From positions 64,001-128,000 of the forward strand of contig JAVJQW010000047.1 of assembly GCA_040218735.1 (NCBI GenBank): a stretch of 64,000 bases of DNA. Direction: 5' to 3'. A program made the translations under genes and the position numbers. Shown here piece after piece: positions 1 to 64,000 of the stretch. Every line of letters begins with the position of its first letter. Positions within the stretch are counted from its first letter, which is position 1. The DNA is from Deltaproteobacteria bacterium. GTDB lineage: Bacteria > Myxococcota > Kuafuiibacteriia > Kuafuiibacteriales > Kuafuiibacteriaceae. The notes under the pieces were generated by a model. It worked only from the letters and a program-made list of their open reading frames with translations, made no database searches and was not told where the DNA came from.

Positions 1-1744
1 GTTCGAGATGAAGCGACGCGACGCTGTCGTGGCCGATCGACGTCGGGTCCGACGCATCGTGGAGGTACTGCACGTACGTCTTCGCTTCGGTGTCGGCGCG
101 GATGAGGCCCGCCCGCTCCGTGGCCAACCAGATCGTGTTGGGCGTCGAAGGATCCAACACCGCCATGTACAGGTGCGTCGCCGGCAGCGGGTTGTCGTCG
201 TAGGGGTCGTTCGTCCAGGCCGTGAAGGTCGCGCTCTTCGCGTCCATCTTCACGAGCCCCCCGCCCCACGTCGCGAGCCACAACGTCCCGTCCGGCTCGG
301 AGGTGATCCAGTCGATGCGCGCCGCGCCCGGACCGAGCGGGGGATCGACCTTCGTGTAGACGACGGCGCGATCGTTCGACGGATCGATGCGCACCAGTCC
401 CGTCCCCTCGACGTCCGCCCATATGAAACCGCTGGCGTCTCGGTGTACGGCGGCGATCGCACGCGTCAGCGGGACGGCGCCGTCGTCGGTGCGCACCGTC
501 TTGTACCGCGTCCGTGTGTTCGCGCGACGGTCGACGCGGTACAGCCCGTGCTCGTACGACCCGGTCCACAACCGCCCTTGCCGATCCTCGGCGAAGTGCT
601 GGTATTGGCTCGCGTCGGGCCGGAACGCCTTGAACCTGAGCTGCTGCTGCGAGAGCGTCGAGATGCCCGTCGCAGGTCCGCCGAACCAGTACGTGCCGGC
701 GCGGTCCTGGAAGATGACCCCCACCCACCGCGGGAACGTCACGAGCTCCGGATCGTCGATCCGCCGCACCACACGCAGCACGTCCTTGCCGTCGATCCGG
801 TTGAAGCCGACCTCGGTCCCCGCCCAGACGACGCCGTCACGATCCAGCAGCAGGTCGAGCACGTTGTCGTGCGTGATGCGGCGCGGCTCGGGAGCGTCGG
901 CGCGGTAGTGCACGAACCGATTCGTCTTCAGGTCCATGCGATCGAGCCCGCGGTCCCGCGTCGCGATCCACAGCGTGTCGTCGCCCTGCACGAGCAGGCG
1001 CGCCAGCGCGTTCGAGGCGAGGCTGCTCGGGAGCGCCGGGTCCGTGGTGTGCAGCTCGATCGTTCGTTGCTTCGGGTCGTAGACGGCGAGCCCATCCGCG
1101 AACGTCGCGAGGTAGAGGCGGCCTTCCGCGTCGAAGGCGAGATCGACGGCCGGCGAGCCGAGCGCGTCCGGCGTGAGGATGTGCGTGGCGCGACCGGTCG
1201 CGGTGTCGAGGCGATCGACGTGACCGTCCGACATCGCGACCCACAGCAGCCCCTCGCCGTCGAAGGCCAACGCGCTGATGCCGTCGGACGCGAGCGTCGT
1301 CGGGTCTTCGTCGCGGTGGCGGAAGTGGGCGAAGCGCGAGGTCGTCGCGTCGTACTTGTTGAGGCCACCTTCTCCGGTGCCCACCCACAGCTCGCCCGAA
1401 GGGGATATGACGAGGTCCGTGACGAAGCCGTTGCTCAGCCCGTTCGGATCGTCCGGGTCGGCTCTGAAGACGTCGAACTCACTCCCGTCGTAGCGCCCGA
1501 GCCCAGTGTGTGAGCCGAACCAGATGAACCCGAGCTCGTCCTGCGCGATCGCGTAGATCGACGAGTCCCACAGGTCCGAGATGTGGGTCATCGTGAAGGG
1601 CGGATTCAGCGGACGTGTCTCGCCGACGAGCTGCCCCTTCAGGTGCGCCGACGGGGTCCCGCGACGATTCGGACGGGCGTCGATGGTCGGAGCGACGAGG
1701 AGCGCGGCGACGGCGAATGCACCCGAACGAAGCAGGGCCTGCAT
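1..1744 (-). CDS. Two-component regulator propeller (Reg_prop) sensor protein, 3' end outside window
   Basis: Manual minus-strand translation from ATG 1744: MQALLRSGAFAVAALLV...SIYAIAQDELGFIWFGSHTGLGRYDG...LSNGFVTDLVISPSGELWVGTGEGGLNKYD. Repeated beta-propeller blades typical of ligand-binding sensor kinases/cyclases; the frame runs off the left edge. Confidence 0.85.
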   Translation of the reverse strand, partial: MQALLRSGAFAVAALLVAPTIDARPNRRGTPSAHLKGQLVGETRPLNPPFTMTHISDLWDSSIYAIAQDELGFIWFGSHTGLGRYDGSEFDVFRADPDDPNGLSNGFVTDLVISPSGELWVGTGEGGLNKYDATTSRFAHFRHRDEDPTTLASDGISALAFDGEGLLWVAMSDGHVDRLDTATGRATHILTPDALGSPAVDLAFDAEGRLYLATFADGLAVYDPKQRTIELHTTDPALPSSLASNALARLLVQGDDTLWIATRDRGLDRMDLKTNRFVHYRADAPEPRRITHDNVLDLLLDRDGVVWAGTEVGFNRIDGKDVLRVVRRIDDPELVTFPRWVGVIFQDRAGTYWFGGPATGISTLSQQQLRFKAFRPDASQYQHFAEDRQGRLWTGSYEHGLYRVDRRANTRTRYKTVRTDDGAVPLTRAIAAVHRDASGFIWADVEGTGLVRIDPSNDRAVVYTKVDPPLGPGAARIDWITSEPDGTLWLATWGGGLVKMDAKSATFTAWTNDPYDDNPLPATHLYMAVLDPSTPNTIWLATERAGLIRADTEAKTYVQYLHDASDPTSIGHDSVASLHLE

Positions 1745-1851
1745 GCGTGCGTCATGCTGACACAAGGCCGGGACCATGGAAACGAACGCACCGACTCGTG
1801 GCCTTCGACGACTTGGCCGTGAACGGGGAGCGCTGCTAGCGTGGATACGTC

Positions 1852-2358
1852 ATGCGGGTTCACTTCGGTCTGGGGGCGCTCGCGATCGTCGCAGCGTGCG
1901 GCGGCGCGGACGTGTCGTCCGACGACGACGGCCCCGTCGTGCTGCCGCTGAGCAACTGCGACGACCGCACGGACGTCCCCGACGTCGAGACCACGCAGAT
2001 GGGTCATTTCCGCGACGACGGTTTCCACGCGCTCGAAGACGAGGAGCGCATTCCCGTGGAGTGGGGGCTGCAAGGCGGCACACACGTCGAGATGGACGTT
2101 TCGTTCTACGCCGAGGACGGACGCGCGTGGCGGCACCACTTCGTGCTGGAGCGCGAGGACGGCACGTTCCTGGGGGACGGCATCATCCACGCCGCGAACT
2201 GCGTCCCGGGCTGGACGGCCAACAAACGGAACTTCATCCTCGTCCGAACCTCGACGTCCGGTCCCGCGATTCTCAAACTGTCCACCGAGCTGTGGGAGGA
2301 CGACGCGATGGTGCGCGCGCTGAGCACCGAGCGTTCGATCGTCCTCTACGAGGAGTGA
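1852..2358 (+). CDS. Hypothetical lipoprotein
   Basis: Signal peptide with lipobox VAAC; WGLQGGTH motif; typical codon usage. Confidence 0.7.
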   Translation: MRVHFGLGALAIVAACGGADVSSDDDGPVVLPLSNCDDRTDVPDVETTQMGHFRDDGFHALEDEERIPVEWGLQGGTHVEMDVSFYAEDGRAWRHHFVLEREDGTFLGDGIIHAANCVPGWTANKRNFILVRTSTSGPAILKLSTELWEDDAMVRALSTERSIVLYEE

Positions 2359-2389
2359 GCCCAACTTGTTTGGGCTGCCGGGTCGTGGC

Positions 2390-2758
2390 ATGAGGCCGTT
2401 CATGCACGTTCGTCGATGGTTCGGTTCTGCCGTGGTCGCGGCTCTCCTCGCGAGCTGCAGCGGGCCGGGCGGGTCGGTCGAGGAGTGCATCGGCAGCTAC
2501 TCCGGGACCTACGCGGGCGACGCGTCGGGCACGATCTCGGCGACGCTCGACATGGACCGGGAGCTCGAGGTCTCGCTCGTGTCGAGCGACGGCGACGAGA
2601 CGACCGCGGACTTCACGGTCACGTCGTCGAACACGCTGTCGCGCGATCGCGGACGACTGGATCTGAGCGGGACGTTCGACGAGGGCGCGTGCTCGATCTC
2701 GGGGGACTGGACGCTGTCGAGCGAGTCGGGGACGTACAGCCTCGAGAAGGTCGAGTGA
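2390..2758 (+). CDS. Hypothetical small lipoprotein
   Basis: Lipobox LASC then a Ser/Gly/Thr-rich beta domain; start could be 2390 or 2402. Confidence 0.65.
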   Translation: MRPFMHVRRWFGSAVVAALLASCSGPGGSVEECIGSYSGTYAGDASGTISATLDMDRELEVSLVSSDGDETTADFTVTSSNTLSRDRGRLDLSGTFDEGACSISGDWTLSSESGTYSLEKVE

Positions 2759-2761
2759 GCA

Positions 2762-3809
2762 TCACTTCCTCGCTTCGAGGATGATGTTGAACGGCGTCTC
2801 GGCGGCGCGACGGAACTTCGATGAAGCCGGCGTCTTCGAACACCTCGCGCAGCCGCGCTTCGCCCGCCTGGGCGCCGAGCCCGAGGCCGACCTCCTGCGA
2901 CAGCGAGTTCGGCGTGCAGATGAACGTCGAGCACCCGTAGAAGAGTCGGCCGACCGGGTTCAGGTTGTCGTCGAGTGTGTCGCCCGCGATCGGCTCGACG
3001 AGCAGCACCGCGCCGTCGTCGGCGAGCGCCTGGTGCGCGTGCTTCGCGGCGCCGACCGGATCGCCGAGATCGTGCAGGCAGTCGAAGAAGCAGATCAGAT
3101 CGTAGTCGCTCCCGTCGTAGCTCTTGGCGCTGGCCTCCGCGAAGGTGACTCGGTCCGACACCCCGGCGTCACCCGCGCGCGCCTTCGCCGCTTCGACGGA
3201 GGGCGCGTGGAAGTCGAAGCCGAAGAACTTCGAGCTCGGGAACGCTTCCGCCATGACGATCGTCGACGCGCCGTGCCCGCAGCCGATGTCGGCGACCTTA
3301 CCGCCCGCGCGGAGCTTCGACTCGACGCCATCGAGCGCGGGGAGCCACGCCTGAACGAGGTTGTTCTTGTAGCCGGGGCGGAAGAAGCGTTCGACACCCT
3401 GGAAGAGGCACGGGTGATGCTCCCCCCAGCCAAGCGCGCCGTCACCGCGCATCGCCTTCACGACCTTGTCCTTGTCCATGAACATCGCGGCGAGGGTCCC
3501 GAGGCCGCCCGCGACGAACACCGGAGAGTCTTCGACCGCGAGCGCGAGCGCCTGCTCGGGCGGAAGGCGGAACTTTCCGTCGTCGTGCTCGACGTACCCC
3601 GCGGCGGCCATCGTGGAGAGCCACTCGAGGACGAGGCGTTCGTTGCAACCCGTCTTGCTCGCGAGCTCCTCGGCCGTGACCGGCTCGTTGTCCGCCATGG
3701 CCTTGAACAGCCCGACCTCGTCGCCGACGAGGATACTGGCGACCATAGCGGCGCCTCCCATGTCGGTCACGAGCTTCCCCATGAAGTCCATCAGCTTGCC
3801 TTCGTCCAT
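2762..3809 (-). CDS. Class I SAM-dependent methyltransferase with N-terminal wHTH (Rv2258c-like), apparent 1-bp frameshift near 2822
   Basis: VADIGCGHG motif I, FDCLHD, LGLGAQAG. The expected C-terminus SKFRRAAETPFNIILEARK* (stop 2762-2764) lies in another frame after ...EDAGF. Confidence 0.85.
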
Positions 3810-3939
3810 GGGGTGGGCCGTTAGCTCGGGGCTTGGGGACCGTCAATGTGAGCGGGGCGGTGATACCGACGCGGCGGCGTGCACCTGAGCGCACGTGCGC
3901 GTGATGGTCCGAGCGCGACGAGCATGCAAAAAGACACAC

Positions 3940-4812
3940 GTGGAGATCGACCACGAGGCGCTCGCGTCCGCCATCGCGACGAAGCTCGGTATCGAAGAAA
4001 CGCCGGTGCGGTACAAGACCGGGTCCGTGCCCGTGTTCCGCTTCGGCGAGCGGGTGTTGAAGCTCTTTCGACCGAACGAGGAACGCTACATCGCGACCGA
4101 GCTCGCCGTGCTTCGAAGGCTGCATGGCCGCATCACGATCCCCACTCCCGAGGCCCTCGACACCGGCACGTTCGACGAATGGCACTACCTGCTGATGCGT
4201 CGAGTGGAAGGTGACCCGCTCGACGAGATCTGGTCCGACATCGATCCGCGGAGCCGCGTCGCGCTCATGCGTTCGCTCGGCGAGAGCATGGCGCAGTTCC
4301 ACGCGGTGCCGACCGACGATCTCGACGACGTCGCGAGTGACTGGCCCGCGTTCCTCGCCGAGTACCGACCGACCGTACGCAAGAAGCACCTCGACAAAGG
4401 CCTCGCCGAGCGGTGGGCGGACCAGCTCGATGCGTTCGTCGAACGCTGGTACGTCGAGGACGACCGACGCGCGCTGCTGCACACCGAGGTCATGCGACAG
4501 CACGTCATGGCCCAGCGCGACGCGGACGGCTGGCGACTGTCCGGCATCGTCGACTACGAGCCGTCGATGGTCGCGCCGCCGGACTACGAGCTCGCGTCGG
4601 TCGGCGTCTTCACGACCTGCGGAGAGCCGGGCCTCCTCGCCGCGTACCTCGAAGGCTACGGCACGCCGTGGGATGAATCGTTCCCCAACCGAATCATGGC
4701 GCAAGCCATCTTGCATCGCTACGGGAACCTGAAGTGGTACCTCGAACGCCTCGGCGACGCCGACGGCGCGACGACGCTCGAGGCGCTCGCCGCCGACTGG
4801 TTCAAACCGTAG
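3940..4812 (+). CDS. Aminoglycoside phosphotransferase / choline kinase family protein
   Basis: VLKLF, LLHTEVMRQH (variant Brenner motif), GIVDYEP; probable GTG start at 3940. Confidence 0.8.
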   Translation: MEIDHEALASAIATKLGIEETPVRYKTGSVPVFRFGERVLKLFRPNEERYIATELAVLRRLHGRITIPTPEALDTGTFDEWHYLLMRRVEGDPLDEIWSDIDPRSRVALMRSLGESMAQFHAVPTDDLDDVASDWPAFLAEYRPTVRKKHLDKGLAERWADQLDAFVERWYVEDDRRALLHTEVMRQHVMAQRDADGWRLSGIVDYEPSMVAPPDYELASVGVFTTCGEPGLLAAYLEGYGTPWDESFPNRIMAQAILHRYGNLKWYLERLGDADGATTLEALAADWFKP

Positions 4813-6034
4813 CGGGGCGACGGATCCGTACGAGGCGCTCCGCGGGCGGGATTGGATCCGGAGCGTCGAACGACTCCTCGACGATCTCGAACCGGCCGTG
4901 GTCGAAGGGCCGCCCGGGCGCGCGCGCGACCGGGACGAGGCGCTCACGCCGCCCGAGCTTCGCGAGCTGTCGCGCGCGGTAGTGACAGAACGGATTGTTG
5001 CCGGGGCGCCCGAGAATCGCGTGCGCCGTGAACGTGCAACCTCCCTTGCAAACCTCGGCGAAGTCACAGGTACGGCAGAAGCCGTCGAGGTCATCGACCG
5101 AGCGACGGGTGTTGAAGGTCAGCCGGGTGCTCGCCCAGATCTCGGCCAACGATTCCGTGCGGAGGTTGCCGCCGACGTAGTCCGCGCTCTGCAGGGACGG
5201 ACAGCCCTTCACGTCGCCATTCGACTCGATGCCGAGCACGAACATCCCCGCCTGGCACCCCGACCAGTGATCGCGCCCCGTCGAATCGAGCGAACGGAGC
5301 AACGCCTCCTCCGGCCCGAAGTACCCGAGGTTATTGCCGGGCATGATGCGAACGCCATCTTCGAACGCGCGCGCCTTCAGCGACGCGACGCGCGGCAGGA
5401 CGTCGAGGAGATCCCACGGCTGGAGCAACAGGTCCGGACGATCCGCGGCACGCCCCAGCGGCGCCGTGATCTGAATCTGCCAAGCGACGATCCCCGCGGC
5501 GCGCAGCGCGTCGTAGAGCGGCTCGAGATCGGCGCGGTTGAGGCGATTCACGTTGATGTTGGACGCGACCGTGATCCCCGCGGCGCGCAGCGCACGCAGC
5601 GCCGAAAACGCCGCCGCGTAGGAACCGGGTCGACTCCGCATCCGATCGTGCGTCGCCTCCAGACCATCGATGCTCACCGACACCGAGTGCATCCCGGCCT
5701 CGGCCATCGCCGCAGCGAGCTCGGGCGTGATGCCGAGGCCGCCGGTCGTCATCGTCGGCCGAATACCGGCCTCCGCGAGCGCCGCGACGATGTCCAAGAA
5801 ACCTTCGTGGAGGTAGGCCTCACCGCCGATCAACACGACCTCGCGCGCACCCATCTCGGCGAGCTGCCGAACGACGTCGAGCGCCTCGTCGGTCGTCAGC
5901 TCGCCCTCGCGAGCGCGCATCGCACGCGAGCCGCAGTGCGTGCAGGCGTGGTCACACGCGAGCGTGAGCTCCCAGACCACGTAGGCGGGGTGCCGCTCGC
6001 GGACGACGTTCAATCGGCGGTGAGACACGGCCAT
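4802..6034 (-). CDS. Radical SAM/SPASM peptide maturase, TIGR03913/PlpX (splicease)-like
   Basis: VWELTLACDHACTHCGSRA (CxxxCxxC), GGEAY, GNNLGYFGPEE, WSGCQAG...GIESNGDVKGCPSL, SPASM CRTCDFAEVCKGGC...PGNNPFCHYR. ATG 6034 overlaps the upstream TAA. Confidence 0.9.
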   Translation of the reverse strand: MAVSHRRLNVVRERHPAYVVWELTLACDHACTHCGSRAMRAREGELTTDEALDVVRQLAEMGAREVVLIGGEAYLHEGFLDIVAALAEAGIRPTMTTGGLGITPELAAAMAEAGMHSVSVSIDGLEATHDRMRSRPGSYAAAFSALRALRAAGITVASNINVNRLNRADLEPLYDALRAAGIVAWQIQITAPLGRAADRPDLLLQPWDLLDVLPRVASLKARAFEDGVRIMPGNNLGYFGPEEALLRSLDSTGRDHWSGCQAGMFVLGIESNGDVKGCPSLQSADYVGGNLRTESLAEIWASTRLTFNTRRSVDDLDGFCRTCDFAEVCKGGCTFTAHAILGRPGNNPFCHYRARQLAKLGRRERLVPVARAPGRPFDHGRFEIVEESFDAPDPIPPAERLVRIRRPATV

Positions 6035-6420
6035 TACTCCTTCACGCCGTCGACGCCGTCGCAGTTCTGGTCGACCTCGTCGCCTTCGGGATCGTCGGCC
6101 GTGGGATAGACCATCGGATCCATGTCGGCGCAGTCGTCGGGCGTGCAGAAGCCGTCTTCGTCGAGGTCTTCTTCGCCGTCCGGGCACACCGCCGCGGCGA
6201 CGCAGTACGGATCTTCGGTGTCGTCGGGATCGCAGGGCGGGAGGCCGTAGCAGGCCATCAAGGTCATCGCGAGGAGGCCGCCGGTGCCGAGGCCCATGAC
6301 CCGGCGAGCGAGGCGCGGGAGCACGCGGGAGGCGACCGGCGTCGGCGCGCAGTTCGGGCACGCGGCGAGGTGAACAGGGATGAAGCCGTTGCAGTCGGAG
6401 CAGGAGGAGAGGTTCGTCAT
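6034..6420 (-). CDS. Cys-rich lipoprotein with LMAC-YG motif; putative radical SAM substrate
   Basis: N-terminal CSDC...CPNC, hydrophobic stretch, LMAC|YG (C57-Y58-G59), then a DC..D..VYP.A.D...D.VDQNCDG putative metal-binding motif; TAATG coupling to the rSAM. Confidence 0.8.
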   Translation of the reverse strand: MTNLSSCSDCNGFIPVHLAACPNCAPTPVASRVLPRLARRVMGLGTGGLLAMTLMACYGLPPCDPDDTEDPYCVAAAVCPDGEEDLDEDGFCTPDDCADMDPMVYPTADDPEGDEVDQNCDGVDGVKE

Positions 6421-6433
6421 GCGCGTTGCCCAA

Positions 6434-6449
6434 CGCAACGACCGGGCCA
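6434..6449 (-). promoter_or_regulatory. Putative sigma54 -24/-12 promoter (TGGCCCG-GTCG-TTGCG)
   Basis: GG-N10-GC spacing matches the consensus TGGCACG-N4-TTGC; predicted start about 6423, just before ATG 6420. Confidence 0.6.
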
Positions 6450-6597
6450 ACACCAACGGACGTGCCTCGGCGAGCGCCCAACGGGGCAGCGCTGTCGTAC
6501 AGCGGTGTGCCGTAGATTCACAGCGCTACCGTCGTTCCAGAGACGGACGGATCCGCGGCGTTTGTCGAGGCGCTGCGGCACGCGTTGTTCTAGGCGC

Positions 6598-7506
6598 GTG
6601 ACCTCGACGCGCACCTCGTGGGCCCGCCGCATCGTCCGCGTCCTCCCGTACGTCCTGACCATCGCGGTGATCGCGACGCTCCTGTCGCGGTACGAATGGG
6701 CGTCGATTTCTGCGGCGATCGCGGAGGGGAACGTCGCCGGCCTCTTCCCGATCGCGTTCGTCCAGATGCTCGTGAGTCTGGCGTTGATCAGCGTCGCGGA
6801 CCGCACCGTGCTCGCCGAGCTCTACCCCGCGCCGCGCGTTACGGACGTCGCCATCGCGAAGGCCGCGTCGTCGCTGCTCGACATCCTCGGCTACGCGATC
6901 GGCCACGGCGGGTACGCGCTGTGGATCGCACGCGGGTGCTCCGAACGCCGCGACGGCGTCGGCGCGACGGGCGCCCTGCTCTACCTCATGGCGAGTGACC
7001 TCCTCGGCGTGACGCTCGTCGCGACCGGTGCGCTCGTCCTGACCGACGCCACCGCGCCCGAACCGCTCCGGATCGCGGCGCCGGCCATCGCGGGTGCGCT
7101 CGGCTTCACCTGGATCCTGGGCTGGTTCGGTCGGGGTCGGGGGCCGCGTGTGCTGTGGGCCTGGCGCGTCGTACGCCCCGGCGCGGCCGGGATCCAGCTC
7201 GCGCTCCGCGTGACGCAGATGGTGATGTTCTCGGCGTTCGGGTGCATCGCCGCGCGGTGGTTCGGCATCGACCTGCCCTGGTCGGCGGCGCTGACGTACG
7301 TGCCGATCATCCTCCTGGTCGGCGCGCTGCCCATCAACGTCGCCGGGTTCGGCGCGGTGCAGGCGGCGTGGCTGCTGCTCGTCCCGTGGGCGCCGGCCGA
7401 GCGCATCCTCGCGTTCCAGCTCGTGTGGACCGTGGCGACGACCGCGGCGATCGCGGTCCGCGGGCTCCCCTTCCTCGGACGCTGGACCGCGATGATCGCG
7501 CGCTGA
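6598..7506 (+). CDS. Multi-pass membrane protein, lysylphosphatidylglycerol synthase TM / flippase-like (UPF0104)
   Basis: About 8 hydrophobic segments; LPINVAGFGAVQAAW matches the family P..GxG motif; start approximate. Confidence 0.7.
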   Translation: MTSTRTSWARRIVRVLPYVLTIAVIATLLSRYEWASISAAIAEGNVAGLFPIAFVQMLVSLALISVADRTVLAELYPAPRVTDVAIAKAASSLLDILGYAIGHGGYALWIARGCSERRDGVGATGALLYLMASDLLGVTLVATGALVLTDATAPEPLRIAAPAIAGALGFTWILGWFGRGRGPRVLWAWRVVRPGAAGIQLALRVTQMVMFSAFGCIAARWFGIDLPWSAALTYVPIILLVGALPINVAGFGAVQAAWLLLVPWAPAERILAFQLVWTVATTAAIAVRGLPFLGRWTAMIAR

Positions 7507-7812
7507 TGTTCAGCCTCGACCCGAACGGCGTTCGAAGATCGGCGAGAAAACGAGGGTGATCACGCAGTCGAAGCGTCGGAGGATGAAACCGCAGCACGTA
7601 CACTCGGCGCCGCTGCGGCGACATGTACGGAAAGAACCCTGACAACGAACGCATCGCGCCACCGAAAACCTCATCAGCTCATTGGAGGGGGGAGCTCGAG
7701 GACGAGCTCGGCGAGCCAGGAGGCCAGCACCCCCACCCTGCGAACGCTCGCGCAGAGGACTGCGCAGCGTTCGGCGATAATCACCCGCCCTCGCCCATCC
7801 TGTACTAGCATC

Positions 7813-9261
7813 GTGGGAGTGCGTGCGAGTTCGGCGATGGCCGCGAGCCTCTGGGTGCTCGCGAGCCTCGGCTCCGGGTGCCGCCTCAACCCGGACTGCT
7901 TCGGTGAGAACGAATGTGCCAAGGGCCTCGTCTGCGCCCAAGGCGAGTGCACCCACCCCTCACTGCTGCTACCCGAAGCCGGGGTCGACGGCGAGAACGA
8001 CGGCGGCGGCGGCACCACGACCGCGACGTGGTGCGACGTGGAGCCGATCGTCCTGCGGCGCTGCCTCCCCTGCCACAACAACCCCACGTCCAACGGCGCG
8101 CCGGTCTCCCTCGTCGACTACGCCAACACGCAAATGACCGGCACCGGCGGGCTGCTGACCTACGAGACCATGGCGCTCCGCATGGGATCGTCCGTGAGCC
8201 CCATGCCCCCCGCCGTCGCGCCGCCCGCGACCGCGGAGGAGATCGCGATCGTGCAGGCGTGGGCCGACGCCAACGCGCCCGACTGTGCGAACCGCCCGCG
8301 CGACGCCGGTGTGCCGCGCGACGCAGGTGTCGAACCGCCGCGTGACGCCGGACCGCCACGCGACGCCGGGCCGCCGCGCGACGCGGGACCGATGCGCGAC
8401 GCCGGGCCGATCGACCCGCTCTCCGTGATGGGCAACGCCGCCCAGATCGCGCAGATGCAGTTCCTGGACAACGCCGCGGGCGCCGTCTGGTACCCGACGG
8501 ACCAGGTGATGCTGTTCGCGGATCCTCCGCAGAACCTGATCTTCCAAGCGGCCCCGCCGCTGTTCGAGTTCGCGAACTTCCGCACCGGCTCGATGTCGTC
8601 GAACGGGATGGACATCGACCCGGACGGCAACCTGATCGTCACGGAGCTCACCGGGCGCCGCATCGCGCGCCGCGAGGGCGTCGTCTACACGACCGTCGTC
8701 GACAACTACCAGGGGATGCGTCTCAACTCGCCGAACGACGTCGCGGTCCGGTCGGACGGCGTCATCTACTTCACCGACACGCCGTTCGGGACACCCAACC
8801 CCGCCGACCGCGAGATTCCATTCAATGGCGTCTACAGCTACGTGCCGACGGCCACCACCGCGGCGCTCCGCCTCGAGTACCAGGGTGCGTTCAACGCTTC
8901 GACGCCGACCGGCTGCGAGCTGTCGCCCAACGAGGACATCCTGTACGTCACGGACTTCTCGAACGGCGCGTTCTACACGTTCGACGTGCTCCCCAACGGG
9001 CGCCTCGCCAACCAGCAGACCTTCGCCAACGAGCCGCCCCCGGTGGACGGCCTCGCGGTCGACGCGTTCGGCAACATCTACTTCGGCACGTCGATCGGCG
9101 CCGTGGTCTACACCCCCGAGGGGGTCCGACTCGGCACCGTGCCGGGCGTGAATGGCGGCGTGAACCGTGTCGCGTTCGGCGGCGACGGCTATACGACGAT
9201 GTTCCTGATGTCGAGCACACGCATCTACTCGGTGCGTGTGGAGATCGAAGGCGTTCGCTGA
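7813..9261 (+). CDS. Lipoprotein: c-type heme domain + RDAG linker + SMP-30/gluconolactonase propeller
   Basis: Lipobox GSGC, CLPCH heme motif and SPMPP, (P)PRDAG repeats, SNGMDID, LNSPNDVAVRSDGVIYFTD, DGLAVDAFGNIY. Confidence 0.85.
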   Translation: MGVRASSAMAASLWVLASLGSGCRLNPDCFGENECAKGLVCAQGECTHPSLLLPEAGVDGENDGGGGTTTATWCDVEPIVLRRCLPCHNNPTSNGAPVSLVDYANTQMTGTGGLLTYETMALRMGSSVSPMPPAVAPPATAEEIAIVQAWADANAPDCANRPRDAGVPRDAGVEPPRDAGPPRDAGPPRDAGPMRDAGPIDPLSVMGNAAQIAQMQFLDNAAGAVWYPTDQVMLFADPPQNLIFQAAPPLFEFANFRTGSMSSNGMDIDPDGNLIVTELTGRRIARREGVVYTTVVDNYQGMRLNSPNDVAVRSDGVIYFTDTPFGTPNPADREIPFNGVYSYVPTATTAALRLEYQGAFNASTPTGCELSPNEDILYVTDFSNGAFYTFDVLPNGRLANQQTFANEPPPVDGLAVDAFGNIYFGTSIGAVVYTPEGVRLGTVPGVNGGVNRVAFGGDGYTTMFLMSSTRIYSVRVEIEGVR

Positions 9262-10235
9262 TGCGCGGTGAGCGGGTCGGCAGCTTCCGCCTCCACCGTG
9301 ACCTGCACGACGGGCGCGCCGCGCGTTACTCGATCGCGTCGCACGTCGACGAAGGCGACAACCCCGGCGCGTTCGTGGTCGCGCGTTATCACGATCGCGT
9401 CGCCGACGACGACGAGGCGCGAGGTGATCTCGCCGCGGCCTGGGAGGCCCGTCGCGAGCGTGTCACCTCACGGGTCGCGAGCGTCGTGGAGCACGAGGTG
9501 ACGCCCGCGCTCACCTTCGTCGCCACGCGCTACCTCCCGGGGATCGACCTCGCCGCATTCGCTCGAATGGAACGCGAGCAGAAGCGCCGCATCGACGTCC
9601 CGTTCGCGGCGCGCATCGTCGCCGAAGCCGCACGCACGCTGGACGACGTGGGTCAGGCGATCGGCTTCGACGCGATCGACTTCGACGCTCAGAACGTCCG
9701 CCTCGGCTGGGACGGCGCGGTTCGACTGACGCTCCCCGTCACGCTGGCGCTCGGCGTCGACGACTCGACCCCGGCCGCGCCGGATCTCCGGCAGCCTTCC
9801 CCCGAAGGGGTCATCGGTGCGGAGCTCACCGCGCCGTCGCTCGTGTTCCAGCTCGGGCTCGTCCTGTACTGGCTCGTCGAGGGGCGGCACCCGTTCCAGG
9901 GGTCGACGCCGATGGGGACGTTCATGCGGATCGTGGAGGGCCGCCCGGACCCGCTCGCGCACCCCAGCGCGGAGCTCGACGCGATCGTCGGGTGCGCGCT
10001 CCAGCGCGAGCAGATTCGTCGCTTTGCCACGCCGCGTGAAATGGCCGAGGCGATCGAAGCGCAGCTGTCCCCGGCGCCCACCGCGTCCGTGGCCGAGACC
10101 CTCGGCGCGCGTTGCGCGCAGGCGCGCCAGGAGGACCTCGACCTCGACGACGACTTCTCGACGGCCGGGACACAAACCCAGCCGGACCCCGAAGAGCAGA
10201 CCGTCGAGGACGCGGGGCCCGTGTTCCTCGATTAG
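9261..10235 (+). CDS. Degenerate Ser/Thr kinase-like protein (probable pseudokinase)
   Basis: Kinase C-lobe remnants (QNVRLGWDGAVRL, SPE, VFQLGLVLYWLVEGRHPF, RFATPREM) but no GxGxxG, HRD or DFG. Confidence 0.7.
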   Translation: MRGERVGSFRLHRDLHDGRAARYSIASHVDEGDNPGAFVVARYHDRVADDDEARGDLAAAWEARRERVTSRVASVVEHEVTPALTFVATRYLPGIDLAAFARMEREQKRRIDVPFAARIVAEAARTLDDVGQAIGFDAIDFDAQNVRLGWDGAVRLTLPVTLALGVDDSTPAAPDLRQPSPEGVIGAELTAPSLVFQLGLVLYWLVEGRHPFQGSTPMGTFMRIVEGRPDPLAHPSAELDAIVGCALQREQIRRFATPREMAEAIEAQLSPAPTASVAETLGARCAQARQEDLDLDDDFSTAGTQTQPDPEEQTVEDAGPVFLD

Positions 10236-10260
10236 CGCGCGTCGCGCGTGGTAATCGAGG

Positions 10261-11547
10261 ATGATGTTGTCCTTGGTCCTCGGTGCGGCGATCGCCGCGT
10301 CCCCTACGGCCGACCTCTCGAAGATTCAGTGGATGCACGACGACGCGCCCGGCGCGTTCGCGAAGGCGAAGAAGGCGAAGCAGCTCGTCGCCGTCGATGT
10401 GTGGGGGACGTGGTGTCACACGTGCCTGATGATGCAGAACTTCGCGTTGAAGGAGCGGCCGATGGCGAAGGTCGCGAACAAGCTCGTGTTCCTCGCGATG
10501 GAGTACGAGTCGGACAAGAACACCGACTTCTTCGCGAAGTTCCCGATCAACGCGTTCCCGACGTTCCTGGTGATCGACCCGAAGACCGAGAAGGTCGTCG
10601 CGCGCTGGGTGGGGTCCGGGACGTCCGAGCAGATGGCGGAGTTCTTCGCGACCGCGGACCCGAGCGACGATCGACCGTCGGTGCGGGCGCAGCGACTGAT
10701 CGCGAAGCGCAGCTACGCCGAGGCGATCGAGATCCTGGAGGGTGCGCTCGCGAAGGCCTCGGCGACGGAGCGGAACGCGCTCTACCCGCCGTACATCGAG
10801 GCGCTCTGGAAACACGACACGAAGGCCTGCGCGACCAAGGGCGCCGAGCACCTGGATCGATTCGACGATCGCACCGCGGCGGGGATCGATTCTATGCTGC
10901 TGCTCAGCTACTGCGCGACGGCGCTCGAAGATCCCAAGCCGCTCTACGGTCGGCTCGCGAAGCGCCTCGCGACGGTCGCCGCCAAACCTCCGAAGTCCTT
11001 GGAGGCGGACGAGGTCGCGGGAGTGATGCTCGGGCTCGCCGACGTCTACGACGCGCTCGGGGAGAAGAAGAACGGTGACGCCGCCGCGAAGAGGGCCGCG
11101 ACAGTGCTGGAGCAGGCGGCGAAGCGCGCGCCGTCGATCGCGGTGCGCACGACGTACGACTACCACCGGCTCCTCGCGTACGTGCGCCTCGGCCGTCACG
11201 CGGAGGCGCTGAAGATGCTGACCGCGTCCGAGAAAGCGCAGCCGGACGACTTCAACCACCCGCACCGCATCGCGTACCTGTACCTCGAGCTGGGCAAGAC
11301 GAAGGAGGGCCTCGCGGCGATCGATCGTGCGCTGAAGATCGGGTACGGCGGGCGGCGGCTGCGGCTGCACGCGACGAAGATCGATCTGCTCCTGAAGGCG
11401 AACCGCCTGACGGAGGCGCAGGCTCAGGTCGACGCCGCGAAGAAGGAGCTGGCTTCGATGAACCCCGCCAACACACGTCAGGGGTGGATCGACATGCTCG
11501 AGGCGCGCGCGAAGAAGGTCGAAGCGCAGCTCAAAAGCAGGGGATGA
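10261..11547 (+). CDS. Exported thioredoxin-like (WCHTC) + TPR protein
   Basis: Signal peptide, VDVWGTWCHTC, FPTFLVID, followed by helical TPR-like repeats. Confidence 0.8.
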   Translation: MMLSLVLGAAIAASPTADLSKIQWMHDDAPGAFAKAKKAKQLVAVDVWGTWCHTCLMMQNFALKERPMAKVANKLVFLAMEYESDKNTDFFAKFPINAFPTFLVIDPKTEKVVARWVGSGTSEQMAEFFATADPSDDRPSVRAQRLIAKRSYAEAIEILEGALAKASATERNALYPPYIEALWKHDTKACATKGAEHLDRFDDRTAAGIDSMLLLSYCATALEDPKPLYGRLAKRLATVAAKPPKSLEADEVAGVMLGLADVYDALGEKKNGDAAAKRAATVLEQAAKRAPSIAVRTTYDYHRLLAYVRLGRHAEALKMLTASEKAQPDDFNHPHRIAYLYLELGKTKEGLAAIDRALKIGYGGRRLRLHATKIDLLLKANRLTEAQAQVDAAKKELASMNPANTRQGWIDMLEARAKKVEAQLKSRG

Positions 11548-12406
11548 GCCCCTTCTTCGGGAAGTAGTAGCCGAAGACAAAACACATCTCGTCGGCGGCC
11601 GAGGGCCCGTACTCGACGGTGAAGTCGTCGGCGTTGTCGTACGTGCACTCGAAGCGGACGACGTCACCGTTGGTCACGGGGATGGGGTCGTCGAAGAACT
11701 CGACCTCCGGGTCGTCCCAGCGATCGTTCGAATAGACCTGATCGGACTGACCGTCGCGAATCACCTGCGTGGTGGCGAGGACACCGCGCTGGTGAAAGTG
11801 TGATGACATCGAGAGCAGACCGATCGTGTCGCGGATCGTGCAGTCTTTCTGGATGGTGGTGCGTTCGTTGGGCGGGAGCGTGATCTCGAGCGTCGTGAAC
11901 CCGTAGAGGTCGACGTGGGTCCGCGCCGGCGCCTCGGCGGTGTGCAGATTGAGCGCGAACTGCTGCTCGGCCGGCGCGTCGGTCACGTTGATCCAGTGCA
12001 GCTGCATGATGATGAGGGTGTTCGGCGGGAGCGGGAACGCCATCCCGTCCGGGAAGCGGTAGTCGACCGCGCCCGACGAGCCGTCGACGATCGGGCGCGC
12101 GCCCACGAAGAGCTCGAACTCGTCGGGGCACGGACCGAAGCCATCCTCGCGCTCGAGATCCGACATGAAGATGTTGAAGTGGTGCTGCCCGGGGCGCTGG
12201 TTCGTCTGGAAGCGAACGACCTCCAGCTCCTCGGCGTTGTTCATGTTGAGGTGGTAGCAGCGCGTGCGCTCCTGCCCCGCGTCGAGGACGAAGGGCTCGG
12301 AGAGGAGCTGCACCCCGCGCTCGGGGGGTTCGAGCAGGCCGTCGTAGCCGGCGACGCCGCTGCCGCACGCCGACAGGAGGGCGACGGCGAAGATGCTGAC
12401 TCTCAT
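11531..12406 (-). CDS. Copper type II ascorbate-dependent monooxygenase (PHM-like) lipoprotein
   Basis: ATG 12406 MRVSIFAVALLSAC; HH (GQHHFN), QLHW, SHFH and DEMC copper-ligand pattern. Confidence 0.8.
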   Translation of the reverse strand: MRVSIFAVALLSACGSGVAGYDGLLEPPERGVQLLSEPFVLDAGQERTRCYHLNMNNAEELEVVRFQTNQRPGQHHFNIFMSDLEREDGFGPCPDEFELFVGARPIVDGSSGAVDYRFPDGMAFPLPPNTLIIMQLHWINVTDAPAEQQFALNLHTAEAPARTHVDLYGFTTLEITLPPNERTTIQKDCTIRDTIGLLSMSSHFHQRGVLATTQVIRDGQSDQVYSNDRWDDPEVEFFDDPIPVTNGDVVRFECTYDNADDFTVEYGPSAADEMCFVFGYYFPKKGLIPCF

Positions 12407-12752
12407 GCGAAGCGACACTGCAGACTCGAAGCCAACCGTGAAAGCTGTCGTCTTGGGAAGGTGGGGCGACGATTCGGCCCAACTCGGGCGGCCCGAATCG
12501 CGCGGCGTTGACAGTTCGTAAGCTGTACAGACTTGCCCACACCCTGTTGCCTCTTGCCCTCGGGGGCGTCGTAGCACCGCTGACTTCAGCGGCGCACAGC
12601 GGGGTTCGGTTGTAGTCCGCGCGCGCAGTGCCGTCGCCGCGCACGCTTGTCCACGAGTTCCCACATGTTGGGACGATCGCGATTTTGTTGCGTCTTCCTC
12701 GTTCAGCGCCGAACGCGACGCGCGGTTCAGGACGAGGGATCCGCACATCGGG

Positions 12753-12768
12753 TGGCACGTCCGTTGCG
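12753..12768 (+). promoter_or_regulatory. Sigma54 -24/-12 promoter of the RiPP operon (TGGCACG-TCCG-TTGCG)
   Basis: Near-perfect consensus with GG at 12754-55 and GC at 12766-67; predicted start about 12779; RBS AGGAG at 12823-27. Confidence 0.75.
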
Positions 12769-12833
12769 ATGTTCGTGCGTTCGACACCGAGCGCCGCGGG
12801 AGATGCGGCGTTCTCAAACGATAGGAGATCGAA

Positions 12834-13094
12834 ATGAAAGCACCGACCGTCAACGCGCGCGCGATCGACACTTGCGCGTCGTCCATGAACGCCGCGACGG
12901 CCCGTCCCGAGTTCGATGCCAAGGGCATCGAGACCTGTGCCTCGTCGTCCAATGCGCCGAGTGAGGCCGTGGCGAAAGCCGAGCCCGACTTCGAGCGTCA
13001 GCCCATCTCGACCTGCGCGTCGTCGATGTCTGCGCCCGGACAGATGGACTCGTTCACCACGGCGGCCGCGCGCACGCCGAACAAGTTCGTCTGA
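12834..13094 (+). CDS. Putative RiPP precursor with three I-x-T-C-A-S-S cassettes
   Basis: Strong RBS; IDTCASS, IETCASS, ISTCASS (Cys14, 35, 61) each with Pro at -10; directly upstream of RRE and two rSAM genes. Confidence 0.85.
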   Translation: MKAPTVNARAIDTCASSMNAATARPEFDAKGIETCASSSNAPSEAVAKAEPDFERQPISTCASSMSAPGQMDSFTTAAARTPNKFV

Positions 13095-13102
13095 GCTTGG
13101 AC

Positions 13103-13145
13103 ACGTCCCCGCGGGTCGGCCACGGCCGCCCGCGGGGCGTCTTTT
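13103..13145 (+). terminator. GC-rich hairpin + short T-tract between precursor and maturase genes
   Basis: ACG-T-CCCCGCGGG-T-CGGC / CACG / GCCG-CCCGCGGGG-CGT followed by CTTTT. Confidence 0.6.
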
Positions 13146-13162
13146 CGGAAAGGTCACAGGTC

Positions 13163-13678
13163 ATGCACGAACGAAGAACACCCCGGCTGATGCGCCACGT
13201 CCGCCTCCGCAAACGCGAGCCCGTCGCCTACGACGGGAAGAAGCGAACGATCTACGAGCTCAACGACGTCGCCGCCGCCATGTTGCGGCTCGCCGACGGC
13301 AAGAACGACGTCGACGTGATCGCCGAGGCGGTCGAGAGCGACGCCGAAACGGTCCGTGCCTTCATGGACGACTGCGCGGCGGCCGAGTTCGTCGAGTGGC
13401 TCGACGGCGACGCCGCGACCTACCGCGTGCCCGAGCTGGAGAAGGGCTTCCGGCTCCGCAGGAACGAGCCGATCGGGTACTCGGGGCAACAGTCGGCGAT
13501 CTTCAAGCTGAACCCGACCGCCTACGAGATCCTGCAGCAGGTCGACGGCGAGCGAGACGAAATGCAGATCGCGATTCGCTGCACGAGCGAGGAACAGGGC
13601 GGCGCCTACCTGGCGACGTGCCGACGGTTCCTGGAGCGCTGCGCTTCGGAAGGGATGGTCCGATGGAAGACCGCCTGA
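13163..13678 (+). CDS. Tandem PqqD-family / RiPP recognition element (RRE) protein
   Basis: Two copies of the PqqD pattern: YELNDVAAAMLRLADGKNDVDVIAEAV..VRAFMDDC and FKLNPTAYEILQQVDGERDEMQIA..CRRFLERCASEGMV. Confidence 0.8.
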   Translation: MHERRTPRLMRHVRLRKREPVAYDGKKRTIYELNDVAAAMLRLADGKNDVDVIAEAVESDAETVRAFMDDCAAAEFVEWLDGDAATYRVPELEKGFRLRRNEPIGYSGQQSAIFKLNPTAYEILQQVDGERDEMQIAIRCTSEEQGGAYLATCRRFLERCASEGMVRWKTA

Positions 13679-14619
13679 ACCTGTACGGCACGCCGCACCG
13701 CCTGCGCGACGACGAGCTGCTCGACGAGCTCACTTCTCCCTACTTCGCGACGTGGTACTGCACACGTCGCTGCAACCTGTCTTGCGCGCACTGCTTCGTC
13801 GACGTCACGTCGGGCGGGCGCGACCCGATCGACACCGAGACCGCGATGCACATGATCGATGGGCTCGTCGAAAACGACGTCTACCAGCTGGGCTTCGCCG
13901 GCGGAGAGCCGTTCCTTCGGCCGGACTTCTACACACTCGCGGCGTACGCGCGGGACCAGGGCCTGACGATCCAGGTCGCGACGAACGGCCTCTTCCTCGG
14001 CGACGAGCCGGTGGAGCGGCTCCTGGACGTGGGCTTTCGGTGCATCCAGATCAGCCTCGATGGCGCGACCGCGGCGAGCCACGACGTGCTGCGCGGCGCC
14101 GGTCGATTCGACGCGGCCCTCGAGGGCGTTCGCGCTGCGGTGCGCAAAGAGCTCCCGGTGGTGCTCGCGATCGCGGTGCACCGCGGGAACCTCGACGAGG
14201 TCGAAGCGATGGTCGACCTCGCGGAGCGCGAGGCGGCGATCATCCTGAAGGTGCAGCCGGTGTTCACGTCCTTCGCGTGGCGCGGCGAGGACGGCGCGCT
14301 GACGCCGGACGAGGTGCGCGACGTGGTCGCGCGGGCGCGTCGGCGAGCCCGGAGCGTAGAGCTGTCGATCCCACGGTGGGCGCAGATCCTCGAGGATCGC
14401 TCCGGCGAGCGCACCTGCGCGTCGACGCTCCGCAACGTGTCGATCCTCGACGACGGCCGGCTCTCCCTGTGTGACTTCGGTCCGGAGCACGCCTTCGGCG
14501 ACGTCACGCGGAACGACTTCTTCGACGAGTGGCGCCAGGTCGTGTCCCAGCACCACCTGCGGCAGCGGTGCGGGTGCACGCGGTACCTCGAAGCGGAACA
14601 GAAGGAGGTGGCGGCATGA
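13663..14619 (+). CDS. Radical SAM protein with truncated SPASM (twitch-like) domain
   Basis: TRRCNLSCAHC, AGGEPF, ATNG, QISLDG; C-terminal C..ILDDGRLSLC and RCGC only; overlaps RRE gene by 16 nt. Confidence 0.9.
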   Translation: MEDRLNLYGTPHRLRDDELLDELTSPYFATWYCTRRCNLSCAHCFVDVTSGGRDPIDTETAMHMIDGLVENDVYQLGFAGGEPFLRPDFYTLAAYARDQGLTIQVATNGLFLGDEPVERLLDVGFRCIQISLDGATAASHDVLRGAGRFDAALEGVRAAVRKELPVVLAIAVHRGNLDEVEAMVDLAEREAAIILKVQPVFTSFAWRGEDGALTPDEVRDVVARARRRARSVELSIPRWAQILEDRSGERTCASTLRNVSILDDGRLSLCDFGPEHAFGDVTRNDFFDEWRQVVSQHHLRQRCGCTRYLEAEQKEVAA

Positions 14620-15743
14620 ACCCGATCGCGCCCTACTCGGTCACCTGGTACATCACCAAGCGCTGCAACCTGACTTGCACGCACTGCTTCAACTACGAGC
14701 CCTGGGAGACACCGCGACGCGCGGACGAGGAGCTCGACTTCGACGACGCCAAGGCGATCGTCGACCAGCTCGCCGACGCGGGGGTGTTCAGCCTCGCGTT
14801 CGGCGGCGGCGAGCCGCTGACGCTCCCGTGGTTCGTCGACCTCATCGAATACTGCGACCAGGCTGGCATCGACACCTTCCTGTCGACGAACGGTGCGCTC
14901 CTCGATCGGCGAAAGGTCGAGCGCCTCGCGGCCGCCAACGTCACCGTCGTGCAACTCAGCCTCGACGGCGCGACGAAGGCGACCCACGACGCCATCCGCG
15001 GCCCTCGGAACTTCGACCACGTGATGCGCGCTGCCGGGCTGCTCGAGGAGCTGGGCATCGACGTGCAGTTCGCCTTCACGCTGATGAAGACGAACCAGGA
15101 CGAGATCGACGACCTCCTCGACCTCTGCATCGAACAGCGCGTCCCGATGCTGAAGCTCCAGCTGTTCCTCCCCACCGGACGTGCCGCGGAGGACCGCGCG
15201 CTCACCGTGCCCCCGGAGCAGTTTCGTGCGATCGTCGACAAGGTGAAGGCGTTCGAGCGCGCGTCCGGCGGCAAGCTCGCCGTCGACTACCCCTGCTTCA
15301 CCGGGCACATGGACGGCCTCGCGGAGTCCAACTGGCGCCTGGGCGAGAAGGCCACGAAGCTCTCGTGCGGCGCCGGCACCACCCGCGCCGTGATCTTCGA
15401 AGACGGCTCCGTCGGCACCTGCGAGTTCATGCGCGACGACAGCGCTTCCGACCTGCGCAAGGAGTCGTTCCTCGACGTGTGGCACGGCGGCCACGACGCC
15501 ATCGAACGCTGGCGGCGCCTGAACCTCGTCCACGGCAAGTGCGGCTCGTGCGGGTACCAGTCGGAGTGCGGCTACGGCTGCCGCGCCAACGCGTACTTCG
15601 CGGGCGGCGACTTCTACGGCGACGACCCGTCGTGCATCGCATCGCCCCCCGAGGGCGTCGAACACCCGTACTACGCAAAACAACGCGCCGTCCGAGCACC
15701 GCCGAACGGCCTCGTCCAAATCGGAGGGCTCGCCGCCCCGTGA
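14616..15743 (+). CDS. Radical SAM/SPASM protein
   Basis: TKRCNLTCTHC, GGGEPL, STNG, QLSLDG; full SPASM CGAG..IFEDGSVGTC..CGSCGYQSECGYGCRA..DDPSC; ATGA overlap with the previous gene. Confidence 0.92.
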   Translation: MNPIAPYSVTWYITKRCNLTCTHCFNYEPWETPRRADEELDFDDAKAIVDQLADAGVFSLAFGGGEPLTLPWFVDLIEYCDQAGIDTFLSTNGALLDRRKVERLAAANVTVVQLSLDGATKATHDAIRGPRNFDHVMRAAGLLEELGIDVQFAFTLMKTNQDEIDDLLDLCIEQRVPMLKLQLFLPTGRAAEDRALTVPPEQFRAIVDKVKAFERASGGKLAVDYPCFTGHMDGLAESNWRLGEKATKLSCGAGTTRAVIFEDGSVGTCEFMRDDSASDLRKESFLDVWHGGHDAIERWRRLNLVHGKCGSCGYQSECGYGCRANAYFAGGDFYGDDPSCIASPPEGVEHPYYAKQRAVRAPPNGLVQIGGLAAP

Positions 15744-16288
15744 TCCGAATCGACGACGGCGACCTCGTCCTCCGCAGCCCGACGCTCGACGACGCCCCGG
15801 TCATCTTCGCGGCGGTCGACGCCGACCGGGCACGGCTGCGCCGATGGCTGCCGTGGGTCGACCTCACGAAGACCCCCGACGACACCCGCGCGTTCGTGGA
15901 GCGGAGCCTCGCCGGGCTCGAAGCCGGCACCGCGATGGACCTGGTCCTCCTTCACGACGGCGCGTTCGCCGGGCTCGCCTCGCTCGTCGACATCTCGTCC
16001 GCGAACCGCCGCGCGATGATCGGCTACTGGATCTCGAGCGGCCGCGAAGGGCGCGGCCTCGTCACCCGGGCGGTGCAGCGGCTCCTCGCCCACGGCTTCG
16101 ACACCCTCGGCCTCGAACGCATCGGCCTGTACGCGGCGACCGACAACACACGCAGCCGCGCCGTCGCGGAGCGCTGCGGCCTCACGTTGGAGGGCGTGCT
16201 GCGCCACCACGAATTCGTCGACGACCGCTTCGTCGACCACGCCGTCTACGCGATCCTCGCCGAGGAGTGGCGCGATGCTCGGGGCTGA
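15740..16288 (+). CDS. RimJ/RimL-family GNAT N-acetyltransferase
   Basis: LRRWLPW, IGYWI..GRGLVT, NTRSRAVAERCG..EGVLR..D..VYAIL; GTGA overlap. Confidence 0.88.
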   Translation: MIRIDDGDLVLRSPTLDDAPVIFAAVDADRARLRRWLPWVDLTKTPDDTRAFVERSLAGLEAGTAMDLVLLHDGAFAGLASLVDISSANRRAMIGYWISSGREGRGLVTRAVQRLLAHGFDTLGLERIGLYAATDNTRSRAVAERCGLTLEGVLRHHEFVDDRFVDHAVYAILAEEWRDARG

Positions 16289-17639
16289 TCGGGTCGAGAC
16301 GATCCGCGCCGCGCACGCGCTCTCCGAGCACCGCGCCGAACGCCCCGCGCGCGCCCCCGCGCCACAGGACTGGTCGACGTGTGTCCCGCCGCTACACTTC
16401 CCCGGCGCGGAGCTGCTCCCGGCGACCGCGCGCCACCGAAACATCTCCGTCGCCGACACCCTCGCCGGGCGCTGCCCGCAAGCGCCGATCGACATCGGAA
16501 CGATCGCCCTGCGCACCCTCGGCGTGACGGTCGAACGGCGCCGCGGCTCGAGTCGCTGGTTCTGCCACGCCAACCCGTCGAGCGGGAACCTCCACCCCAC
16601 CGAGCTGTACGTCCTCGACGGTCGCGACGTCCTGCATTTCGCAGCGCGCGAAGGCGCGTTCGCGCGCATCGGCCGCCTCGAAGACGAAGCCCCCACGACG
16701 TTCGTCCTCACGCAGATCGCCGAGCGCCAGTGCTGGAAGTACGGCGACCGCGGCGTGCGCTACGCCGAGCTGGACCTCGGGCACGCCGTCGCGGGGCTGC
16801 GTCTCGCCGCCGCGAGTCACGGGCACGAACTGAGACCGATCGACGGCCTCTTCCTACGCGATGTCCTGGGACTCGACGGTCGCGAAGGCGAGACGATCGG
16901 CGCTGCGTTCACGACGGGGGCGCTCGACGCGATCACCGTCGAGCATCTCCTCCCCGCGTCGAAGCTGCGTGGCTTCGACTGGCCCGGCGCACGGAGCACG
17001 GCGCGCGCGATCGAACGTGCGCCGTTCACGACCTCGCGCGGGCACGCCCCTTCGGTCCGGATCGACGGTGACTTCGACGCGGTCGTCACCGCACGCCGCA
17101 GCGCCGCCGCTTTCGCCGACGCGCCGATCTCCCGCGACACCTTCGACCGCCTCCTGGAGTCCACGCTCGGGGGCAGCGCCTTCCTCGGGGCGGCGTCGGT
17201 CGACCTCCTCCTCTTCGTCCACCGCGTCGAAGGCCTCACGCCCGGCGCCTACCTCTTCCGTCGCAGCGACGCCGATCACTCGAACGCCTTCGACCCCGAC
17301 TTCGGCTACACCCCGGTCGGACCGCGACTGTACCGGCTCGACGAAGACGACGTCCGCGCCCACGCCCGCGCGGTGCACGTCGACCAAGCGGTCGCGAGCG
17401 ACGGCGCGTTCTGCCTGACGATGCTCGCGCCGCTCGACGAAACCCTCGCGACCGAAGGCGCCGGCGCCTACCGACGCCTCCACCTCGAAGCCGGCGCGAT
17501 CGGCCACGTGCTCTACCTCGGAGCGACCGCCCTCGGCCTCGGCGCCACGGGCATCGGCGCGTTCTACGACGTCGCGTTGAAACAGATGCTCGGGACCGAG
17601 CTCACGCCGCTGTACGGCTTCGCGGTGGGTGCGACCTGA
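16275..17639 (+). CDS. SagB/ThcOx-family FMN dehydrogenase (two nitroreductase-like domains)
   Basis: NPSSGNLHPTELY, WKYGDRGVRYAELDLGH, RRS, AYRRLHLEAGAIGHVLYL..GATGIGAFYD; 14-nt overlap with GNAT. Confidence 0.85.
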   Translation: MLGADRVETIRAAHALSEHRAERPARAPAPQDWSTCVPPLHFPGAELLPATARHRNISVADTLAGRCPQAPIDIGTIALRTLGVTVERRRGSSRWFCHANPSSGNLHPTELYVLDGRDVLHFAAREGAFARIGRLEDEAPTTFVLTQIAERQCWKYGDRGVRYAELDLGHAVAGLRLAAASHGHELRPIDGLFLRDVLGLDGREGETIGAAFTTGALDAITVEHLLPASKLRGFDWPGARSTARAIERAPFTTSRGHAPSVRIDGDFDAVVTARRSAAAFADAPISRDTFDRLLESTLGGSAFLGAASVDLLLFVHRVEGLTPGAYLFRRSDADHSNAFDPDFGYTPVGPRLYRLDEDDVRAHARAVHVDQAVASDGAFCLTMLAPLDETLATEGAGAYRRLHLEAGAIGHVLYLGATALGLGATGIGAFYDVALKQMLGTELTPLYGFAVGAT

Positions 17640-17646
17640 GGTCGGC

Positions 17647-18042
17647 TCAACGACCGTTGCCGGTGTCGTTCCCCGAGTCGCGCACCCCGGCGTCCGGGCA
17701 GCCCGTGCCCCACGCCGCGAGGACCATGTTCAGGTCGCGCACGTCGACGACGCCGTCTTCGTTGGCGTCGCCTTCGGGCCCTGGCTCGCCCCACAGCTCC
17801 TGCACGAGATCGAGATCCACGCTGTCGACGCAGCCGTCGCTGTTGATGTCCGCGGCGTGGGACGGCCCGCCATCGCGGCGCGCGAACCCGCCGTCACGTG
17901 TGCCCGCATCGAGGAACCCCGCGTCGACTTCGTTGCCCGCGTCGCGCGCTTCGTCGAGCTCCTCGATTCGAGGATCCGGCTCGAGCACGATCGGCCCGCA
18001 CCCGGCCGTGAAGAGCAGCGCGACGATCAGAGCTCGAACCAC
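17647..18042 (-). CDS. Lipoprotein with one dockerin-like (paired EF-hand) module
   Basis: Lipobox TAGC, DAG linker, ADINSDGCVDSVDL..WG and GDANEDGVVDVRDLNMVLAAWGTGC. Confidence 0.75.
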   Translation of the reverse strand: MVRALIVALLFTAGCGPIVLEPDPRIEELDEARDAGNEVDAGFLDAGTRDGGFARRDGGPSHAADINSDGCVDSVDLDLVQELWGEPGPEGDANEDGVVDVRDLNMVLAAWGTGCPDAGVRDSGNDTGNGR

Positions 18043-18794
18043 TTCGTGAGCTCCTGCGCACGCGCGGTGCCGGGTTGGCGCGCGACGAGCTCGCGCGCAA
18101 TGACACGTCCGCGCTCCACACGATTCATGCGCGCGTAGCAGACGGCGAGGTAGTAGAGCGCTTCTTCTTGCAGGACCCCGCGAGGGAACGTGCGCCGGTA
18201 GCGCTCCAGCAGCTGCGCGGCGCGCTGCAGGTCTTCGCCCGCCGCGACGAGTGGAACGGCCTCCGAGATCCACGCCTCGCCTTCACTCGCGTCTTCGGGG
18301 AGACATCGCGTCGCGGACTGGCCCGCGGTCAGGAGCACAGCGTCGTAGCCCTCCGCTTCGACGCGCACCATGCCGTGGCGAACTTCGACGTCGGTGCAGA
18401 GTCCTTCGGTCTGCACTGTGAAACCCGTGCCGACGACCTCCACCAGCGCGGACGGTGTCCGCACGCGGAAGGGCGAGCGGTGCTTGCGCTTCGGCACCTC
18501 GAAGCTCGCCCGACCGCGCGCGAGGTAGAGCTCGGTCGCGACGGCGTCGTCGCGTTCGACGGTCAGCTCGCTTCCCGGGGCCTCTTCGATCGTGGGCGCC
18601 ACCGCGACCGGCGCTGCGACGCGCGGCGCGGGCACGAGCTGCCAGCACACCACGGCGGCCGCCATGGCGGTGGCGAGACCGAGCACCAGCGGCCCCGACC
18701 GCCGACGACGACGGGCGTGGATGCGTTCGAGGGAGCCGCGCACGATTCGGTCATGCACGTCGGGGCGCGGCGCGAGGCGAGCGAGGTGCCTCAT
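18027..18794 (-). CDS. FecR-domain anti-sigma factor with C-terminal TPR
   Basis: Single TM, LARGRASFEV..FRVRT..VEVVGTGFTV..VEVRHGMVRV (FecR), YRRTFPRGVLQEEA. Confidence 0.82.
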   Translation of the reverse strand: MRHLARLAPRPDVHDRIVRGSLERIHARRRRRSGPLVLGLATAMAAAVVCWQLVPAPRVAAPVAVAPTIEEAPGSELTVERDDAVATELYLARGRASFEVPKRKHRSPFRVRTPSALVEVVGTGFTVQTEGLCTDVEVRHGMVRVEAEGYDAVLLTAGQSATRCLPEDASEGEAWISEAVPLVAAGEDLQRAAQLLERYRRTFPRGVLQEEALYYLAVCYARMNRVERGRVIARELVARQPGTARAQELTKWFEL

Positions 18795-19336
18795 GCGCCC
18801 GACTCCAGCTCCGCGATCCCGTTCGTGGGCCGATACGCCGCGCGGAACGCTTCACGCGCGCGGCGCAGCCTGCTCGCGACGGCGGGCTCGGCGAGGCCGA
18901 GGATCTGTGCGGCTTCGCGACGCGTGAACCCTTCGATGTCCATGAGCACGAGCACCTCGACGTGCCGTATCGGCAGGCGCTCCAAGACCGCGCGGACCTC
19001 GAGATCGTCGTCGATGTTCTGTCCGGCGAGCGACGGGACGGTGCTCTCGTCCTCCAGGAAGAAGACACGTTTGCACCACGCGAGCCGACGACGGTTCGCC
19101 GCGTGCCTTCGGGCGATCTGGTACAGCCAGGACCCGAGCACTTCGTCGCAGCTGCAGGTGTGGATTCGCGCGGCGGCGGTGGCCAGAACATCCTGCACGG
19201 CGTCCTCCGCGTCTCGCGAGGAGAGGCCCAGCAGGACGCACCACCGGTACACGGCGCTCGCCCACGCATCGACCAATCGTCGCCAAGCCCACGCTTCGTC
19301 GGCCTGGCAGCCCTCCACCAAAGACATCGGTTTCAC
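18791..19336 (-). CDS. ECF sigma-70 factor
   Basis: DAEDAVQDV, SWLYQIARR, EVLVLMDIEGFTRREAAQILG..VASRLRRAR; GTG 19336 overlaps the upstream TGA. Confidence 0.88.
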   Translation of the reverse strand: MKPMSLVEGCQADEAWAWRRLVDAWASAVYRWCVLLGLSSRDAEDAVQDVLATAAARIHTCSCDEVLGSWLYQIARRHAANRRRLAWCKRVFFLEDESTVPSLAGQNIDDDLEVRAVLERLPIRHVEVLVLMDIEGFTRREAAQILGLAEPAVASRLRRAREAFRAAYRPTNGIAELESGA

Positions 19337-20400
19337 GGTGCTGATGTCTCCGTGCGGCGGTTCTGATCCTCGCCCCGCTCGATTTTCGTCGCCGAACCGA
19401 AGAACGACCACGCGACCTGCAGGCCGACGCGCGCGCCCCAGCGGTTCACCCGCGCCGAGGGGCCATCCGGGATGACGATGTCCCGTGCGGTGGGGAAGAC
19501 GAGCCCTTCGGCGAAGAGCGCGATCGCGAGCGCGTCGGCCCGGACCGTCGCCCCGACGCCCGCGACGCCTCCGATATCCACCGACGTGTGGTCGGCGGCG
19601 TCCGCGATGTCGTCCCGCGTGACGCGCAGCGTCTCGGCGCTGAGGCCGGCGCTCCAGGCGAGCTCGACGTAGCGACCCAGCTCGACCCCTCCGCGATACC
19701 CACCGGTCGCGCCGAACGCCGCGAGCCGGATCGGTCGGCCGTCGAGCGCCCACGTCGCCGTCGGCGCCCCGCTCGCCCGAACGAACCAGCCGTCGCGGGA
19801 GAGCTCGGCGGCGAGCTCCCACGTCGCGACGCCGGGCGTGCGGTAACGCAGCCAGGACTGCACGCCGACCGCGTAGCGCGACTGCGCCCACTGCGGCGCA
19901 CGAACGGCGCTGGCGACCGCGCGGGTCTGCGGATGGATCGGCGGCCACGGAGGCGTCGGCGCCGGCTCGGACTCGGGCGCGACCTCGACGACGGGCGCGG
20001 GTCGACGACGACGACGTTTCGCGGGGCGCGGCGCGACGGGCATCGACGCGACGGAGGGAGGCGGGAGGAGACCGGCGACCGGCTCGAGCGCGAGCGCTTC
20101 GATCATCACGGACAGCTCCGACAGCCGCCCCTGCCCCGCCGCCGAGCGCAGCGGTCCTTCGGGATCCAGGCGCCACGGGAGCTTCCGCCGGCGCGCTGTG
20201 CCGTCGGGTCGTTCGAAGGTCAGCGTCGTCGCGGTGATTCGAATCCGCGCGACCCCCTCGCCGCACCGCGGGTCGATCCGAAGCGTTCGAAGATAGCGCC
20301 CGAGCCGCTCCAAGACGGGAGCGGGGGCCCGCTCCTCGACACACACGCGCGTGTCGAGCGCGGCGCCGAGGAGCAGAGGAACGAGGAGCAGCGGGCCCAC
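19333..20400 (-). CDS. Hypothetical exported protein with Pro-rich linker and beta-rich C-terminus
   Basis: Signal peptide; alternating beta strands ending GARVGLQVAWSFF; first gene of the ECF operon. Confidence 0.65.
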   Translation of the reverse strand: MGPLLLVPLLLGAALDTRVCVEERAPAPVLERLGRYLRTLRIDPRCGEGVARIRITATTLTFERPDGTARRRKLPWRLDPEGPLRSAAGQGRLSELSVMIEALALEPVAGLLPPPSVASMPVAPRPAKRRRRRPAPVVEVAPESEPAPTPPWPPIHPQTRAVASAVRAPQWAQSRYAVGVQSWLRYRTPGVATWELAAELSRDGWFVRASGAPTATWALDGRPIRLAAFGATGGYRGGVELGRYVELAWSAGLSAETLRVTRDDIADAADHTSVDIGGVAGVGATVRADALAIALFAEGLVFPTARDIVIPDGPSARVNRWGARVGLQVAWSFFGSATKIERGEDQNRRTETSAP

Positions 20401-20412
20401 GTCGACACGGTG

Positions 20413-20428
20413 AGCAAGTGCTGTTCCT
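20413..20428 (-). promoter_or_regulatory. Possible sigma54 promoter (AGGAACA-GCAC-TTGCT)
   Basis: GG-N10-GC with TTGCT at -12 but an imperfect -24; predicted start about 20402, next to GTG 20400. Confidence 0.35.
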
Positions 20429-20503
20429 CACGCGGTCACTGCGCGCGGCAAGCCCCGTTGCACTTCGTGTGCATTGCGCAACACGTGATGCGCAAACCCG
20501 AGG

Positions 20504-21157
20504 TCAGCTGCAGCCCCGACCCCACGCGGCGAGGAGGATGTTGAGATCGACGGTGTCGACCGTGCCGTCCCCGTTGATGTCGCCGGCGCCGGAGCCGCCC
20601 CAGTTCGCGAGGAGGCCGTCGAGGTCGTCTTCGTCGACGCAGCCGTCGCCGTTCAGGTCCGGAGTCCCGCTCGCGAGGCATCCGGTGCCCCAGTTCGCGA
20701 GGACGATGTTCAGGTCCTGCACATTCACCGTGCCGTCTCCGTTGATGTCCGCCGGGTCCGGCGTCGTGCCCGTCGAGACACCCCACGCCGCGATGACGGC
20801 GTCGAGGTCGTCCTGGTCGACGCACCCGTCGCCGTTCACGTCGCCGTAGACGCCACAACCGGTGCCCCAGTTCGCGAGGACGATGTTCAAATCCTGCACG
20901 TCCACGGTGCCGTTGCCGTCGATGTCTTCGGCGAGGTTGCGACCGGTCGCGCCCCACGCCGCGAGGACCGCGTCGAGGTCGTCTTGATCGACGCAGCCGT
21001 CTCCGGTCGCGTCGCCGCGGACACCGGCGCTGGTGCCCGTGGAGACCTCGGACTCGGAGGTCTCCACGGCGGAGGTCTCGTTGCCCACCGGGCCGCCGCA
21101 CGCGATCAAGAGGAAGGTGAGCGCGCTCGAGGCGCACGTGTGCACTGCTTTGTTCAT
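20504..21157 (-). CDS. Lipoprotein with three dockerin-like modules (six DxxGDGxVDxxDL..AWG loops)
   Basis: RBS GGGAG; lipobox LIAC; six EF-hand-like loops alternating GCVD and GTV(D/N) types. Confidence 0.85.
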   Translation of the reverse strand: MNKAVHTCASSALTFLLIACGGPVGNETSAVETSESEVSTGTSAGVRGDATGDGCVDQDDLDAVLAAWGATGRNLAEDIDGNGTVDVQDLNIVLANWGTGCGVYGDVNGDGCVDQDDLDAVIAAWGVSTGTTPDPADINGDGTVNVQDLNIVLANWGTGCLASGTPDLNGDGCVDEDDLDGLLANWGGSGAGDINGDGTVDTVDLNILLAAWGRGCS

Positions 21158-21284
21158 TTCATGGCTCCCTAAGAGATGGATTGGGAGGCGCCTTGCCTCT
21201 CCTGGGGGTGCCAATGTGATGAGGACGCGGAGTTGATCCGCGGCGCGTGAAAAAAGTCAGCTTTCGGGGAGCTCGGACCGACCG

Positions 21285-23090
21285 TCAGAGCTTGTGCTCC
21301 ATCAGGTTGCTCTGCAGGAGATTCGAAGCCTGAGCGCGCGTCATCTTCCCGTCAGCCACCAGCTTCTTCAGGAAAGCGTGTGGACCGATCGGGCTCTTGG
21401 TCGCCGACAGCCGCAACCGGTTGTAGTCCGCGCCATACGGGCCGGGGAGCGTCGAACAAGCCGCGCAGAAGTCACGCATCGTACCGATCAAGTCGGTCAA
21501 CGTGATCTGCACGTCCTCCGCGCCCACGACGCCGAACCGCTCACTCGTCGCCGTCGGGTCGTTGCCGTCGAAGATCTCGCCGACGTGCTCGACGAAATTC
21601 GAAAGGTAGGTTGCGTTGTCCGTGATCCGCGCATGCGCGATGTCGGCGTTGGCATCGAGCAAGTCACAGGTCAGCTCCCCCCAACGGAACTCGTCGTTCG
21701 AGGTGACGACGCCCTGCCCCCAACGATCCGCCGTCGCGGTCAGCGCCGCCAGCCGCCCGACACGTTTCGTCCAGTCCGAGGTGGCGCGCGAATCCTCCGT
21801 CACCCCACGCTTCCTCAAGTGGAACCGCACGTGGTGGAAGCCACATCCGTCGGACGCATCACACGACGCATCGGCGCTCCACAGGTTGCCCCGGAAGGGG
21901 ACCGCGCCGCCGAGCGGGCGAGCCGCCCAACCCCGCCAGTCGCTACACGCGTTCAGAAGATACTGGCCCAGCCCGTTTGCGACGCCCTCCGTGTACTCGA
22001 CGCCGAGCTCCGCATACTGCCCGGCGTAATGTCCCCAGTCGTACGATGTCCCGTCGGCGCGCATCATCGCGTTGCCAAACTCGTAGTGATAGAGCCGCGA
22101 GCCCGGCGCGAGGGAGCCGTGGATGCTGTGACCGAACTCGTGCGCCAGCGTATCGGTGTCGGAGAGGTGGCGGAGCGCCGGGCCGATACCACGCGTGGAG
22201 AACACGGCCTTGTCGGGTCGGAACAAAGACATCCAACCGCCACCCGCGCTGGCCCACTGCGTGTTGAACGCGATGAGGTAGGTCGGCTGGCCTCTGTACA
22301 GCTCGCTCTTCGGGAGCATCTTCTCGAACAGGTCCGGCATGTCGCGTGTGTTCGCCTCCAGGCGGTCGAACAGGGCGACCACGTTTGTGTAACCGTTCAG
22401 CACCTGGCGCATGTAGCCGAACCGATCGTGGGCGCTGCCCGCCGTGAAGACTTGGGTCCCGACGTTCAAGAACGCCCTCCCCTGGGCGTCCTTCACCGGC
22501 TCGAGCCCCACCCACCGAAAGACGAACGTCGGCGTCGCGTAGGGGACGCCGTCGTGTTCGAACGCCGGGACGAGACGATGCTCCGGCTCCGAGCCCAGCA
22601 GGTCAGCGGCGTGCGTGGAGGTCCATGCGGCGCGGATCCACCCAGGCTCGATCGGCGAGCGCGCGCTCGGGTGCCACGCCGGCGCCTCCAGCGCGACCCG
22701 CCCCTCGACCAGTACACGTTTGTCGCGACCACACGACCGCGGGAGGCGGATGTCGAAGACGCCATCGCGATCGACGACGAACGTCCCGCCGCCGCAACGC
22801 CGCTTCGACGTGGGGAGGATCTCGTAGTACGTCAACGACAGGCGTCCCGGTAGCGGTCGCAACGAACCGACCGTCGCGGTGTCCGTCGTGACGAGGGCGC
22901 CAGTCGCAGCGCTGAAGCGCCGCTTGAAGGCGTGGCACTCCTTCCAACCGACACTCTGACTCCACACCGGCGAAACGCAGCCCGTGTCGTCCGGGAACGC
23001 GAGCCGACCGACGATCTGAACCTCGTACGTGCAGGCGGTCGACAGCCCGCAGAACAGAACGATCCACGCAAGAGCATCCGGGCGCTTCAT
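21285..23090 (-). CDS. Hypothetical lipoprotein with HEXXH zinc-peptidase motif
   Basis: Lipobox STAC; TLAHEFGHSIH plus downstream YTEGVAN (gluzincin-like third ligand); ATGA overlap with upstream gene. Confidence 0.7.
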   Translation of the reverse strand: MKRPDALAWIVLFCGLSTACTYEVQIVGRLAFPDDTGCVSPVWSQSVGWKECHAFKRRFSAATGALVTTDTATVGSLRPLPGRLSLTYYEILPTSKRRCGGGTFVVDRDGVFDIRLPRSCGRDKRVLVEGRVALEAPAWHPSARSPIEPGWIRAAWTSTHAADLLGSEPEHRLVPAFEHDGVPYATPTFVFRWVGLEPVKDAQGRAFLNVGTQVFTAGSAHDRFGYMRQVLNGYTNVVALFDRLEANTRDMPDLFEKMLPKSELYRGQPTYLIAFNTQWASAGGGWMSLFRPDKAVFSTRGIGPALRHLSDTDTLAHEFGHSIHGSLAPGSRLYHYEFGNAMMRADGTSYDWGHYAGQYAELGVEYTEGVANGLGQYLLNACSDWRGWAARPLGGAVPFRGNLWSADASCDASDGCGFHHVRFHLRKRGVTEDSRATSDWTKRVGRLAALTATADRWGQGVVTSNDEFRWGELTCDLLDANADIAHARITDNATYLSNFVEHVGEIFDGNDPTATSERFGVVGAEDVQITLTDLIGTMRDFCAACSTLPGPYGADYNRLRLSATKSPIGPHAFLKKLVADGKMTRAQASNLLQSNLMEHKL

Positions 23091-23710
23091 CGCGCGTCCT
23101 CCACCGAAAGCACCTCGCTCGGTCCTCTCAGGTGCTCCAGCCGGAAGGGGAGCTGCTTCGTCGCCTCGAGCTCTCTCCTCAGCCGTCGCGGATTCTTGCT
23201 GAGCGCCCGCCACTGCGCGGAGACGATCTCCAGCTCGGACGCGACGCGAACGCGGTCGGTGTCATCGATGACAAACGTCGCTTCGGTCCGTTCCGCACGC
23301 GAGCGCGGCCCCCAGACCTCGCAACGCACGCCCGCTCCGTAGCGTCCGAGGAGCACGAGCTCGATTGGAACGCGAACCTCGGTCGCCCCGGGGAGGCTCG
23401 ACACCATCAGCTCGACGGCGCCGGAGCGTTCGCTGTCCGTGGCGAGGGCCCGGGCATGTCGCGCGCCGACCACCCGCGGCTCTGCGTCGAGTCCGAGGCA
23501 CCGGACGCGCGCTGCGCCCTCGGCCAGCGCGAAACGCAGCTCGAGCTGGAGAGGTTGCGCGCGGGTGAGCAGCTTGTCGTTCGAGGCGACGACGATGTGC
23601 GCGCCAAAGGGACCAGGTAAGTCTGAGGGAGGGGTTGCGGTAGCGACTTCAGGCCAACCGACCCACACGAGGAGGACGATCGAAACCAGCCGTGTGATCA
23701 CGGCCGTCAA
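23087..23710 (-). CDS. Hypothetical exported protein
   Basis: N-terminal hydrophobic signal with ATA cleavage site; coupled to the downstream peptidase-like gene; start uncertain. Confidence 0.55.
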   Translation of the reverse strand: MTAVITRLVSIVLLVWVGWPEVATATPPSDLPGPFGAHIVVASNDKLLTRAQPLQLELRFALAEGAARVRCLGLDAEPRVVGARHARALATDSERSGAVELMVSSLPGATEVRVPIELVLLGRYGAGVRCEVWGPRSRAERTEATFVIDDTDRVRVASELEIVSAQWRALSKNPRRLRRELEATKQLPFRLEHLRGPSEVLSVEDAR

Positions 23711-23761
23711 CTGTGCGCCGCGCTAGGATCTGCAGCATCCTCGCATCGACGTATGGCGCGC

Positions 23762-24448
23762 TCAGGGGCGATCGCGATCGCGGATCTCTTCGTTCGCGTG
23801 GAGTGACTTCGGCTCGAGGACGTCCTTCGGCACCGGCACCTTCGACCACGCGTCCGTCATGAGATCGAAGAGCTCGCGCTTGCGCTCGATCGGCGTGTCG
23901 ACCTTCCGCAGCTCCTCGTACCAGTCGCGCGTGTCCTTCTGGACCTTCAGCGACATCGCGGTGTGGAACTGCAGCTCCCACTCCATCCCCGACGGGTGTT
24001 TCATCACGCCGTTCACGCCGGAGTAGTTGTCGTCCTGCGGCCAGTAGTTCTTGAGCCGCACCACCGTGTGCCCCTGGCCCTCCAGCGCCTGGAGCACCTT
24101 GCGCACCGACTCGACGTAGTGCCCGGCGGGCTCGTCCTCGAAGCGCATCGTGTAGCGGAGGGTGTCGTCGAGCTCCATCTCGGCGATCGGGATCGACGGG
24201 TCCTCCAAGTGCTCCTTGTTGAGCTTGCGCTTCGTCGACTTCAGCGTCTTGAGGCGGTGCTCGATCTTGTACATCTCGCCGCCGAGCCCCTCCGCGAGGC
24301 TGACGAGCGCCGGCGTGACCGTCGGCTCGAGCTTGGCGGCGCGGTCGACGAGCTGCTGCGCTCGCTGATCGATCGTGACGGTCGGCGTCGTCTTGCACGC
24401 GACGAGCGCGAGCAGCAGAGGCGCCAAATATATCGAATGCATTCTCAT
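23762..24448 (-). CDS. Lipoprotein with RelA/SpoT-type (Apk2/Tas1-like) alarmone synthetase domain
   Basis: Lipobox LVAC; EPTVT, RLKTLKSTKRK, DTLRYT, KNYW..YSGVN, WELQFHT..S, WYEELR motif order. Confidence 0.75.
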   Translation of the reverse strand: MRMHSIYLAPLLLALVACKTTPTVTIDQRAQQLVDRAAKLEPTVTPALVSLAEGLGGEMYKIEHRLKTLKSTKRKLNKEHLEDPSIPIAEMELDDTLRYTMRFEDEPAGHYVESVRKVLQALEGQGHTVVRLKNYWPQDDNYSGVNGVMKHPSGMEWELQFHTAMSLKVQKDTRDWYEELRKVDTPIERKRELFDLMTDAWSKVPVPKDVLEPKSLHANEEIRDRDRP

Positions 24449-25629
24449 GAGTAGATCAGGTGCGGTCGGCGGCGGTCACGGAAGCGGGCTTCGTCCTCGG
24501 CGAACGACCGGATGATCTCGTCCGTCGTGGCACCTGCCTCCAGGGCACGTCGCGGTCCCTCGGATCCGAACAGAAGATCGATCGCGAGTCGATCGGAGAT
24601 GAACTCGTAGCGCTCGCGCCGCCAGTCGAACCCCTCCGACTGCCGCATCGCCGCGCGCATCAACGCCACCGTGAGGCGGACCGAGCGCGCCGCCCAGCGA
24701 TCCGTGACGTGGACCTGCACGGCGCCGCAGTGTTTCCCGCCGTGTTTCTGGAACATCGGCTTGATCACCGTCGGCCGCAGGACGAACCCCGGGCCGACGT
24801 CCGAACGCGCCTCCGCCGCCCACGCCTCGCCGTCGAGGTAGGGCGCACCACACAGCTCGAACGGCCGCGTCGTCCCACGCCCCTCGCTCAGGTTCGTACC
24901 TTCGAGGATGCACTGCCCGGGGTAGATCCACGCGGCGTCGTTGGTCGGCATGTTCGGCGACGGCATCACCCACGGCAGGCCCGTCGCCTCGAAGTCCATG
25001 TCGCGACGCCACCCCTCCATCCGCACGATCTCGAAGTCGACGTCCCAGCCCTCCTCGGCCGCGACGAGGTTCGCGTACTCGCCGATCGTGAGCCCGTGCC
25101 GCATCGCGAGATCGAACGCACCGACGAAGGACCGGAACGCATCTTCGACCGCCGGCCCCTCGACGTCCTCCTCGCGCCCGCCGAGCGGGTTCGGGCGGTC
25201 GAGCACCAACACCCGCACCCCGGCCTCCCCCGCGACGCGCATCGCGTACGCCATCGTCGCGGCGTAGGTGTAGTAGCGCGCGCCGACGTCCTGCAGATCG
25301 ATCACCAGCACGTCGAGCCCGGCGAGCATCTCGACGGTCGGCGCGAGCGATGCCTCGTCGTCGCCATACAGTGAATAGATCTTGGCCCCGGTGCGTGCGT
25401 CCACGGGGGTCTCTTCGACCACCGTCTCCATGTCCTGCGCCGCCCCCGTGATCCCGTGCTCGGGACCGAACAGCGCGACGAGGTTCAGCTCCGCTGCCAC
25501 CATCAGGTCGACGACGTGCGTCAACGTGCGGTCGACCGAGGGCGCGTGCGCGAGCAGGCCGACCTTGGCGCCTTTCAGACGAGCGAAGGACTCCTGCACC
25601 AGCACGTCGAGCCCGGTTCGAACGGTCAT
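24445..25629 (-). CDS. namZ: Exo-beta-N-acetylmuramidase NamZ (DUF1343) family
   Basis: LFGPEHG, DLQDVGARYYTY, LDRPNP, RHGLTIGE, WVMPSPNMPT, SEGRGTTRPFE. Confidence 0.9.
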   Translation of the reverse strand: MTVRTGLDVLVQESFARLKGAKVGLLAHAPSVDRTLTHVVDLMVAAELNLVALFGPEHGITGAAQDMETVVEETPVDARTGAKIYSLYGDDEASLAPTVEMLAGLDVLVIDLQDVGARYYTYAATMAYAMRVAGEAGVRVLVLDRPNPLGGREEDVEGPAVEDAFRSFVGAFDLAMRHGLTIGEYANLVAAEEGWDVDFEIVRMEGWRRDMDFEATGLPWVMPSPNMPTNDAAWIYPGQCILEGTNLSEGRGTTRPFELCGAPYLDGEAWAAEARSDVGPGFVLRPTVIKPMFQKHGGKHCGAVQVHVTDRWAARSVRLTVALMRAAMRQSEGFDWRRERYEFISDRLAIDLLFGSEGPRRALEAGATTDEIIRSFAEDEARFRDRRRPHLIYS

Positions 25630-25689
25630 CGGCACGGCTGTAACACGACCGCTTTTCGCGGGCGACATGCGCTAGACTCGACGCGTCGA

Positions 25690-28116
25690 ATGCGCGTTCC
25701 CTCCTGCGTCGCGTTACTCGCGCTGACGGCGTGTACGTCGGTCGACCCGCTGCCGTTCGAGGTGGACGGCGTGCCGGGCGACCTCGTCGTGGTCGTGACC
25801 GTCGCGGACGACGTCGTCACCTCGCGTCGCGTGACACGCTGGGAGGACGCCCCGATCCTCACGGTCGCGGACGACGAGGCGCTGCACTTGTCGCTCATCC
25901 GCGCGGGGGGCCTCGTCGACGCGGCGGGTGTCCCGCTCGCCGACGAACGACTCGACGCCGTCGCCGTCCGCCCCGCCGAGCGCGGCGCGTGTCGCGGCGC
26001 CACCACGACGGCGCCGCAGATCGTGTACCCCGGCGACGTCTGCCCGCTGCCGCCGTTCGCGGAGCACTTCGCCGATCCCCCCGACGCTCCGCGCCCCGCG
26101 CTCTCGCTGGTGTGGCCGGGGTCGACGACCTGCGACCTCGACACCAACGATCCACCGACGTCCGTGACCTGGTCGCTCCAAGCCCCCGACCCGAGCTTCT
26201 GGCCGCACGCGGTCTACGCCGTCGTGCCCGGTACGAACACGATCGGCGCGTTCGGGGAGCACCACGCGATCGCCGTCCCGAGCGGCGCCACCGCGACGCC
26301 GCCGTTCGTGAACAGCGTCATCTCCGCGGTCGGGGTCGCGGACGGCTTCGTCGTCGCGTCGCACAACCCCGCGCGTGTGTTGCGCACCGACGTCACCCAC
26401 TTCGATCCCAACCTCGGCGTCCTGCGCGGACCGCGCGACGTCGGCTTCCGCCCCGAGCGCATGCGCCGTCACGGCGACGCGCTGATCGTGGCCGGCGAGG
26501 GCCCGCAGCTGCGCCAACCGAAGGCACGCATCTGCGACACGTCGCTCGACACGTGCAGCAACCTGAACCCGGACGAGCTCGGGTTCCTCGGACGCGCGAT
26601 GCTCGACGCGACCCCCCTCGCCGACGGCGCGCTCCTCGCGATCGGCGACCACGGGCTCCTCGTCGTCGAACGCATCCCCGGCGCCGACGAGGTCCTCGAC
26701 GTCACCACCGATCTCCTCGAGGGCAGCCAGGCGCGCGGCACGTTGTCCACGACGACCGGCACCGTCGCGTGGAACGCGTTCGCCAAGGTCTTCGCAGGGC
26801 GCGACGAGGCGTTCGTGCGCGACTACCGGATGCTGCGCGTCGCGCAGCTCGCGGACGGACGCGTGTTGTTCTGCGCGAGCGCCGCCGACACGCTCGTCCT
26901 GACGGGAGACATCGGCCGACGCCACGCCCTCGCCCGCCCCGACCCACTGACGATCGTGGCGCAGGTCCCCGGTCGTTGCAGCGGCGTCTCCGTGGACGGC
27001 GAAGCGCTGCGTGTCACCACCGACGTCGGCGCGAACGTCGTCGTCGGCGTCGACGTCGAAACGACACCTCGAGTGGTGCTCCCGAACGTCGGCGTCCCGG
27101 CGTACCTCGACACCCTCGAAGACGTCACGATCGCGGCGCGCGCGGACGGCGCGGTGTTCGAGCGCAGCGGCGAAACCTTCGCGCCACGGTACGTCCCCGC
27201 GATGGCTCTGCCCGGAGCGCCGGTCGAGATCTTCGAGGCGTTCGCGCTCTTCGCCGACGGCGCGATCCAGAACTTCGACGGAGTCGATCGCACGCTCGTC
27301 ACCACCGCCACGGTCGTCGCCGCCGCCGAGAGCGCCGACGGCTTCGTCATCGTGCTCGCGGACGACGACGGCCTCGCGCTGCGCCGCACGGACGGCACCG
27401 ACTGGACCTCCGCGCCCGAACCCTTGGCGGTCGACGACGTACGCGATCTCGCCGTCGTCGCCTCCGGCGCGGTGGTCCTCGCCGACGCCCGCGGACGGCT
27501 CCACCTGCACGACGGGACGACCCGCACGATCGCCATCGACTGGGACGACCCGCTCACCGAGGTAGTCGAAACCGCACCCGGCCAACCGTTCGGGTGCGGC
27601 TTCAGCACGCACCCCGACGACGTGCTGCGCGCGGTCGCCGCGTGGGGCGGGACGGCCTGGGCTGCGGGCTGCGACGGCGCGCTCCTCCGCGTCGCCGCGT
27701 ACGCGGAGCCGCCGACCGCGACACGCGTCGCGTTCGTCTCGGATGCGCTCGGCACACGTTCGTTCTCTGCTGCGCTCGCCACCTGCCCTGACGAGCTCCT
27801 GCTCGGCACCGGGACCGACGGAAGCGACGACCCGCGCGTGTGGCGCTTCGCGGACTGCGAAGGTGTCCTCTGCGGGACCGACGCCGACCGCTTCATGCGG
27901 GCGCCGTCTGCGAGCCCCGCCGGCCTCGGCGGTGTCCTCGACCTCGCGCTTCGCGACGGACGAACACTCGTCGTGCACGAACGCGGCGTACACTTCCTCG
28001 GGAGCGACGCGCTGTTCCGCATCGAAGACCGGCCGTGGCGCGGCGGCTACCTCCCCGACGGCACCGCCGTGTTCACGACGTTCAACGGACGCTCGTTCTT
28101 CGGGCGGTCGGAGTAG
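25690..28116 (+). CDS. Large hypothetical lipoprotein, probable beta-propeller
   Basis: Lipobox LTAC; 808 aa of short beta-strand repeats; strong GC3 bias in this frame. Confidence 0.7.
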   Translation: MRVPSCVALLALTACTSVDPLPFEVDGVPGDLVVVVTVADDVVTSRRVTRWEDAPILTVADDEALHLSLIRAGGLVDAAGVPLADERLDAVAVRPAERGACRGATTTAPQIVYPGDVCPLPPFAEHFADPPDAPRPALSLVWPGSTTCDLDTNDPPTSVTWSLQAPDPSFWPHAVYAVVPGTNTIGAFGEHHAIAVPSGATATPPFVNSVISAVGVADGFVVASHNPARVLRTDVTHFDPNLGVLRGPRDVGFRPERMRRHGDALIVAGEGPQLRQPKARICDTSLDTCSNLNPDELGFLGRAMLDATPLADGALLAIGDHGLLVVERIPGADEVLDVTTDLLEGSQARGTLSTTTGTVAWNAFAKVFAGRDEAFVRDYRMLRVAQLADGRVLFCASAADTLVLTGDIGRRHALARPDPLTIVAQVPGRCSGVSVDGEALRVTTDVGANVVVGVDVETTPRVVLPNVGVPAYLDTLEDVTIAARADGAVFERSGETFAPRYVPAMALPGAPVEIFEAFALFADGAIQNFDGVDRTLVTTATVVAAAESADGFVIVLADDDGLALRRTDGTDWTSAPEPLAVDDVRDLAVVASGAVVLADARGRLHLHDGTTRTIAIDWDDPLTEVVETAPGQPFGCGFSTHPDDVLRAVAAWGGTAWAAGCDGALLRVAAYAEPPTATRVAFVSDALGTRSFSAALATCPDELLLGTGTDGSDDPRVWRFADCEGVLCGTDADRFMRAPSASPAGLGGVLDLALRDGRTLVVHERGVHFLGSDALFRIEDRPWRGGYLPDGTAVFTTFNGRSFFGRSE

Positions 28117-28138
28117 GGTCGGAGTAGGATCGGTCCGA

Positions 28139-29794
28139 ATGCGCCACGAGGACGAAACCGAGCGCACCCTCGATCGCTCGCAGTTCGAAGCCCAGCAGGA
28201 TCGCGGACGCCGACTGCGCCTCGTCGTCATCGGCGACGACCTCGTCACCACGCACCCGATCCCCACGCGCGGCACACTGCTCATCGGTCGCGACGCCGCG
28301 TGCGACGTCTTCGTCGACCACGCGTTGATCTCAAGAGAGCACGCGCGCGTCACCGCGTCCGAGGGGAGCGTCACCGTCGAGGACCTCGGCAGCCGCAACG
28401 GCACGCGCGTCGACGGACGTGCGTTGGAGCCGGGCCGCCCCGTCGAGATCTCCTCCGGGCAGTTGTTCGAAGTCGGCGAGACGTCCTGTCTGGTGCAGGC
28501 CTCCCACGCCGCCCCCCGGGCGCGTCGCCTCGCGACACACGGCTACTTCGAAGCACGCGTCGAAGCGTTGTGCGCGAGCGCCGCGGGCGGCTTCTCGGTG
28601 CTGCGCGTGCACCTCGGTGACGACGTCGACGCGGGCACCGCGCTCGCCGCGTTGAGCGAAGCCGACCTCGTCGGCAACTACGCCACCGGTGAGCTCGAAG
28701 CGCTCCTGCGGAGCCCCGACGCACGCGAGCGAGCGGAGACCCGGCTCACCGCATTGGAGGGGACGCGGTGCGGCGCTGCGGTCTTTCCGAGCGACGGCCG
28801 CACGGTGGACGAGCTCCTCGAGACGGCGTGTCGCCGAGTGCTCGGTCCGAGTCGAACGGCGCCGGCGGGGCGGATCGTCGCCGACCCGCGGATGAAGGAT
28901 CTGTACCGCGTCGTGGAGCGCGTCGCGCGCGGGACGATCAGCGTCCTTCTGCTCGGCGAGACGGGCGTCGGCAAGGAGGTCGTCGCGGAAGCGATTCACC
29001 GCGCCTCGCCGCGACGCCACCGCCCGTTCCTCCGCCTCAACTGCGCGGCGCTCTCCGACACACTCCTCGAGAGCGAGCTGTTCGGGCACGAGAAGGGAGC
29101 GTTCACCGGAGCGAGCGAGCAGCGCGCCGGCCTGCTGGAGTCGGCGCAGGGCGGGACGGTGATGCTCGACGAGCTCGGCGAGATGCCGTTGCCGACGCAA
29201 GCCAAGTTGCTCCGCGTCCTCGAGCAGCGGCAGGTGATGCGCGTGGGCGGGCGCGAGCCGATCGCGATCGACGTGCGCTTCGTCTCCGCGACGAACCGCG
29301 ACCTGGAGGCCGAAGTGCTGAGGGGGACGTTCCGGCAGGACGTCTACTTCCGCCTCAACGGCGCGGCGCTGACCGTGCCGCCGCTACGCGAGCGTCCGTT
29401 GGAGATCGACGCGCTCGCGGAGCAGTTCCTCGGGCAGGCGTCGGCGGACCTCGATCTGGATCCGCCGCTCGAGCTCTCCGACGCCGCGCGCGAGCTGTTG
29501 AAGGCCTACGCGTGGCCGGGCAACGTGCGCGAGCTGAAGAACGCGATCGAACGTGCGGCGCTGCTGACGACGGGCGACGCCGTGGAGCCGGAGCACCTCC
29601 CGATGGAGAAGATGTCGCTACCGCAGATCGGCGACGCGTCCTCCGCCGAACAGGCCGAGCGTCAGCGCATCCTCGACGCGCTCGAGAAGACCGCGGGCAA
29701 CCAGACCCGGGCCGCCGCGTTGCTCGGGATCGGGCGTCGCACGTTGACGACCAAGCTGACGAAGTACGGCATTCGCCGCCCGCGTAAGCGTTAG
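28139..29794 (+). CDS. FHA-domain sigma54-dependent transcriptional activator
   Basis: IGR..ISREHA..DLGSRNGT (FHA), degenerate GGDEF-like region, GETGVGKE, GAFTGA, LDELGE, WPGNVREL, C-terminal HTH. Confidence 0.93.
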   Translation: MRHEDETERTLDRSQFEAQQDRGRRLRLVVIGDDLVTTHPIPTRGTLLIGRDAACDVFVDHALISREHARVTASEGSVTVEDLGSRNGTRVDGRALEPGRPVEISSGQLFEVGETSCLVQASHAAPRARRLATHGYFEARVEALCASAAGGFSVLRVHLGDDVDAGTALAALSEADLVGNYATGELEALLRSPDARERAETRLTALEGTRCGAAVFPSDGRTVDELLETACRRVLGPSRTAPAGRIVADPRMKDLYRVVERVARGTISVLLLGETGVGKEVVAEAIHRASPRRHRPFLRLNCAALSDTLLESELFGHEKGAFTGASEQRAGLLESAQGGTVMLDELGEMPLPTQAKLLRVLEQRQVMRVGGREPIAIDVRFVSATNRDLEAEVLRGTFRQDVYFRLNGAALTVPPLRERPLEIDALAEQFLGQASADLDLDPPLELSDAARELLKAYAWPGNVRELKNAIERAALLTTGDAVEPEHLPMEKMSLPQIGDASSAEQAERQRILDALEKTAGNQTRAAALLGIGRRTLTTKLTKYGIRRPRKR

Positions 29795-31290
29795 CGCGCT
29801 TGCTCGTAGCGTTCGATGCAGTCGGCGAGCTCCGAGGCGTCGGCGCGGAAGCCCGCGAGGGAAGCGCAGCGCGCGACGGAGGTGCGGTCTTCGTCGGACG
29901 GGAGGCGCTGCGCCGCGCGCTCGAGCGCCTTGGCCGCAGCGACCACCGACGCAGGATCCGACGGGTCGAAGTTGAACGCCGGAGCGGGAGGGGGCGGCGG
30001 GGGCGAGCCGACGTCGGCGCGGCGCGGTCGGAGCGGTCGGCGCGGGCTGAGCGGTCGGAGCGAGCGAGCGGGCCGGGCGTCCGCGGAGGGCGCCTCAACG
30101 GCGCGGTCGTCGGCGGGTCGGGCCACCGCCCCCGGCTCCGGAGCGACCCGCTCGACCGGGTCCGCGATCGGACCCGGCGCGCGCGACGCGACGACGGCGG
30201 CGACGCCCACGACGACCGCGAGCAGGAAGCCGATCAGCGCGGCGGAGCGCGGGCGCGGCGGAGCGACGGGTCGCGTGGGCACGGGCGTCGCGGACGTGAG
30301 GTCGCGCGGGAGGACCGCGGTGAGCGCGGGGGTTTCGATCGAACGCGTCAGCGAGTCGACCGCCACCCCCGTCTCGGCGCGGACGGGCGCGGGAGCGCGG
30401 AGGGCCTCGACGAGCGCGATGCGGAACGCTTCACACGAATCGAAGCGCTCCTTCGCCGAGAACGCGAGGGCACGGTGCACGGCGTCGTCGAACGCGCGGG
30501 AGAGCTCGGGGCGAAACGGTGCTGCGCGCGGCCTCGGTTCGAAGACGATGCGGCGCACGACGTCGGCGTGTGCGTTGGCGCCTTCGCTCGAGATCGCGCC
30601 GGACTGGATCGAAGCCGGTCGTCCGTCCACGCCGTGCGCGAACGGCCTTCGCAGCGTCGCGAGCTCGTACGCGATGACCGCGAGGGCGAACTGGTCGGCG
30701 CGTTCGTCGGCCGGGTCGCCGCGGATCTGCTCGGGCGACATGTACATCAGCGTGCCCATCATGCGTCCGACGGTGGTCTGGTCCGACGCGTCGACCTGGA
30801 CCTTGGCGATCCCGAGGTCGAGGAGGCACACCCGGTCCACGGCGCCGTCGACCTCGGTGACCATGACGTTCGTGGGTTTGAGATCCCGGTGCACGGCGCC
30901 CTCGGCGTGCACGGCCGCAAGGGCTGCGGTGAGACGATCGATCACGTGAACGATCTCGTCCTGCGTAAAACGGGACCCCGACGAAGCGCGGGCCCACATG
31001 AGCTCCCGGAGCGTCACGCCGGGAGCGAGCTCCATGGCGAGGTAGAGGGGCGCCCGTTCGGTGCTCGCGGCGACGACGCGCACCACGTTTTCGTTGTCGA
31101 TCGCCCGGAGGACTTCGACTTCGCGCGCGAAGCGTTCGACGGCTTTCTGCCGCGCCGCGACCTCGGGTTTGAGGAGCTTGAGCGCGACGTCGTCGCCCCC
31201 TTCGAGATCCTCGGCGAGCCACACCTCGCCGAACGCCCCCGCGCCGAGGGCCTTGCGCAATCGAAAGCGCCCGTCGACCGTCCGTTCCAA
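29791..31290 (-). CDS. Membrane Ser/Thr protein kinase
   Basis: LGAGAFGEV, VALKLL, HRDLKPTN, DLG, GTLMYMSPEQ, one TM helix. Confidence 0.92.
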   Translation of the reverse strand: MERTVDGRFRLRKALGAGAFGEVWLAEDLEGGDDVALKLLKPEVAARQKAVERFAREVEVLRAIDNENVVRVVAASTERAPLYLAMELAPGVTLRELMWARASSGSRFTQDEIVHVIDRLTAALAAVHAEGAVHRDLKPTNVMVTEVDGAVDRVCLLDLGIAKVQVDASDQTTVGRMMGTLMYMSPEQIRGDPADERADQFALAVIAYELATLRRPFAHGVDGRPASIQSGAISSEGANAHADVVRRIVFEPRPRAAPFRPELSRAFDDAVHRALAFSAKERFDSCEAFRIALVEALRAPAPVRAETGVAVDSLTRSIETPALTAVLPRDLTSATPVPTRPVAPPRPRSAALIGFLLAVVVGVAAVVASRAPGPIADPVERVAPEPGAVARPADDRAVEAPSADARPARSLRPLSPRRPLRPRRADVGSPPPPPPAPAFNFDPSDPASVVAAAKALERAAQRLPSDEDRTSVARCASLAGFRADASELADCIERYEQAR

Positions 31291-31323
31291 GCGGGAGGAT
31301 CATAGCTGCTAACATCGGCCCTC

Positions 31324-32364
31324 GTGTCGCCCCTGTGGCTGATCGCCCTCGTGCCGCCCCTCGTCGCGGATCCGGCGCCGCCGCTCATCGTGGCGTCGGC
31401 GAGCCCGCGCGGCGTGACCCCGGCGCTCTCGAGCGCGGCGCTGCTGTCGGCGGTGGAGCGCGCGACGCCCTCACCGCTGGTGGTGCGAACGCCCGAACAG
31501 GTCGGTCTGGACGTCAACGCGCTGCTGGAGTGCCCGCTGGATCGCCGCCTCCTGTGCTGGACGGAGCGCACCGCGGCCGCGGCGGCGGACGCCGTATTAC
31601 TCGTCGTATCGATGGTGGAGGGCGCCGAGGGGACGACGTACACCGGCGTCCTCGTGGACGTTCGCATCGAGGCCACCTCGTCCGACCGCAGCGAAAACGC
31701 AATCTACGCAAGGGCCCCTCGCTTCGACCGAAGCGGCGTACGAAGTGACGGGCTCGCGGCCGCGCTCCAAGCCGACGTCGCGCGAGCGCTCGCGACGCTG
31801 GTCGCGCAGCGCGACGACCTCGTGCCCTGGGGTGAGGTCGAGCTCGCCGCCCGCGCGGGTCGCACCGTGCGCGTGGACGGCCGAGCCGTCGGCGTCACGC
31901 GGGACACCACCGCGATCCGCCTTCGTCCCGGCTCGCGACGCATCGCGCTCGACGAAGGTGAGATCGAGCGGGTCGTCGAGGTCCCCTCCGCGGGCCGCGT
32001 CCACCTCGACCTGACCCAGACGGCGAGCCACCCGCTCCACCCCGTGAGCGCCTGGGCCGGCGTCGGCGTCGGGGCGCTGGGCGCCGCCGTCCTGGTCACC
32101 GCGGCCGCGACCAACTCCGGACGTCAGTACTCCTGGGGGGCCCCGCCCGCCGCGAACGGCTGGACGGACTCCTGTGATCTCTTCGGCGGCTGCAACGATG
32201 GCGTCCCCCTCGCCCCGCTCGGCGCGGCGCTGCTCGGCGCGGGCGCGACGGCGGCGCTGACCTACGGCTTCGTCGCCGACGGTGAGGACTACGAATGGTG
32301 GTGGTCCGCGCTCGCCGCGGGCCTCGGCGTCGTCACCTACGGCGTCATGGCGGTCGCGAACTGA
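31324..32364 (+). CDS. Hypothetical exported/membrane protein with PEGA-like segment
   Basis: Signal peptide, VRVDGRAVG..LRPGSRRI, C-terminal hydrophobic helices. Confidence 0.6.
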   Translation: MSPLWLIALVPPLVADPAPPLIVASASPRGVTPALSSAALLSAVERATPSPLVVRTPEQVGLDVNALLECPLDRRLLCWTERTAAAAADAVLLVVSMVEGAEGTTYTGVLVDVRIEATSSDRSENAIYARAPRFDRSGVRSDGLAAALQADVARALATLVAQRDDLVPWGEVELAARAGRTVRVDGRAVGVTRDTTAIRLRPGSRRIALDEGEIERVVEVPSAGRVHLDLTQTASHPLHPVSAWAGVGVGALGAAVLVTAAATNSGRQYSWGAPPAANGWTDSCDLFGGCNDGVPLAPLGAALLGAGATAALTYGFVADGEDYEWWWSALAAGLGVVTYGVMAVAN

Positions 32365-32370
32365 CCCGCT

Positions 32371-33927
32371 TCAGTAGGAGAAGCGGTACGCGACGTAGAC
32401 CTGGTCGGTGTTGGTGTACGCGCCGCCGATGCTCGTGGCGGTCCCCTCCAGCGCGAAGCCGCCAAGGGTCAGCTGATGGTGGTCGTCGACACGCCAGGTC
32501 ACGGCGGGCGCGATCCCGAAGTCACCGCGGGTGAAGGTGGCGAGCAAGCCGAGCTCGAACCTCAACTCGCCGTCGAACGCGGAGAAGAACATCGCGGCGA
32601 CGGCGCCCGGCAGCACGACGTCGCGGTCGCCGTCCGGGAGCGTCGACGGCGGCGGGTCGCGCGGCTCGAAGAAGTTGAGGCGTTTGTTGTTCAGGACGTC
32701 GCGCACGACGATCGCAAACGCCTCGACGATGATCTGCAGACGATCCGTCCAGTAGTACTCGAGACCCACCACCGCGTTGAGCCACGGGAGGCGGAACGGA
32801 TCGAAGTTCTGATCGTAGACGGTGCGCGCGAGGGTGTACGCGACGTCCGCCTTGATGACGAACGGATCCACGGCCCAGCTCGCGTCCACGCCGAACACGG
32901 TGCGCCGCAGGACCTCGCCGCGGAACAACGTCTGACCCATCTCGCTCTTGTCCTGCAACCGCGCGACGGCGGAGAGCACCTCCGGGTCGGCGAACGGGGG
33001 CGCCGCGTCCATCGCGTTGGCCTCGGCGAACTTCGATGCGACGAACGCGAGATCGTCGTCGAGCACCAGCCGCGGTACCGAGTCCCAGCCGTGCACCGCG
33101 GTGAAGGAGACGTCGAGGTCGTCCAGCGCGAGCGTCGCGCGTCCGCCGAGCGTCGCGTTGTCCAACCGCTGACTCGGGCGGTCCGTCAGCAGCACCTGAT
33201 CGCCGCCCGCGTCGACGTACGCGGGTGAGAACGCCGAGTCGACGGTCTCCTGCGGGAGCCCGATCAGCGGGCGCCCGGACAGCACCGAGAAGTCCCACGA
33301 CGTGAGATGAAAACGCGACGCGGTGAAGAACGGCGCGATGACGCCACGGAACGTGACCGGGCCGGTCGTCACCACCGCCTCCGCGCCGACGACGGGGATC
33401 TTCGTCCCTCCGGCCAGTGTCAACGCACCTTGCCGGTAGTCGACCGGGTTGAGGTTGTCGTTCGGCGAAACGAGGTCGCTGGAACCCCAGGCCCAGGTCA
33501 TCGCACCGACCCGCAGCGAGAGCGCCCCTTCGGCGTACCGGACCCAAGCCTCCGGCGTGAGGAAGTAGAGGATGGCGCGGTCGTCGCCTTCGCGATCGAG
33601 CGCAGCGACGTACGAGAACCTCGGCGCCGCGTAGGCGGAGAGCGACGAGGTGAAGTCCGCGTCGATCTCCAACGCACCGCCGAGGAGCAGCTCCGCGACC
33701 TGCTCGTTCGCGCGGTCGAAGCTCGTGTCGATCGACAACCGCGAGTCGAAGCGGGTGCTCACTCGCGCGCGCACATCGAACAGGGCGAGTGGTTCGTGCT
33801 CCTCCGACGCGTCGATGACGATCGCGTCGTCGCTCCCGTCGTCGATGATGATGATCTCGTCTTCCGCCGCGCTCGACGTCGCGACGGTCGCGGTCAGCAC
33901 GAGGAGGCTGAGGAGGGTGGCGTCCAA
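32371..33927 (-). CDS. Putative outer-membrane beta-barrel protein (DUF1302-like)
   Basis: Signal peptide, LRVGAMTWAWG..PNDNLNP.D, terminal VYVAYRFSY; adjacent to a LolA-like gene. Confidence 0.7.
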   Translation of the reverse strand: MDATLLSLLVLTATVATSSAAEDEIIIIDDGSDDAIVIDASEEHEPLALFDVRARVSTRFDSRLSIDTSFDRANEQVAELLLGGALEIDADFTSSLSAYAAPRFSYVAALDREGDDRAILYFLTPEAWVRYAEGALSLRVGAMTWAWGSSDLVSPNDNLNPVDYRQGALTLAGGTKIPVVGAEAVVTTGPVTFRGVIAPFFTASRFHLTSWDFSVLSGRPLIGLPQETVDSAFSPAYVDAGGDQVLLTDRPSQRLDNATLGGRATLALDDLDVSFTAVHGWDSVPRLVLDDDLAFVASKFAEANAMDAAPPFADPEVLSAVARLQDKSEMGQTLFRGEVLRRTVFGVDASWAVDPFVIKADVAYTLARTVYDQNFDPFRLPWLNAVVGLEYYWTDRLQIIVEAFAIVVRDVLNNKRLNFFEPRDPPPSTLPDGDRDVVLPGAVAAMFFSAFDGELRFELGLLATFTRGDFGIAPAVTWRVDDHHQLTLGGFALEGTATSIGGAYTNTDQVYVAYRFSY

Positions 33928-33928
33928 C

Positions 33929-34693
33929 TCAGCGCTCGAGCGCCTGTCGCGTCAGGTCGGCGGGATCGATCGCCTGGTCGAAGTCGACCTTCACGAGGAC
34001 CAGCTGCGTCGCGGTGGATCTCGACAGCGTCGCCATCTTCGAGTCCGTGGCGACCCAGCGGCCGTCCTTCTTCTCGAGGCGCCGGACCGTGAAGCGCTTC
34101 TTCACGGTGGCGCCCTTCTTCCCGTAGAAGTCGATCCGCATCGGGATGAGGTGTTTCTTGTGCACCCACACCACGCTCTTTCCGTAGTCCTCGTTCTGCG
34201 GGTGTTTGGGCGTCGCCTCCAGCACGTAGCAGTCCTGGCCGCCGATCTTCTCGTCCGCGAGGCGTTTGTAGGTCGCCGAGTCCGGGTCGCGGCCGTCGAG
34301 GTCCGCGTAGGAGAAGTCGGTGCCCATGAAGCTCCGCGTCCGTTGCGATCCGACGACGCGCTTCACCTTCTTGAAGGCCGGCAGGTAGATGTACTGGTCG
34401 GCGTCGCCGCCCTTCTCCTCCACCGAGAGGAAGCGCGTCCCCGCGACGTCCGACGGCGAAGTGAACTCCACGAAGCTCCGCACCTCGCCGTCGACGCGCA
34501 GCACCTTCGTGATGATGCGTCGCTCGCGAACGACCTTCCCGTTCTTCGACATCGTCAGGTTGACGTCGGCCTGCGCGTTCGCCGTCGAGAACATGTTGTT
34601 GTTCAGCGCCTGCTTCGCGATCTGTTCGGCCGTGAGCTCCGCCGAAGCGGCGGGCGCCATCGCCATCACGGCGACGAGAACGAGCTGGTTCAT
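33929..34693 (-). CDS. Outer-membrane lipoprotein-sorting protein (LolA-like)
   Basis: F.SPSDVAGTRFL, QYIYLPAFKKVKR, SFMGTDFSYADL. Confidence 0.88.
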   Translation of the reverse strand: MNQLVLVAVMAMAPAASAELTAEQIAKQALNNNMFSTANAQADVNLTMSKNGKVVRERRIITKVLRVDGEVRSFVEFTSPSDVAGTRFLSVEEKGGDADQYIYLPAFKKVKRVVGSQRTRSFMGTDFSYADLDGRDPDSATYKRLADEKIGGQDCYVLEATPKHPQNEDYGKSVVWVHKKHLIPMRIDFYGKKGATVKKRFTVRRLEKKDGRWVATDSKMATLSRSTATQLVLVKVDFDQAIDPADLTRQALER

Positions 34694-34694
34694 C

Positions 34695-36416
34695 TCACTC
34701 TTCCTCCTCCAAGGTCGCGCCGAGGTCCAGGATGTCGGTGTCCCCGATGTACGGGATGCGTTTGTAGCGGGTCAGCTGACCGAGTCGACGCACGCTCTCC
34801 GCCATCCGATCGGCCTCCGCAAGCAGCGTCTCCAGGTACGGGCTCGCCACGTTGTCCGCCTCGACCTTGCGCATCATCAACTCGACGGTCCCCATGATCG
34901 ACGTCAGCGGTTGGTTGAGCTCGTGCGCCGCGGCGCCGGCGAGCTCCATCACCGCGGACTGGCGCTCCGACAGCGCGATCTTCTCCTGCGCCTTCTCGAG
35001 CTGGGCTTCGAGGTCGAGGCGCTCCCGCAGGTCCGCGAAGATCCCCACCGTCGCGACCTCGCGACCCTGGTCGTAGACGATCGCCGCCGCGAGGTTGACC
35101 GGGACGACCTCGCCACACTTGGTCATCAGGTTCTGCCGCCGCTCCTGGAGCTTTCCGTGACCGCCGAAGTCCGCGGAGCGCAGCTCTTCGAGGATCCGCC
35201 GCGCCTGCTTCTGCGGATACATCCGAGCGACGTCGGCACCGATCATCTCCTCCGCCGTCCACCCGGTGATCTGCTCCGCGATGGGGTTGAAGATGATGAT
35301 GCGGCCGTTCATGTCGGCGGCCACGATCGCGTCCGCGCTCGAAGCGATCAGGTTGGTGAGGAAGTCCTTCGTGCGACGGAGCTCGTCCTCCATCGCACGG
35401 GTCGTGGTGACGTCGCGGAACGAAACGATCGCGGTGGCCGTGCGCCGGTTCACGCCCGAGGACGAGGGGCGACGCGAACGATCGACGATGTCCGGGAGGT
35501 CGTCGTCGCCGGCGGCGTCGGCGAGCGGAGCGCTCGTCATGGACAGCACAGCGTTTTCGCCGTCGGCCTTGAGCACGACGAGGTCCTGGTCGCGCACGTG
35601 CCGGCCCTCGAAGATCGCCTGCATGATGCCGTCGAGATCTTCGCGCGACTGCTCCTGCACGATGTCGCCGAGGCGAATCCGAGACATGTCGTCGGCGCCG
35701 AACCCCAGAATCGCGCGCGCCGCGCGGTTCGCGAACAGCATGCGCCCCGACCCGTCGACGATCATCAGACCGTCCCCCGCGAAGTCGAAGAAACGTTGGT
35801 ACTTCTCGATCTGCTCGAGCCGGCGCTCGGCTCGGAGGCGCTCCGACACGTTTCGTTGGCTGCGGTTGCGCACCGTCTCGTAGAGGCGCGCGTTGCGGAG
35901 CGCGATGCTCGCGACGTTGGCGACGATGCGACCGAAGCGAATCTCGCGCGGGGCGAGCTGACGCTCCCGCGTGTTCTCGGTGCGGAGGTGCAAGACACCT
36001 TGCACGCGCCGATCGAGGACGACCGGGAAGAGCACCGTGCTGCCGACGGGTTTGTTGGCGATCTTCTCGCGCACCGAATCGAAGATCGGCGCGCGGTGTA
36101 CGTCGTCGACGATGAACGGCGCGTACATCCGTATCGTCTCGCGGATCTCCGGGTAGTCGTCGAGGTCGATCGCGAGGTGGGTGACCGACGGATCGTCAGA
36201 GCTCGCCACGATGAACCCCGCGCGGTGATCGTCGTCGAGGACGATGATCGAACATCGGTCGGAGCCCAGGACGTCGGCCATCAGCTCCGAGATGGAGAAG
36301 AGCGTCCCCTCGATCTTCGACGTGGCGGTCAGGGCCTCGGAGAGGTCGAGGAGCTTGTCGAGGTCGCGCTCGGCGCGATCCAGGCGGTCCTCGACATGAC
36401 GCTCCGAGCGGTCCAT
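34695..36416 (-). CDS. GAF-PAS-PAS-HisKA protein lacking the HATPase domain
   Basis: GAF (DRCSI..IALRNARLYE), two PAS domains, H-box AAAHELNQPLT; protein ends about 75 aa later with no N/G1/G2 boxes. Confidence 0.85.
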   Translation of the reverse strand: MDRSERHVEDRLDRAERDLDKLLDLSEALTATSKIEGTLFSISELMADVLGSDRCSIIVLDDDHRAGFIVASSDDPSVTHLAIDLDDYPEIRETIRMYAPFIVDDVHRAPIFDSVREKIANKPVGSTVLFPVVLDRRVQGVLHLRTENTRERQLAPREIRFGRIVANVASIALRNARLYETVRNRSQRNVSERLRAERRLEQIEKYQRFFDFAGDGLMIVDGSGRMLFANRAARAILGFGADDMSRIRLGDIVQEQSREDLDGIMQAIFEGRHVRDQDLVVLKADGENAVLSMTSAPLADAAGDDDLPDIVDRSRRPSSSGVNRRTATAIVSFRDVTTTRAMEDELRRTKDFLTNLIASSADAIVAADMNGRIIIFNPIAEQITGWTAEEMIGADVARMYPQKQARRILEELRSADFGGHGKLQERRQNLMTKCGEVVPVNLAAAIVYDQGREVATVGIFADLRERLDLEAQLEKAQEKIALSERQSAVMELAGAAAHELNQPLTSIMGTVELMMRKVEADNVASPYLETLLAEADRMAESVRRLGQLTRYKRIPYIGDTDILDLGATLEEEE

Positions 36417-36489
36417 CCGCGGCGCGGACCTTAACCCAGGATGCCCCCGTGCCCCCACCCCGGTGGGACGGTCGGGGCGGCCGTTCACT

Positions 36490-37896
36490 TCATTCGTCGG
36501 CGAGCGCGGCCGAGATCGCGGCGGTATGGACCACGCGGACCGCCACGCCGTGCTCGGCTGCGAGGCGTGCGACGTCGTCGTACTCGGGCGCGACGAGCGG
36601 CAAACCGCGACGCGGCGAGACCTTCACGCGCACGGCGCCGTACGGGGTGTCGACCGACTTCACGGTGCGCGGCGCCAGGTGTCGCTGCACTTCGTAGGCG
36701 CGAACGCCCAGCGTCGTGCTGTGTTCGAGGAACGCTTCGACGATCGCGTCCTGCTCCGCACGCCGGACGAGCGCGTGCACCGTGACGCCGGCGCGGCCCT
36801 TCTTCATGAAGGCGGTCGTGGTCCACACGTCGTAGGCGCCCGCCGCGAACAGCGCGGCCTCGAGCGGTGCGAAGTGTTCGGGCGACATGTCGTCGATGTT
36901 GGCTTCGACGACGAGGTCCTCCTGCGTGGTCGTCGCGGCGACGCGGGCCGTGCCGACGAGCGCACGTACGATGTTGGGGCGGTCGGGCCAGCTCTTGTGT
37001 CCGGCGCCCACGCCGACGGCCGTGATGGTCATCGACGGAATCGAACCCCAGCGATCGGCGAGCGCGGTGAGGAGCGCGGCGCCGGTCGGTGTCACGGTCT
37101 CGCCCTTCAGCGATGTCTCGGTGGTCGGGCAGCCCCGGAGGAGGTGGAGCGTCGCGGGGCCGGGGAGCGGAATGGGCCCGTGCGCGCCGCGCGTCAGGCC
37201 GCGACCGAGCGGCGCGGGCGACACGACGACCTCGTCGACCTCGAGCGCGGCGAACGCGGTGGCCGCGCCGACGATGTCGGCGATGGCGTCGTCGGCGCCG
37301 ACCTCGTGGAACTCGACTTCATCGATCGGGACGCCGTGGGCCTCGGACTCCGCTTCGGCGAGGCGGCGGAACGCGTCGAGCGCGATCGACTTCGCGCGTT
37401 CGTCGAGCTCGGCCTTCGTGATCTGCTTCTTGATGTCGCGGTACGGCCGGTGGTGCGCGTGGTCGTGGTGCGCCGAGGTCACCGGCGGGGTCGGCACCGC
37501 GCCGTGGCGAACGGTCGTCGCGGGCCCGTCGGCGTTCTGCGCGACGGCGGCGTCGCCCTTGGCGCGCGATGGCCCGGGATCGAAGTGCGGCGGGTGGTGA
37601 TGGTGATGGTGGGCGTCGTGGGGATCGGACGTGCGATCCGCCGTGTGGATGTGCGGCGCCCCTTCGGCCGCGTGGCTGTCACCGAGCACGCCGTCGATGT
37701 AGACCTCGATCTGTTTCGCGCGAAGGCCGGCCGGGTGGACCTCGTTCTCCTGGAGCGTGACGTTCTCGAGGCCCATCGCGTCGATGGCGGCGCGCACACC
37801 TTCGATGGGGGCCCCGGCGTCGACGAGGGCGGAGAGGAGCATGTCCCCGGCGGCGCCGCCGACGAGGTCGAGGAAGAGGACGCGGCGTTCGCTCAT
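36490..37896 (-). CDS. larC: Nickel pincer cofactor biosynthesis protein LarC
   Basis: GAAGDMLL, His-rich insert, AESEAHG..FHEVGADDAIADI, HGPIPLPGPAT, TPTGAA, EANIDD, MKKGR, TTLGVR, PEYDD. Confidence 0.93.
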   Translation of the reverse strand: MSERRVLFLDLVGGAAGDMLLSALVDAGAPIEGVRAAIDAMGLENVTLQENEVHPAGLRAKQIEVYIDGVLGDSHAAEGAPHIHTADRTSDPHDAHHHHHHPPHFDPGPSRAKGDAAVAQNADGPATTVRHGAVPTPPVTSAHHDHAHHRPYRDIKKQITKAELDERAKSIALDAFRRLAEAESEAHGVPIDEVEFHEVGADDAIADIVGAATAFAALEVDEVVVSPAPLGRGLTRGAHGPIPLPGPATLHLLRGCPTTETSLKGETVTPTGAALLTALADRWGSIPSMTITAVGVGAGHKSWPDRPNIVRALVGTARVAATTTQEDLVVEANIDDMSPEHFAPLEAALFAAGAYDVWTTTAFMKKGRAGVTVHALVRRAEQDAIVEAFLEHSTTLGVRAYEVQRHLAPRTVKSVDTPYGAVRVKVSPRRGLPLVAPEYDDVARLAAEHGVAVRVVHTAAISAALADE

Positions 37897-38666
37897 TTGT
37901 CGGTCCTGCGGCGGTTGATCAGCGACGCGGCGTAGCCGGCGCCGAAGCCGTTGTCGATGTTCACGACGGTGATGCCCGCGCTGCAGCTCGAAAGCATGCC
38001 GAGGAGCGCGGCGATGCCGCCGAGGCTCGCGCCGAAGCCGACGCTGGTCGGGACGGCGATGACGGGGCGCGAGATCATGCCCTTCACGACGCTCGGGAGC
38101 GCCCCCTCCATGCCCGCGACGACGATGACGACCTCGGCGTCTTCGAGACGCTCGCGCGTGGGGAGGAGCCGGTGCAGACCCGCGACGCCGACGTCGGTGA
38201 TGCGCTCGACGACGTTGCCGAGGAGGTGCGCGGTCTGGGCCGCCTCCTCGGCGACGGGGAGGTCGGAGGTGCCGGCGGCGACGACGAGGATCTTTCCGCG
38301 GCCGGCGTCGGCCATCGCTTCGCCGACGACGAACAGACGCGACGTCGGGTCGTACTTCAGGTCCGCGCGGTGCTCGGGGGCGAGGAGGGACTCGGCGGTC
38401 TCGGCCTTTGCGGTGTCGACGCGCGTGACGATCGCGGTCTGGCCGTTCTTTCGAATGGAATCGACGATGTGGGCGATCTGCTCCGGGGTCTTGCCCGGGC
38501 CGTAGACGACCTCGGGGTAGCCCGTGCGTACGTGCCGGTGGTGGTCGATGCGCGCGAAGCCGAGGTCCTCGAAGGGGAGGCGCGACAGGCGCGTGCTCGC
38601 ATCGTCGACGGACACATCACCGGCTTTGACGGCGGTGAGGAGCTTCGTCAGGTCCTCGGGGCTCAT
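37893..38666 (-). CDS. larB: Nickel pincer cofactor biosynthesis protein LarB (PurE-like)
   Basis: ARIDHHR..GYPEVVYGPGK, AGTSDLPVAEEA, DVGVAGLHR, VAGMEGALPSV, VVNIDNGFGA. Confidence 0.94.
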   Translation of the reverse strand: MSPEDLTKLLTAVKAGDVSVDDASTRLSRLPFEDLGFARIDHHRHVRTGYPEVVYGPGKTPEQIAHIVDSIRKNGQTAIVTRVDTAKAETAESLLAPEHRADLKYDPTSRLFVVGEAMADAGRGKILVVAAGTSDLPVAEEAAQTAHLLGNVVERITDVGVAGLHRLLPTRERLEDAEVVIVVAGMEGALPSVVKGMISRPVIAVPTSVGFGASLGGIAALLGMLSSCSAGITVVNIDNGFGAGYAASLINRRRTDK

Positions 38667-38691
38667 GGCCGGAACATAGAGGAAGCGGCGC

Positions 38692-39057
38692 TCAGGTCGA
38701 TAGTAGTTCTTCGATCTCGGCGAGCAGCTCTTCGGCCTCGACGGGCTTTCCCACGATGCAGGTCAGCCCGATCCGGAGCGCCTCGGCCTGAACGCTAGGC
38801 TGGAGGAGCCCGGTGACCGCGATGATCCGAGCCTCGGGATCGATCTCGAGGATCCGCTGCGCGGCTTCGGTTCCACTGAGGAACGGGAGGACGAGATCGA
38901 GCGTGACGATGTCGGGCCGCAGGACTTCGAACTGCTCGACGGCCTCGAGCCCGGTCGCGGCGACACCGGCGATCTGATGCCCGCCCTTGATCAGGAGATC
39001 GCAGACGACCTGACGCTCGTAGATCGAGTCGTCGACGACGAGCACCCGCACCCCCAT
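38692..39057 (-). CDS. Single-domain response regulator (CheY-like)
   Basis: VLVVDDS, PDIVTLDLVLP, AVTG, GKP. Confidence 0.88.
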   Translation of the reverse strand: MGVRVLVVDDSIYERQVVCDLLIKGGHQIAGVAATGLEAVEQFEVLRPDIVTLDLVLPFLSGTEAAQRILEIDPEARIIAVTGLLQPSVQAEALRIGLTCIVGKPVEAEELLAEIEELLST

Positions 39058-39106
39058 CGGCTGCGCAGCCTCGCACTTCGAGGGGGGCGGCGTCGAGTTG
39101 GTGATG

Positions 39107-39685
39107 TCAGTGCGCGACGACGGAGTACGCGAGGTTGGACAGCTCGAAGAGACCGTCGAGGCGCCAGACCGTGCCGGGCGCGAGGCCATCGATTCCCATC
39201 GCACCGTCTGCAGCGGTTGCGACGTCGAAGCGCACGCCGGCCAGCTCGATGGGCCGGATCGCTCGCGGGGCGCCGCTGCGGTCGAGGACCGACCAGCGAA
39301 TCGTGAGATCGGCGAGACCTTCACCGGCAGGCACGAAGGTGAGCCGCGGGTCGACGATGTCGAGGCCGCGGGGCGGGAGGAGCTCGGCGCCGATGTGGAT
39401 GTCGGCGAGCTCGAGCTCCACGCGCTCGACGGCGTCGTCGACGAGGTGGATCGCGCCGCCCCGAACGCTCAGCTCCGGCTCGGCGCTGCGCTCGCCGTCC
39501 GTGGCTTCGAGCGTCAGCCAGGAGCCCGCGGCGTCTACCGCGAGGGCGCGAACGACCGGAGCCTTCGGAGCCGGCGGCGTCACCGGCGCCTCGGGCGTGA
39601 GCGGCGGCGGGGTGGGGACGGGCGCCTCGGGACCGCACGCGGCCAGCGAGGCGAGGAGCAGCAGAGGGCGTACACGGTCGCACAT
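39107..39685 (-). CDS. Hypothetical lipoprotein
   Basis: Lipobox LAAC followed by a Pro-rich tether. Confidence 0.65.
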   Translation of the reverse strand: MCDRVRPLLLLASLAACGPEAPVPTPPPLTPEAPVTPPAPKAPVVRALAVDAAGSWLTLEATDGERSAEPELSVRGGAIHLVDDAVERVELELADIHIGAELLPPRGLDIVDPRLTFVPAGEGLADLTIRWSVLDRSGAPRAIRPIELAGVRFDVATAADGAMGIDGLAPGTVWRLDGLFELSNLAYSVVAH

Positions 39686-39747
39686 GAGTCGGCGGGTACA
39701 CCCGCCAACACAGCGCGTCAATCATTTCCGACCTATTCGTCGGATTT

Positions 39748-40767
39748 TCAACTACTGGGTCGGTAGTGCTCGAATCCCGAAGGGAGCTCGATGACCTCGC
39801 CGCTCGGGAGGCGGACCTCGATGTCGGGTCGCGCGGTCACGACGCCGACGCGCGCGACGGGGGTCCCGGCGTTGGCGCAGAGCTGGGCGATCTGTTCTTC
39901 GGCGTTCGGGTCTGCGGTGAAGAGGAGCTCGTAGTCCTCGCCGCCGGCGAGCGCGATCGGGATGGGGTCGCGTTGGGTGGCGTCGGCGTAGCTCGCGAGC
40001 GCCTCGGAGACGGGGATCGCGCCGCCTTCGATTCGGGCGCCGAGGCCCTCGGGCTCGAGGAGGCGGCGGAGGTCGCGGGAGAATCCGTCGGACACGTCGC
40101 ACATCGCGTGCGCGAGCTGGGTCTCGCCGAGCTTGCGACCGGCGCGGGGGCGGACGACCGGATCGATCAGCGCGCTGAACAACGGGTACCGCGGATCGTC
40201 GTGCTCGGGAGGCGGGCCCGCCCGGGCGACCTCGAGTCCGGCGCGGGCGTCGCCGAGGTGTCCGGTCACGTAGATGGCGTCGCCCACGAGGGTGCCGCGG
40301 CGGCGGACGAGCTGCGACGGCTCGGCGCGACCGATGAGCGTGATGGTGAGGACGATCGGTCCGTCGATGGTGGTGGTGTTGCCGCCGATGATCGCGACGC
40401 CGTTGGCCTTGCAGACGTCGCGGATGCCGAGCGCGATGCGCTTCGCGGTCTCGACGGTGGTGCTCGGAGGGATGCTGACGGCGAGCAGCGCGTAGCGCGA
40501 GGTCGCGCCCATCGCGGCGATGTCGGAGACGTTCACCGAGACGAGCTTCCGGCCCACGACGTTCGGGGGCGTGTACGCGAGGTCGAAGTGCACACCTTCG
40601 ACCTGCGAGTCCGTCGTCACCACCGTGACGTACTTCGGCTCCACGAAGTAGGCCGCGGCGTCGTCGCCGTTGGGCACGATGACCTTGCCGCCGAGGGATC
40701 CGGCTTCAATCGCGAAGAGCTCGATCAGGCCGTCTTCGCCGATGCTGTCGACCGTCGCTTCTGTCAC
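39748..40767 (-). CDS. thiL: Thiamine-monophosphate kinase
   Basis: GEDGLI, GDDAA, EGVHF, VNVSDIAAMG, GGNT, DVSDG, GGEDYELLF, GFEH. Confidence 0.93.
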   Translation of the reverse strand: MTEATVDSIGEDGLIELFAIEAGSLGGKVIVPNGDDAAAYFVEPKYVTVVTTDSQVEGVHFDLAYTPPNVVGRKLVSVNVSDIAAMGATSRYALLAVSIPPSTTVETAKRIALGIRDVCKANGVAIIGGNTTTIDGPIVLTITLIGRAEPSQLVRRRGTLVGDAIYVTGHLGDARAGLEVARAGPPPEHDDPRYPLFSALIDPVVRPRAGRKLGETQLAHAMCDVSDGFSRDLRRLLEPEGLGARIEGGAIPVSEALASYADATQRDPIPIALAGGEDYELLFTADPNAEEQIAQLCANAGTPVARVGVVTARPDIEVRLPSGEVIELPSGFEHYRPSS

Positions 40768-40817
40768 GGGCGGGAGGTTAACAAATGCGCGCACGCGTTG
40801 CGGGGGTGCGCGACGGT

Positions 40818-43800
40818 TCAATGGCCCTCGTCCTGCGCTGGCGCGTTCTGCCAGTCCTTCCACCACTGCGCGTTGTCGGGGTGCTCCTCGACGAGCTTCG
40901 CCCACACCTCGTTCACGCGGACGAGCAGCGCCCGGTCGCTCCGTGCGCGCGCCAACGCGCCGGCCGCGTGGGCCCAGTCCGCCCGAGCCTGTCCGGCCTC
41001 GCGGTCGATGCCGAGGAGCTCCTCCCCTTCCTCGTGGGCCTGCGCGAACCAGTCGTCCGCTTCGTCGAAACGCCCCACCGCCTCGAGCGCACGCGCGTAG
41101 AGCAGCGAGACGCGCACCGCCATCGGCGCGCGGTCCGGGTAAGGCTTCGGTGCCCGCGCGTGGATCGCGACGGGCTCCAACAACACCAACGCGGCGGTGA
41201 GATCTCCGTTTGCGAGCGCGGCCGCGCCCAGACGCCATGCGGTACGCGCGACGTCGTGGGTGAAGCCCTCCGGCTCGACCCGAGTCGTGATCGCGACCGA
41301 CTCCATCGCGGCCTCGTGCGCGAGCCGCCGGCGGCCGTGCTCCACGAAGAGCTCGGCCTGCCGCAGCCGCACGTTGACGAGGTGTTGTTTGTACAGCTCG
41401 ACGTCGCCGAAGCGCTCGATCGATCTGCGCGCCATCGACTCGGCGATTTCGAGCGCCTTGGCCGCCTCGTCCACGTTCCCCGCGCCGGTGTGCACGTCCG
41501 CAAGATCCACCGCGCGCCACAGCTCGGCCCGGAGCATCCTGAGCCCGTCACCCTTCGTTCGGTGAAGATTGCAGCCGAGCGCGTGGTAGGCGATCGCCTC
41601 CGCGGTCTCGCCGAGCCGTCGGTGCAGACGGACACGCATCAACAACAAGTGCGACAGGCGCCGATCGTCGGCGCCCGCTCGCCGCGCAACTTCGGTTGCG
41701 CGATCCAACGCCGCGAGCCCCTTGGTCGTGTTGCCGAGGTCGCGGTGGTAGCGAACCAGATTCAGGAGCTGGTCCGTGTACGTCTGCGCGATCTCGGTGT
41801 CGGTGGTACGTGCGGCGTACAGCTTCGAGAACCGCTCGACCGAGTCCTCCACCGCGGCGCGGACCTGCGCGACGTCGGCGCGACCGATCCAGATGAACTC
41901 GTCGATGACGTCGGCGAGCCGAAGCATCGGCTCGCGATCCTCGGGCGCAGCATCGACCAGCGCGATCGCACGCCGGTACGCGTCGCGTATCAGGCGATTG
42001 GCCTCGTCCACTTCGCCGTGTTGATTCGCGAGGCTCGCGCGACGAACGATCGCGTCGACCTTCAGACCCTCCACACGATCCCCGTCGATCCCCTCGACGA
42101 GATCCGCGCTCGACTGCGCCAGCGTACGGCGGATGTCCTCCCGATCCTCTGGGCTCGCGCCCGCCTCCGCGACCAAGCGCTTCGCGACGCGCATCGCGCG
42201 CTCCTCGACCTCGGCCTGCTGCGCGCGTTCCACGACGACCCAGGTGAGGAGCGCCGCGACCCCCGACGCCACCGCCGCCAACATGACCGCGCGCCGCCGA
42301 CGCTGCGACGCCGCCTCGTCCTCCGCGCGGCGGCGGGCCCGCTCCGACGCGGCGAGGTACGCGTGCGCAGCGTCCGAGGCATCCTCGGACGTGGACAGGT
42401 AGGCGAGCTGTCGGCCGCGCGCGAGCCCCTCGTCGGGGCGACCGGCGGCGGCCCACGCCACCGCGGCCGACTCGAGATCCTGCCGCGCGCGCAGCGTATG
42501 TCGCCGCTCCGCGAGCCACCCGCGGAGGCGCGGCCAATCCGTGCACAGGCGCTCGTGCGCGAGCTCGACGACCGGTGTGCTCCCTTCGACACGCCCCACG
42601 ACGAGGCCGGCCGGTCCCGCCCCGAGCGCGTTCAACACCCGGCGCGCGAGGTCGTCTCCCCCCGCGAGGCGCTCCGCCTCCTCGCGGGGACGGAGGCGCC
42701 GCGTGACGGCGTCGCCGTCGAGATCCACGAGGCCGATCAGCACGCGCCTCGCGCGCCGCTCTCCCTCCTCGCCGAGGTCGTGGAGCACACGATCCGCGGC
42801 CTCGACGAACGCGACCGTCGGACCGCCCATCGCCTCGTAGTCCTCGACGGAACAGCGGCCGTCGCTGGTGGTCCAGAGGCGATGCAGCGCGTACGCGATC
42901 ATCGGGAGCGACGCACCGCGCGCCGCCTCGGCGACGAAGCGCGCGACCGTGTCCTCGGGGAGCGGCCACCCCGCGAGCAGCGCGGGTGCGGTGACCGCGC
43001 GACGCACGCCGTCGGTGCGGAGCGGGCCGAGCTCGAAGCGCTCCGCGTCGGCGTTCATCCGCTCCGCAAAGCCCGGGACGAGCGCGAGGCGCCCGAGGAG
43101 ATCGGAGCGCGCCGAGGTCACGAGCCAGGCCCCGTTCGCCTCGTCGAGGTACGCCGCAATCGCCGAGACGAATTCGCCGAGCCCCTCCGGCGCGCCGCCG
43201 AGTGTCACGACCTCTTCGAGCTGATCGATGACGAGGATCGTCGGTCGCCGCGCGAGGACCTCCCGCAGCGCGGCCACGGGATCGGCGCCCGGCCGGATCA
43301 CCACCGGCGCGTCCGTCACCACGCCCAGCGCACCGTGCGCGAGCAGCGGCAGCACCCCCGCCGCGACGAAGGACGACTTGCCGACTCCGCTCGGCCCCTC
43401 CACCGCGAGCCAGCGACGCCCCGACGCCGCGAGCCGCTCGAACGCGAGCGCGACCTCGGCGTCGCGACCGAAGAACGAAGAAGCGTCAGCCGCCGTGAAC
43501 GCACGAAGGCCGGGGAACGGACACGCCGGTGCTGCGTCGTGGTTGCGCGCGGGGCGCTGCGACACCGCGCGCAGCGTACGCGCTACGACCAGCGCCGACT
43601 CCGGCCGTTCATCCGGCGCGATCGCGAGGCAGCGCCCGATCAGCTCGTCGAGCACGGGTGAGGCCTGGGGCCGCCGAGCGATCAGCCGCGCGGGACGCGG
43701 AGCTCCGGTGGGATCGACGTCGTCGGCGAAGGGGCGTGCACCGGTGAGGAGCTCGTAGGCGACGACGCCGAGCGCGAACACGTCGGTGCGCGCGTCCTGC

Positions 43801-44459
43801 GGCTCACCGCGCCACTGCTCCGGCGCCATGTACCCGGGGGTGCCCGCGATGGGTGTCTGCAGCGCACGACCGAGGGAGTGCGCGAGGCCGAAGTCGAGCA
43901 CCCGCGCGTGCCCCGCTTCGTCGACGAGGACGTTCTCGGGTTTGAGGTCGCGGTGAATCACGCCGCGCGCGTGTGCATAGGCGAGCGCCTCCGCCACATC
44001 TGCGAGCGCGGCGAGGATGCGATCCGCGGTCGCGACGGAGCGCAACGGAACACCGTCGACCCACTCGCTCACGATGTACGGCGTGCTGATCAGCTCCGCG
44101 CCCGAATCGTCGAGGGACTCGACCGCGGAGACGTCGTAGACCGTCACGGTCAGCGGGTGCCGAAGCGCAGCGGAGGTCTGCGCCTCCCGCGCGAAGTCCA
44201 ACGCGACGCTCACCGGCACTCGGCTGAACCGGGCGCCGAAGGTCTGCGGCCCCATCAACTTGATGGCGACGTCGCGCTCCAGCCGAAGGTCGCGCGCGCG
44301 ATACACGACGCCGAACCCGCCGCGTCCGATGAGCGCCTCGATCACGTAGCGTTCGTCCAACGTCCGCCCGGCGAGGCGTTCGATCACCCGCACCTGCGCG
44401 CGCTCCGCGAAGAAGTCGAGGAAGGCGTCCGGCAGCGCCTCTTCCTCGAGCGACGTCAC
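40818..44459 (-). CDS. Ser/Thr kinase + nSTAND1-type NTPase + TM + TPR protein
   Basis: GRGGFG, HRDLKPEN, DFG; CPFPGLRAF..FFGRD, GPSGVGKSS, IDQLEE, ELAHERL..WPRLRGW; TM helix; helical repeats. Confidence 0.9.
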   Translation of the reverse strand: MTSLEEEALPDAFLDFFAERAQVRVIERLAGRTLDERYVIEALIGRGGFGVVYRARDLRLERDVAIKLMGPQTFGARFSRVPVSVALDFAREAQTSAALRHPLTVTVYDVSAVESLDDSGAELISTPYIVSEWVDGVPLRSVATADRILAALADVAEALAYAHARGVIHRDLKPENVLVDEAGHARVLDFGLAHSLGRALQTPIAGTPGYMAPEQWRGEPQDARTDVFALGVVAYELLTGARPFADDVDPTGAPRPARLIARRPQASPVLDELIGRCLAIAPDERPESALVVARTLRAVSQRPARNHDAAPACPFPGLRAFTAADASSFFGRDAEVALAFERLAASGRRWLAVEGPSGVGKSSFVAAGVLPLLAHGALGVVTDAPVVIRPGADPVAALREVLARRPTILVIDQLEEVVTLGGAPEGLGEFVSAIAAYLDEANGAWLVTSARSDLLGRLALVPGFAERMNADAERFELGPLRTDGVRRAVTAPALLAGWPLPEDTVARFVAEAARGASLPMIAYALHRLWTTSDGRCSVEDYEAMGGPTVAFVEAADRVLHDLGEEGERRARRVLIGLVDLDGDAVTRRLRPREEAERLAGGDDLARRVLNALGAGPAGLVVGRVEGSTPVVELAHERLCTDWPRLRGWLAERRHTLRARQDLESAAVAWAAAGRPDEGLARGRQLAYLSTSEDASDAAHAYLAASERARRRAEDEAASQRRRRAVMLAAVASGVAALLTWVVVERAQQAEVEERAMRVAKRLVAEAGASPEDREDIRRTLAQSSADLVEGIDGDRVEGLKVDAIVRRASLANQHGEVDEANRLIRDAYRRAIALVDAAPEDREPMLRLADVIDEFIWIGRADVAQVRAAVEDSVERFSKLYAARTTDTEIAQTYTDQLLNLVRYHRDLGNTTKGLAALDRATEVARRAGADDRRLSHLLLMRVRLHRRLGETAEAIAYHALGCNLHRTKGDGLRMLRAELWRAVDLADVHTGAGNVDEAAKALEIAESMARRSIERFGDVELYKQHLVNVRLRQAELFVEHGRRRLAHEAAMESVAITTRVEPEGFTHDVARTAWRLGAAALANGDLTAALVLLEPVAIHARAPKPYPDRAPMAVRVSLLYARALEAVGRFDEADDWFAQAHEEGEELLGIDREAGQARADWAHAAGALARARSDRALLVRVNEVWAKLVEEHPDNAQWWKDWQNAPAQDEGH

Positions 44460-45013
44460 GGCGTCGAGAGGTCCTCGAGCCCCGAGGCCCGCGCGTGCTC
44501 GCGGAGGCGCTGCGTCAACCGCGAGAGTCGCTTCCGCACGGCGGCGGGCGTGACGGGCGCGTCGGGCGTCGAGAGGCGCTCCGCGATCTCGGGGTGCTGC
44601 AGCCCCTCCTGGAACCGGAGCACGAGGAGCGCGCCGTCTTCGTCTTCGAGCTGTTCGAGGATCGCGGCGACGCCCTCACGGAGGCGATGGATCCGATCCG
44701 ACTCGCGGAGCTGCGTCGAAGGGCCGGGCCCCTCGCCGCCGAGCACCGACGCGTCCCGGGTGCGGAGCGCGACCTCGCGTTGGCTGATGCGCGCGCGTCG
44801 TTGGAGGAGGCGATGCGCTTCGTTGCGGGCGATCTGGAAGACCCACGCGCGGAGGGAACGATCCGAGTCGCCGCGGTAGGTAGCGAAGCCGGTGAGGATG
44901 CGTTCGCTCGCGGCGGACCAGGCGTCGTCGACGTCGGCGTCGTCGCGGAGGAGCCGCCCGAGCCACGCCGTCACTTCGGCGCGGTGCCGCGTGATGACCT
45001 GGGCGCCGTCCAC
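44456..45013 (-). CDS. ECF sigma factor coupled to the kinase gene
   Basis: DADVDDAWS, SLRAWVFQIARNEA, LVLRFQEGL..PEIAERL..AAVRKRLSR; GTGA overlap with the kinase. Confidence 0.8.
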   Translation of the reverse strand: MDGAQVITRHRAEVTAWLGRLLRDDADVDDAWSAASERILTGFATYRGDSDRSLRAWVFQIARNEAHRLLQRRARISQREVALRTRDASVLGGEGPGPSTQLRESDRIHRLREGVAAILEQLEDEDGALLVLRFQEGLQHPEIAERLSTPDAPVTPAAVRKRLSRLTQRLREHARASGLEDLSTP

Positions 45014-45050
45014 GCCCCGAATGTTGGCGCGGACGGCGTTGGTGTCAACG

Positions 45051-47333
45051 TCACGGCGACGCTAGGTACGAGCCCATGATCGTCTGGTAGTCGGTACCGC
45101 TCATCGCGTTGCGGTGGATGTAGAAGAACCGTCGCTCGTCGTTCGGATCGACGGAGGTGATCAGCGCGTCCACGGCGTCGATACGAGTCTCAGGGACGTC
45201 CCAGAAGGACGCGCCGACGTGCAGCGCGGTGTCGTTGTACGTCGTCATCGACGTGTTCGCGTAGTCGCGACGGACGATCCACGGCATGTTGTAGTCGCCG
45301 AACTTCTTGCCGAAGACGACCGAGACGACCCCGTCGACGTTGATCATCGGCATCGGCTCCACCTCGAACTGCCCCAGGGCGTGGCTGTTCCCCGTGGACT
45401 GTCCGTAGGCGTAGACACCGCCGTTGCTCAGCGGGATCAAGTTCGCCTTGTAATGCCTCAGGCCCCACGTGCCGCTGTTGATGTCGTAGAAGTGCTGCAC
45501 CGTCACCAGCACGCCGTTGCGGAGCACGGAGCGCTCCGGCTCGAAGTGGTCGTGGTTCGGGTGAGCGCCCAGCGCGATGGGCCGCAACATCGACGGGAAC
45601 TCCTGCAGGACGGCGGGGCGTCGTCCGTAGGGCTGGGTCGGGTGCGGGATCGTGTAGATCGCGTAGCGGTCGATATCGCCGGAGACGAGGACCGTGCGAT
45701 CCCACGTGGTGTCGAGGTGCTGCGCGGGCTCCACGTAGCGGGGCTTCTGCCCGTTCGTGTAGACCGGGAGGTCCTTCTGGTCGTAGCGCACGTACGCCGG
45801 CTGAGCGCGCCCCGCGCGCAGGTCGGCGAGCGAGACGAGGGTGGCGATCGTCCCCTTCTCGTGACCTTGCGTCGAAGGATCGCGGTGGCTGAGCACGAGC
45901 CAGTCCCCGTTGATCGCCGCGTGCGGCCAGTCCTTCACGATGTTGTGCGCGTAGACGTACGTGTCCCAGCCTTCGCGCGGGTCCTCGGTCCTGGAGATCG
46001 CAAACGCGAGGACACGTCGTGTCTCCTTGCCGATGTTGTTCCGGAGCAAGATCGAGGGCGTGCCGCGGTAGTACGAAGTCCACGGCGGGATCGCGTCCGG
46101 CGTCTCCGGGCTGTACTTCTGATCCGGATACTTCGAGAAGTGGCGCGTCCACAGCTGGTTTCGCAGCTGCGCGACGACGACGTGGCGGCGTCCCACGCGA
46201 TCGTAGAGCACCCGGGTGTCGTAGGGACCGCCCATCCCGCGCCCGTAGGTCTGGTTGCCGACGCAGATACCGAAGCCGTTGGGGACGAAGTTCGGGTCCG
46301 TGGAGGTCGGCGTCCACTCGCAGTCGTCGTTCAGACCGTTGCGCATGCCCAGGTAGTTGTTGACGTCGAGCCAGCTCCTCGGCGTCGAAGCGTTGTTGCG
46401 CACGAAGGGATCGAACATCTCCTTGATGTCGAGCACCCCGCCCGGATCGATCGAGCCACCGGACAACGGCGAACCGTCGCGGTCGTAGAAGCGCACGCCA
46501 GCGTTGAGCGCGACGCCGATGTAGCGGTGCCCAGCCGCGACGCTCGCGTCGTTGGTGTCGGGCACGGTCGTCTGCTGCACCACGGGCGGCATCGGAGGTG
46601 TGGTGAGCGTGTCGTTCGGGTTCGGATCGTAGAGGCCCTTCAGGATGTCCTGGTCGACGTAGAACTCATCGGAGAGCCACAGCCCCGGTTGTGGGTACGG
46701 GCCGCGTCCGTACGTACCGTCGCGATACCAAGTGACGAGTACGCCGTTTCGGTCGAAGTCGAGGCCCACGATCTGCGACGCCGGTTTGTCGGGGTAGAAG
46801 TTGTAGAGGTTCGACCCGAGGTTCGTCACCGTACCGTACGAGTATTTGCCGTCCTTCCAGAACGCGAAGACACGGTTGTCACTCTTCCGGATCGCGACGT
46901 CGAGCAGCTGGGACGCATGCCGACCCGGCGGGAGCGTTACGTACGGCAGGTACGAGCTGTAGCGGGTGAGGTCCGTGTTCGATCCGGTGCCGACGCGCAC
47001 GTACCCGTTGTTGTCGACGAAGTACGTCTTCAGGTAGCCGCCGCTGTCCGCCGCGATCCCCCGGGTCTGCGACCAGCCGTACGGGGAGGCGTAGCGATAG
47101 GGAGGCAGGACGTCGGCGAGGTGATAGTTGTGCCCTGCGCTCGCCACGTTGTCCGGCTTGAACGCGTACACCTTCCCGGACGCGCCCGAGATCGCGACGC
47201 CGACGAACCTCGGCTTGATCGTGTTGGTGGGTGGCACCGGAACACCGGGGCCGATCACGACCTGCGCGCCCGCGAGCGAGGGCACCGCGAGCACGGAAGT
47301 GAGCAGAGCGAGGGCGAATGTCTTGGTCTTCAT
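45051..47333 (-). CDS. Large secreted hypothetical protein (Tyr/Gly-rich beta repeats)
   Basis: Signal MKTKTFALALLTSVLAVPSLAGA; repeated W(K/Y)xDGxY motifs; D..V.YD..GRR and DWPH..I..DW propeller-like segments. Confidence 0.75.
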   Translation of the reverse strand: MKTKTFALALLTSVLAVPSLAGAQVVIGPGVPVPPTNTIKPRFVGVAISGASGKVYAFKPDNVASAGHNYHLADVLPPYRYASPYGWSQTRGIAADSGGYLKTYFVDNNGYVRVGTGSNTDLTRYSSYLPYVTLPPGRHASQLLDVAIRKSDNRVFAFWKDGKYSYGTVTNLGSNLYNFYPDKPASQIVGLDFDRNGVLVTWYRDGTYGRGPYPQPGLWLSDEFYVDQDILKGLYDPNPNDTLTTPPMPPVVQQTTVPDTNDASVAAGHRYIGVALNAGVRFYDRDGSPLSGGSIDPGGVLDIKEMFDPFVRNNASTPRSWLDVNNYLGMRNGLNDDCEWTPTSTDPNFVPNGFGICVGNQTYGRGMGGPYDTRVLYDRVGRRHVVVAQLRNQLWTRHFSKYPDQKYSPETPDAIPPWTSYYRGTPSILLRNNIGKETRRVLAFAISRTEDPREGWDTYVYAHNIVKDWPHAAINGDWLVLSHRDPSTQGHEKGTIATLVSLADLRAGRAQPAYVRYDQKDLPVYTNGQKPRYVEPAQHLDTTWDRTVLVSGDIDRYAIYTIPHPTQPYGRRPAVLQEFPSMLRPIALGAHPNHDHFEPERSVLRNGVLVTVQHFYDINSGTWGLRHYKANLIPLSNGGVYAYGQSTGNSHALGQFEVEPMPMINVDGVVSVVFGKKFGDYNMPWIVRRDYANTSMTTYNDTALHVGASFWDVPETRIDAVDALITSVDPNDERRFFYIHRNAMSGTDYQTIMGSYLASP

Positions 47334-47337
47334 GCAA

Positions 47338-47360
47338 TGGGTCTCCGAGGTGGAGACCCA
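47338..47360. promoter_or_regulatory. Perfect 9-bp inverted repeat covering the RBS of the 47333 gene
   Basis: TGGGTCTCC-GAGGT-GGAGACCCA between divergent genes; the minus-strand GGAG lies within one arm. Confidence 0.45.
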
Positions 47361-47401
47361 CGCCGCGCTCGGGTGTGACCGACTTTTTCGCCGTGCGCCC
47401 G

Positions 47402-48712
47402 ATGGCCGGCGGAGCGGCGCGCGTGGCACCGTTTCGTCGCGTGCACCGGGCTCGGTCGCTTCTGTGGCTCGCCGTCCTCTACGGCTGCGGCCCCGACGGG
47501 CCCTCGATCGAATCCGCGCGCTCCAACCTGACACCTTCTGAGCGGCGGGCACGCGCCGCAGTCATCCGCGACGTGGCTGCGGAGGCGGGGCTGACGAACG
47601 GCGCGCTCCTCGGCGGCATCGCCGAAGCCGAGACCGGGCTCGCGCACTGCTGGTCGGAGGCGACGTGGGCCTGCCAGGGTCCGCACTCCGCCTCCTGCGA
47701 CGGCCCGGTCATCGCGGGCGCGGGCGACGGCCCGTGTGCGCTGCGCGAAGGCGGGCTCGGGATGTTCCAGTTCGACGGCGGCACGTTCGAGGAGACCATC
47801 GCGCGCGACGGTGAGGCGATCCTCCTGCTCGAAGGCAACGTGCGGCGCGCGGTCGACTTCGTGATCGACATGGTCGTGCGCTCCACCCACGTCGACATCA
47901 CGACGCGGCAGGCCGCGCTCGCGTGGATCAACACGATCCCCGTCGCGCCGGGGAACGCGGACTACGACGCGTGGATCGACACCGTCACGCACCACTACAA
48001 CGGGTGCCGGCCGACGTCGTCGTGTTGGCCCGAGCGACGCGCGCGCTACGACGGGCTCACGGTGCAGATGGCGACCGAGTTCGGTGACGACTTCTGGGGC
48101 GAGCCCGCGCCGCCGCCGGTGTGTGAAGCGCTGCCCTTCGCGGGCGGAACCGTGGAGGAGGCGAGCGCGTGTTACGCGGACGCCGGCGGCGCGAGCGGGT
48201 GGCGGGTCGTGGACGACGCTGGCCACGAGGGCCTGCGCTGGACGTTCGCGTGGGACGGCGACGCACCGGACAACTACGCGGTGTGGACGCTCCCGGTGTC
48301 CGCGCCGGGTACCTATGTCGTGGAGGTGTACGGCGACGGGAGCATGTACTTCGCGTCGCGGCAGGCGCGCTACACGATTCGGCACGCGGGGACGACGAGC
48401 TCGTTCGTCGTGGACCAGACGACGCTCGACGGTTTTACACCGATCGCCGAGGTCGACTTCGCCGCCGACGGCGACGAACACCTGCGCCTCGACGACAACG
48501 CCGGCGAACCGCTCGACGCGCAGCGAAGGATCGGCTTCGACGCGGTGCGTGTGCGACGCGTCGAGGACGGCGAAGTGCCGACGGAGGACCCGCCCGAAGT
48601 CGACACGTCGACCGTCGCCACTCAGATGGGTGGCTGCACCTCGACGGGGTACCCGTCCCTCGGCGCGCTGGTCGTGGTGCTCGGCGCCGTGGTGCTGCGA
48701 CGGCTTCGTTAG
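47402..48712 (+). CDS. Lipoprotein with lysozyme-like domain, golvesin-like beta-sandwich and MYXO-CTERM-like tail
   Basis: LYGC lipobox; GIAEAETG..GLGMFQFDG..HYNG; W..PGTYVVEV..A.Y.I.H..VDQ..DAVR; GGC + hydrophobic + RRLR; start uncertain (47402 or 47441). Confidence 0.7.
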   Translation: MAGGAARVAPFRRVHRARSLLWLAVLYGCGPDGPSIESARSNLTPSERRARAAVIRDVAAEAGLTNGALLGGIAEAETGLAHCWSEATWACQGPHSASCDGPVIAGAGDGPCALREGGLGMFQFDGGTFEETIARDGEAILLLEGNVRRAVDFVIDMVVRSTHVDITTRQAALAWINTIPVAPGNADYDAWIDTVTHHYNGCRPTSSCWPERRARYDGLTVQMATEFGDDFWGEPAPPPVCEALPFAGGTVEEASACYADAGGASGWRVVDDAGHEGLRWTFAWDGDAPDNYAVWTLPVSAPGTYVVEVYGDGSMYFASRQARYTIRHAGTTSSFVVDQTTLDGFTPIAEVDFAADGDEHLRLDDNAGEPLDAQRRIGFDAVRVRRVEDGEVPTEDPPEVDTSTVATQMGGCTSTGYPSLGALVVVLGAVVLRRLR

Positions 48713-48720
48713 GGTGCGCC

Positions 48721-49182
48721 TCAGTTCTTCGGTCGGGGCGCCCGGCGTCCGCGTCGCGCCGCCGGCTCCAGCCGGCGCCCGACGTTGACCGGGAGGATCG
48801 TGCGCAGCGGGATGCCTTCCACCTTGGCGTCGTGCTGTGGCGCGCGGCGCGTGACCCCCGTGCCCACGAACGACGCGACGAGCGCCGCCTCCGCCTCGGC
48901 GTGTTTCGCGAGCGCGCGCAGCGCCGCCTTGGAGTCGGAGATCGCGCCGAGCAGCTGCTGCGACGCGCGCGGGTAGCCGCCGCGCTCCAAGCCGACGGCG
49001 AGGCGCACGAGCGTCCGTAGCGCGTCGACGCCGCGGTGGTCCTTCACGTACGCGGCGACCTCCACGATCGCGCGCACCTTCGCCATCGCGGGCGGCGGGA
49101 ACACGAGCGTCTCGCCCTCCGTGACCAGCAGCGCCGCCACGCGCTGCGCGATGCGACTCGGGTGTTTCTTCGCTTCACGCAT
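48721..49182 (-). CDS. Hypothetical basic helical protein
   Basis: ATG overlaps the upstream TGA (TGATG); typical codon usage. Confidence 0.6.
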   Translation of the reverse strand: MREAKKHPSRIAQRVAALLVTEGETLVFPPPAMAKVRAIVEVAAYVKDHRGVDALRTLVRLAVGLERGGYPRASQQLLGAISDSKAALRALAKHAEAEAALVASFVGTGVTRRAPQHDAKVEGIPLRTILPVNVGRRLEPAARRGRRAPRPKN

Positions 49183-49898
49183 CAGTCGCCGTCCCCGCCT
49201 TCGCCGCCTTCGCCGCCGTCCGCGCCATCGCCGCCGTCCGCACCGTCCGCTCCGTCGGCCCCTTCCGAGCCCTCGGCCCCCTCGGAGCCCTCCGCTCCCT
49301 CGGAGCCCTCTGCGCCGTCCGCGGCGTCCGCGTCGGAGTCGTCCCCGCCGAACGCGTCGCCCACCGCGTCCGCAACGTCGCCGACCGCGTCCGCCACGCC
49401 CCCGAACGCGTCGCCGACCGCGTCCGCCACGCCACCGAACGCATCACCGACCGCGTCGGCCACGCCGCCGAACGCGTCACCGACCGCATCGCCGAGACCG
49501 TCCGTGAGCCCGCCGACCGCTTCGGAGATCCCGCCGACCACGCCGTCGACCGCTTCGGAGATGTCCCCGACCACGCCCTCGACCGCGTCCGCGAGATCGC
49601 CGAGGCCGATGGAGTCCGCGAGGTCACCGAGGTCGACGCCGAGCTCGCTCATCGCGTAGCCCGCGAGGCCCACCGGGTTGCCGGTCATCGCGAAGCCCGC
49701 GATCGCGCCGAGCAGGCCCTTGTCGATGCCGAGGCTCGACAGGTCCGCGTTCGCGACCAGGCCCCCGACGACCGCGTTGACGTCGCCGCGTGACACCGCC
49801 GCGGCGAAGCCCAGCACCTCTTGGGTCTGGGGAGAGAGCTGGTCGGTGAAGGCGCCGCGCAGCGCCTGTTCGACCGACACGGATCCGATCGTGGTCAT
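49182..49898 (-). CDS. Acidic Gly/Ala/Asp-rich protein with 11-aa repeats and G-x-(E/D) tail
   Basis: RBS AGGAG; repeats ADAVGDAFGGV; C-terminal GAE/GSE/GAD/GGE triplets. Confidence 0.75.
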   Translation of the reverse strand: MTTIGSVSVEQALRGAFTDQLSPQTQEVLGFAAAVSRGDVNAVVGGLVANADLSSLGIDKGLLGAIAGFAMTGNPVGLAGYAMSELGVDLGDLADSIGLGDLADAVEGVVGDISEAVDGVVGGISEAVGGLTDGLGDAVGDAFGGVADAVGDAFGGVADAVGDAFGGVADAVGDVADAVGDAFGGDDSDADAADGAEGSEGAEGSEGAEGSEGADGADGADGGDGADGGEGGEGGDGD

Positions 49899-49988
49899 CG
49901 TCTTCTTACTCCTGTCGCGGGCGGCGTTCGTCCCTTCCTGGACTCGCGCGCCGACGCGGCTGCACGCCCGCCCGACGGGGGAGCCCAA

Positions 49989-50004
49989 CGCAACTTGCGT
50001 TCCA
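49989..50004 (-). promoter_or_regulatory. Putative sigma54 promoter (TGGAACG-CAAG-TTGCG)
   Basis: GG-N10-GC consensus about 90 nt upstream of ATG 49898. Confidence 0.6.
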
Positions 50005-50080
50005 AGCGCCAAGACGGAGGCGGCGCGATCGCGGTGGCGAGCCGCGAAGACAGATCGTCGAGCAGGGCCGACAGGCGTCA

Positions 50081-50418
50081 GCGAAGGCCGGCGTCAGCGA
50101 AGGCCGGCGGCAGCGAAGGCCGGCGGCAGCGAAGGCCGGCGGCGGCGAAGGCCGGCGGCGGCGAAGGCCGGCGGCGGCGAAGGCCGGCGGCGGCGAAGGC
50201 CGGCGGCAGCGAAGGCCGGCGGCAGCGAAGGCCGGCGGCAGCGAAGCCCGGCGGCAGCGAAGCCCCGGGGGCAGCGACGGATGGCGGCAGCGAAGCCCGG
50301 CGGCAGCGAAGCCCGGCGGCAGCGAAGCCCGGCGGCAGCGAAGCCCGGCGGCAGCGAAGCCCGGCGGCAGCGAAGCCCCGGGGGCAGCGACGGATGGCGT
50401 CAGCGACGGATGGCGTAG
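50081..50418. repeat. Tandem array of about 21 units of 16(17) bp, consensus GCGAAG(G/C)CCGGCGGCA
   Basis: Units start at 50081, 50097...50225 (10x GGCC type), 50241, 50257 (17 bp), 50274, 50290-50354 (5x), 50370 (17 bp), 50387, 50403; no spacers. Confidence 0.95.
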
Positions 50419-51920
50419 TCGCCCGGGGCCAGCGTCGATCCCGCCGTCGCCCCCGGCGCCCCCGCGTCGTCCGGCGGAAGCTCCAGCGTCACCGGCGCGT
50501 CGGAGAGGTTGAACGCCAGCGTCAGGCCCCCGCGCGCGAAGCGCAGGACACCGTCCGGTGCGTCCTCGAACGCGAGGTCCCCCTCGCGCAAGTCAGCCTG
50601 CGCGCGACGCCAACCGAGGAACGCCCGCACCGCGTCGAGCAGCGCGCCCCCCTGGTCCACCGCCAGCGCGCGGTGTTCGTCGGGCACCGGGAGCCACGGC
50701 TCACCGGTCGTGAACCCGCCGTGTACGGCGGAGGTCCACGGCATCGGCGTCCGGCAGCCGTCGCGGCCCTTGAATTCTGGCCAGAACGTTCGGCCGTAGG
50801 GATCGACGATGCGCTCGTAAGGCACGTCGGCCTCCGGGAGCCCCAGCTCGTCGCCCTGGTAGAGGCAACACGCGCCCCGCAAGCAGAACGACAGCATCAG
50901 GTACGCGCGCATCCGCGCGTCGTCGGCATCCCAACGCGTGCGCAGCCGCGGCACGTCGTGGTTGCCGAACGACCAACAGATCCAGCCGTCCTCGATCGCG
51001 TCGAGCTGCGCCTGCACACGCTCGCGGATCGAAGCGGCGCCCCCGTCGCGATCCAACAGCTCGAAGGTGTAGACCATGTGCAGCCGCTGGTTCGTCGTGT
51101 AGTCGCGCGCGAGTCGAATCGCATCGCCGCCGCCGATCTCCCCGACGCTCGTCGCGTCGTACCGATCGAACAGCGTCCGCAGCTCGGCGAGGAAGTCGAG
51201 CACCTCCGACCGATTCGATCCGTAGACGTGCTCCTGGAAGTTGTGCGGGTTCACGCTCTTCGGCCGCTTCTTCGCGGGCGGGTTGTTCCTGAGGAGCGTG
51301 TCGTGGAACGCAAAGTTGATCGCGTCCAGCCGAAACCCATCGACGCCGCGGTCCAGCCAGAACTTCACGTCCGCGACCAACGCCGCGCGCACGTCCGGGT
51401 TGTGCAGGTTGAAGTCCGGCTGCTCCGCGAGGAAGTTGTGCAGGTAGTACTGCTCGCGCCGCGACTCCCAGCGCCACGCCGATCCCCCGAACACACTCAG
51501 CCAGTTGTTCGGCGGCGTACCGTCCTCGTTCGCGTCGGCCCAGACGTACCAGTCCGCCTTCGGCCCTTCGCGCGAACGTCGGCTCTCGAGGAACCACGGG
51601 TGCTCGTCCGAGCTGTGGCTCAGCACCTGATCGATCAACACCTTCAGGTCGAGTGCGTGCGCGCGCTCCACGAGCCCGTCGAAGTCCGCGAGGGTCCCGA
51701 AGATCGGATCCACGTCGCGCGGGTTCGACACGTCGTACCCGAAGTCCTTCATCGGCGACGTGAAGAACGGCGAGATCCAGATCGCATCCACGCCGAGCGA
51801 CGCCACGTAGTCGAGCTTCGCGGTGATCCCGTTCAGGTCACCGACGCCATCCCCATTCGAATCGAAGAAGCTGCGCGGATAGATCTGGTAGATGACCGCG
51901 CTTCGGTCCCAGCGCGTCAC
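50400..51920 (-). CDS. GH13 alpha-glucosidase / oligo-1,6-glucosidase family
   Basis: YQIYPRSF.DSNGDGVGDL, DFGYDV, YYLHNF..QPD.N, DGFRLDA, GNHD, YQGDELG, GRDGCRTPMPW. Confidence 0.93.
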   Translation of the reverse strand: MTRWDRSAVIYQIYPRSFFDSNGDGVGDLNGITAKLDYVASLGVDAIWISPFFTSPMKDFGYDVSNPRDVDPIFGTLADFDGLVERAHALDLKVLIDQVLSHSSDEHPWFLESRRSREGPKADWYVWADANEDGTPPNNWLSVFGGSAWRWESRREQYYLHNFLAEQPDFNLHNPDVRAALVADVKFWLDRGVDGFRLDAINFAFHDTLLRNNPPAKKRPKSVNPHNFQEHVYGSNRSEVLDFLAELRTLFDRYDATSVGEIGGGDAIRLARDYTTNQRLHMVYTFELLDRDGGAASIRERVQAQLDAIEDGWICWSFGNHDVPRLRTRWDADDARMRAYLMLSFCLRGACCLYQGDELGLPEADVPYERIVDPYGRTFWPEFKGRDGCRTPMPWTSAVHGGFTTGEPWLPVPDEHRALAVDQGGALLDAVRAFLGWRRAQADLREGDLAFEDAPDGVLRFARGGLTLAFNLSDAPVTLELPPDDAGAPGATAGSTLAPGDYAIRR

Positions 51921-53458
51921 GACGTCAGGATGTCCGCCGTGTTGTTGTGCATGACATCGTGTCCTTCCTCGTCGTCGCGGTGCGGCTTCGTCTCCGCCAC
52001 GTCCGCGAGCCGCACCGTCTGCGCCGCGCGGCAGAACACCCGAAGCTCCGGTTTGTCCTCGACGACGAGGTGCGACAGCTTGCACGTGCAAGGCTGGTTG
52101 ACATCGGTGTGCTCGGGCGCGCCGTCCAACGGCGGCAGCCAGCACCCGGTGTTCACGTAGAGCTTCCCTTGGCCGATCTCACTCGACCGTCGAACGTGGC
52201 TGTGGCCCATCACGACCAACGGCACGTCCATCACCTTCGCGATCTTCCGCGCCGCCTCCTGCTGCTTCGGTCCGGGGAGGAAGTACCGCCGCGGCGCGAG
52301 CTTGCGATTGATCTGCAGTCCGACGAGCGCGACCGTCACGATGCCCGCGAGCTCGAACCACGGGCTCTCGAACACGAGCAGCATCAACATCGCGAGCGTC
52401 AGACAGCCGGCGACCAACAGGATGCGGTCCAGGAACAAGAGCCGCATCAGCTCCGGTAGGTTGCGGTTCACCGGGACGTGCCGCAGCTGATCGATCTCCT
52501 GCAGCTTCTCCTTCGACACCCCGTACTTCTTCGCCTCGAGGCGGAGGTTCTTGTTGTGCTCCTTGCCGTACCGACGCACCCGCCCGAGCGCGAAGTGCCC
52601 GGCGTACAGCAGCATGCGGATGCCCGCGCCGAGCCCCATCTTCGCGGTGTACAGCAGGCCGCTCATGCCCTTGTTCCGCAACCACTCGAAGTAGTCGCGC
52701 GGTCCCCACATATCCGCGTTGTGGGGCGCGAAGTCGGAGAGCATGTTCACGAAGTACCGCATCGCGAACGCAAACAGCGGCGTGTCGATCTTGCGCGGGT
52801 TCTGCGGGCTCACCGGGTAGAGCTGTTTGTCATAGGAGCAGTACGGGTCGTACTGATGCCCGTGCTCGACGTAGATGCGCCCCGGCTCGACGTACATCCA
52901 CGGCGAGAACGCGAGCCGCGACTGGAAGTCGGTGCGTTTGTCGATCGTCTCGTCGATGTCGTACTTCTGCCCGCGGAACGCGAGGTCCGCGAGCCGACGC
53001 CGCAACACCTTCTGCACCTTGCGCCAGTACAGCTCGGTGTCGTGGTTGCCGCGGATGATGACGACCTCGCCGCCCTCGCGGATGAAGTGCGCGAGGCGGA
53101 CGAAGAGCTTGCTGTGGTACTCGAGCGTCTTGTCGAGCTTGACGAGCGCGCGCTCCGCTTCGCTGCCGAGCCCGAACTCGCGCTCCTCTTCGCTGATCTC
53201 GAACGACAGCTTGAGGTTCAGCGGGCCCTTCGCGCCGGGCACCACCACGACCTCGACGAAGTCGATCATGTCGCCCGCGAAGATCAGCTTCCACTCCCGC
53301 TCGCGCGCGGAGGTGTAGTGATCGAGCATGTCGATGAACGCCTGGTCGAACTTGTCGTCCGGGCGTGCGGTGCGATTGAAGCCGGTGATGTCCTTGCAGT
53401 CGCGGCCCAAGTGCATGTCGGAAACGACCAGGAGTCGCCGTTGCCCGACTTCGTCCAT
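51917..53458 (-). CDS. Calcineurin-like metallophosphoesterase with two TM helices
   Basis: VSDMH, GDMID, GNHD, EHGH, GHSH, YVNTGCW. Confidence 0.88.
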   Translation of the reverse strand: MDEVGQRRLLVVSDMHLGRDCKDITGFNRTARPDDKFDQAFIDMLDHYTSAREREWKLIFAGDMIDFVEVVVVPGAKGPLNLKLSFEISEEEREFGLGSEAERALVKLDKTLEYHSKLFVRLAHFIREGGEVVIIRGNHDTELYWRKVQKVLRRRLADLAFRGQKYDIDETIDKRTDFQSRLAFSPWMYVEPGRIYVEHGHQYDPYCSYDKQLYPVSPQNPRKIDTPLFAFAMRYFVNMLSDFAPHNADMWGPRDYFEWLRNKGMSGLLYTAKMGLGAGIRMLLYAGHFALGRVRRYGKEHNKNLRLEAKKYGVSKEKLQEIDQLRHVPVNRNLPELMRLLFLDRILLVAGCLTLAMLMLLVFESPWFELAGIVTVALVGLQINRKLAPRRYFLPGPKQQEAARKIAKVMDVPLVVMGHSHVRRSSEIGQGKLYVNTGCWLPPLDGAPEHTDVNQPCTCKLSHLVVEDKPELRVFCRAAQTVRLADVAETKPHRDDEEGHDVMHNNTADILTS

Positions 53459-53465
53459 ATTCAGC

Positions 53466-55508
53466 TCATTCCTCGACGACACAAAGATAGAACTTGTTGT
53501 TCGAGTGATCCAGAATTTGCAGCTTGTCGCGTTTATCCGGGGACAGGACGCTCTTGAGCGTGTGGAACCGCGACTGCTCCGTGATGATGAACTCCCGGCC
53601 GGGCTTGTCCACCAGGGCCCGGATGCGCTCGTTCGCGCCCGCCTCCTTCACCTGTAGCACCCGATTTCGGCTGTAGAACGTCTCTCCGCGCCAGTTGAGC
53701 TGGTACGCGTAGATCGGCTCGTCGCCCTGCCTCTCATCGAAGTACGTCTCGAACAGGTAAGCCTGCCCCCAGTGCGGCGACAGGTAGTTGAAGTGGTGGT
53801 GGGACACCCAGGCGCCGAACACGGCCGCCAAGGCCGCGAACGCCAGCATCGTCTGGCCCCGGCGCCGCAGCAGGAAGGTCAGGCCCATGGCCACGCTCGC
53901 GACGGTCACCAGCGTGGACAGGAACGGCCGCGCGTTCACCGTCCGCGGGTAGGCCCGGGTGTAGTCGTACGTGAAGAGGTTCACGAGGTGCTGCGGGGTG
54001 TTGATCAGGTCCCGCGCCACCACCGCGAAGATCGCCGCGACGATGACGATCCCGTAGCCCGCGAAGCGCTCGTCCGGGTCCTCGGCGGCCCAGACGAACC
54101 AGTAACCCACCATGATCGCGAGCGGCGGGAGCGCCGGCAGGATGTAGTGGTGGAACTTCGTCTGCGACATCGTCATCAGCACGAAGGTCAGCAGCGCCCA
54201 CAGCAGCACGAACAGCCGCGTGCGCTTGGCGGAGAGGGTCTCGTCGGTGTCGGCGCCGCGCGCAGCGAGGCCCAGCGAAGCCGGGATCACCGCGACCCAC
54301 GGGAACATCCCGTACGCGATCTGCTCGATGTAGTAGCCGATCCCGCCGCGATCGCCGTGCACGCCGACGCCGATGCGCCCGAAGACGTCGTGCAGCCAGA
54401 AGCGCTGGACGAACGTCTTCCCCTCGGAGTCCCGCCCGCCGAAGAACGACATCGTCAGGTACCAGGGCGACGCGATCAGCAGGTAGAGGAACGCGCCCGC
54501 GTAGACCTTGCTCCTCAGCAGCACACGCCAGTCGCCCGAGAACACCATGTACAGGACGACCGTCGCCCCCACGATGCCGAGCGGCAGCGGCCCCTTCGCG
54601 AGGCTCGCCAACCCCACCAGCACGTAGAAGCCAGCGAGGTAGGTGTCGCGCTTCGAGCCGAGGACCGCGATGTAGAAGACAAACGCCAGCCCTAGGATGC
54701 CCGCGACCACCAGCCCGACGATGTACATCCCGGCGGACTGCTCGCGCCCAATCGCGATGAGCTGCGGCACGAGCGCGAGGATGATCCCGCCCGCCGCGAG
54801 GCCCCGCTCACGCATCGTCGCGGGGCGGTCCTCGTCGGGGTCGAACACCGCAAGGCAGAACAGCGCCATCCCGGCGGTCATCGGGCCGACGAAGGCCATG
54901 TCGACCATCGCCTGCTTGCCGATGAAGATGAACTGCGCCGACGAGCCGAGCACCAGCGCGCCCATCACGCCGGAGACCTTGTCGCGCATCTGGCGGCCGA
55001 CCACGTAGACGCCCCACATCCCCGCGATCGCGCACAGCGCGAAGGGCGTGCGCACGCCCCACTCCACGAGGCTACCGAGCGGCGCGCCGACCGGGCCGGA
55101 GTCGGCGCCGACCACCCACATGCCGAACGCCATCATCCACATCGGGAGCGCGGGCTTGGAGAAGAAGTACGCGCTCTCCCAGTGCGGGTAGACGAAGTCG
55201 TCGCGGACGAGCATCTCGCGGGCGACCTCGGCGTAGTGCGTCTCCCACGGGTCCCAGAGGCTGACGGAGCCCAGGAACGGGATGAACACGAGGAACCCGA
55301 GGGTCAGCGCGGCGAGGAGGCCGTGCCGCTCGGTGGGGAGCTTGGCGCGCAGGAACACGAGCCAGTCCGCGGGGTTCGGGGACGCGGGGTTCGGCGCCGC
55401 GGGGGCCTTCGCCTCCGGAGCCTTTTCCTCCGCGGCCTCGGGCTTCGATTCCGTCTCGTCGGCCGCATCGGCGGCGGTTGCCTTGTTCGACTTCTTCGCC
55501 TTCGCCAC
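53466..55508 (-). CDS. ArnT-like membrane glycosyltransferase (PMT_2 / GT39-83)
   Basis: LWDPWETHYAEVAREM, FFSKP, R.PFA, LAKG, PWY, TKFHHYILP; about 13 TM segments. Confidence 0.88.
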   Translation of the reverse strand: MAKAKKSNKATAADAADETESKPEAAEEKAPEAKAPAAPNPASPNPADWLVFLRAKLPTERHGLLAALTLGFLVFIPFLGSVSLWDPWETHYAEVAREMLVRDDFVYPHWESAYFFSKPALPMWMMAFGMWVVGADSGPVGAPLGSLVEWGVRTPFALCAIAGMWGVYVVGRQMRDKVSGVMGALVLGSSAQFIFIGKQAMVDMAFVGPMTAGMALFCLAVFDPDEDRPATMRERGLAAGGIILALVPQLIAIGREQSAGMYIVGLVVAGILGLAFVFYIAVLGSKRDTYLAGFYVLVGLASLAKGPLPLGIVGATVVLYMVFSGDWRVLLRSKVYAGAFLYLLIASPWYLTMSFFGGRDSEGKTFVQRFWLHDVFGRIGVGVHGDRGGIGYYIEQIAYGMFPWVAVIPASLGLAARGADTDETLSAKRTRLFVLLWALLTFVLMTMSQTKFHHYILPALPPLAIMVGYWFVWAAEDPDERFAGYGIVIVAAIFAVVARDLINTPQHLVNLFTYDYTRAYPRTVNARPFLSTLVTVASVAMGLTFLLRRRGQTMLAFAALAAVFGAWVSHHHFNYLSPHWGQAYLFETYFDERQGDEPIYAYQLNWRGETFYSRNRVLQVKEAGANERIRALVDKPGREFIITEQSRFHTLKSVLSPDKRDKLQILDHSNNKFYLCVVEE

Positions 55509-55612
55509 GGCCGCTCCGCCCTGATGCGATGTACGCGCATATCCGCGTATCGGGCCGGCGGAAGTTAGGTTTTGGCCCGAGAGGTGTCAATGTCAGTATC
55601 ATTTGGCGCTTT

Positions 55613-58600
55613 ATGAACCGCGCCGCCACTGGGGGCCTCGCCCTCGCGCTCCTCACACTCCTCGGGTGCGGCCGAGACGTGCTCGGCACCGGGGGCCAGA
55701 AGACCAACGAGCTGCGCATCCGGCCGGGGACGTTCGACCTCTACATCGGACAATCCTTCACGTTCGACGTGCTGCGCGTGAACGGCGCCGAGGAGACGAG
55801 CCTCCTCGGGGCCGAAGACCTCGCGCTGACCTCCAAGACCGAGGTCGTCACCGTCGGTAAGGATGGGAAGGGCACCGCGGTCGGCGCGGGCACGAGCTCC
55901 ATCGCGGCGAGTTACCTCGGCCTCACCGGCGTCGCCTCCGCCACGGTCCGCAACGCGACACTCGACGCGATCGCGGTGACGCCGCCGATGGCCACCGTGG
56001 AAGTCGGCGGCACGCAGGCGCTGCAGGTCGTCGGCACGCTGAGCGACGGGAGCACGATCGACCTGACCGCCGCGGCGACCGGAACGCAGTACACCTCGTC
56101 GAGCCCCGAGGTCGCGACGGTGTCGGCGGGCGGCATCGTCACCGGCGTCGCGGGCGGCGAAGCGACGATCCAGGTCACCCACGACGGCCTCACGGCGCTC
56201 GCGACGATCCAGGTGCCGGGCGAGACGCAGAAGCTCGTCGCGATCGAGATTCGTCCGGCTTCGCTGCAGATGGCGGTCGGCGAAAACGCGCAGCTCGAGG
56301 TGATCGGTACGTTCGAGAGCGGCGGGACGTTCAACCTGTTGCTCGACCCCGCGACCTACCCGCTCGCGCTGAGCGCTTCGGATCCGAACGTCGCGTCGAT
56401 CAATATCGAAGGCGTCGTGCAGGCGCGCGCGCCGGGCATCTCGATCGTGCAGGCGCAGATCGACGGGCTGGTGGCGGTCGCGGACGTCGAGGTGCGCAGC
56501 GACGCGGAGCTGATCGACCTGATCGTCCCGCGCTCCGTCGTGGTGGCCCCCGGCGAGTCGGCGCCCGTGCGGGTCATCGGCCTGTTCTCGGACGGCTCCA
56601 CCGCCGACATCACGATCGGCGCGGGGACCGGCTACCAGATCATCGACACCCGCTTCGCGACCGTGACCGCGGCGGGCGTCGTCACGGGCGTGCGCGAGGG
56701 TCGGACAACGTTGATCGTCACGAACGGTCCGCTGACGCGCGACGTGCTCGTGGAGATCGACGAGGGTCGTGTGCTCGAGCGGCTGCTCGTCACGCCGCCG
56801 GCCATCACGATGCAGGTCAACGACGTCGTCCGACTGCAGGTCACGGCGGTCTACTCGGACGGCTCGCAGACCGACGTCACCGGGTCGGCGATGTACCGGA
56901 CCTCGCCCAACGCACCGGTCGCGGTGTCGACGAACGGGTTCGTGCTCGGCCTGACGCCCGGCACCGGGAACATCGAGGTCTCCTTCGGCGGCATCGCGAC
57001 GAACGTTCGCGTGGTCGTCGGTACGGCGCAGGTCATCGCCATCGAGATCAACCCGCCGGTCATCGACGTCCCCGAGGGCGACATCTTCCCGGTCGTCGTC
57101 GTCGCGTTCTTCGCGGACGGCACGGCGATGGACGTCACCTTCGATCCCGGCACGCAGTACATCGTCGACGACCCGATGATCGCGCAGCACGACGGTGCCG
57201 CTGCGATCCTCGGGCTCAGCGCCGGCGAGACCACACTCCGCGTGACCTTCGGCGGCGTCACGGGGACCGCGCCGATCATCGTGCTGCCGTCGATGCAGCA
57301 GCTCGTCGGCATCACGCTCAACGCGCCCAACACGATCCCGCTCGGCCAGCGGCGGCCCTACACCGTGACCGCGCAGTTCTCGGACGGGAGCACGCAGAAC
57401 GTGACGTCGATGGCATCCGTGCAGTCCTCGGCGCCGTCCATCGTCCGCGCGACGACCGGTGTCCTCACCGCGCTGAACCCGGGCAGCGCGACGATCAGCG
57501 TGTTCTTCATGGGCTTCGGCGACACCCGCGTCGTGCAGGTGACGTCGGTGAACGACCCGGTGGTGTCGATCTTCTGGTCGGTGCCGTCCGTGACGGTGCC
57601 CGTGAACGGCTCCGAGTTCGTCGAGCTGCTCGGCACGACGGCGTCGGGTGCGACGGTGAACCTGTCGAACGACCCGGCGGTGGTCATTGGCATCTCCGGC
57701 GGCATCAACGTCGCGCCGGCGCCGAACGCGTTCCTGATCACCGGCGTGACGAACGGACCGGCGCAGGTCACGGCGACGTTCAACGGCCTCGTCGCGACGC
57801 TCCCTGTCACGGTGACCGGCGGGACGACGGTGATCGGTTTGCAGATCATCGCGCCCGCCACGCTGCCGGCGGGGACGACGGGGCAGCTGTTCGTGTTGGC
57901 GTTCTTCTCGGACGGCAACGTCCAGGACGTCACGAACGATCCGGGCCTCACCATCACGACGATGGGCGGCGCGGTCGCGACGATGGGCTCGCTCATCATC
58001 GCGGTGCAGCCGGGGACGGGCACGATCCAGGCGTCCTTCGGCGGGGAGACGAGCTCCGTTCAGATCATCGTCACGATGGGCAACGACCCGGTCGTCTCGC
58101 TCGAGTTCGTGCCTCCGTCGCTGTCCCTCGGCGTCGGTGAGTCGGCGACGGTGCAGCTGTTCGCGACGCTGATGTCGGGCGCGGTCGTCGACGTCACGTT
58201 CGATCCGAACGTCAACTACAACGCGATGGGCCCGATCGACGGTATCCCGCAGGGCGGTGCCCTCCTGATCACCGGCCTGAGCCCGGGCATGGCGCAGCTG
58301 ACGGCGTCGCTCGGCGGCCAGACGGCGCAGCTGCCGATCACGATCAGCAACTCGAACCCCACGGTCGTCGGCCTCATCCTGAACGCGCCGCCGAACCTCG
58401 ACATGGGGATCCCGGCGACCTACCGGGTCATCGCGCAGTTCTCGGACGGCACGTCGGCGGACGTCACGAACGATCCGGGCGTGATGGTGTTCGTGCAGAA
58501 CCCGATGATCTTCACCGCGGCGAACGGCGTGCTGACGCCGGTGTCGGTGGGGACGACGGGGCTCGGCGTCACGTTCATGGGTTTCGCGGCGATGCGGCAG

Positions 58601-60643
58601 ATCACCGTGAACCCCAACAACAACCCGGTCATCGGGCTGCAGTGGGTGCCGGGGTCGCTGAACATCCCGGTCGGCCAGACGCAGAGCGCGCAGCTGTTTG
58701 GCGTGCGGATGGCGGGGCCGCCGATCGACCTGTCGCAGAACCCGGGCACCTCGTACACGACGACCGGCCCGATCACGATCGCCCCCGCGGTCGCGTTCGG
58801 CATGGACGTCACCGGCAACGCGTCGGGCGCCGCGACGGTGGAAGCTTCGTTCGGCGGGTTCTCCGCGACGCTGCAGGTCACGGTCGGCGCGGGCCGTACG
58901 TTGGTCGGCATCCGCGTCGAGCCCGCGACGAACCTCAACCTCAACGTCGGCCAGACGCAGCAGCTCACGGTGATCGGTCTGTACAGCGACGGTACCGAGG
59001 AGACGGAGACCGGCGCGATCTTCCTGAGCTCGGATCCGGGCATCGCTTCGGTGAGCCCGACGGGTCTGGTCACAGCCGTGTCCGGCGGTCAGGCGGGTGT
59101 GCTCGTGCAGCTCGGCGCGTTCGCGGACGTGGTGACGGTGAACGTCTCCTCGCCGGCGCCGATCATCATGTCGGTCAACCCGGACACGATCGCGACGGGT
59201 TCACCGACGACGCCGATCGCCGTGCTCGGCGCGAACTTCTCGCCGAGTGACACGATTCGCTTCAATGGATCGCCGCGACCCACCACGTTCGTGAACCCCG
59301 GGCGGCTGAACGGCGCCGTGCCCGCGGGCCTTCTCGCGAACCCGGGCACCATCACCGTGGACGTCTCGGGCCCGAACGGCGTGTCGAACGCGGTGACGAT
59401 CCAGGTCGGCGACGCACCGAACATCACCAGCTTCTCACCGTCGAGTGTGATCGCGGGGAGCTCCGTCGAGGTCATCGCGGTGGGCTCGGGTCTGACCGGG
59501 CTGTCGTTCAACGCACCCGCGGGCCTCACGGTCACGCTGATCAGCAGCGCGCCCGACGGCTCGTCGGCGCGGTTCCTCGTCGCGGCCGCGTCGAACATGA
59601 TGGAGGGTGGGTACTCGATCGGCGTGTCGAACGCGTTCGGCACGGACACGATCATCATGGTGGTCCGCGCGCAGACGGGCCTGCCGAACCTCACCGTGAC
59701 GAACGGGCAGACGATCACGCTCTCCGGCACCAACGCGTTCAACACGATCACGGTGCAGACCGGCGGGCGCATCAACGGCGTCGGCAACGAGCCGCTGGCG
59801 CTCATCGCGTCGGGCGGCATCACGATCCGCGGCACGATCGACGTCTCGGGCAACGACGGCGGCCCCGGCTTCACGGACCCGGCGGCGGGCGGCTCGGCCG
59901 GCCCCGGCGGCGCGGGTGGCGGCGGCGGCGGCGACGGCAACGCACCCACCGGCGGCGTAGGCGGCGCGGGTGCGCCCACCGGCTTCAACGGCAGCGGCGG
60001 AAGCGGCGCGGGCACGCCGGCCGGTGACGGCGGTGGCGCCGGCGGCGGCGTGGGCGCCGCGGGCGGCTGCGGCGAAGGCGGCGGCGGCGGCGCGCTCGGT
60101 GGCGCGGGCGGCGACGGCGGCGGCGACATGGGCAACGGCAGCGGCGCGCCCGGCGGCATCCCCGGTCAGGGCTCGACGTTCTTCGCCGGCACCGGCGGCG
60201 GCGGCGCGACGACGTGCGGCAACAACTCCGGCGGCGGCGGCGGCGGCGGTGGCGGCTCGCTCATCCTGCAGTCGGCGTTCGGCGGGACGATCCTCGTCGA
60301 CGGCGCGATCATCGCGGACGGCGGCGACGGCGGCGACGGGTTCTCCGGCACCGGCGGCGGCGGCGGCGGGTCCGGCGGTCGCGTGGAGATCCGCGCGCCC
60401 GGCGGCAACATCATCGTCAACGACACGATCGCGGCGCGCGGCGGAAGCGGCGGCAACGCCGACTTCGGCGACACCGGCGGCGGCGGTGGCGGTGGCGTGA
60501 TCATCGTGACGGCGGTGCCCGGTGGCACGGTAAGCGCGGCGCTCGGGTTGTTGCAGACGTCGGGTGGCGCGTCCGGCATGTCGCTCGGCGGCGGGTTCTC
60601 CGGGACGGCCGGCGGCGCGGGTGTGGAGCAGGTGCTCCCCTGA
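55613..60643 (+). CDS. Giant surface lipoprotein: about 13 Big_2 Ig-like repeats, 2 IPT/TIG domains, Gly-rich C-terminal domain
   Basis: Lipobox LLGC; repeated (F/Y)SDG..DVT...SS.P.VATV..G.VT..G.A.I pattern; PIIMSVNP and PNITSFSP; GGGGGGGG-rich end. Confidence 0.88.
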   Translation: MNRAATGGLALALLTLLGCGRDVLGTGGQKTNELRIRPGTFDLYIGQSFTFDVLRVNGAEETSLLGAEDLALTSKTEVVTVGKDGKGTAVGAGTSSIAASYLGLTGVASATVRNATLDAIAVTPPMATVEVGGTQALQVVGTLSDGSTIDLTAAATGTQYTSSSPEVATVSAGGIVTGVAGGEATIQVTHDGLTALATIQVPGETQKLVAIEIRPASLQMAVGENAQLEVIGTFESGGTFNLLLDPATYPLALSASDPNVASINIEGVVQARAPGISIVQAQIDGLVAVADVEVRSDAELIDLIVPRSVVVAPGESAPVRVIGLFSDGSTADITIGAGTGYQIIDTRFATVTAAGVVTGVREGRTTLIVTNGPLTRDVLVEIDEGRVLERLLVTPPAITMQVNDVVRLQVTAVYSDGSQTDVTGSAMYRTSPNAPVAVSTNGFVLGLTPGTGNIEVSFGGIATNVRVVVGTAQVIAIEINPPVIDVPEGDIFPVVVVAFFADGTAMDVTFDPGTQYIVDDPMIAQHDGAAAILGLSAGETTLRVTFGGVTGTAPIIVLPSMQQLVGITLNAPNTIPLGQRRPYTVTAQFSDGSTQNVTSMASVQSSAPSIVRATTGVLTALNPGSATISVFFMGFGDTRVVQVTSVNDPVVSIFWSVPSVTVPVNGSEFVELLGTTASGATVNLSNDPAVVIGISGGINVAPAPNAFLITGVTNGPAQVTATFNGLVATLPVTVTGGTTVIGLQIIAPATLPAGTTGQLFVLAFFSDGNVQDVTNDPGLTITTMGGAVATMGSLIIAVQPGTGTIQASFGGETSSVQIIVTMGNDPVVSLEFVPPSLSLGVGESATVQLFATLMSGAVVDVTFDPNVNYNAMGPIDGIPQGGALLITGLSPGMAQLTASLGGQTAQLPITISNSNPTVVGLILNAPPNLDMGIPATYRVIAQFSDGTSADVTNDPGVMVFVQNPMIFTAANGVLTPVSVGTTGLGVTFMGFAAMRQITVNPNNNPVIGLQWVPGSLNIPVGQTQSAQLFGVRMAGPPIDLSQNPGTSYTTTGPITIAPAVAFGMDVTGNASGAATVEASFGGFSATLQVTVGAGRTLVGIRVEPATNLNLNVGQTQQLTVIGLYSDGTEETETGAIFLSSDPGIASVSPTGLVTAVSGGQAGVLVQLGAFADVVTVNVSSPAPIIMSVNPDTIATGSPTTPIAVLGANFSPSDTIRFNGSPRPTTFVNPGRLNGAVPAGLLANPGTITVDVSGPNGVSNAVTIQVGDAPNITSFSPSSVIAGSSVEVIAVGSGLTGLSFNAPAGLTVTLISSAPDGSSARFLVAAASNMMEGGYSIGVSNAFGTDTIIMVVRAQTGLPNLTVTNGQTITLSGTNAFNTITVQTGGRINGVGNEPLALIASGGITIRGTIDVSGNDGGPGFTDPAAGGSAGPGGAGGGGGGDGNAPTGGVGGAGAPTGFNGSGGSGAGTPAGDGGGAGGGVGAAGGCGEGGGGGALGGAGGDGGGDMGNGSGAPGGIPGQGSTFFAGTGGGGATTCGNNSGGGGGGGGGSLILQSAFGGTILVDGAIIADGGDGGDGFSGTGGGGGGSGGRVEIRAPGGNIIVNDTIAARGGSGGNADFGDTGGGGGGGVIIVTAVPGGTVSAALGLLQTSGGASGMSLGGGFSGTAGGAGVEQVLP

Positions 60644-62254
60644 TCACAGGCGCCGCATCAAGTTGAACGCGCCGAGCGGCTCGGCTGCCGCGGCGCACAA
60701 CACACCGCCCATCATCGCGCCGATCACCCCGACCGTCGCGACCTCGCTCCCGGACATGAACAGCCCGTCGATCGGCGAGCGCGGTCGAAGCCACGGGTTC
60801 TCGAAGCGCTCCGGCGTCGGCTCCAACCCGTAGATCGATCCGGCCATCGGGCGGACGAAGTGATCCGTCGACAGCGGCGTCGAGAGCTCGGCGTAGTCGA
60901 TCATCGGCTCGAGCTCGGGCATGTGTTCGAGGAGCTGTCGCTTCAACCGCTCCGCGAGGACGTCCTTGAAGGCGTCGTAGTCCTCGCCGCGTTTCTTCCA
61001 GTCGGTGTCCTTCCAGCGCTCGAAGTCCTCCCACGGGATGAAGGTGACGACCTCGCCGGTGTGGCGCAGCTCGGGGCCGGGGTCGTGCGTCGGATCCTTC
61101 AGGGACGGGAAGCTCGTGTAGAGGATCGGCGCGGGCCCGGGGTTCATCGGGTCTTCTATGCGCCACGTCTCCGCCTCGGAGCTCCATACCTCGTAGAACC
61201 ACTTGTTCGCGGCGGTGGCGCCGGCCTCCCGGATGTCGCCCTTGAAGCCGAGGTACAGGCACACGTGCGCGGGCGCGGGCGGGAGCTTCTCGATCCCGCG
61301 GCTCCACTGCGCGTCGCGGTGTTCGGGGGGGAGCAGTCGCGTGACGGTCGACTGCACGCCCGCCGCGCTCACGACGCGCTTGGCGCGCGCGGTGCGGCCG
61401 TCGGTGAGGCGAACGCCGACGGCGCGTCCGCCCTCGATCAGGATCTGCTCGACGTCGCCGTTGACGACGGTCCACCCGCCGGCGTCCGCGACGGTCTTCA
61501 GGAGGCCGCGCGCGATCTCCTGCGAACCACCGACCGGATAGTAACCGCCCCACATGAAGTGCTTCGCGACGAGCGCCTGCATCGCGAACGAAGAACGCGC
61601 CGGCGGCGAGCCGTAGTAGCCCCACTGCGACGTGAGGATGATGCGGAGACGTTCGTCGTCGGTGAGGCCGTCGACGATCTCCTTCGTCGACTGCGTGAGG
61701 TACTTCTGCGCGCGCCGCGCGATCGTGCGATCGAGGAGCGGCGCGAGGCGGTTCGGGGTCGTGCGCGCGACGTAGTAGTTCTTCATCGCCGCGGCGACGT
61801 CGCGCACGACGTCGAGGTAGCGATCGATCGACGCCTCCTGATCCGGGAACGCTTCGATCAAGTTCGCGCGGAACTGTTGCGGCGAGTCGGGGAAGTCGAT
61901 TCGAAACCCTTCGGGGTAGTGGAACTCGTCGTAGACCGGGCCGAGCGAGCGCCACTCGAGGCCGCCGGTCAGCTGGGCGAGGAGGCGCCCGGTCATCGAG
62001 TGCGGCGTGACCTCACCGACCGCGTGTACGCCGACGTCCCATCTGTACCCCTTTCGTCGGAAGGTGTGGGTGAAGCCGCCCGGGACGTAGTGCTGTTCGA
62101 GCACGAGGACGCGACGGCCGAGCTTCGCGAGGAATGCGGCCGTGGTCATGCCCCCCATTCCAGATCCGATGACGATGTCGTCGTAGGCGCCATCCGGGAG
62201 CGTCTTGCTCCAGAACTGCGGTCGTTTGCCTTGGTGTCGTCGCAGATCGCTCAT
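60644..62254 (-). CDS. Phytoene desaturase / retinol saturase-family FAD oxidoreductase
   Basis: IVIGSGMGG, LEQHYVPGGFTHTF..WDVGVH, YPVGGS, STPLS..GSIYGL; start 62254 or 62281. Confidence 0.88.
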   Translation of the reverse strand: MSDLRRHQGKRPQFWSKTLPDGAYDDIVIGSGMGGMTTAAFLAKLGRRVLVLEQHYVPGGFTHTFRRKGYRWDVGVHAVGEVTPHSMTGRLLAQLTGGLEWRSLGPVYDEFHYPEGFRIDFPDSPQQFRANLIEAFPDQEASIDRYLDVVRDVAAAMKNYYVARTTPNRLAPLLDRTIARRAQKYLTQSTKEIVDGLTDDERLRIILTSQWGYYGSPPARSSFAMQALVAKHFMWGGYYPVGGSQEIARGLLKTVADAGGWTVVNGDVEQILIEGGRAVGVRLTDGRTARAKRVVSAAGVQSTVTRLLPPEHRDAQWSRGIEKLPPAPAHVCLYLGFKGDIREAGATAANKWFYEVWSSEAETWRIEDPMNPGPAPILYTSFPSLKDPTHDPGPELRHTGEVVTFIPWEDFERWKDTDWKKRGEDYDAFKDVLAERLKRQLLEHMPELEPMIDYAELSTPLSTDHFVRPMAGSIYGLEPTPERFENPWLRPRSPIDGLFMSGSEVATVGVIGAMMGGVLCAAAAEPLGAFNLMRRL

Positions 62255-62438
62255 CGCGTGGGGTGTGCCTTTGTCCCGCATGGCGCACGTCCCGCCAAGC
62301 GGATCGCGGGTCGGAAAAATGCGCGAGGGGGGCAGATGCCGAATCGGGAGGCGTAGTAGGTTTCAGCCCGAGGCGACCAACGACGGTCGCGCTCGAACGA
62401 GGCGGCCCCGGGGGGCGCGCCGGGGAGGAACGAATCAT

Positions 62439-62792
62439 ATGAACGACGGCGGCGGAGGCATCGCGGCAGCCATTGGTGGACTCATCTACCTCGCAATCAT
62501 CATCGGGGTGATCGCGGGGATGTGGAAGATCTTCGCGAAGGCTGGGAAGCCCGGTTGGGCGGCGATCGTCCCGATCTACAACATCATCGTGATGCTGGAG
62601 ATCACCGAGAAGCCCATCTGGTGGGTCGTCCTCTTCCTGATCCCGATCGTGAGCATCGTCGCCGCGGTCCTGATCATGATCGGACTCGCCGAGAAGTTCG
62701 GTAAGGGTGCAGGCTTCGGGATCGGAATGGCGTTCCTACCCTTCATCTTCATCCCGATGCTCGGCTTCGGGTCGGCCCAGTACCAGGGCTGA
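62439..62792 (+). CDS. Small membrane protein (DUF5684/DUF805-like)
   Basis: RBS GGAGG; WKIFAKAGKPGWAAIVPIYN, FGKGAGFGIG, GFGSAQY. Confidence 0.85.
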   Translation: MNDGGGGIAAAIGGLIYLAIIIGVIAGMWKIFAKAGKPGWAAIVPIYNIIVMLEITEKPIWWVVLFLIPIVSIVAAVLIMIGLAEKFGKGAGFGIGMAFLPFIFIPMLGFGSAQYQG

Positions 62793-62800
62793 ATCGAGAC

Positions 62801-62826
62801 GCGCTCCCGCGGCCCCGCGGGAGCGC
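62801..62826. terminator. Perfect inverted repeat between convergent genes (likely bidirectional terminator)
   Basis: GCGCTCCCGCGG-CC-CCGCGGGAGCGC, 8 nt after the stop at 62792. Confidence 0.6.
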
Positions 62827-62843
62827 TGCGCTCAGAGCACCGC

Positions 62844-64000
62844 TCAGAGCGACCTCAAGAACGCGACCAAGTCGACCTTGTCCTGTCGGGCGAGGTCGCA
62901 GGTCATTTCGTGCCCCGCCGTCGATAGCGCATCCGCGGTCGTCGAAGTGCGTGGGCCATCCAAACAGAACAGCTCGTCGAGTGAGCCGAGGCTTCCGTTG
63001 TGGAGGAACCGACCGTGCGCCCAGATCCCCGCGAGCCGCGGCGACTTGATCGCGTGCGTGAGCTCGGTGCTCCCGTCACCGAGGCCGCAGCAAGGCTGAC
63101 CCGTCAGCTCCGGATCGCCCCAGTACATCATCGCGTCGTCCGTCCCGATCTCCTCGAAGGTGTACGTCGTCGTCCCGGAGCCGCGCGGTCCCGAGTGACA
63201 GTCGGCGCAGCCGTGCGTGGCGAACGCATCGCGACCGCGGCGCACCGCGGAGGCGTCCGGCGGCGTGAGCGGCTCGGGCGAGCGCAACGAGAAGATGTAA
63301 TCGCGGAGCGGTTCGAGGCGTTCGGGCGGCCAGTCTTCGGGCGGACCGCCGCCGATCTTCACGAAGCCGTCGAGGAACGACTCGAGCGACTGCGCCCCGC
63401 CGGTCCACGCGAGCATCGCGTGCGGCATCCCGTAGGCCTGTTGCTCCGCGGGCTCCGGCAGATCCCACAGCGGGAGGATCTTGCTGACGGTGTGCACGCC
63501 GTCGTCGAGCGGGAGCGGCGCGATGAGGAAGTCCATCGTCCCGGCCGGCCAGCTCGCGTACCAGCCCTCCATCTCGTAGGTGAACGTGGGTTGGTTCGCC
63601 TGGCCGAGGAGCGGGAGGAGCTCGAGCAGCAGGCGGATGCGGAGCGCGCGATCGGCTTCGAGGCGATCCACCATCGGCTGCACCTTCGCGAGCGCCGCGG
63701 GGTGGTGCTCCGCCGGGTCGAAGCTCGGGCTGACCGTCTGGGGCATCACGGCGATCGCGAGGATCTGCTTCCCATACTCGAAGCGGTGATTGGCGGCGCC
63801 GACGGCGTAGCGACCGTCGGGGAGCTGGCCGAAGTGGCACGCGGCGCACGTGTAGACGAGCGACTCGACGCTCCCGAGCGGCGGGCCGGGCGAGAGGCCG
63901 AGCGGACGCGACTCGGTGGAGTAGGGATCGGGGACCATCCCGAGGCGCTCGAACCCGGCGCCGATCTCGTTCGGGAAGTTCTGCGTCGCGAAGTCGACGA
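62844..64000 (-). CDS. Di-heme cytochrome c protein (RoxA / cytochrome c peroxidase-like), 5' end outside window
   Basis: CAACH and CADCH heme motifs, L.GIW...FLHNGS, LVAFLRSL. Confidence 0.8.
   Translation of the reverse strand, partial: VDFATQNFPNEIGAGFERLGMVPDPYSTESRPLGLSPGPPLGSVESLVYTCAACHFGQLPDGRYAVGAANHRFEYGKQILAIAVMPQTVSPSFDPAEHHPAALAKVQPMVDRLEADRALRIRLLLELLPLLGQANQPTFTYEMEGWYASWPAGTMDFLIAPLPLDDGVHTVSKILPLWDLPEPAEQQAYGMPHAMLAWTGGAQSLESFLDGFVKIGGGPPEDWPPERLEPLRDYIFSLRSPEPLTPPDASAVRRGRDAFATHGCADCHSGPRGSGTTTYTFEEIGTDDAMMYWGDPELTGQPCCGLGDGSTELTHAIKSPRLAGIWAHGRFLHNGSLGSLDELFCLDGPRTSTTADALSTAGHEMTCDLARQDKVDLVAFLRSL

Follow-up and report, generated by a model that had tools for sequence, protein, structure and literature searches.

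Spliceotide systems act on precursor peptides carrying X-Y-G motifs and comprise PlpX (type I), which is accompanied by PlpY, and binary type II systems such as RhaX/RhaA, RcsX and RasX. The splicing chemistry at X-Y-G has been described in the available text of a review (PMC9811515), while binary splicease systems devoid of a Y protein are documented in the same text and in the available part of a further study (PMC11414181). The PlpX family is designated IPR026482 in the accessible part of PMC11002830. According to the portion of the review available, what spliceotide pathways ultimately yield in their native hosts is still elusive (PMC9811515).

A second group of relevance is formed by the DAG-RiPPs, which in the available text of PMC13056109 include DybA/DybH, NedA and others. 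In these systems, cytosolic RiPP modification followed by processing by Lgt, LspA and Lnt has been described (PMC13056109, same text).

Two other families of radical SAM/SPASM enzymes are close to the subject of this work: TIGR03913, the GDL motif peptide-associated radical SAM/SPASM maturases ("rad_SAM_trio"), and TIGR04133 ("rSAM_w_lipo"), for which the short name suggests that the partner is a lipoprotein. Here, we analyze a stretch of 64,000 nucleotides from a Deltaproteobacteria bacterium (GCA_040218735.1, JAVJQW010000047.1:64001-128000; the window), in which a radical SAM/SPASM enzyme, X, is encoded next to a putative precursor, A. Judged from its sequence features and its recurrence across myxobacteria, the X/A pair suggests that there is a so far undescribed class of proteins with an edited backbone and a lipid anchor.

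Organization, family placement and distribution of the X/A pair

All parts of the pair lie on the minus strand (Table 1). The coupling of the two genes through a TAATG, as originally predicted, is borne out, and the translation of A contains every element that had been noticed in it, namely the CxxC..CxxC N-terminus, a hydrophobic helix, LMAC-Y-G and the Asp/Cys-rich motif. A is read from an ATG. An alternative TTG at 6456, adding 12 residues, was rejected, as the homologues begin 4-6 residues ahead of the first cysteine, which fits the ATG; a later start leaving out the ribbon was likewise rejected, since its four cysteines are invariant at the protein level. A scan of positions 4500-6900 for promoters and terminators found none.

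Table 1. Positions of the X/A pair and of its parts within the window.
Feature	Position	Strand	Basis
Radical SAM/SPASM enzyme X, 410 aa	4802..6034	-	Translation, NCBIfam, Pfam
X: radical SAM cluster motif C27-x3-C31-x2-C34	5933..5956	-	Sequence; 59-row alignment
X: SPASM region	4985..5257	-	Pfam SPASM, residues 260-324
TAATG shared by the stop codon of A and the start codon of X (translational coupling)	6032..6036	-	Sequence, frames
Partner A, 128 aa	6034..6420	-	Translation, homologues, alignments, AF2 model
A: four-Cys zinc ribbon C7, C10, C21, C24; putative cytoplasmic leader/docking module	6349..6402	-	
A: positive n-region R32-R40 and uncharged h-region V41-A56	6253..6327	-	
A: lipobox-like L54-M55-A56-C57	6250..6261	-	56-homologue comparison
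A: C57-Y58-G59, proposed X-Y-G splice site with the lipobox Cys as first residue	6244..6252	-	
A: MopE-type putative metal-binding motif, residues 96-123	6052..6135	-	Pfam PF11617

X is devoid of a signal peptide; in Pfam, it matches Radical_SAM with 93.5 bits and SPASM with 36.4. In a 59-row alignment, the three cysteine residues of the cluster motif are invariant, and Cys260, 278, 320, 323, 329, 333 and 350 are invariant or at least 90% conserved. The highest-scoring NCBIfam profile is that of the splicease family TIGR04103, which we take to be identical to IPR026482; with 475.7 bits over profile positions 5-386 of 412 (E 1e-143; 475.1 when the genome was searched), X is under its equivalog cut-off of 725 bits, as are all 93 representatives scanned, the best of which scores 550.6 bits. 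TIGR03913 follows with 400.5 bits over profile positions 17-397 of 477, also under the equivalog cut-off (591.75 bits), while other families, among them AhbD, NirJ, PqqE, SkfB and the mycofactocin maturase, score at most 165.2 bits. The nearest named families are thus the splicease family and its sibling, with a margin of more than 235 bits over the rest. The original prediction had assigned X to a "TIGR03913/PlpX" splicease family, a label that blurs two families: the superfamily holds, equivalog membership does not. X was not found outside the splicease clade, the outcome that would have counted against that prediction, but within the TIGR04103/TIGR03913 superfamily. The TIGR04133 search that it had also suggested gave 156.8 bits against a cut-off of 425, so X is not a member of that family.

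In the phylogenetic tree, X falls in an unnamed Myxococcota branch of its own (100/99 support), with TIGR03913 as sister group. The placement of X rests on the HMM scores and on the Y-G signature, because the relatives in this tree are unnamed sequences labelled by HMM scores and include no experimentally validated spliceases. Of solved structures, those of SkfB, BlsE and PqqE come closest (E 1e-19 to 1e-12), and none of a splicease was found.

The X/A pair recurs across Myxococcota, linked or in the same genome. A homologue of X (54-73% identity) is present in 20 of 26 loci with a full-length partner, and in all five partner loci without a linked X that were tested, an orthologue is located elsewhere in the genome. 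When the search starts from the enzyme, a partner lies within 1.5 kb of the radical SAM gene in 24 of the 30 best loci under a strict screen and in four more under a relaxed one, with a single true exception, in which the partner is on another contig. No conserved neighbours beyond the pair were found at the compared loci; an APH-like gene adjoining it recurs only in the same genus and at one other locus, and no gene for a processing enzyme is linked to the pair among these neighbours. Matches to X at E<=1e-60 occur in 68 of 301 Myxococcota genomes, a count that includes paralogues, and the module is accessory. The wider X family numbers 6392 proteins at E<=1e-20 among 8000 candidates examined, paralogues again included, and some genomes carry three to nine splicease-like copies. 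Members occur in the cultivable genera Archangium, Cystobacter and Polyangium.

The precursor A and related precursors

The N-terminus of A carries a ribbon of the form C7-x2-C10 ... C21-x2-C24, all four cysteines of which are invariant in the 56 partner homologues, and the AF2 model places a beta-hairpin at residues 4-6 and 13-15 and a helix of 23 residues at 36-58. The uncharged stretch beginning at V41 extends as far as C63. With its positively charged R32-R40, uncharged V41-A56 and L-M-A-C, A displays the n-region, h-region and lipobox arrangement, and across the family the median uncharged run is 17 residues, preceded by a median net charge of +2. The lipobox reads LMAC in 39 homologues, LSAC in seven, LAAC in five and otherwise in five; the core pattern used, that of PROSITE PS51257, fits 53 of the 56 and misses three, two of which have Asn at -1. 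In lipoprotein signals, the cysteine usually lies within the first ~35 residues. Cys57 of A is beyond this range, as is the family median (56, range 43-85), and in A this late position is attributable to the ribbon extension. A Tat signal at R39-R40 was considered and rejected, as the twin arginine is not kept in homologues. In the host genome, three copies of lspA, two of lgt and one of lnt score over the cut-offs.

Tyr58 and Gly59, encoded together with Cys57 by TGC-TAC-GGC at precisely the position originally given, are invariant in all 56 partner homologues, in an alignment whose mean column identity is 18%; conservation of the Y-G, on which the original prediction depended, thus withstood the comparison. 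The preceding residue is Cys in 50 homologues, Leu in four and Val in two. In the six non-Cys homologues, a cysteine is kept at the lipobox position, 3-6 residues upstream of [L/V]-Y-G, and the radical SAM enzymes of the four loci with this spaced form only make up one nested subclade (100/99 support). Because the spaced variants keep both elements, with their enzymes in one subclade, the lipobox Cys and the Y-G are separately constrained. A crude scan of the genome that holds the window gave Y-G at +2/+3 in one of 378 lipobox-like ORF starts, and the occurrence of Y-G next to the lipobox Cys exceeds chance.

The Asp/Cys-rich C-terminus of A matches PF11617 (Cu-binding_MopE) with 22.9 bits, under the gathering threshold of 27. 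A precomputed match to this family exists in 15 of 16 homologues of A, many Myxococcia homologues are devoid of the motif, and the Protein Atlas neighbours of A are only unnamed PF11617 clusters. When residues 1-66 were compared with proteins of 225-2000 aa, no longer or fused forms were found at E<=0.01, which speaks weakly against them.

Paralogous radical SAM enzymes (~50% identity) adjoin precursors with repeated X-Y-G motifs in 11 of 15 loci examined, and in the repeats paired with these sister enzymes the first residue is R, M, L, K, A, D, E or H. Precursors combining a ribbon, a lipobox and X-Y-G were found beside paralogues in the genome to which the window belongs and in all four further loci. 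These related precursors contain one to four further X-Y-G sites, and canonical L-G-A-C and L-A-T-A-C lipoboxes are found among them. A ribbon similar to that of A is moreover fused to the C-terminus of TIGR03913 enzymes (profile positions 420-477). The proposed leader role of the zinc ribbon therefore gains circumstantial support, the same ribbon-signal module preceding X-Y-G cores next to paralogues and a ribbon being present on the TIGR03913 C-terminus. The missing PlpY gene, also pointed out at the outset, poses no problem, since spliceases outside cyanobacteria have been reported without PlpY (PMC11414181).

A proposed maturation route and its alternatives

The explanation we favour, with somewhat better than even confidence, is that tyramine splicing at C57-Y58-G59 would occur in the cytoplasm and be followed by export, lipidation and cleavage, giving a lipid-anchored alpha-ketoamide N-terminus. 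The 128-residue precursor would be made in the cytoplasm, where the zinc ribbon, probably together with the following helix, would dock it to the cytoplasmic X. The enzyme, predicted in this scheme to act before export, would excise a tyramine equivalent from Tyr58, after which the signal-peptide-like segment would deliver spliced A to the Sec system. Lgt would then attach diacylglycerol to the thiol of Cys57, LspA would cleave between A56 and C57, thereby taking off the ribbon-bearing "leader", and Lnt may acylate the new amine of Cys57. Maturation would leave a small secreted lipoprotein of 72 residues that starts with an electrophilic ketoamide, held at the membrane surface. Conservation in the mature portion is confined to the N-terminal few residues, so that the function probably resides in this lipidated ketoamide end, and by analogy with other ketoamides the product could be a protease-directed warhead. 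X and A would thus constitute a two-gene module making a lipid-anchored spliceotide-type protein, every step of which we infer. A bolder version, which we regard as tentative and rather doubtful, holds that myxobacteria make triacylated lipoproteins that form a family and begin with something other than an alpha-amino acid, in which a zinc-ribbon-bearing signal peptide serves as RiPP leader and the housekeeping signal peptidase II as leader peptidase, the product being a membrane- or vesicle-borne electrophilic warhead.

X might instead perform other chemistry at the conserved motif, such as formation of a Cys thioether or another crosslink, epimerization or a Tyr C-C crosslink, with no excision of tyramine. 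SPASM enzymes catalyze many reactions, X is under the cut-offs of both TIGR04103 and TIGR03913, and possible crosslink partners are at hand in the cysteine beside Tyr58 and in a cysteine that 34 of 56 homologues have within four residues past Y-G. In the literature searched, no verified precedent was found for Cys as the first residue of X-Y-G, and a thiol beside the radical site could divert a radical SAM/SPASM enzyme to thioether chemistry. This reading is nonetheless unlikely: invariance is limited to Y and G, with Leu or Val in place of the adjacent Cys in six of 56 homologues and the downstream Cys missing in 22, and the nearest named families of X are the splicease family and its sibling. 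Furthermore, the sister enzymes pair with X-Y-G repeats of varied first residue, which, in the available text of PMC10849128, is the published signature of splicease substrates. Quite unlikely, too, is that enzyme and target are as proposed but that A is not a lipoprotein, its helix being an uncleaved N-in/C-out anchor, or a leader helix binding the enzyme, so that spliced A would stay tethered with its ribbon in the cytoplasm. The late position of Cys57 would fit such a topology, the V41-C63 run and the modelled helix can span a membrane, and a leader helix binds the enzyme in type II spliceotides (PMC11414181). A plain anchor, however, leaves unexplained why L-[M/S/A]-A-C occurs in 51 of 56 homologues and the lipobox pattern in nearly all, why the Cys is kept at the lipobox position even when X-Y-G is shifted 3-6 residues downstream, and why L-G-A-C and L-A-T-A-C boxes are present in the precursors of paralogues.

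The favoured splicing-then-lipidation route also has a counterpart in which splicing at the lipobox would block or redirect maturation, the Cys57 ketoamide preventing or trapping Lgt, LspA or Lnt and the module regulating or inhibiting processing. The splice and processing sites overlap in 50 of 56 homologues, ketoamides are protease-directed electrophiles according to the available text of PMC9811515, and the genome holds three lspA copies. This is very improbable, as the spaced variants would put the ketoamide 3-6 residues from the Cys, off the scissile bond, the chemistry set out in the same text implies that the amide nitrogen and thiol of Cys would be intact after splicing (PMC9811515), and genes for processing enzymes are not linked to X and A at the compared loci. 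That the two genes adjoin by chance, A being an ordinary secreted protein with a metal-binding motif and unrelated to the radical SAM enzyme, has next to no credibility. The MopE-type motif is indeed very common in Myxococcota proteins, and a match is found in 25 of 61 genomes, mostly covering just residues ~62-128 of A; against this stand the linkage and co-occurrence data, the TAATG coupling and the conservation of the N-terminal module with its Y-G, the MopE motif being dispensable.

Comparison with described systems

TIGR03913 is the second-best HMM match of X and its sister in the tree, and the C-x2-C...C-x2-C ribbon of its members resembles that of A. In these enzymes, however, the ribbon is fused to the C-terminus, as in a true member scoring 771 bits (P0148), whereas X is devoid of such a tail, its match ending at profile position 397; the partner peptides are also different. 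TIGR04133 enzymes share with X the radical SAM/SPASM architecture, but X is on a different branch.

With spliceotide systems, the locus shares a radical SAM/SPASM enzyme whose best HMM match is the PlpX-type family, an adjacent precursor with a strictly conserved Y-G, a binary organization without Y protein, and paralogues of the enzyme that adjoin precursors with multiple X-Y-G repeats. It differs from them in that X stays under the cut-off of TIGR04103 and belongs to a separate clade of Myxococcota enzymes. A, for its part, has no leader of the Nif11/NHLP type but a zinc ribbon combined with a signal of the lipoprotein type, and its single predicted splice site coincides with the lipobox Cys. 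The module suggests a native route for one spliceotide class, from splicing through Sec export to Lgt, LspA and Lnt, and a cellular address for the product, at the membrane surface or in outer-membrane vesicles. In the bolder version above, if true, no spliceotide before it would have had its native maturation route and cellular address defined. Backbone editing would take place on the very residue recognized by the lipoprotein machinery. This raises the question of how far Lgt, LspA, Lnt and Lol tolerate an N-terminus that is not an alpha-amino acid. Since ketoamides are protease-inhibitor pharmacophores, a lipid-anchored one in predatory bacteria would be of chemical and ecological interest. 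No link between spliceases or SPASM enzymes and lipoprotein precursors was found in the literature searched, a scope that does not take in the survey of splicease types (Scott et al. 2022), so that priority is uncertain.

Like the DAG-RiPPs, as they are presented in the available text of PMC13056109, the X/A pair combines a signal-less cytosolic enzyme with a precursor bearing an SPII-type signal, predicted in the case of A, and a lipobox. In both, lipidation of the product and removal of the leader would fall to the housekeeping Lgt, LspA and Lnt. The terms "radical SAM", "rSAM" and "splice" do not occur in that text. In DAG-RiPPs, per the same text, an MNIO enzyme installs a modification far from the lipidated Cys, whereas the radical SAM enzyme X would act on the predicted lipidated Cys itself or within six residues of it, and A has an extra zinc ribbon ahead of its signal peptide. 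The class is there defined on MNIO enzymes and on experimentally shown lipidation (PMC13056109), whereas X is a radical SAM enzyme and the lipidation of A is predicted. If the proposed route is true, the recently defined DAG-RiPP principle would be extended from MNIO to radical SAM enzymes; in the bolder version, X/A would be the first radical-SAM DAG-RiPP class. On the favoured reading, the module would be a radical-SAM counterpart of the MNIO DAG-RiPPs.

The gene pair and its C-Y-G motif

The radical SAM/SPASM enzyme X (C27-x3-C31-x2-C34, Pfam Radical_SAM and SPASM domains, no signal peptide in its translation) is encoded directly after a 128-aa partner. Both the TAATG coupling of the two genes and the C-Y-G codons of the original prediction were recovered, the latter at the same coordinates, and longer open frames of 559 and 140 aa cover the same two genes. 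The translated partner begins with a ribbon containing four Cys (C7-x2-C10, C21-x2-C24); next come a basic segment from R32 to R40 and an uncharged one (V41-A56) ending in L-M-A-C57. Y58-G59 is then followed by P-P-C and an Asp/Cys-rich tail. In an AF2 model of this putative precursor (mean pLDDT 83.7, pTM 0.41), residues 4-6 and 13-15 form a hairpin, and residues 36-58 are helical. The tail scores 22.9 bits against the MopE-type motif PF11617 (threshold 27); this C-terminal motif is missing from many Myxococcia homologues and from that of a small-genome relative (L017), and is dispensable.

Coordinates of the gene pair, its flanking genes and the paralogous loci
Feature	Sequence	Position	Strand	Remark
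Partner ORF	window	6034-6420	minus	128 aa, TAA stop
Radical SAM/SPASM ORF (X)	window	4802-6034	minus	410 aa, ATG start
TAATG	window	6032-6036	minus	partner TAA overlapping enzyme ATG (sequence)
C57-Y58-G59 codons	window	6244-6252	minus	sequence
Methyltransferase with winged HTH domain	window	2622-3809	minus	flanking gene
APH-family kinase	window	3895-4809	plus	flanking gene
SMP-30/gluconolactonase-like protein	window	7813-9258	plus	flanking gene
Thioredoxin-TPR protein	window	10261-11544	plus	flanking gene
Cu2_monoox_C-domain protein	window	11534-12199	minus	flanking gene
Precursor ORF, L129	G000 contig 67	2231-2914	plus	227 aa; ribbon, lipobox, X-Y-G repeats
Splicease-like rSAM, L129	G000 contig 67	2911-4269	plus	TIGR04103 498.5 bits, ~50% identity to X
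Third rSAM copy, L130	G000 contig 59	2923-4182	minus	TIGR03913 571.8 vs cut-off 591.75
Ribbon-bearing tail, L130	G000 contig 59	about 2690-2950	minus	another frame; TIGR03913 profile positions 420-477

Across an alignment of 56 partners (mean column identity 18%), the four ribbon Cys, one tail Cys, Y58 and G59 are invariant, confirming the conservation expected of Y-G, and C57 is conserved to at least 90%. The residue preceding Y-G is Cys in 50 partners, Leu in four and Val in two; in these six the Cys at the lipobox position is kept, with Leu or Val located 3-6 residues downstream of it. Because both elements survive where C-Y-G is split, the lipobox Cys and Y-G are two separate constraints that overlap, the merged C-Y-G being the common state of the family. 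Such an arrangement is not a general habit of the window's genome, in which Y-G follows the lipobox in only one of 378 crude lipobox-like ORF starts.

Enzyme family and linkage to the partner

The best NCBIfam match of X, at 475.7 bits over profile positions 5-386 of 412, is TIGR04103 ("nif11-class peptide radical SAM maturase 3"), which presumably corresponds to IPR026482, followed by TIGR03913 ("GDL motif peptide-associated"; 400.5 bits). PlpX, the prototype splicease, is a member of IPR026482 (PMC11002830). All remaining families score at most 165 bits, including TIGR04133 (156.8 bits). The splicease-like assignment holds in that these two families are by far the top matches; it does not extend to either equivalog cut-off (725 for TIGR04103, 591.75 for TIGR03913).

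When 1.84 billion representatives were searched without a profile, 610 proteins matched X at E<=1e-30. Among the 93 representatives scanned from the 150 matches listed, the 57 short or partial ones being left out, only P0148 passed the TIGR03913 cut-off (771 bits) and none reached that of TIGR04103 (best 550.6). X thus belongs to the splicease superfamily, within an unnamed branch of it. This branch is large, with 6392 proteins at E<=1e-20 among 8000 candidates examined, paralogues included, and 68 of 301 Myxococcota genomes hold a match to X at E<=1e-60. The best 120 relatives (64-95% identity to X) bear merely the generic name "radical SAM/SPASM" in their sources (Archangium, Cystobacter, Paraliomyxa, Minicystis, Kofleriaceae and Polyangia). 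In a maximum-likelihood tree built from the window enzyme, 47 locus-derived orthologues matched over almost their full length, two window-genome paralogues and 12 chosen representatives (62 rows in all, none of them an experimentally validated splicease), the X orthologues form one clade of 48 rows (support 100/99). The four enzymes with solely spaced [L/V]-Y-G partners nearby group in a single subclade (100/99) that is nested among C-Y-G rows, and the L127 enzyme, accompanied by both partner forms, falls outside it. At L127, tandem partner genes (1656-1976 and 2197-2523, both minus strand) lie beside a single rSAM, one encoding the merged C-Y-G and the other a Cys four residues before L-Y-G, an arrangement that resembles an intermediate stage in the change from one form to the other.

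The protein collection contained 16 partner homologues, and T-L-M-A-C-Y-G was invariant in 17/17 sequences of the first partner alignment. Scanning one genome per species yielded 78 partner loci, in 26 of which the match begins no later than query residue 6; of those 26, 20 contain an X homologue (54-73% identity), either co-directional downstream or divergent upstream of the partner, counting two copies 3.6 kb off at the locus edge and one cut by the contig end. X is absent from the other six loci (L025, L028, L029, L030, L031 and L063). Five genomes whose locus held no X, or only an X fragment at its edge (L021, L025, L028, L029 and L031), all encode an X orthologue elsewhere (61-68% identity), and L030 is on the same contig as L039, which has the pair. 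The C-Y-G context was found in 29 of 34 screened partner loci, being absent in L044, L063, L072, L093 and L096. Conversely, a ribbon-helix-C-Y-G ORF lies within 1.5 kb of the enzyme in 24 of the 30 best enzyme loci; four further loci have a variant partner form (L120, L122, L125 and L128), L100 stops at a contig edge, and L121 has no nearby partner, its genome carrying one on another contig. When neighbouring genes were compared across loci, no conserved neighbour other than the pair was found, and none of the five listed flanking genes is conserved beside the pair in other genomes. The window encodes another radical SAM protein, unrelated to X, at a distance of 7 kb (13639-14616, plus strand; Pfam Radical_SAM and Fer4_12); its top NCBIfam match is AhbD-like and, with 120 bits, falls well short of every cut-off.

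Some Polyangia genomes encode 3-9 splicease-like enzymes. Three genomes reached through L025, L029 and L031 (G301-G303) each contain 7-9 splicease-like rSAM matches and 6-8 partner-like matches, some with internal stop codons, and represent a large expansion in Polyangia.

Paralogues and alternative readings

The window's genome encodes two additional copies of X. At L129, translational coupling links the rSAM to a 227-aa ORF, whose product combines a C-x2-C ... C-x2-C ribbon and a hydrophobic stretch with L-A-T-A-C and four x-Y-G-[L/K]-P-P repeats. At L130, the tail in another frame may reflect a frameshift or an error in sequencing, or else a gene that is naturally in two parts. In true TIGR03913 members the ribbon is fused to the enzyme C-terminus, and the final ~60 residues of three TIGR03913-type proteins (P0148, P0157 and P0163) carry a C-x2-C ... 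C-x2-C pattern resembling the precursor N-terminal ribbon. Such a ribbon may serve for docking, in some systems as a part of the enzyme and in others on the substrate.

In other genomes, repeated X-Y-G precursors were found in 11 of 15 loci around ~50%-identity paralogues and not in the other four, with repeats such as R-Y-G-V-I-R-P-P (four or five copies), R-Y-G-L-P-A-P and M-Y-G-V-V-V (five copies each) and [L/M]-Y-G-[V/I]-F (two copies), as well as a K-Y-G-L-P-P-P-P-P motif. Four further paralogue loci all combine a ribbon, a hydrophobic stretch, a Cys (L-G-A-C in three of them) and A-Y-G or D-Y-G cores. The classic-looking multi-repeat precursors of Myxococcota at L131-L134, L135-L139, L142 and L144 look like uncharacterised myxobacterial spliceotide families.

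Two other readings of the pair are possible, namely that the precursor helix is an uncleaved membrane anchor, or that a different rSAM chemistry takes place at the motif. Regarding the former, lipobox Cys usually lie within the first ~35 residues, and that of the window partner is beyond them, at position 57. A lipobox core pattern after PROSITE PS51257 fits 53 of 56 partners; the four residues ending at the Cys are LMAC in 39, LSAC in seven and LAAC in five, with MMAC, ANNC, LSNC, VSSC and AVGC occurring once each, the uncharged run before it is 9-24 residues long (median 17), and the mature part after it spans 36-183 residues. Regarding the chemistry, no confirmed splicease case with Cys preceding Y-G was found; repeated X-Y-G beside PlpX-like rSAMs is the signature that defined spliceotides (PMC10849128), and the paralogues support an X-Y-G logic for this family by their precursor sequences.

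Proposed route and known systems

The splicing route proposed builds on sequence features and their conservation, from which every step is inferred. Spliceases remove all of Tyr but its C1, which is joined to C1 of the preceding residue (PMC9811515), and binary systems outside cyanobacteria operate without a Y protein, the enzyme being bound by a leader helix (PMC11414181). Here, the cytoplasmic enzyme would convert C57-Y58-G59 into (keto-beta-Cys)-Gly, with the ribbon and helix holding the precursor. Export would come after splicing, and Lgt, LspA and Lnt, all three encoded in the window's genome, would then lipidate Cys57 and take off residues 1-56.

A literature search, with the survey of Scott et al. 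(2022) outside its scope, found no spliceases or SPASM enzymes linked to lipoprotein precursors; that survey may already list this clade of enzymes. The proposed order of splicing, export and lipidation mirrors the route of DAG-RiPPs, which experiments on MNIO-modified peptides established as modification in the cytosol and then passage through the lipoprotein pathway (PMC13056109). That paper deals with MNIO enzymes and makes no mention of radical SAM enzymes. The system is rated as a putative hybrid of spliceotide and DAG-RiPP, whose distinctive traits would be a predicted splice site overlapping the lipobox and a zinc-ribbon extension of the putative signal peptide.

Follow-up and report, generated by a model that had tools for sequence, protein, structure and literature searches.

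Six genes on the plus strand of the window (the whole 64,000-nt stretch of DNA analysed, with coordinates counted from its first letter) are best read as a new family of ribosomal peptide (RiPP) systems in which a recognition element (RRE) guides radical SAM (rSAM) enzymes. With a probability that we put at about 0.7, the genes at 12834-17639 form a cassette that is self-contained and matures a ribosomal peptide by the steps proposed below. The chemistry would be centred on Cys and followed by FMN-dependent dehydrogenation and N-acetylation. RRE-guided rSAM maturation of peptides is itself a known kind of system. A literature search turned up no description of this cassette, in agreement with the preliminary description of the region, whose author knew of no class with such a motif or enzyme set.

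Layout, regulation, and distribution of the cassette

All six genes share one orientation and together span about 4.9 kb. The first encodes an 86-amino-acid (aa) precursor peptide with three repeat units (12834-13094), and it is followed by the gene for a stand-alone tandem RRE protein of 171 aa with two PqqD-like domains (13163-13678). Next come rSAM1, a 318-aa protein with a twitch-like C-terminal Cys cluster (13663-14619), and rSAM2, a radical SAM/SPASM protein of 375 aa (14616-15743). A RimJ/RimL/MccE-type GNAT N-acetyltransferase (182 aa; 15740-16288) and a SagB/ThcOx-type tandem nitroreductase-fold FMN oxidoreductase (454 aa; 16275-17639) complete the set. The co-orientation and all four gene overlaps described earlier were recovered: the RRE and rSAM1 genes share 16 nt, rSAM1 and rSAM2 overlap by ATGA, rSAM2 and the GNAT gene by GTGA, and the GNAT and SagB-like genes share 14 nt.

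How might the cassette be expressed? At 12753-12767 (plus strand), 67 nt upstream of the precursor ATG, TGGCACgtccgTTGC is an exact match to the sigma-54-type -24/-12 element TGGCAC-N5-TTGC, with the GG-N10-GC signature of such promoters. On its own this element is weak, because chance alone predicts 0.46 copies of its core, GGCAC-N5-TTGC, per window. In the congener L084 the equivalent place is occupied by CGGCACgcgcgTTGC, and on the contig of a 97%-identical strain the substitutions fall at 12746, 12770, 12771, and 12774, none of them within the element; nothing comparable was found in the more distant L085. The consensus sigma-54 promoter of the preliminary description stands as an exact match kept within the genus and was not seen in L085. 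This putative promoter, from which the operon would be read, is supported within the genus only. Among RNA runs, none was found to cover the region. The genome carries one rpoN gene and 90 sigma-54 activator genes, the nearest of the latter being about 11 kb from the cassette. Directly 3' of the precursor stop codon, at 13107-13145 (plus strand), folding predicts a GC-rich stem-loop followed by UCUUUU (-40.7 kcal/mol; z, -3.9; matched by 0 of 200 shuffles). Hairpins occupy the equivalent position in L084 (-35.4) and, with a different sequence, in L085 (-21.6), and so are present at 3/3 loci; a terminator scan picks up part of the one in the window. We propose it as a candidate attenuator or mRNA-stabilising element, which would raise the ratio of precursor to enzyme transcript.

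The same six genes occur in identical order in L084 and in L085, the latter from a different family of the phylum. This order is kept in 3/3 retrievable loci, across 50% versus 69% GC and with protein identities that fall to 29-60%. The neighbourhoods compared were those of the window, L084, and L085, with rSAM2 relatives at 45-57% identity left out; the family is supported by these three independent loci and by two extra peptide sequences (P0121 and P0125). The preliminary description would have counted close rSAM homologues without a TCASS-like neighbour as evidence against a new system. The two closest rSAM2 homologues with retrievable DNA (85% and 61% identity) both lie inside the six-gene cassette, each adjoining a precursor with three I-x-x-C-A-S-S repeats. 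The cassette is the conserved unit because the flanking genes differ between loci; a FecR/ECF pair is present in the window only, and an upstream Cu2_monoox-domain gene is found in the genus only. Neither a protease nor an exporter is conserved beside the cassette in the three neighbourhoods, so that what had been said of the window in this respect is true of all three loci. The cassette likewise has no transporter, TonB receptor, or metal regulator that accompanies it across them. Gene content, order, and conservation are direct observations. The cassette is also rare, occurring in 3 of the 401 genomes sampled in the phylum, in 2 of 20 in the class, and in 0 of 401 genomes in a second phylum.

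The precursor peptide and its repeats

The precursor gene takes first position in all three cassettes and has a strong Shine-Dalgarno site (AGGAG, 6 nt upstream of the ATG). Translation bears out the earlier claim that the only three Cys of the 86-aa peptide each sit in I-[D/E/S]-T-C-A-S-S: C14, C35, and C61 lie in IDTCASS, IETCASS, and ISTCASS. These sites belong to three copies of a longer unit, P-x-[F/V]-x-x-[R/K/Q]-x-I-x-x-C-A-S-S, at residues 4-17 (12843-12884), 25-38 (12906-12947), and 51-64 (12984-13025), all on the plus strand. There is no classical leader; each unit pairs a putative recognition stretch, P-x-F-x-x-R/K-x-I, with a putative site of modification, C-A-S-S. The peptide ends in ...NKFV, contains no Tyr, and has no match in Pfam or NCBIfam, and its ESM Atlas model is disordered (pLDDT, 0.24).

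Could such a motif arise by chance? When the complete genome (11.6 Mb) is translated in six frames (23.2 million residues), I..CASS turns up 27 times, 3 of them in the precursor ORF and the other 24 as scattered singletons, leaving the precursor as the sole ORF of its kind. I-x-x-C-A-S-S is kept in 9/9 repeats of the three loci despite synonymous codon differences (ATC/ATT/ATA, TGC/TGT, GCG/GCC/GCT/GCA, and TCG/TCA/TCC/TCT), and it is also invariant in five further repeats, from peptides P0121 and P0125. Positions -1 and -2 from the Cys vary, and no conserved acidic or Thr acceptor of the kind typical of ranthipeptides is found among the repeats. In the 97%-identical strain, the precursor gene has a single change in 261 nt, which is synonymous, whereas 21 changes fall in the 516 nt of the RRE gene and 17 of these are synonymous. 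Judged from these codon comparisons, the motif is under selection.

Is the small ORF the substrate at all? It might be incidental or regulatory, with the enzymes acting on a non-peptide, for instance a tetrapyrrole, the type of substrate used by AhbD and NirJ; heme-pathway enzymes do top the NCBIfam lists of both rSAMs. Those scores reach only about one-third of the cut-offs, however, and RRE proteins are not known to act in tetrapyrrole pathways. With the ORF conserved, its motif invariant under synonymous change, its ribosome-binding site strong, and its place first in three cassettes, we regard a non-peptide substrate as extremely improbable.

The proposed maturation enzymes

The RRE protein matches Pfam PqqD (PF05402) at 46.9 bits (cut-off, 23.4) in two stretches, and its halves match one another at 36-40% across species. 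The AF2 model (pLDDT, 87) shows strands followed by three helices in both halves. Single-domain fold matches are the lasso B1 protein 6jx3_B (TMt, 0.72), TbiB1 5v1v (0.65), and PqqD 5sxy (0.53), all at a probability of 1.00 but with E values above 0.001. An RRE is recognised by a PqqD-family match and by a winged-helix fold with a three-stranded sheet; by profile and predicted fold, the protein qualifies as a PqqD-like RiPP recognition element, with peptide binding a prediction.

Both rSAMs belong to the radical SAM superfamily, with 84.7 and 102.7 bits for Pfam Radical_SAM (PF04055; cut-off, 29.5) and a CX3CX2C motif that is invariant in the alignments of both. They had been described as two SPASM enzymes, which is right for rSAM2 and not for rSAM1. 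The seven-Cys SPASM motif is CX9-15GX4C ... CX2CX5CX3C ... C. Besides CX3CX2C, rSAM2 has C251-X12-G264-X4-C269, C309-X2-C312-X5-C318-X3-C322, and C340, plus C227, and the seven-Cys pattern is invariant in 17/17 family members; Pfam scores the SPASM domain at 21.4 in the window (cut-off, 21.5) and at 22.5 in the L085 orthologue. In rSAM1, CX3CX2C is joined by only four C-terminal Cys (C252, C270, C303, and C305). The protein ends after C305 with the seven-Cys motif incomplete, and neither of the two orthologues scanned matches Pfam SPASM; rSAM1 as a full SPASM enzyme is ruled out, its four-Cys end being twitch-like.

Where do these enzymes fall among known ones? In the tree, the rSAM2 family is a single clade (17 rows; SH-aLRT, 99) that lies apart from the groups of source-named MftC, AhbD, and NirJ, and rSAM1 is its sister (SH-aLRT, 91). 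AhbD, NirJ2, and then MftC rank highest among NCBIfam models for rSAM2, and no NCBIfam equivalog cut-off is passed. AhbD/NirJ identity was rejected on scores of 181.5 versus 500 (TIGR04545, AhbD), 175.1 versus 500 (TIGR04055, NirJ2), and 143.7 versus 515 (TIGR04051), with the source-named rows elsewhere in the tree. MftC identity was rejected on 166.6 bits versus 265 (TIGR03962), the separate clade, and a precursor ending in ...NKFV, and PqqE identity on 124.2 versus 381 (TIGR02109) and a precursor without Tyr. By phylogeny and profile scores, the rSAM2 clade is distinct; placement of the rSAMs in known cofactor clades (Ahb/NirJ, PqqE, or MftC), which would have counted against a new system, was not seen. 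Among the solved structures matched, the nearest relatives of rSAM2 are PqqE 6c8v (1.5e-20), SkfB, and CteB, and those of rSAM1 are SkfB and, second, PqqE; that the solved relatives nearest to both are peptide-modifying enzymes was counted for the main reading.

A pathway to a peptide-derived cofactor, like those for PQQ and mycofactocin, has to be weighed here; every repeat would then yield a small redox-active molecule, cut out for intracellular use. Like the cassette, the mycofactocin (MftA/B/C) and PQQ (PqqA/D/E) systems bring together a small peptide, a stand-alone chaperone of the PqqD type, and an rSAM-SPASM enzyme, with no dedicated exporter. The best named models (AhbD, NirJ2, and MftC) and PqqE as best solved relative of rSAM2 fit such a pathway, as do the lack of a conserved exporter or protease and the FMN enzyme, which in mycofactocin also comes after the rSAM. 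PqqA, however, carries E-x3-Y and MftA ends in Val-Tyr, whereas the precursor has three Cys repeats and neither Glu/Tyr nor Val-Tyr sites. The cassette also has no peptidase, its rSAM clade lies apart from the source-named MftC clade, and its rare, patchy occurrence in both phylum and class, with none in the second phylum, is unlike that of a cofactor with dependent enzymes. We consider this reading very unlikely.

The GNAT scores 97.1 bits for Pfam Acetyltransf_3. Its solved relatives are 1nsl (4e-24), MccE 3r95 (1.6e-21, second-best), and RimL 1s7k; it shares a GNAT subfamily with the MccE C-terminal domain and RimL but does not reach the RimL equivalog cut-off (PRK10151; 83.9 bits versus 184). 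MccE provides self-immunity by acetylating an amino group on a peptide antibiotic that has been processed.

The SagB-like enzyme scores 80.1 bits for Pfam Nitroreductase and passes the SagB-domain model TIGR03605 (86.4 bits; cut-off, 78.4), a pass that is not specific, as a genome paralogue in a housekeeping context also passes at 85.9 bits. Its AF2 model (pLDDT, 89; pTM, 0.92) matches 3eo7 over the full length (E, 1e-24) and, over half the length, the azoline oxidases BmdC, ThcOx, and McbC best, as well as the cyclodipeptide oxidase AlbAB, a C-alpha/C-beta dehydrogenase. It shares the nitroreductase fold, FMN, and the TIGR03605 pass with the azoline dehydrogenases of TOMM, cyanobactin, and NRPS pathways (SagB, McbC, ThcOx, and BmdC), but it is of the tandem 3eo7 type common to thousands of non-RiPP-linked proteins; its family consists of thousands of stand-alone proteins of 520-550 aa. 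The TOMM/azol(in)e class, which joins a YcaO cyclodehydratase to a SagB dehydrogenase, was rejected: neither the six genes of the window nor those of L085 include a YcaO cyclodehydratase, the cassette contig has none, and the genome's only YcaO lies on another contig.

Proposed chemistry and its alternatives

How would these parts work together? It is highly probable that the peptide is the substrate of RRE-guided radical chemistry at the Cys motif. Within this general frame, a thioether is our tentative choice for the first step, while a Cys-derived heterocycle is somewhat unlikely, as is any other chemistry. The tandem RRE would bind the repeats and hand them to both paralogous rSAMs. With its full SPASM domain and two auxiliary clusters, rSAM2 would ligate the Cys thiol to an auxiliary cluster, abstract a hydrogen from a conserved neighbour, and so close a small thioether ring at all three sites. 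The analogy of NxxcB, which forms a beta-thioether in N-x-x-C, makes the invariant Ile at -3 the prime candidate for this abstraction. The twitch-like rSAM1 would act on the motif in a second radical step. The SagB-type FMN enzyme might then remove another two electrons, either from the ring just formed or from a C-alpha/C-beta bond, and the RimL/MccE-like GNAT would acetylate a free amino group as tailoring or self-protection. We know of no role for a SagB-type enzyme in thioether peptides.

The systems that make radical thioether peptides (NxxcB/NxxC, AlbA, SkfB, CteB, and PapB) likewise direct an auxiliary-cluster rSAM to a short Cys motif. NxxcB is reported (PMC9389541) to join the Cys to the residue at -3 and to accept other residues in that role; the NxxC acceptor has the same spacing as the invariant Ile of the cassette motif. 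Unlike these systems, the cassette has a discrete rather than fused tandem RRE, two paralogous rSAMs, a leaderless triple motif, a SagB-type oxidoreductase, and a GNAT. In sactipeptides the thioether runs from the Cys sulfur to C-alpha, and in ranthipeptides it runs to C-beta/gamma; none of the NCBIfam precursor and maturase models for either class was passed (StsB, 99.8 versus 625; SkfB, 66.8 versus 300 for rSAM1). Precursors of the poly-cyclopropylglycine type of TigB/TvgA (TIGR03913 family) also repeat a short motif, and an rSAM-SPASM enzyme modifies every copy, according to PMC10878394, but motif, target residue, and enzyme clade differ, and rSAM2 scores 77 bits for TIGR03913 against a cut-off of 592.

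What if the Cys instead ends up in a heterocycle? An rSAM would oxidatively cyclise each Cys with the preceding carbonyl to an azoline-type ring (thio-oxazoline or related) and the SagB-type enzyme would aromatise it, yielding a metal-binding peptide with three N,S-ligand heterocycles. According to Kenney and Rosenzweig (PMC3621798), all MbnA cores have C(G/A/S)(S/T) where a Cys is converted to heterocycle/thioamide (e.g., RCASTCAA). C-A-S-S fits this pattern, the methanobactin precursor likewise placing a small residue and then Ser/Thr after the Cys, as in CAST; the match covers four residues, though, and could be a convergent preference for small ones. The cassette also differs from MbnA in leader architecture and in having no MbnT-type transporter. 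The methanobactin/MNIO class itself, which requires an MbnB-type MNIO and its partner beside such a precursor, was rejected: the motif agrees, but the contig of the cassette, C28, carries no MbnB/MbnC, the genome's two PF05114 (MbnB-type) matches being on contigs C59 and C60. Since C28 has neither a YcaO nor an MNIO gene, the ring would have to come from the rSAMs. An rSAM step and an FMN step of two electrons each would supply the four required, and azoline oxidases are the best half-length fold matches of the SagB-like enzyme. NCBIfam does include a thio-oxazole-making rSAM, SbtM (TIGR04082), yet rSAM2 scores 85 bits for it, far under the cut-off of 350. The Cu2_monoox-domain gene upstream in the genus would suit a metal-binding product; the absence of a transporter, TonB receptor, or metal regulator conserved with the cassette would not, and the need for two rSAMs is left unexplained. 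On balance we hold the heterocycle reading to be unlikely. Aerobic bacteria make Cys-derived N,S-chelating heterocycles via MNIO enzymes (methanobactins and bufferins). That the cassette is an oxygen-independent counterpart, with the ring made by an rSAM and aromatised by a YcaO-less SagB-type enzyme to give a triply modified metal-binding peptide in microoxic marine niches, is quite doubtful.

Returning to the preferred reading, a peptide family matured by RRE-guided radical chemistry, the combination of a leaderless precursor whose three units each unite recognition and core, a stand-alone tandem RRE, a paralogous SPASM/twitch rSAM pair in a clade of its own, and a SagB-type enzyme with no cyclodehydratase has apparently been described nowhere. 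If expressed, the cassette should reveal at least one new peptide modification, and it would make clear how a SagB-type enzyme acts after radical chemistry. For enzymology, the invariant I-x-x-C-A-S-S unit offers a compact, synthesisable substrate, and the family, at six genes and about 4.9 kb, is small and easy to test.

A six-gene unit built around a repeated Cys motif

The cassette lies on the forward strand of the window (GC content, 69.5%), in a source genome of 11.6 Mb in 70 contigs. It opens with the gene for an 86-aa precursor peptide (12834-13094), followed by the genes for a PqqD-type (RRE) protein (13163-13678), the radical SAM enzymes rSAM1 (13663-14619) and rSAM2 (14616-15743), a GNAT (15740-16288), and a SagB-like protein (16275-17639), all in the same orientation. 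With start codons chosen to agree with the N termini of orthologues, there are four gene overlaps (16 nt, ATGA, GTGA, and 14 nt), just as the preliminary description had read them. It had also placed each of the three Cys residues of the peptide inside I-[D/E/S]-T-C-A-S-S, and this is where they are found. How unusual is such an arrangement? A six-frame translation of the whole genome (23.2 million residues) contains 27 matches to I..CASS, 3 in the precursor open reading frame and 24 scattered as singletons; the triple occurrence is therefore not due to chance, and the genome holds a single gene of this kind. A dockerin/EF-hand protein encoded at 20507-21214 on the reverse strand has H-T-C-A-S-S once in its N-terminal region, which we judge coincidental. 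The precursor matches no Pfam or NCBIfam model (NCBIfam release 20), and an ESM Atlas query with it gave no usable feature match.

The same cassette is present in a congener (locus L084) and in another family of the phylum (locus L085), and the precursors of all three loci carry three P-x-[F/V]-x-x-[R/K/Q]-x-I-x-x-C-A-S-S units. With the first unit beginning already at residue 4, a classical leader is lacking. Across the nine repeats, the codons vary for Ile (ATC/ATT/ATA), Cys (TGC/TGT), Ala (GCG/GCC/GCT/GCA), and Ser (TCG/TCA/TCC/TCT), yet the residues never change, which is direct evidence that selection acts on the peptide sequence and its Cys motif. Relatives in protein databases are few. 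A word-index search with the precursor gave 2 matches, and an HMM of the three precursors gave 4 among 1.84 billion representatives: P0121, a window-type precursor with two differences (S39T and S59A), neither at an invariant position; P0123, of the L085 type; P0125, another peptide, which carries two PQF-x-SRNI-x-TCASS units; and P0124, rejected as a spurious repeat protein without Cys. At its C terminus, the L085 precursor (L085 2004-2447) has a Lys-rich tail containing repeats of the KDVQH type. The number of these repeats differs between this precursor and P0123 (147 versus 127 aa), but the three Cys units are the same in both.

A strain 97% identical to the window was found in contigs of four public runs, which were placed on positions 12600-13700. 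Its precursor gene differs by 1 change in 261 nt, a synonymous one at Cys61, against 21 changes in 516 nt in the RRE gene (17 synonymous, with three residue changes) and 7 in the 187 nt of the upstream spacer. Substitution density is lower in the precursor than in the rest (Fisher test, p=0.0016), and this quietness, which includes synonymous sites (p about 0.002), could reflect constraint at the RNA level or chance. In all three loci, a stable hairpin lies directly after the stop codon of the precursor gene (13107-13145 in the window); its sequence in L085 is different. Hairpins between a RiPP precursor and its enzyme genes are a common arrangement.

Distribution, neighborhoods, and promoter

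How widespread is the cassette? When rSAM2 was searched against 5.8 billion proteins, 193 matches emerged from 5842 candidates. The first 20 are at least 45% identical, with E at most 5e-63, after which values drop to 36% and 2.5e-46; proteins P0004-P0017 make up the relatives at 45-57% identity, one being NCBI MEO8181622.1. Among 401 genomes sampled from the phylum, 3 have the family, namely, the source genome, the congener, and the L085 genome. It was present in 2 of 20 genomes in the class of the source genome (the order gave the same result) and in 1 of 22 in the class of the L085 genome. None of 401 Thermodesulfobacteriota genomes, with only four candidates scored per genome, and none of five genomes carrying generic rSAM/SPASM loci had it. 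The loci from a genome-contig scan with the rSAM2 alignment, at least 80, were set aside as generic rSAM/SPASM patterns, those listed all being at most 34% identical. A family-specific degenerate pattern of 69 nt, which recovers 3 of 3 true loci and 0 of 80 generic rSAM loci, gave no matches in metagenome contigs. A triple C-A-S-S DNA pattern gave at least 120 loci there, whose in-frame multiple matches were tandem DNA repeats or chance; the P-x-F-x-x-R-x-I-x-x-CASS unit was absent from those listed. Cassette DNA itself recurs in the contigs of 21 sequencing runs, which belong to 9 studies and are labeled as sponge, aquaculture, biofloc, and biofilm metagenomes (2 runs are perhaps the assembly source). 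A search for runs containing the stretch listed none of RNA.

Both fetched relatives preserve the unit. L084 has the same six genes, and L085, at about 50% GC, has them in the same order with ends overlapping or abutting, at identities to the window of 37% (RRE), 52% (rSAM1), 60% (rSAM2), 37% (GNAT), 29% (SagB), and 46% (precursor). The three-unit precursor at each bears out the expectation that close rSAM2 homologues would have a TCASS-like neighbor. The flanks are another matter. L085 is bordered by genes for an ion channel, a HAD hydrolase, and a Kazal-domain protein; in the window, a Cu2_monoox-domain gene and a thioredoxin/TPR gene lie upstream (10261-12400) and dockerin-like, FecR, and ECF sigma genes lie downstream (17650-19390); only the two upstream genes are common to L084 and the window. 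Since the flanks differ among the three loci, the conserved unit is exactly the six genes, and the cassette is self-contained. FecR/ECF sigma (window only) and Cu2_monoox/thioredoxin (genus only) were accordingly rejected as parts of the system; the metal-related flavor of the window flanks is not conserved with the cassette. Neither a protease nor an exporter is conserved with the six genes in the three loci, in line with the earlier report of none adjacent.

The preliminary description also placed a consensus sigma-54 promoter ahead of the operon, and comparison favors one for the genus only. TGGCAC-N5-TTGC at 12753-12767 is an exact match; chance alone would give 0.46 copies of the core element per window. 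In L084, GGCAC-N5-TTGC recurs equally far from the ATG although the sequence around it has changed, and in the 97% strain both flanks carry substitutions (12746; 12770, 12771, and 12774) whereas the element itself carries none. Nothing comparable to the element is present at L085. From sequence, then, a sigma-54 promoter is likely in this genus, and we rate it as not a defining part of the system. The source genome has one rpoN and 90 sigma-54 activator genes (PF00158), an unusually large enhancer-binding-protein repertoire; the activator gene nearest the cassette is at about 28880-29371.

Another rSAM-SPASM gene (4805-6034, reverse strand), unrelated to the cassette, is found 7 kb upstream of it. 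It scores 476 bits against the nif11-class maturase 3 model TIGR04103 (cutoff, 725) and 400 bits against the GDL-motif/TigE-type model TIGR03913 (cutoff, 592). A 128-aa Cys-rich open reading frame without a family match precedes it (6037-6420, reverse strand), itself preceded by a sigma-54-like site with one mismatch (6435-6449, reverse strand; TGGCCCggtcgTTGC). The stretch 4805-6449 on that strand is possibly a second RiPP-type locus.

The RRE protein and the two radical SAM enzymes

The RRE protein matches PqqD (Pfam, 46.9 bits) in two stretches and is an internal duplication, with residues 5-86 and 86-171 at 36-40% (across species). Its AlphaFold model, built from only 3 rows (pLDDT 87), has strands and then three helices in each half. 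Foldseek aligns single domains with RREs that bind leader peptides, all with E above 0.001: lasso B1 6jx3_B (TMt 0.72), TbiB1 5v1v (0.65), and PqqD 5sxy (0.53, 28% identity). A complex prediction of the RRE protein with the precursor scored 0.21 against a mark of 0.32, a value neutral on whether the two bind.

Both rSAM1 and rSAM2 contain a Radical_SAM domain (Pfam) and are radical enzymes of a peptide-modifying lineage. Of the "two rSAM-SPASM enzymes" first described, one is as stated: in the alignment with rSAM1, rSAM2 shows the complete seven-Cys SPASM pattern and an additional C227, and the pattern does not vary among the 17 family members. The Pfam SPASM model finds rSAM2 only, at 21.4 bits, just under the cutoff of 21.5 (its L085 orthologue scores 22.5). 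The other, rSAM1, ends after four C-terminal Cys residues (C252, C270, C303, and C305), a twitch-like remnant. Neither reaches an NCBIfam equivalog cutoff (release 20), the scores of rSAM2 being 181 bits for AhbD (cutoff, 500), 175 for NirJ2 (500), 167 for MftC (265), 124 for PqqE (381), 85 for SbtM (350), and 77 for TIGR03913 (592). The nearest solved structures are PqqE, SkfB, CteB, and BlsE for rSAM2 and SkfB, PqqE, and BlsE for rSAM1.

A quick IQ-TREE tree of 73 rows comprised the window rSAM2, three rSAM1 orthologues, the database proteins P0002-P0017, and, within a length range of 300-480 residues, P0021-P0069 together with five source-named proteins; it excluded P0001, which is 98% identical to the window, and three fragments (P0018-P0020). 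The 17 rSAM2-family rows group as a single clade (SH-aLRT 99), to which rSAM1 is sister (91). Proteins that the source annotations call MftC form a separate clade (99), and those called AhbD and NirJ fall elsewhere, so that rSAM2 stands outside the groups bearing these three source names, as the first proposal requires. Might the cassette nonetheless belong to a cofactor-type pathway? The missing exporter would fit, but the rarity of the cassette, the missing peptidase, and the separate rSAM clade do not, and we regard such a role as quite improbable.

Possible chemistry at the Cys motif

What would the first step be? If the peptide is indeed the substrate of RRE-guided radical chemistry, our tentative preference, at somewhat short of even odds, is a thioether joining Cys to the invariant -3 residue, because NxxcB offers a precedent and because nearly all known RRE-dependent SPASM enzymes that act on Cys peptides make thioethers. 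NxxcB joins Cys to the -3 residue of N-x-x-C and tolerates other acceptors (PMC9389541).

The last two genes bear on later steps. The GNAT (Acetyltransf_3, 97 bits) has an amino-group acetyltransferase fold; among solved structures it comes closest to 1nsl, the MccE acetyltransferase domain, and RimL. The SagB-like protein passes the SagB domain model TIGR03605 (86.4 bits; cutoff, 78.4), and by profile search its tight orthologues number only four (the window, the L084 and L085 types, and one at 85% identity), beyond which are thousands of "SagB/ThcOx family" proteins of 520-550 aa at 31-36% identity. The source genome has a 523-aa paralogue (34% identity; G000:C42:225500-227005, or L089 8444-10012, reverse strand) whose neighbors are housekeeping-type genes, one of them RNase R-like. 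It too passes TIGR03605 (85.9 bits), and passing that model is thus no proof of a RiPP role. Stand-alone tandem nitroreductases of the kind of this paralogue form a very large family. The predicted structure of the cassette protein (pLDDT 89, pTM 0.92), an FMN dehydrogenase fold, resembles the tandem nitroreductase 3eo7 along its whole length and, in one lobe, the thiazoline oxidase BmdC, ThcOx, McbC, and the cyclodipeptide oxidase AlbAB. Our best functional guess from the model is FMN-dependent two-electron dehydrogenation of a ring or a C-alpha/C-beta bond.

A SagB-type enzyme could also aromatize an azoline-type ring formed by oxidative cyclization of Cys, a reading that accounts for the SagB-like gene better than a thioether does. 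C-A-S-S fits the C(G|A|S)(S|T) motif of methanobactin sites (PMC3621798), a hint in the same direction, though a resemblance only four residues long. No YcaO or MNIO gene is present on the contig of the cassette. On the same premise, we give this heterocycle somewhat less weight than the thioether, and no more or less to chemistry that is neither thioether nor heterocycle.

More generally, the RRE would present each repeat to the radical SAM enzymes, with P-x-F-x-x-R-x-I serving as the recognition part and C-A-S-S as the site of their action. The broader reading, in which the peptide is a substrate for RRE-guided radical chemistry at the Cys motif, we hold at roughly four in five. The cassette falls outside the mycofactocin, PQQ, TOMM, and methanobactin families and probably also outside the sactipeptides and ranthipeptides, no NCBIfam model of which it passes. 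In the full-text literature searched, supplementary genome-mining tables aside, we found no description of the motif or the enzyme set, in agreement with the suggestion that no described class has either. We file the cassette among the RRE-dependent rSAM RiPPs, with a combination of features for which we found no earlier description.

Follow-up and report, generated by a model that had tools for sequence, protein, structure and literature searches.

A leaderless three-cassette peptide that looks like an unusual substrate of radical-SAM RiPP-type machinery

RiPP biosynthesis is usually explained by an RRE that binds a leader, or rarely a follower, while the enzyme acts on a distant core. How, then, would a precursor be recognized if nothing precedes its first core? 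This question is raised by a short ORF in the window, that is, the whole 64,000-nucleotide stretch of DNA analyzed here. We conclude, with a probability of roughly 55%, that the ORF encodes a leaderless, self-addressed multi-core substrate of a rare six-gene radical-SAM RiPP-type pathway, which would be modified at Cys and recognized within each of its cassettes. In short, the peptide seems to be a new and unusual substrate of a familiar type of natural-product machinery.

Results

A selected coding sequence with no room for a leader

Translation of the precursor gene (Table 1) gives an 86-aa peptide with three ungapped cassettes of 17 residues each. We compared the gene with two orthologous loci, L001, which is 79 to 80% identical overall to the window, and L002, from a Myxococcota MAG of 49.6% GC. 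All three loci have a ribosome-binding site and an in-frame stop ahead of the ATG, at a distance of 3 codons in the window, 3 in L001 and 7 in L002, with no alternative start between. Since the upstream stop of the window lies only 3 codons before the ATG, a leader would not fit, and no leader was found ahead of the first cassette in any of the three loci. The absence of an N-terminal leader, which a preliminary description of this DNA had put forward, is thus borne out by the orthologues as well. A signal peptide is likewise missing from the window's peptide, where a cassette begins at residue 4.

A basic doubt is whether this frame encodes a substrate at all. It could be a chance frame in GC-rich DNA, or it could encode a small protein that has a regulatory or structural role and nothing to do with the adjoining enzymes. 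High-GC DNA such as that of the window (69.5% GC) yields many spurious ORFs, several longer ORFs overlap the region on both strands, and profile scans found no Pfam or NCBIfam match for the peptide. However, the position and orientation of the gene are kept in 3/3 loci, one of which is the L002 locus with a GC content at which spurious ORFs are rare. When we aligned 84 codons with the L001 orthologue, 40 were identical, 25 differed only synonymously and 19 changed the amino acid, an excess of synonymous change that likewise speaks against a chance frame. The ORF has a GC content of 0.52/0.62/0.86 by codon position, and the window and L001 agree at all of the 20 nt that directly precede the ATG. 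Further evidence against a non-substrate comes from the signals that surround the gene in all three loci, namely the ribosome-binding site, the upstream stop and a downstream hairpin, and from a repeat signal ∼11 SD above shuffled peptides, described below. The ORF is a genuine, selected coding sequence. Judging from the comparison of loci, the non-substrate reading appears largely refuted already and we regard it as very improbable.

The hairpin follows the precursor stop in 3/3 loci with a sequence that differs between them, and in the window it encloses an inner stem at 13127-13139. It is likely that this element, which sits between the precursor and the enzyme genes, is an attenuating terminator or an mRNA-stabilizing stem. 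An Rfam scan of 12300-13250 returned no RNA family, and a sigma-70 scan returned no promoter. A Protein Atlas search with the precursor gave no usable feature match, and its structural rows are meaningless at a model pLDDT of 0.24.

Table 1. Features of the precursor gene and the genes that follow it (window coordinates)
Feature	Coordinates	Strand	Remarks
In-frame TAG stop (12822-12824) overlapping AGGAG ribosome-binding site (12823-12827)	12822..12827	+	6 nt 5' of ATG
Precursor gene, 86 aa + stop	12834..13094	+	No Pfam or NCBIfam family
Cassette 1	12843..12893	+	Residues 4-20, Cys14
Cassette 2	12906..12956	+	Residues 25-41, Cys35
Cassette 3	12984..13034	+	Residues 51-67, Cys61
C-terminal tail	13035..13091	+	Residues 68-86; contains DSFT word, Phe +13 from last Cys
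GC-rich hairpin, then TCTTTT	13107..13145	+	9-bp perfect stem, 13107-13115 / 13129-13137
Stand-alone protein with two PqqD-type RRE (winged-helix) domains, 171 aa	13163..13678	+	Pfam PqqD 46.9 bits vs cut-off 23.4, 2 stretches
Radical-SAM enzyme 1 (rSAM1), 318 aa	13663..14619	+	CX3CX2C Cys37/41/44; four conserved C-terminal Cys (252, 270, 303, 305); no fused RRE
Radical-SAM/SPASM enzyme 2 (rSAM2), 375 aa	14616..15743	+	CX3CX2C Cys17/21/24; seven C-terminal Cys; no fused RRE
GNAT acetyltransferase (Acetyltransf_3, RimL-like)	15740..16288	+	GTG start inferred
SagB-type, two-lobed nitroreductase-fold flavoprotein, 454 aa	16275..17639	+	TIGR03605 86.4 bits vs cut-off 78.4

A rare unit of six genes

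The precursor is the first gene of a six-gene, co-oriented operon in the window, L001 and L002 alike, and the five genes behind it overlap one another by 4 to 16 nt. Because all six genes are kept in L002 although its flanks are unrelated (an ion channel and a HAD hydrolase), we take the unit to be these six genes. Between the two clades, that of the window and L001 and that of L002, identity is 49% for the precursor (67 aligned residues), 41% for the RRE protein, 52% for rSAM1, 61% for rSAM2, 34% for the GNAT and 33% for the SagB-type protein. As measured by these alignments, the cassette region is as well conserved between clades as the enzymes are. No protease or exporter occurs among the six conserved genes, and the flanks of the window and L001 differ from those of L002. 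YcaO gave no match in the operon genes or in the neighbors scanned. A neighboring divergent lipoprotein with a copper-monooxygenase domain is kept in L001 and absent from L002, and was left out of the system.

The family is extremely rare. A locus search with the three tandem RRE proteins yielded only 2 loci among 57 pattern matches; the tandem RRE protein forms two 50%-identity clusters among 1.84 billion representatives, and five precursor sequences were found in a collection of 5.8 billion clusters. At such rarity, standard family-based mining would miss it. Five of the 23 hits of an exhaustive search were long or repetitive, and three of these, the weak matches P0021, P0024 and P0025, were set aside as unrelated repeat proteins. 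In a plasmid collection, tblastn with the RRE protein gave no match, and tblastn with rSAM1 gave 8 records, all at 29 to 38% identity, five of them annotated as mftC. Two plasmids considered as relatives were rejected. The first, from Microbulbifer, combines three radical-SAM genes with a single PqqD gene, but this PqqD is unrelated (best BLASTP E 0.010 over 14 residues) and the small ORF there has no cassette; the second, from Rhizobium, has two radical-SAM genes and no RRE. We found no description of such a system in the open-access papers searched.

Three cassettes kept by selection on the protein

In the window's peptide, the cassettes align without gaps with Pro at -10, Val or Phe at -8, Asn, Asp or Glu at -7, Ile at -3, T-C-A-S-S around the Cys and Ala at +6 from each Cys, exactly as first described, and the first of them indeed begins at residue 4. 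In each of the three loci, the N-terminal half of cassette 1 starts at that residue, and residue 14 is the first Cys in all four full-length precursors with a checked start. Pairwise identity among the window's cassettes is 10/17, 9/17 and 9/17. The best triple of nonoverlapping 17-mers sums to 28 identities, a value that none of 1000 peptide shuffles reached (mean 12.8, SD 1.3, maximum 18). A cruder test was weaker, as some 4-mer occurred three times in 370 of 100,000 shuffles. The full cassette pattern, sought in all six reading frames of the window and of both orthologous loci, is confined to the precursor ORF.

The cassettes had been attributed to selection at the protein level rather than to recent DNA duplication, and our results agree. 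The codons quoted in support (ACT TGC GCG, ACC TGT GCC and ACC TGC GCG) are correct, residues that are identical between cassettes use differing codons in 8/10, 4/9 and 2/9 cases for the three pairs, and only one direct repeat is seen in the DNA (18 nt, cassettes 1 and 3). The synonymous excess relative to L001 points the same way.

Pooling the nine cassettes of the three loci, we found that Pro -10, Ile -3 and C-A-S-S are invariant in 9/9 and that 6 of 17 positions are invariant in all. Position -8 is Phe in seven cassettes and Val in two, and position -7 varies among N, D, E, Q, T and S. Of the P-x-F-[D/E] motif originally suggested, Pro -10 and the Phe or Val at -8 are therefore kept, while the acidic residue at -7 is unconserved. 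The N-terminal half is better written as P-x-[FV]-x-x-[RKQ]-x-I and the C-terminal half as C-A-S-S-[ML]-x-A. Cys-to-Cys spacing varies (21/26, 21/25 and 30/31). Repeat number in homologues, which the preliminary description had singled out for comparison, is exactly three in 5/5 known precursors (window, P0002, P0003, the L002 precursor and P0028, where P0003 is identical to the L001 precursor). Between clades, the cassettes are not paired by position, with 8 to 11 identities of 17 compared to 9 to 12 within L002, so that concerted evolution could inflate the apparent conservation. Moreover, as these sequences represent only two clades (five sequences), "invariant" has little depth.

A tandem RRE protein beside two radical-SAM enzymes

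The precursor had been reported to adjoin a two-domain RRE protein and radical-SAM enzymes, and Pfam PqqD, Pfam Radical_SAM and an AF2 model all confirm this. The PqqD model scores 50.9 bits on the L002 orthologue of the RRE protein, and the two halves of the window's protein are 35% identical to each other. Its AF2 model (pLDDT 94.2) has two domains, each strand-rich with three helices. Single-domain structural matches, all with Foldseek E-values >0.001, include the lasso B1 protein 6jx3_B (TM by target 0.74), TbiB1 5v1v_A (0.65), the PbtF RRE 8t19_A (0.60) and PqqD 5sxy (0.53). The top Foldseek match is a methyltransferase with a winged-helix domain and not an RRE, and the ThcOx structures 8pz5_A and 5lq4_B are also among the matches. 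Invariant columns among the three tandem proteins number 28/84 and 31/87 for the two halves, which are thus similarly constrained. The protein misses the cut-offs of the PqqD equivalog models (27.9 versus 46 and 31.5 versus 101), and has 16 single-domain RRE relatives. Complex prediction of the tandem RRE protein with the precursor, run without controls, gave scores of 0.20 and 0.21, below the mark of 0.32, and is taken here as evidence neither of binding nor of its absence.

The Radical_SAM model scores 84.7 and 102.7 bits on the two enzymes, whose CX3CX2C motifs start at residue 37 in rSAM1 and at residue 17 in rSAM2. The C-terminal Cys residues, four in rSAM1 and seven in rSAM2, are conserved in L002. 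Pfam SPASM falls just under its cut-off of 21.5 for rSAM2 of the window (21.4) and reaches 22.5 in L002. Their nearest solved relatives are the peptide modifiers PqqE, SkfB, CteB and anSME, with PqqE 6c8v the best solved match of rSAM2. Models of named systems place neither enzyme in a known class: rSAM2 stays below the equivalog cut-offs of MftC (166.6 versus 265) and PqqE (124.2 versus 381.35), and the sactisynthase cut-offs are missed as well (StsB, 99.8 for rSAM2 and 79.6 for rSAM1 versus 625; SkfB, 66.8 versus 300). The proteins of the operon likewise miss the cut-offs of SynChlorMet (ScmD, 16.1 versus 100; ScmE, 93.7 and 88.7 versus 400; ScmF, 88.6 and 89.5 versus 400), GeoRSP (75.6 and 126 versus 400) and the ACGX-repeat system (61.6 and 114 versus 400). 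The SagB-type protein has a [KR]-Y-G-D-R-G-x-R-Y stretch in 3/3 orthologues, starting with K-Y in two and R-Y in one; the Lys-Tyr motif is of known significance. Since this enzyme set (two radical-SAM enzymes, a SagB-type protein without YcaO, and a GNAT) is unlike any named system, the product may carry a new modification.

The presence of an RRE protein does not by itself establish that it reads the cassettes. The radical-SAM enzymes might read C-A-S-S together with Ile -3 and Pro -10 directly, in which case the RRE protein would be a scaffold that bridges the enzymes or would bind something else. The peptide may then stay whole and thrice-modified, for instance as a three-site metal or redox center. 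Since 5/5 precursors hold exactly three cassettes while their linkers and tails vary, the number as such seems to matter, and the lack of a conserved protease or exporter in the unit, the lack of a signal peptide and the start of a cassette at residue 4 would all suit a peptide of this kind. There is also precedent, as TvgB is described as modifying synthetic peptides made only of TVGG repeats (PMC9062424), and a radical-SAM maturase with no need of a leader is reported in PMC12715619. However, the RRE domains are conserved like the enzymes, which is hard to explain if they bind no peptide; the peptide model at pLDDT 0.24 gives no sign of a folded small protein; and, according to the account of StsABC in PMC10288494, omitting the discrete RRE lowered modification. 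On balance, we consider direct reading by the enzymes unlikely.

The tail as a follower

Without a leader, another handle is required, and the tail was the second candidate of the preliminary description. In its simple form, the RRE protein would bind the region C-terminal to the last cassette and the cassettes would be pure cores. In a refined form, docking elements would lie downstream of each core, such that the N-terminal half of cassette n+1 serves core n and the DSFT word of the tail acts as a core-less cassette that serves core 3. Consistent with this, the first 13 residues of the tail are conserved in L001, every Cys has a Phe or Tyr at +13 to +22 (at +13/+14 for the last Cys in 3/3 loci), and DSFT is the only 4-mer outside the cassettes that both clades share. 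The window and L001 are so similar overall, however, that conservation of the tail between them tells little. DSFT sits in linker 2 rather than the tail in L002, and its sharing is marginal and post hoc, as 786 of 20,000 shuffles did as well (p ∼0.04). Moreover, the tail of the window/L001 clade does not align with that of the L002 clade, even though the RRE proteins of the clades are 41% identical. In the L002-type tail, a 15-nt unit is repeated in tandem, 5.9 times in L002 and fewer times in P0028, and such differing copy number indicates a loosely constrained tail. Lastly, if the docking elements lay downstream of the cores, the conserved N-terminal half of cassette 1 would have no role. 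The follower proposal is weakened by these results, and we rate it as distinctly unlikely.

Recognition within the cassette, the other option initially offered, is favored over a follower by sequence comparison: Pro -10 and Ile -3 in 9/9 cassettes and Phe or Val at -8 persist across clades whose RRE proteins have diverged to this extent, although the P-x-F-[D/E] form of the signal did not hold.

Discussion

Proposed mechanism

We propose that the peptide consists of three modules with variable linkers between them. In each module, the P-x-[FV]-x-x-[RKQ]-x-I half would dock as a short strand onto the two-domain RRE protein, and the C-A-S-S-[ML]-x-A half would bear the Cys to be modified. Both radical-SAM enzymes lack a fused RRE, and we therefore suppose that the tandem RRE protein is the adaptor they share, plausibly with one RRE domain per enzyme, and that it presents the cassettes in turn. 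The docking half lies 3 to 10 residues before the Cys, closer than is usual in solved RRE complexes. Given this unusual proximity, one cassette may dock while its neighbor is modified. The first chemistry would most likely be a radical, Cys-centered reaction inside the cassette, for which our preferred guess is a small thioether ring across C-A-S-S, from Cys to backbone or side chain, of the sacti- or ranthipeptide type. The SagB-type flavoprotein could next carry out a two-electron oxidation, and acetylation by the GNAT may serve as tailoring or self-protection. Up to three product variants per precursor are possible.

Several points weigh against this mechanism, among them the short distance from docking half to Cys, the missed sactisynthase cut-offs, the lack of a conserved protease or exporter and the Foldseek E-values above 0.001. 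In addition, Ile -3 and Pro -10 could equally belong to the modified core, for example as ring acceptors, and the DSFT word with its Phe at +13/+14 could be a downstream docking element that the cassette model leaves unexplained.

A related but unlikely reading would take the same parts as a relay. An 8-residue address per cassette would be read by one of the two RRE domains, each serving one RRE-less radical-SAM enzyme by the logic of PQQ and mycofactocin. Instead of an antibiotic for secretion, the product would be an intracellular, Cys-derived cofactor or metallophore, made in three copies from each peptide. The constant count of three cassettes and the orphan DSFT word would both belong to the relay, in which a cassette or tail remnant docks while its neighbor is modified.

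If the cassette-addressed, multi-core mechanism is true, a leaderless natural precursor, three addressed units and a dedicated two-domain adaptor would make up a compact system for the coupling of recognition and catalysis. It would also show how one adaptor serves two radical-SAM enzymes.

Comparison with known systems

In RiPPs of the bottromycin type, which use a follower, a conserved C-terminal extension carries recognition. PQQ (PqqA/D/E) and mycofactocin (MftA/B/C/D) share with our system a short peptide, a discrete PqqD-type RRE and a radical-SAM/SPASM enzyme, and need no exporter. Among named relatives, the PqqD models score best for the RRE protein, and MftC and PqqE are among the best for rSAM2. 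Whole PqqA is about the size of one cassette of 17 to 21 residues, and in the mycofactocin pathway a flavoprotein acts later. Unlike these pathways, our system has a peptide of three units, together with two RRE domains and two radical-SAM enzymes, and both the Glu/Tyr pair and a C-terminal Val-Tyr are missing from the peptide.

Cyanobactin precursors of the PatE type likewise hold several cores, each flanked by short recognition sequences. However, in these precursors the heterocyclase RRE binds a long N-terminal leader and the per-core sequences serve proteases, whereas our conserved unit has no leader and no protease. The cyanobactin oxidase ThcOx has two consecutive RRE-like domains fused to a SagB-like FMN oxidase and belongs to YcaO chemistry. 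Two RRE-fold domains thus accompany a SagB-like FMN oxidase in both RiPP pathways, but here they form a stand-alone 171-aa protein, the SagB-type protein is separate and there is no YcaO. More generally, the SagB-family dehydrogenase of the TOMM type is present and the YcaO cyclodehydratase is absent.

Another use of such flavoproteins is described for tiarin and trifolitoxin clusters (bioRxiv 10.64898/2025.12.02.691738). As presented there, SagB-family FMN dehydrogenases are proposed to be azoline-independent modifiers, acting in tiarin clusters as the primary modifying enzymes, and the GNAT acts on the processed product and provides immunity. In contrast to our system, the RRE is fused to the dehydrogenases and the leader is normal, and the account given in that source does not mention radical-SAM enzymes.

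A Cys that could serve as thioether donor, as in sacti- and ranthipeptides, is present here and invariant in 9/9 cassettes. StsABC and its relatives share with our system a Cys-containing precursor, an MftC-like radical-SAM/SPASM enzyme and a discrete RRE that aids processing. As described in PMC10288494, StsB, an enzyme similar to MftC, forms Cys-Gly sactionines with the help of a discrete RRE, and full-length similarity is known to mislead about chemistry; streptosactin is described with two 4-residue sactionine rings (PMC9389541). By the same description of StsABC (PMC10288494), StsA has a leader and StsC a single RRE domain, unlike the precursor and RRE protein here. The three-cassette layout and the SagB/GNAT pair also set our system apart from sacti- and ranthipeptides, and the enzymes score far under the StsB and SkfB cut-offs.

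Lastly, the TvgA/TvgB pathway to poly-cyclopropylglycine resembles our system in its motif-repeat precursor, every repeat of which is modified by a radical-SAM/SPASM enzyme (PMC9062424). The motifs differ, with the 4-residue TVGG repeats of TvgA lying C-terminal to an unmodified N-terminal part, whereas ours span 17 residues from residue 4 onward with variable linkers. Modification in the Tvg pathway falls on Val and not on Cys, and the pathway as described in PMC9062424 comprises no two-domain RRE protein, second radical-SAM enzyme, SagB-type enzyme or GNAT.

The precursor gene and its three cassettes

Translation of the ORF at the head of the six-gene operon gives the 86-residue peptide quoted in the preliminary description of this DNA, and the peptide has no match in Pfam or NCBIfam. 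Its Cys residues (14, 35, and 61) each lie in a 17-residue unit, termed a cassette, and positions are counted from that Cys. The three cassettes (residues 4-20, 25-41, and 51-67) can be aligned without any gap, each pair having 9-10 of 17 residues in common; this alignment and a check of the codons bore out every aligned position and codon that had been quoted earlier. The best triple of non-overlapping 17-mers in the precursor gave 28 summed identities, a value reached by none of 1000 shuffles of the precursor (mean 12.8, sd 1.3, maximum 18). The three-cassette repeat is far above chance expectation. Since the only repeat at the DNA level is a single 18-nt stretch shared by cassettes 1 and 3, and identical residues are often encoded by differing codons, the likeness of the cassettes is kept at the protein level, as had been inferred beforehand.

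An in-frame TAG lies 3 codons before the ATG with no other start in between, which upholds the earlier claim that the precursor has no leader. A GC stem of 9 perfectly matched base pairs lies 13 nt past the stop, with TCTTTT directly after it. The ribosome-binding site, the near upstream stop, and the downstream hairpin are all present in the window and in L001 and L002, two other loci with the operon. The GC content at codon positions 1/2/3 is 0.52/0.62/0.86 in the precursor and 69.5% in the window as a whole. When 84 codons were aligned with the L001 precursor, 40 were identical, 25 synonymous, and 19 residue-changing. Long ORFs that overlap the region in other frames were set aside as an ordinary by-product of GC-rich DNA. 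Taken together, these comparisons show that the ORF behaves, at the sequence level, as a genuine, selected, leaderless three-cassette gene heading a conserved operon.

The 427-nt region 5′ of the precursor, compared with L001 3178-3587, holds conserved blocks, and its final 20 nt ahead of the ATG are the same in both. Scans of this region with Rfam and for a sigma-70 consensus gave no match.

Features of the window (enzyme lengths follow from inferred start codons)
Feature	Position	Strand	Length	Description
Kinase-like gene	9261-10235
Lipoprotein gene	11531-12406	-		Cu2_monoox_C (peptidylglycine-monooxygenase-like, 52.8 bits)
Region 5′ of precursor	12407-12833		427 nt	Conserved blocks
Conserved block	near 12505-12530			Includes TTGACA
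Conserved block	near 12679-12700			T-rich
AGGAG	6 nt upstream of precursor ATG
Precursor ORF	12834-13094	+	86 aa	Three cassettes
Precursor tail	13035-13091			Contains DSFT
RRE protein		+	171 aa	Two PqqD-type domains; Pfam PqqD 46.9 bits vs cut-off 23.4, two stretches
rSAM1		+	318 aa	Radical-SAM; CX3CX2C at Cys37/41/44, four conserved C-terminal Cys
T-C-A-S-T of rSAM1	14410-14430			First auxiliary-cluster Cys (Cys252)
rSAM2		+	375 aa	Radical-SAM; SPASM-type C-terminus with seven Cys
GNAT		+		RimL-type acetyltransferase
SagB-type flavoprotein		+	454 aa	Two-lobed, nitroreductase fold; TIGR03605 86.4 vs 78.4
Two genes for small proteins and one FecR-like anti-sigma gene	17647-18273, 18027-18794, 20504-21214	-		Dockerin/EF-hand-type repeats in the small proteins
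Further kinases	29791-31290
Two adjoining genes	36490-38666	-		Ni_insertion (LarC-like, 418 bits) and AIRC (LarB-like) domains
Kinase fusion gene	40818-44459	-	1213 aa	Ser/Thr kinase domain and nSTAND1 NTPase

Relatives and extent of the conserved unit

A word-indexed search of 5.8 billion clusters with the peptide yielded two relatives, P0002 (98%) and P0003 (79%), and a profile search added one more, P0028. The precursor family is very small and extremely rare. An exhaustive HMMER search of 1.84 billion representatives with the stand-alone RRE protein gave 23 matches at E ≤ 0.001, among which P0006 (E 3.9e-31) was the sole full-length two-domain match besides the query's own cluster. Sixteen were single PqqD-like proteins of 66-115 aa; the other candidates included five long or repetitive matches, of which the three inspected proved to be unrelated proteins.

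Scanning of genome contigs recovered two loci: L001, on a 69% GC MAG contig whose synteny with the window extends upstream, and L002, in a Myxococcota MAG of 49.6% GC. Since both carry all six operon genes in preserved order, and the flanks in L002 (an ion channel on the upstream side, a HAD hydrolase on the downstream side) are unrelated to those of the window, we take these six genes as the functional unit. The divergent copper-monooxygenase-like lipoprotein, a thioredoxin-TPR protein, and a pseudokinase of the window fall outside it.

The lipoprotein gene, divergent from the precursor, occupies the same place in L001 and is missing from L002; the C-terminal residue of the precursor is Gly in L001 and not in the window. 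Just past the operon, on the opposite strand, the FecR-like gene stands beside an apparent ECF sigma gene, and neither it nor the dockerin/EF-hand-type genes are conserved in L002. Farther along, the LarC-/LarB-like pair suggests nickel-pincer cofactor biosynthesis. Kinase abundance of the sort seen in the window is typical of Myxococcota chromosomes.

Conservation of the cassettes, linkers, and tail

Repeat number, which the preliminary description proposed comparing in homologues, is three in all five known precursors. Six positions do not vary among the nine cassettes from the three loci, which represent two clades only: Pro -10, Ile -3, Cys, Ala +1, Ser +2, and Ser +3. At -8, seven cassettes have Phe and two have Val; +4 is Met in 7/9, +6 is Ala in 8/9, and either -5 or -6 carries a basic residue or Gln. 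The D/E stressed earlier for position -7 is not conserved in this set. Because Cys-to-Cys spacing differs by locus (21/26, 21/25, and 30/31), the cassettes resemble beads strung on linkers of variable length. Identity between clades is 49% in the cassette region, which is as conserved as the enzymes (RRE 41%, rSAM1 52%, rSAM2 61%, GNAT 34%, and SagB 33%).

The tail gave no alignment between the two clades. In L002, part of it (2273-2363) is a tandem array of a 15-nt unit, 5.9 copies in all, encoding KDVQH-like pentapeptides; P0028 has fewer copies and is otherwise identical (127 vs 147 aa), hence tail length is polymorphic in this type. The sole 4-mer common to both clades outside the cassettes, DSFT, belongs to the tail in precursors of the window type and to linker 2 (about 2169-2180) in those of the L002 type, with its Phe at +13/+14 from a Cys in both. 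This sharing is marginal and post hoc, being equaled in 786 of 20000 shuffles, and DSFT may be what is left of a cassette that lost its core. The alternative raised earlier, that the tail directs recognition as a follower, is made less likely by the lack of tail conservation between clades. In its favor, the DSFT past the last core could be such a core-less cassette.

The operon enzymes

Five same-strand genes follow the precursor, with neighbors overlapping by 4-16 nt. The halves of the RRE protein are 35% identical to each other, and its AF2 model (pLDDT 94.2, pTM 0.62) has two strand-rich, three-helix domains. Foldseek returned nothing from the PDB at E ≤ 0.001; above that threshold, the top match, a methyltransferase, carries a winged-helix domain and was followed by solved single-domain RREs (lasso B1 6jx3_B, TbiB1 5v1v_A, PbtF RRE 8t19_A, and PqqD 5sxy; TM by target 0.53-0.74). 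Neither rSAM1 nor rSAM2 has room for a fused RRE, and their closest solved relatives by sequence are PqqE, SkfB, CteB (5v1q), and anSME. All five proteins missed the cut-offs of the specific NCBIfam models, the generic SagB model TIGR03605 excepted, and the best models for the radical-SAM enzymes, AhbD/NirJ and MftC, scored far below threshold. The T-C-A-S-T of rSAM1 is like the T-C-A-S-S of the substrate, probably by coincidence since other residues stand there in L001 and L002.

Proposed mechanism

We propose that each cassette would present its N-terminal half, P-x-[FV]-x-x-[RKQ]-x-I, as the address for the RRE protein and that the invariant C-A-S-S half would be the site of a Cys-centered radical reaction, with one tandem RRE protein serving both rSAM1 and rSAM2. 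Such an address would be unusually close to the Cys, and a neighbor may be modified while one cassette docks. The invariant Pro -10 and Ile -3 could equally belong to the modified core rather than to an address. TvgB, which accepts repeat-only peptides as substrates (PMC9062424), offers a precedent for recognition within the repeat unit. Under a third interpretation, the enzymes would recognize the core itself and the peptide would remain uncut, as a small protein with three modifications, in keeping with the fixed cassette number and the absence of a protease and an exporter; that the two RRE domains are equally conserved argues against it.

Our first guess at the chemistry would be a small thioether ring. 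Streptosactin has two sactionine rings of four residues each (PMC9389541), and the MftC-like StsB works with a discrete RRE to form Cys-Gly sactionines; the StsB paper also warns that chemistry is not predictable from full-length similarity (PMC10288494). The flavoprotein would then oxidize the product and the GNAT would acetylate it. In tiarin clusters, SagB-family enzymes act independently of azolines and the producer is protected by a GNAT (bioRxiv 10.64898/2025.12.02.691738), parallels that point to a possible role for each of the final two operon genes.

Comparison with known systems

The system is not a TOMM, since no YcaO was found among the operon genes and neighbors scanned. Membership of the PQQ, mycofactocin, SynChlorMet, GeoRSP, ACGX, StsB, and SkfB families was rejected at curated cut-offs, and searches of an open-access paper collection turned up no account of such a system. 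The generic features of an RRE-dependent radical-SAM RiPP pathway are all present but the N-terminal leader, which was tested for in the precursor and is absent. The system would work like such a pathway, with familiar machinery; neither the architecture of its precursor nor its set of enzymes has a name.
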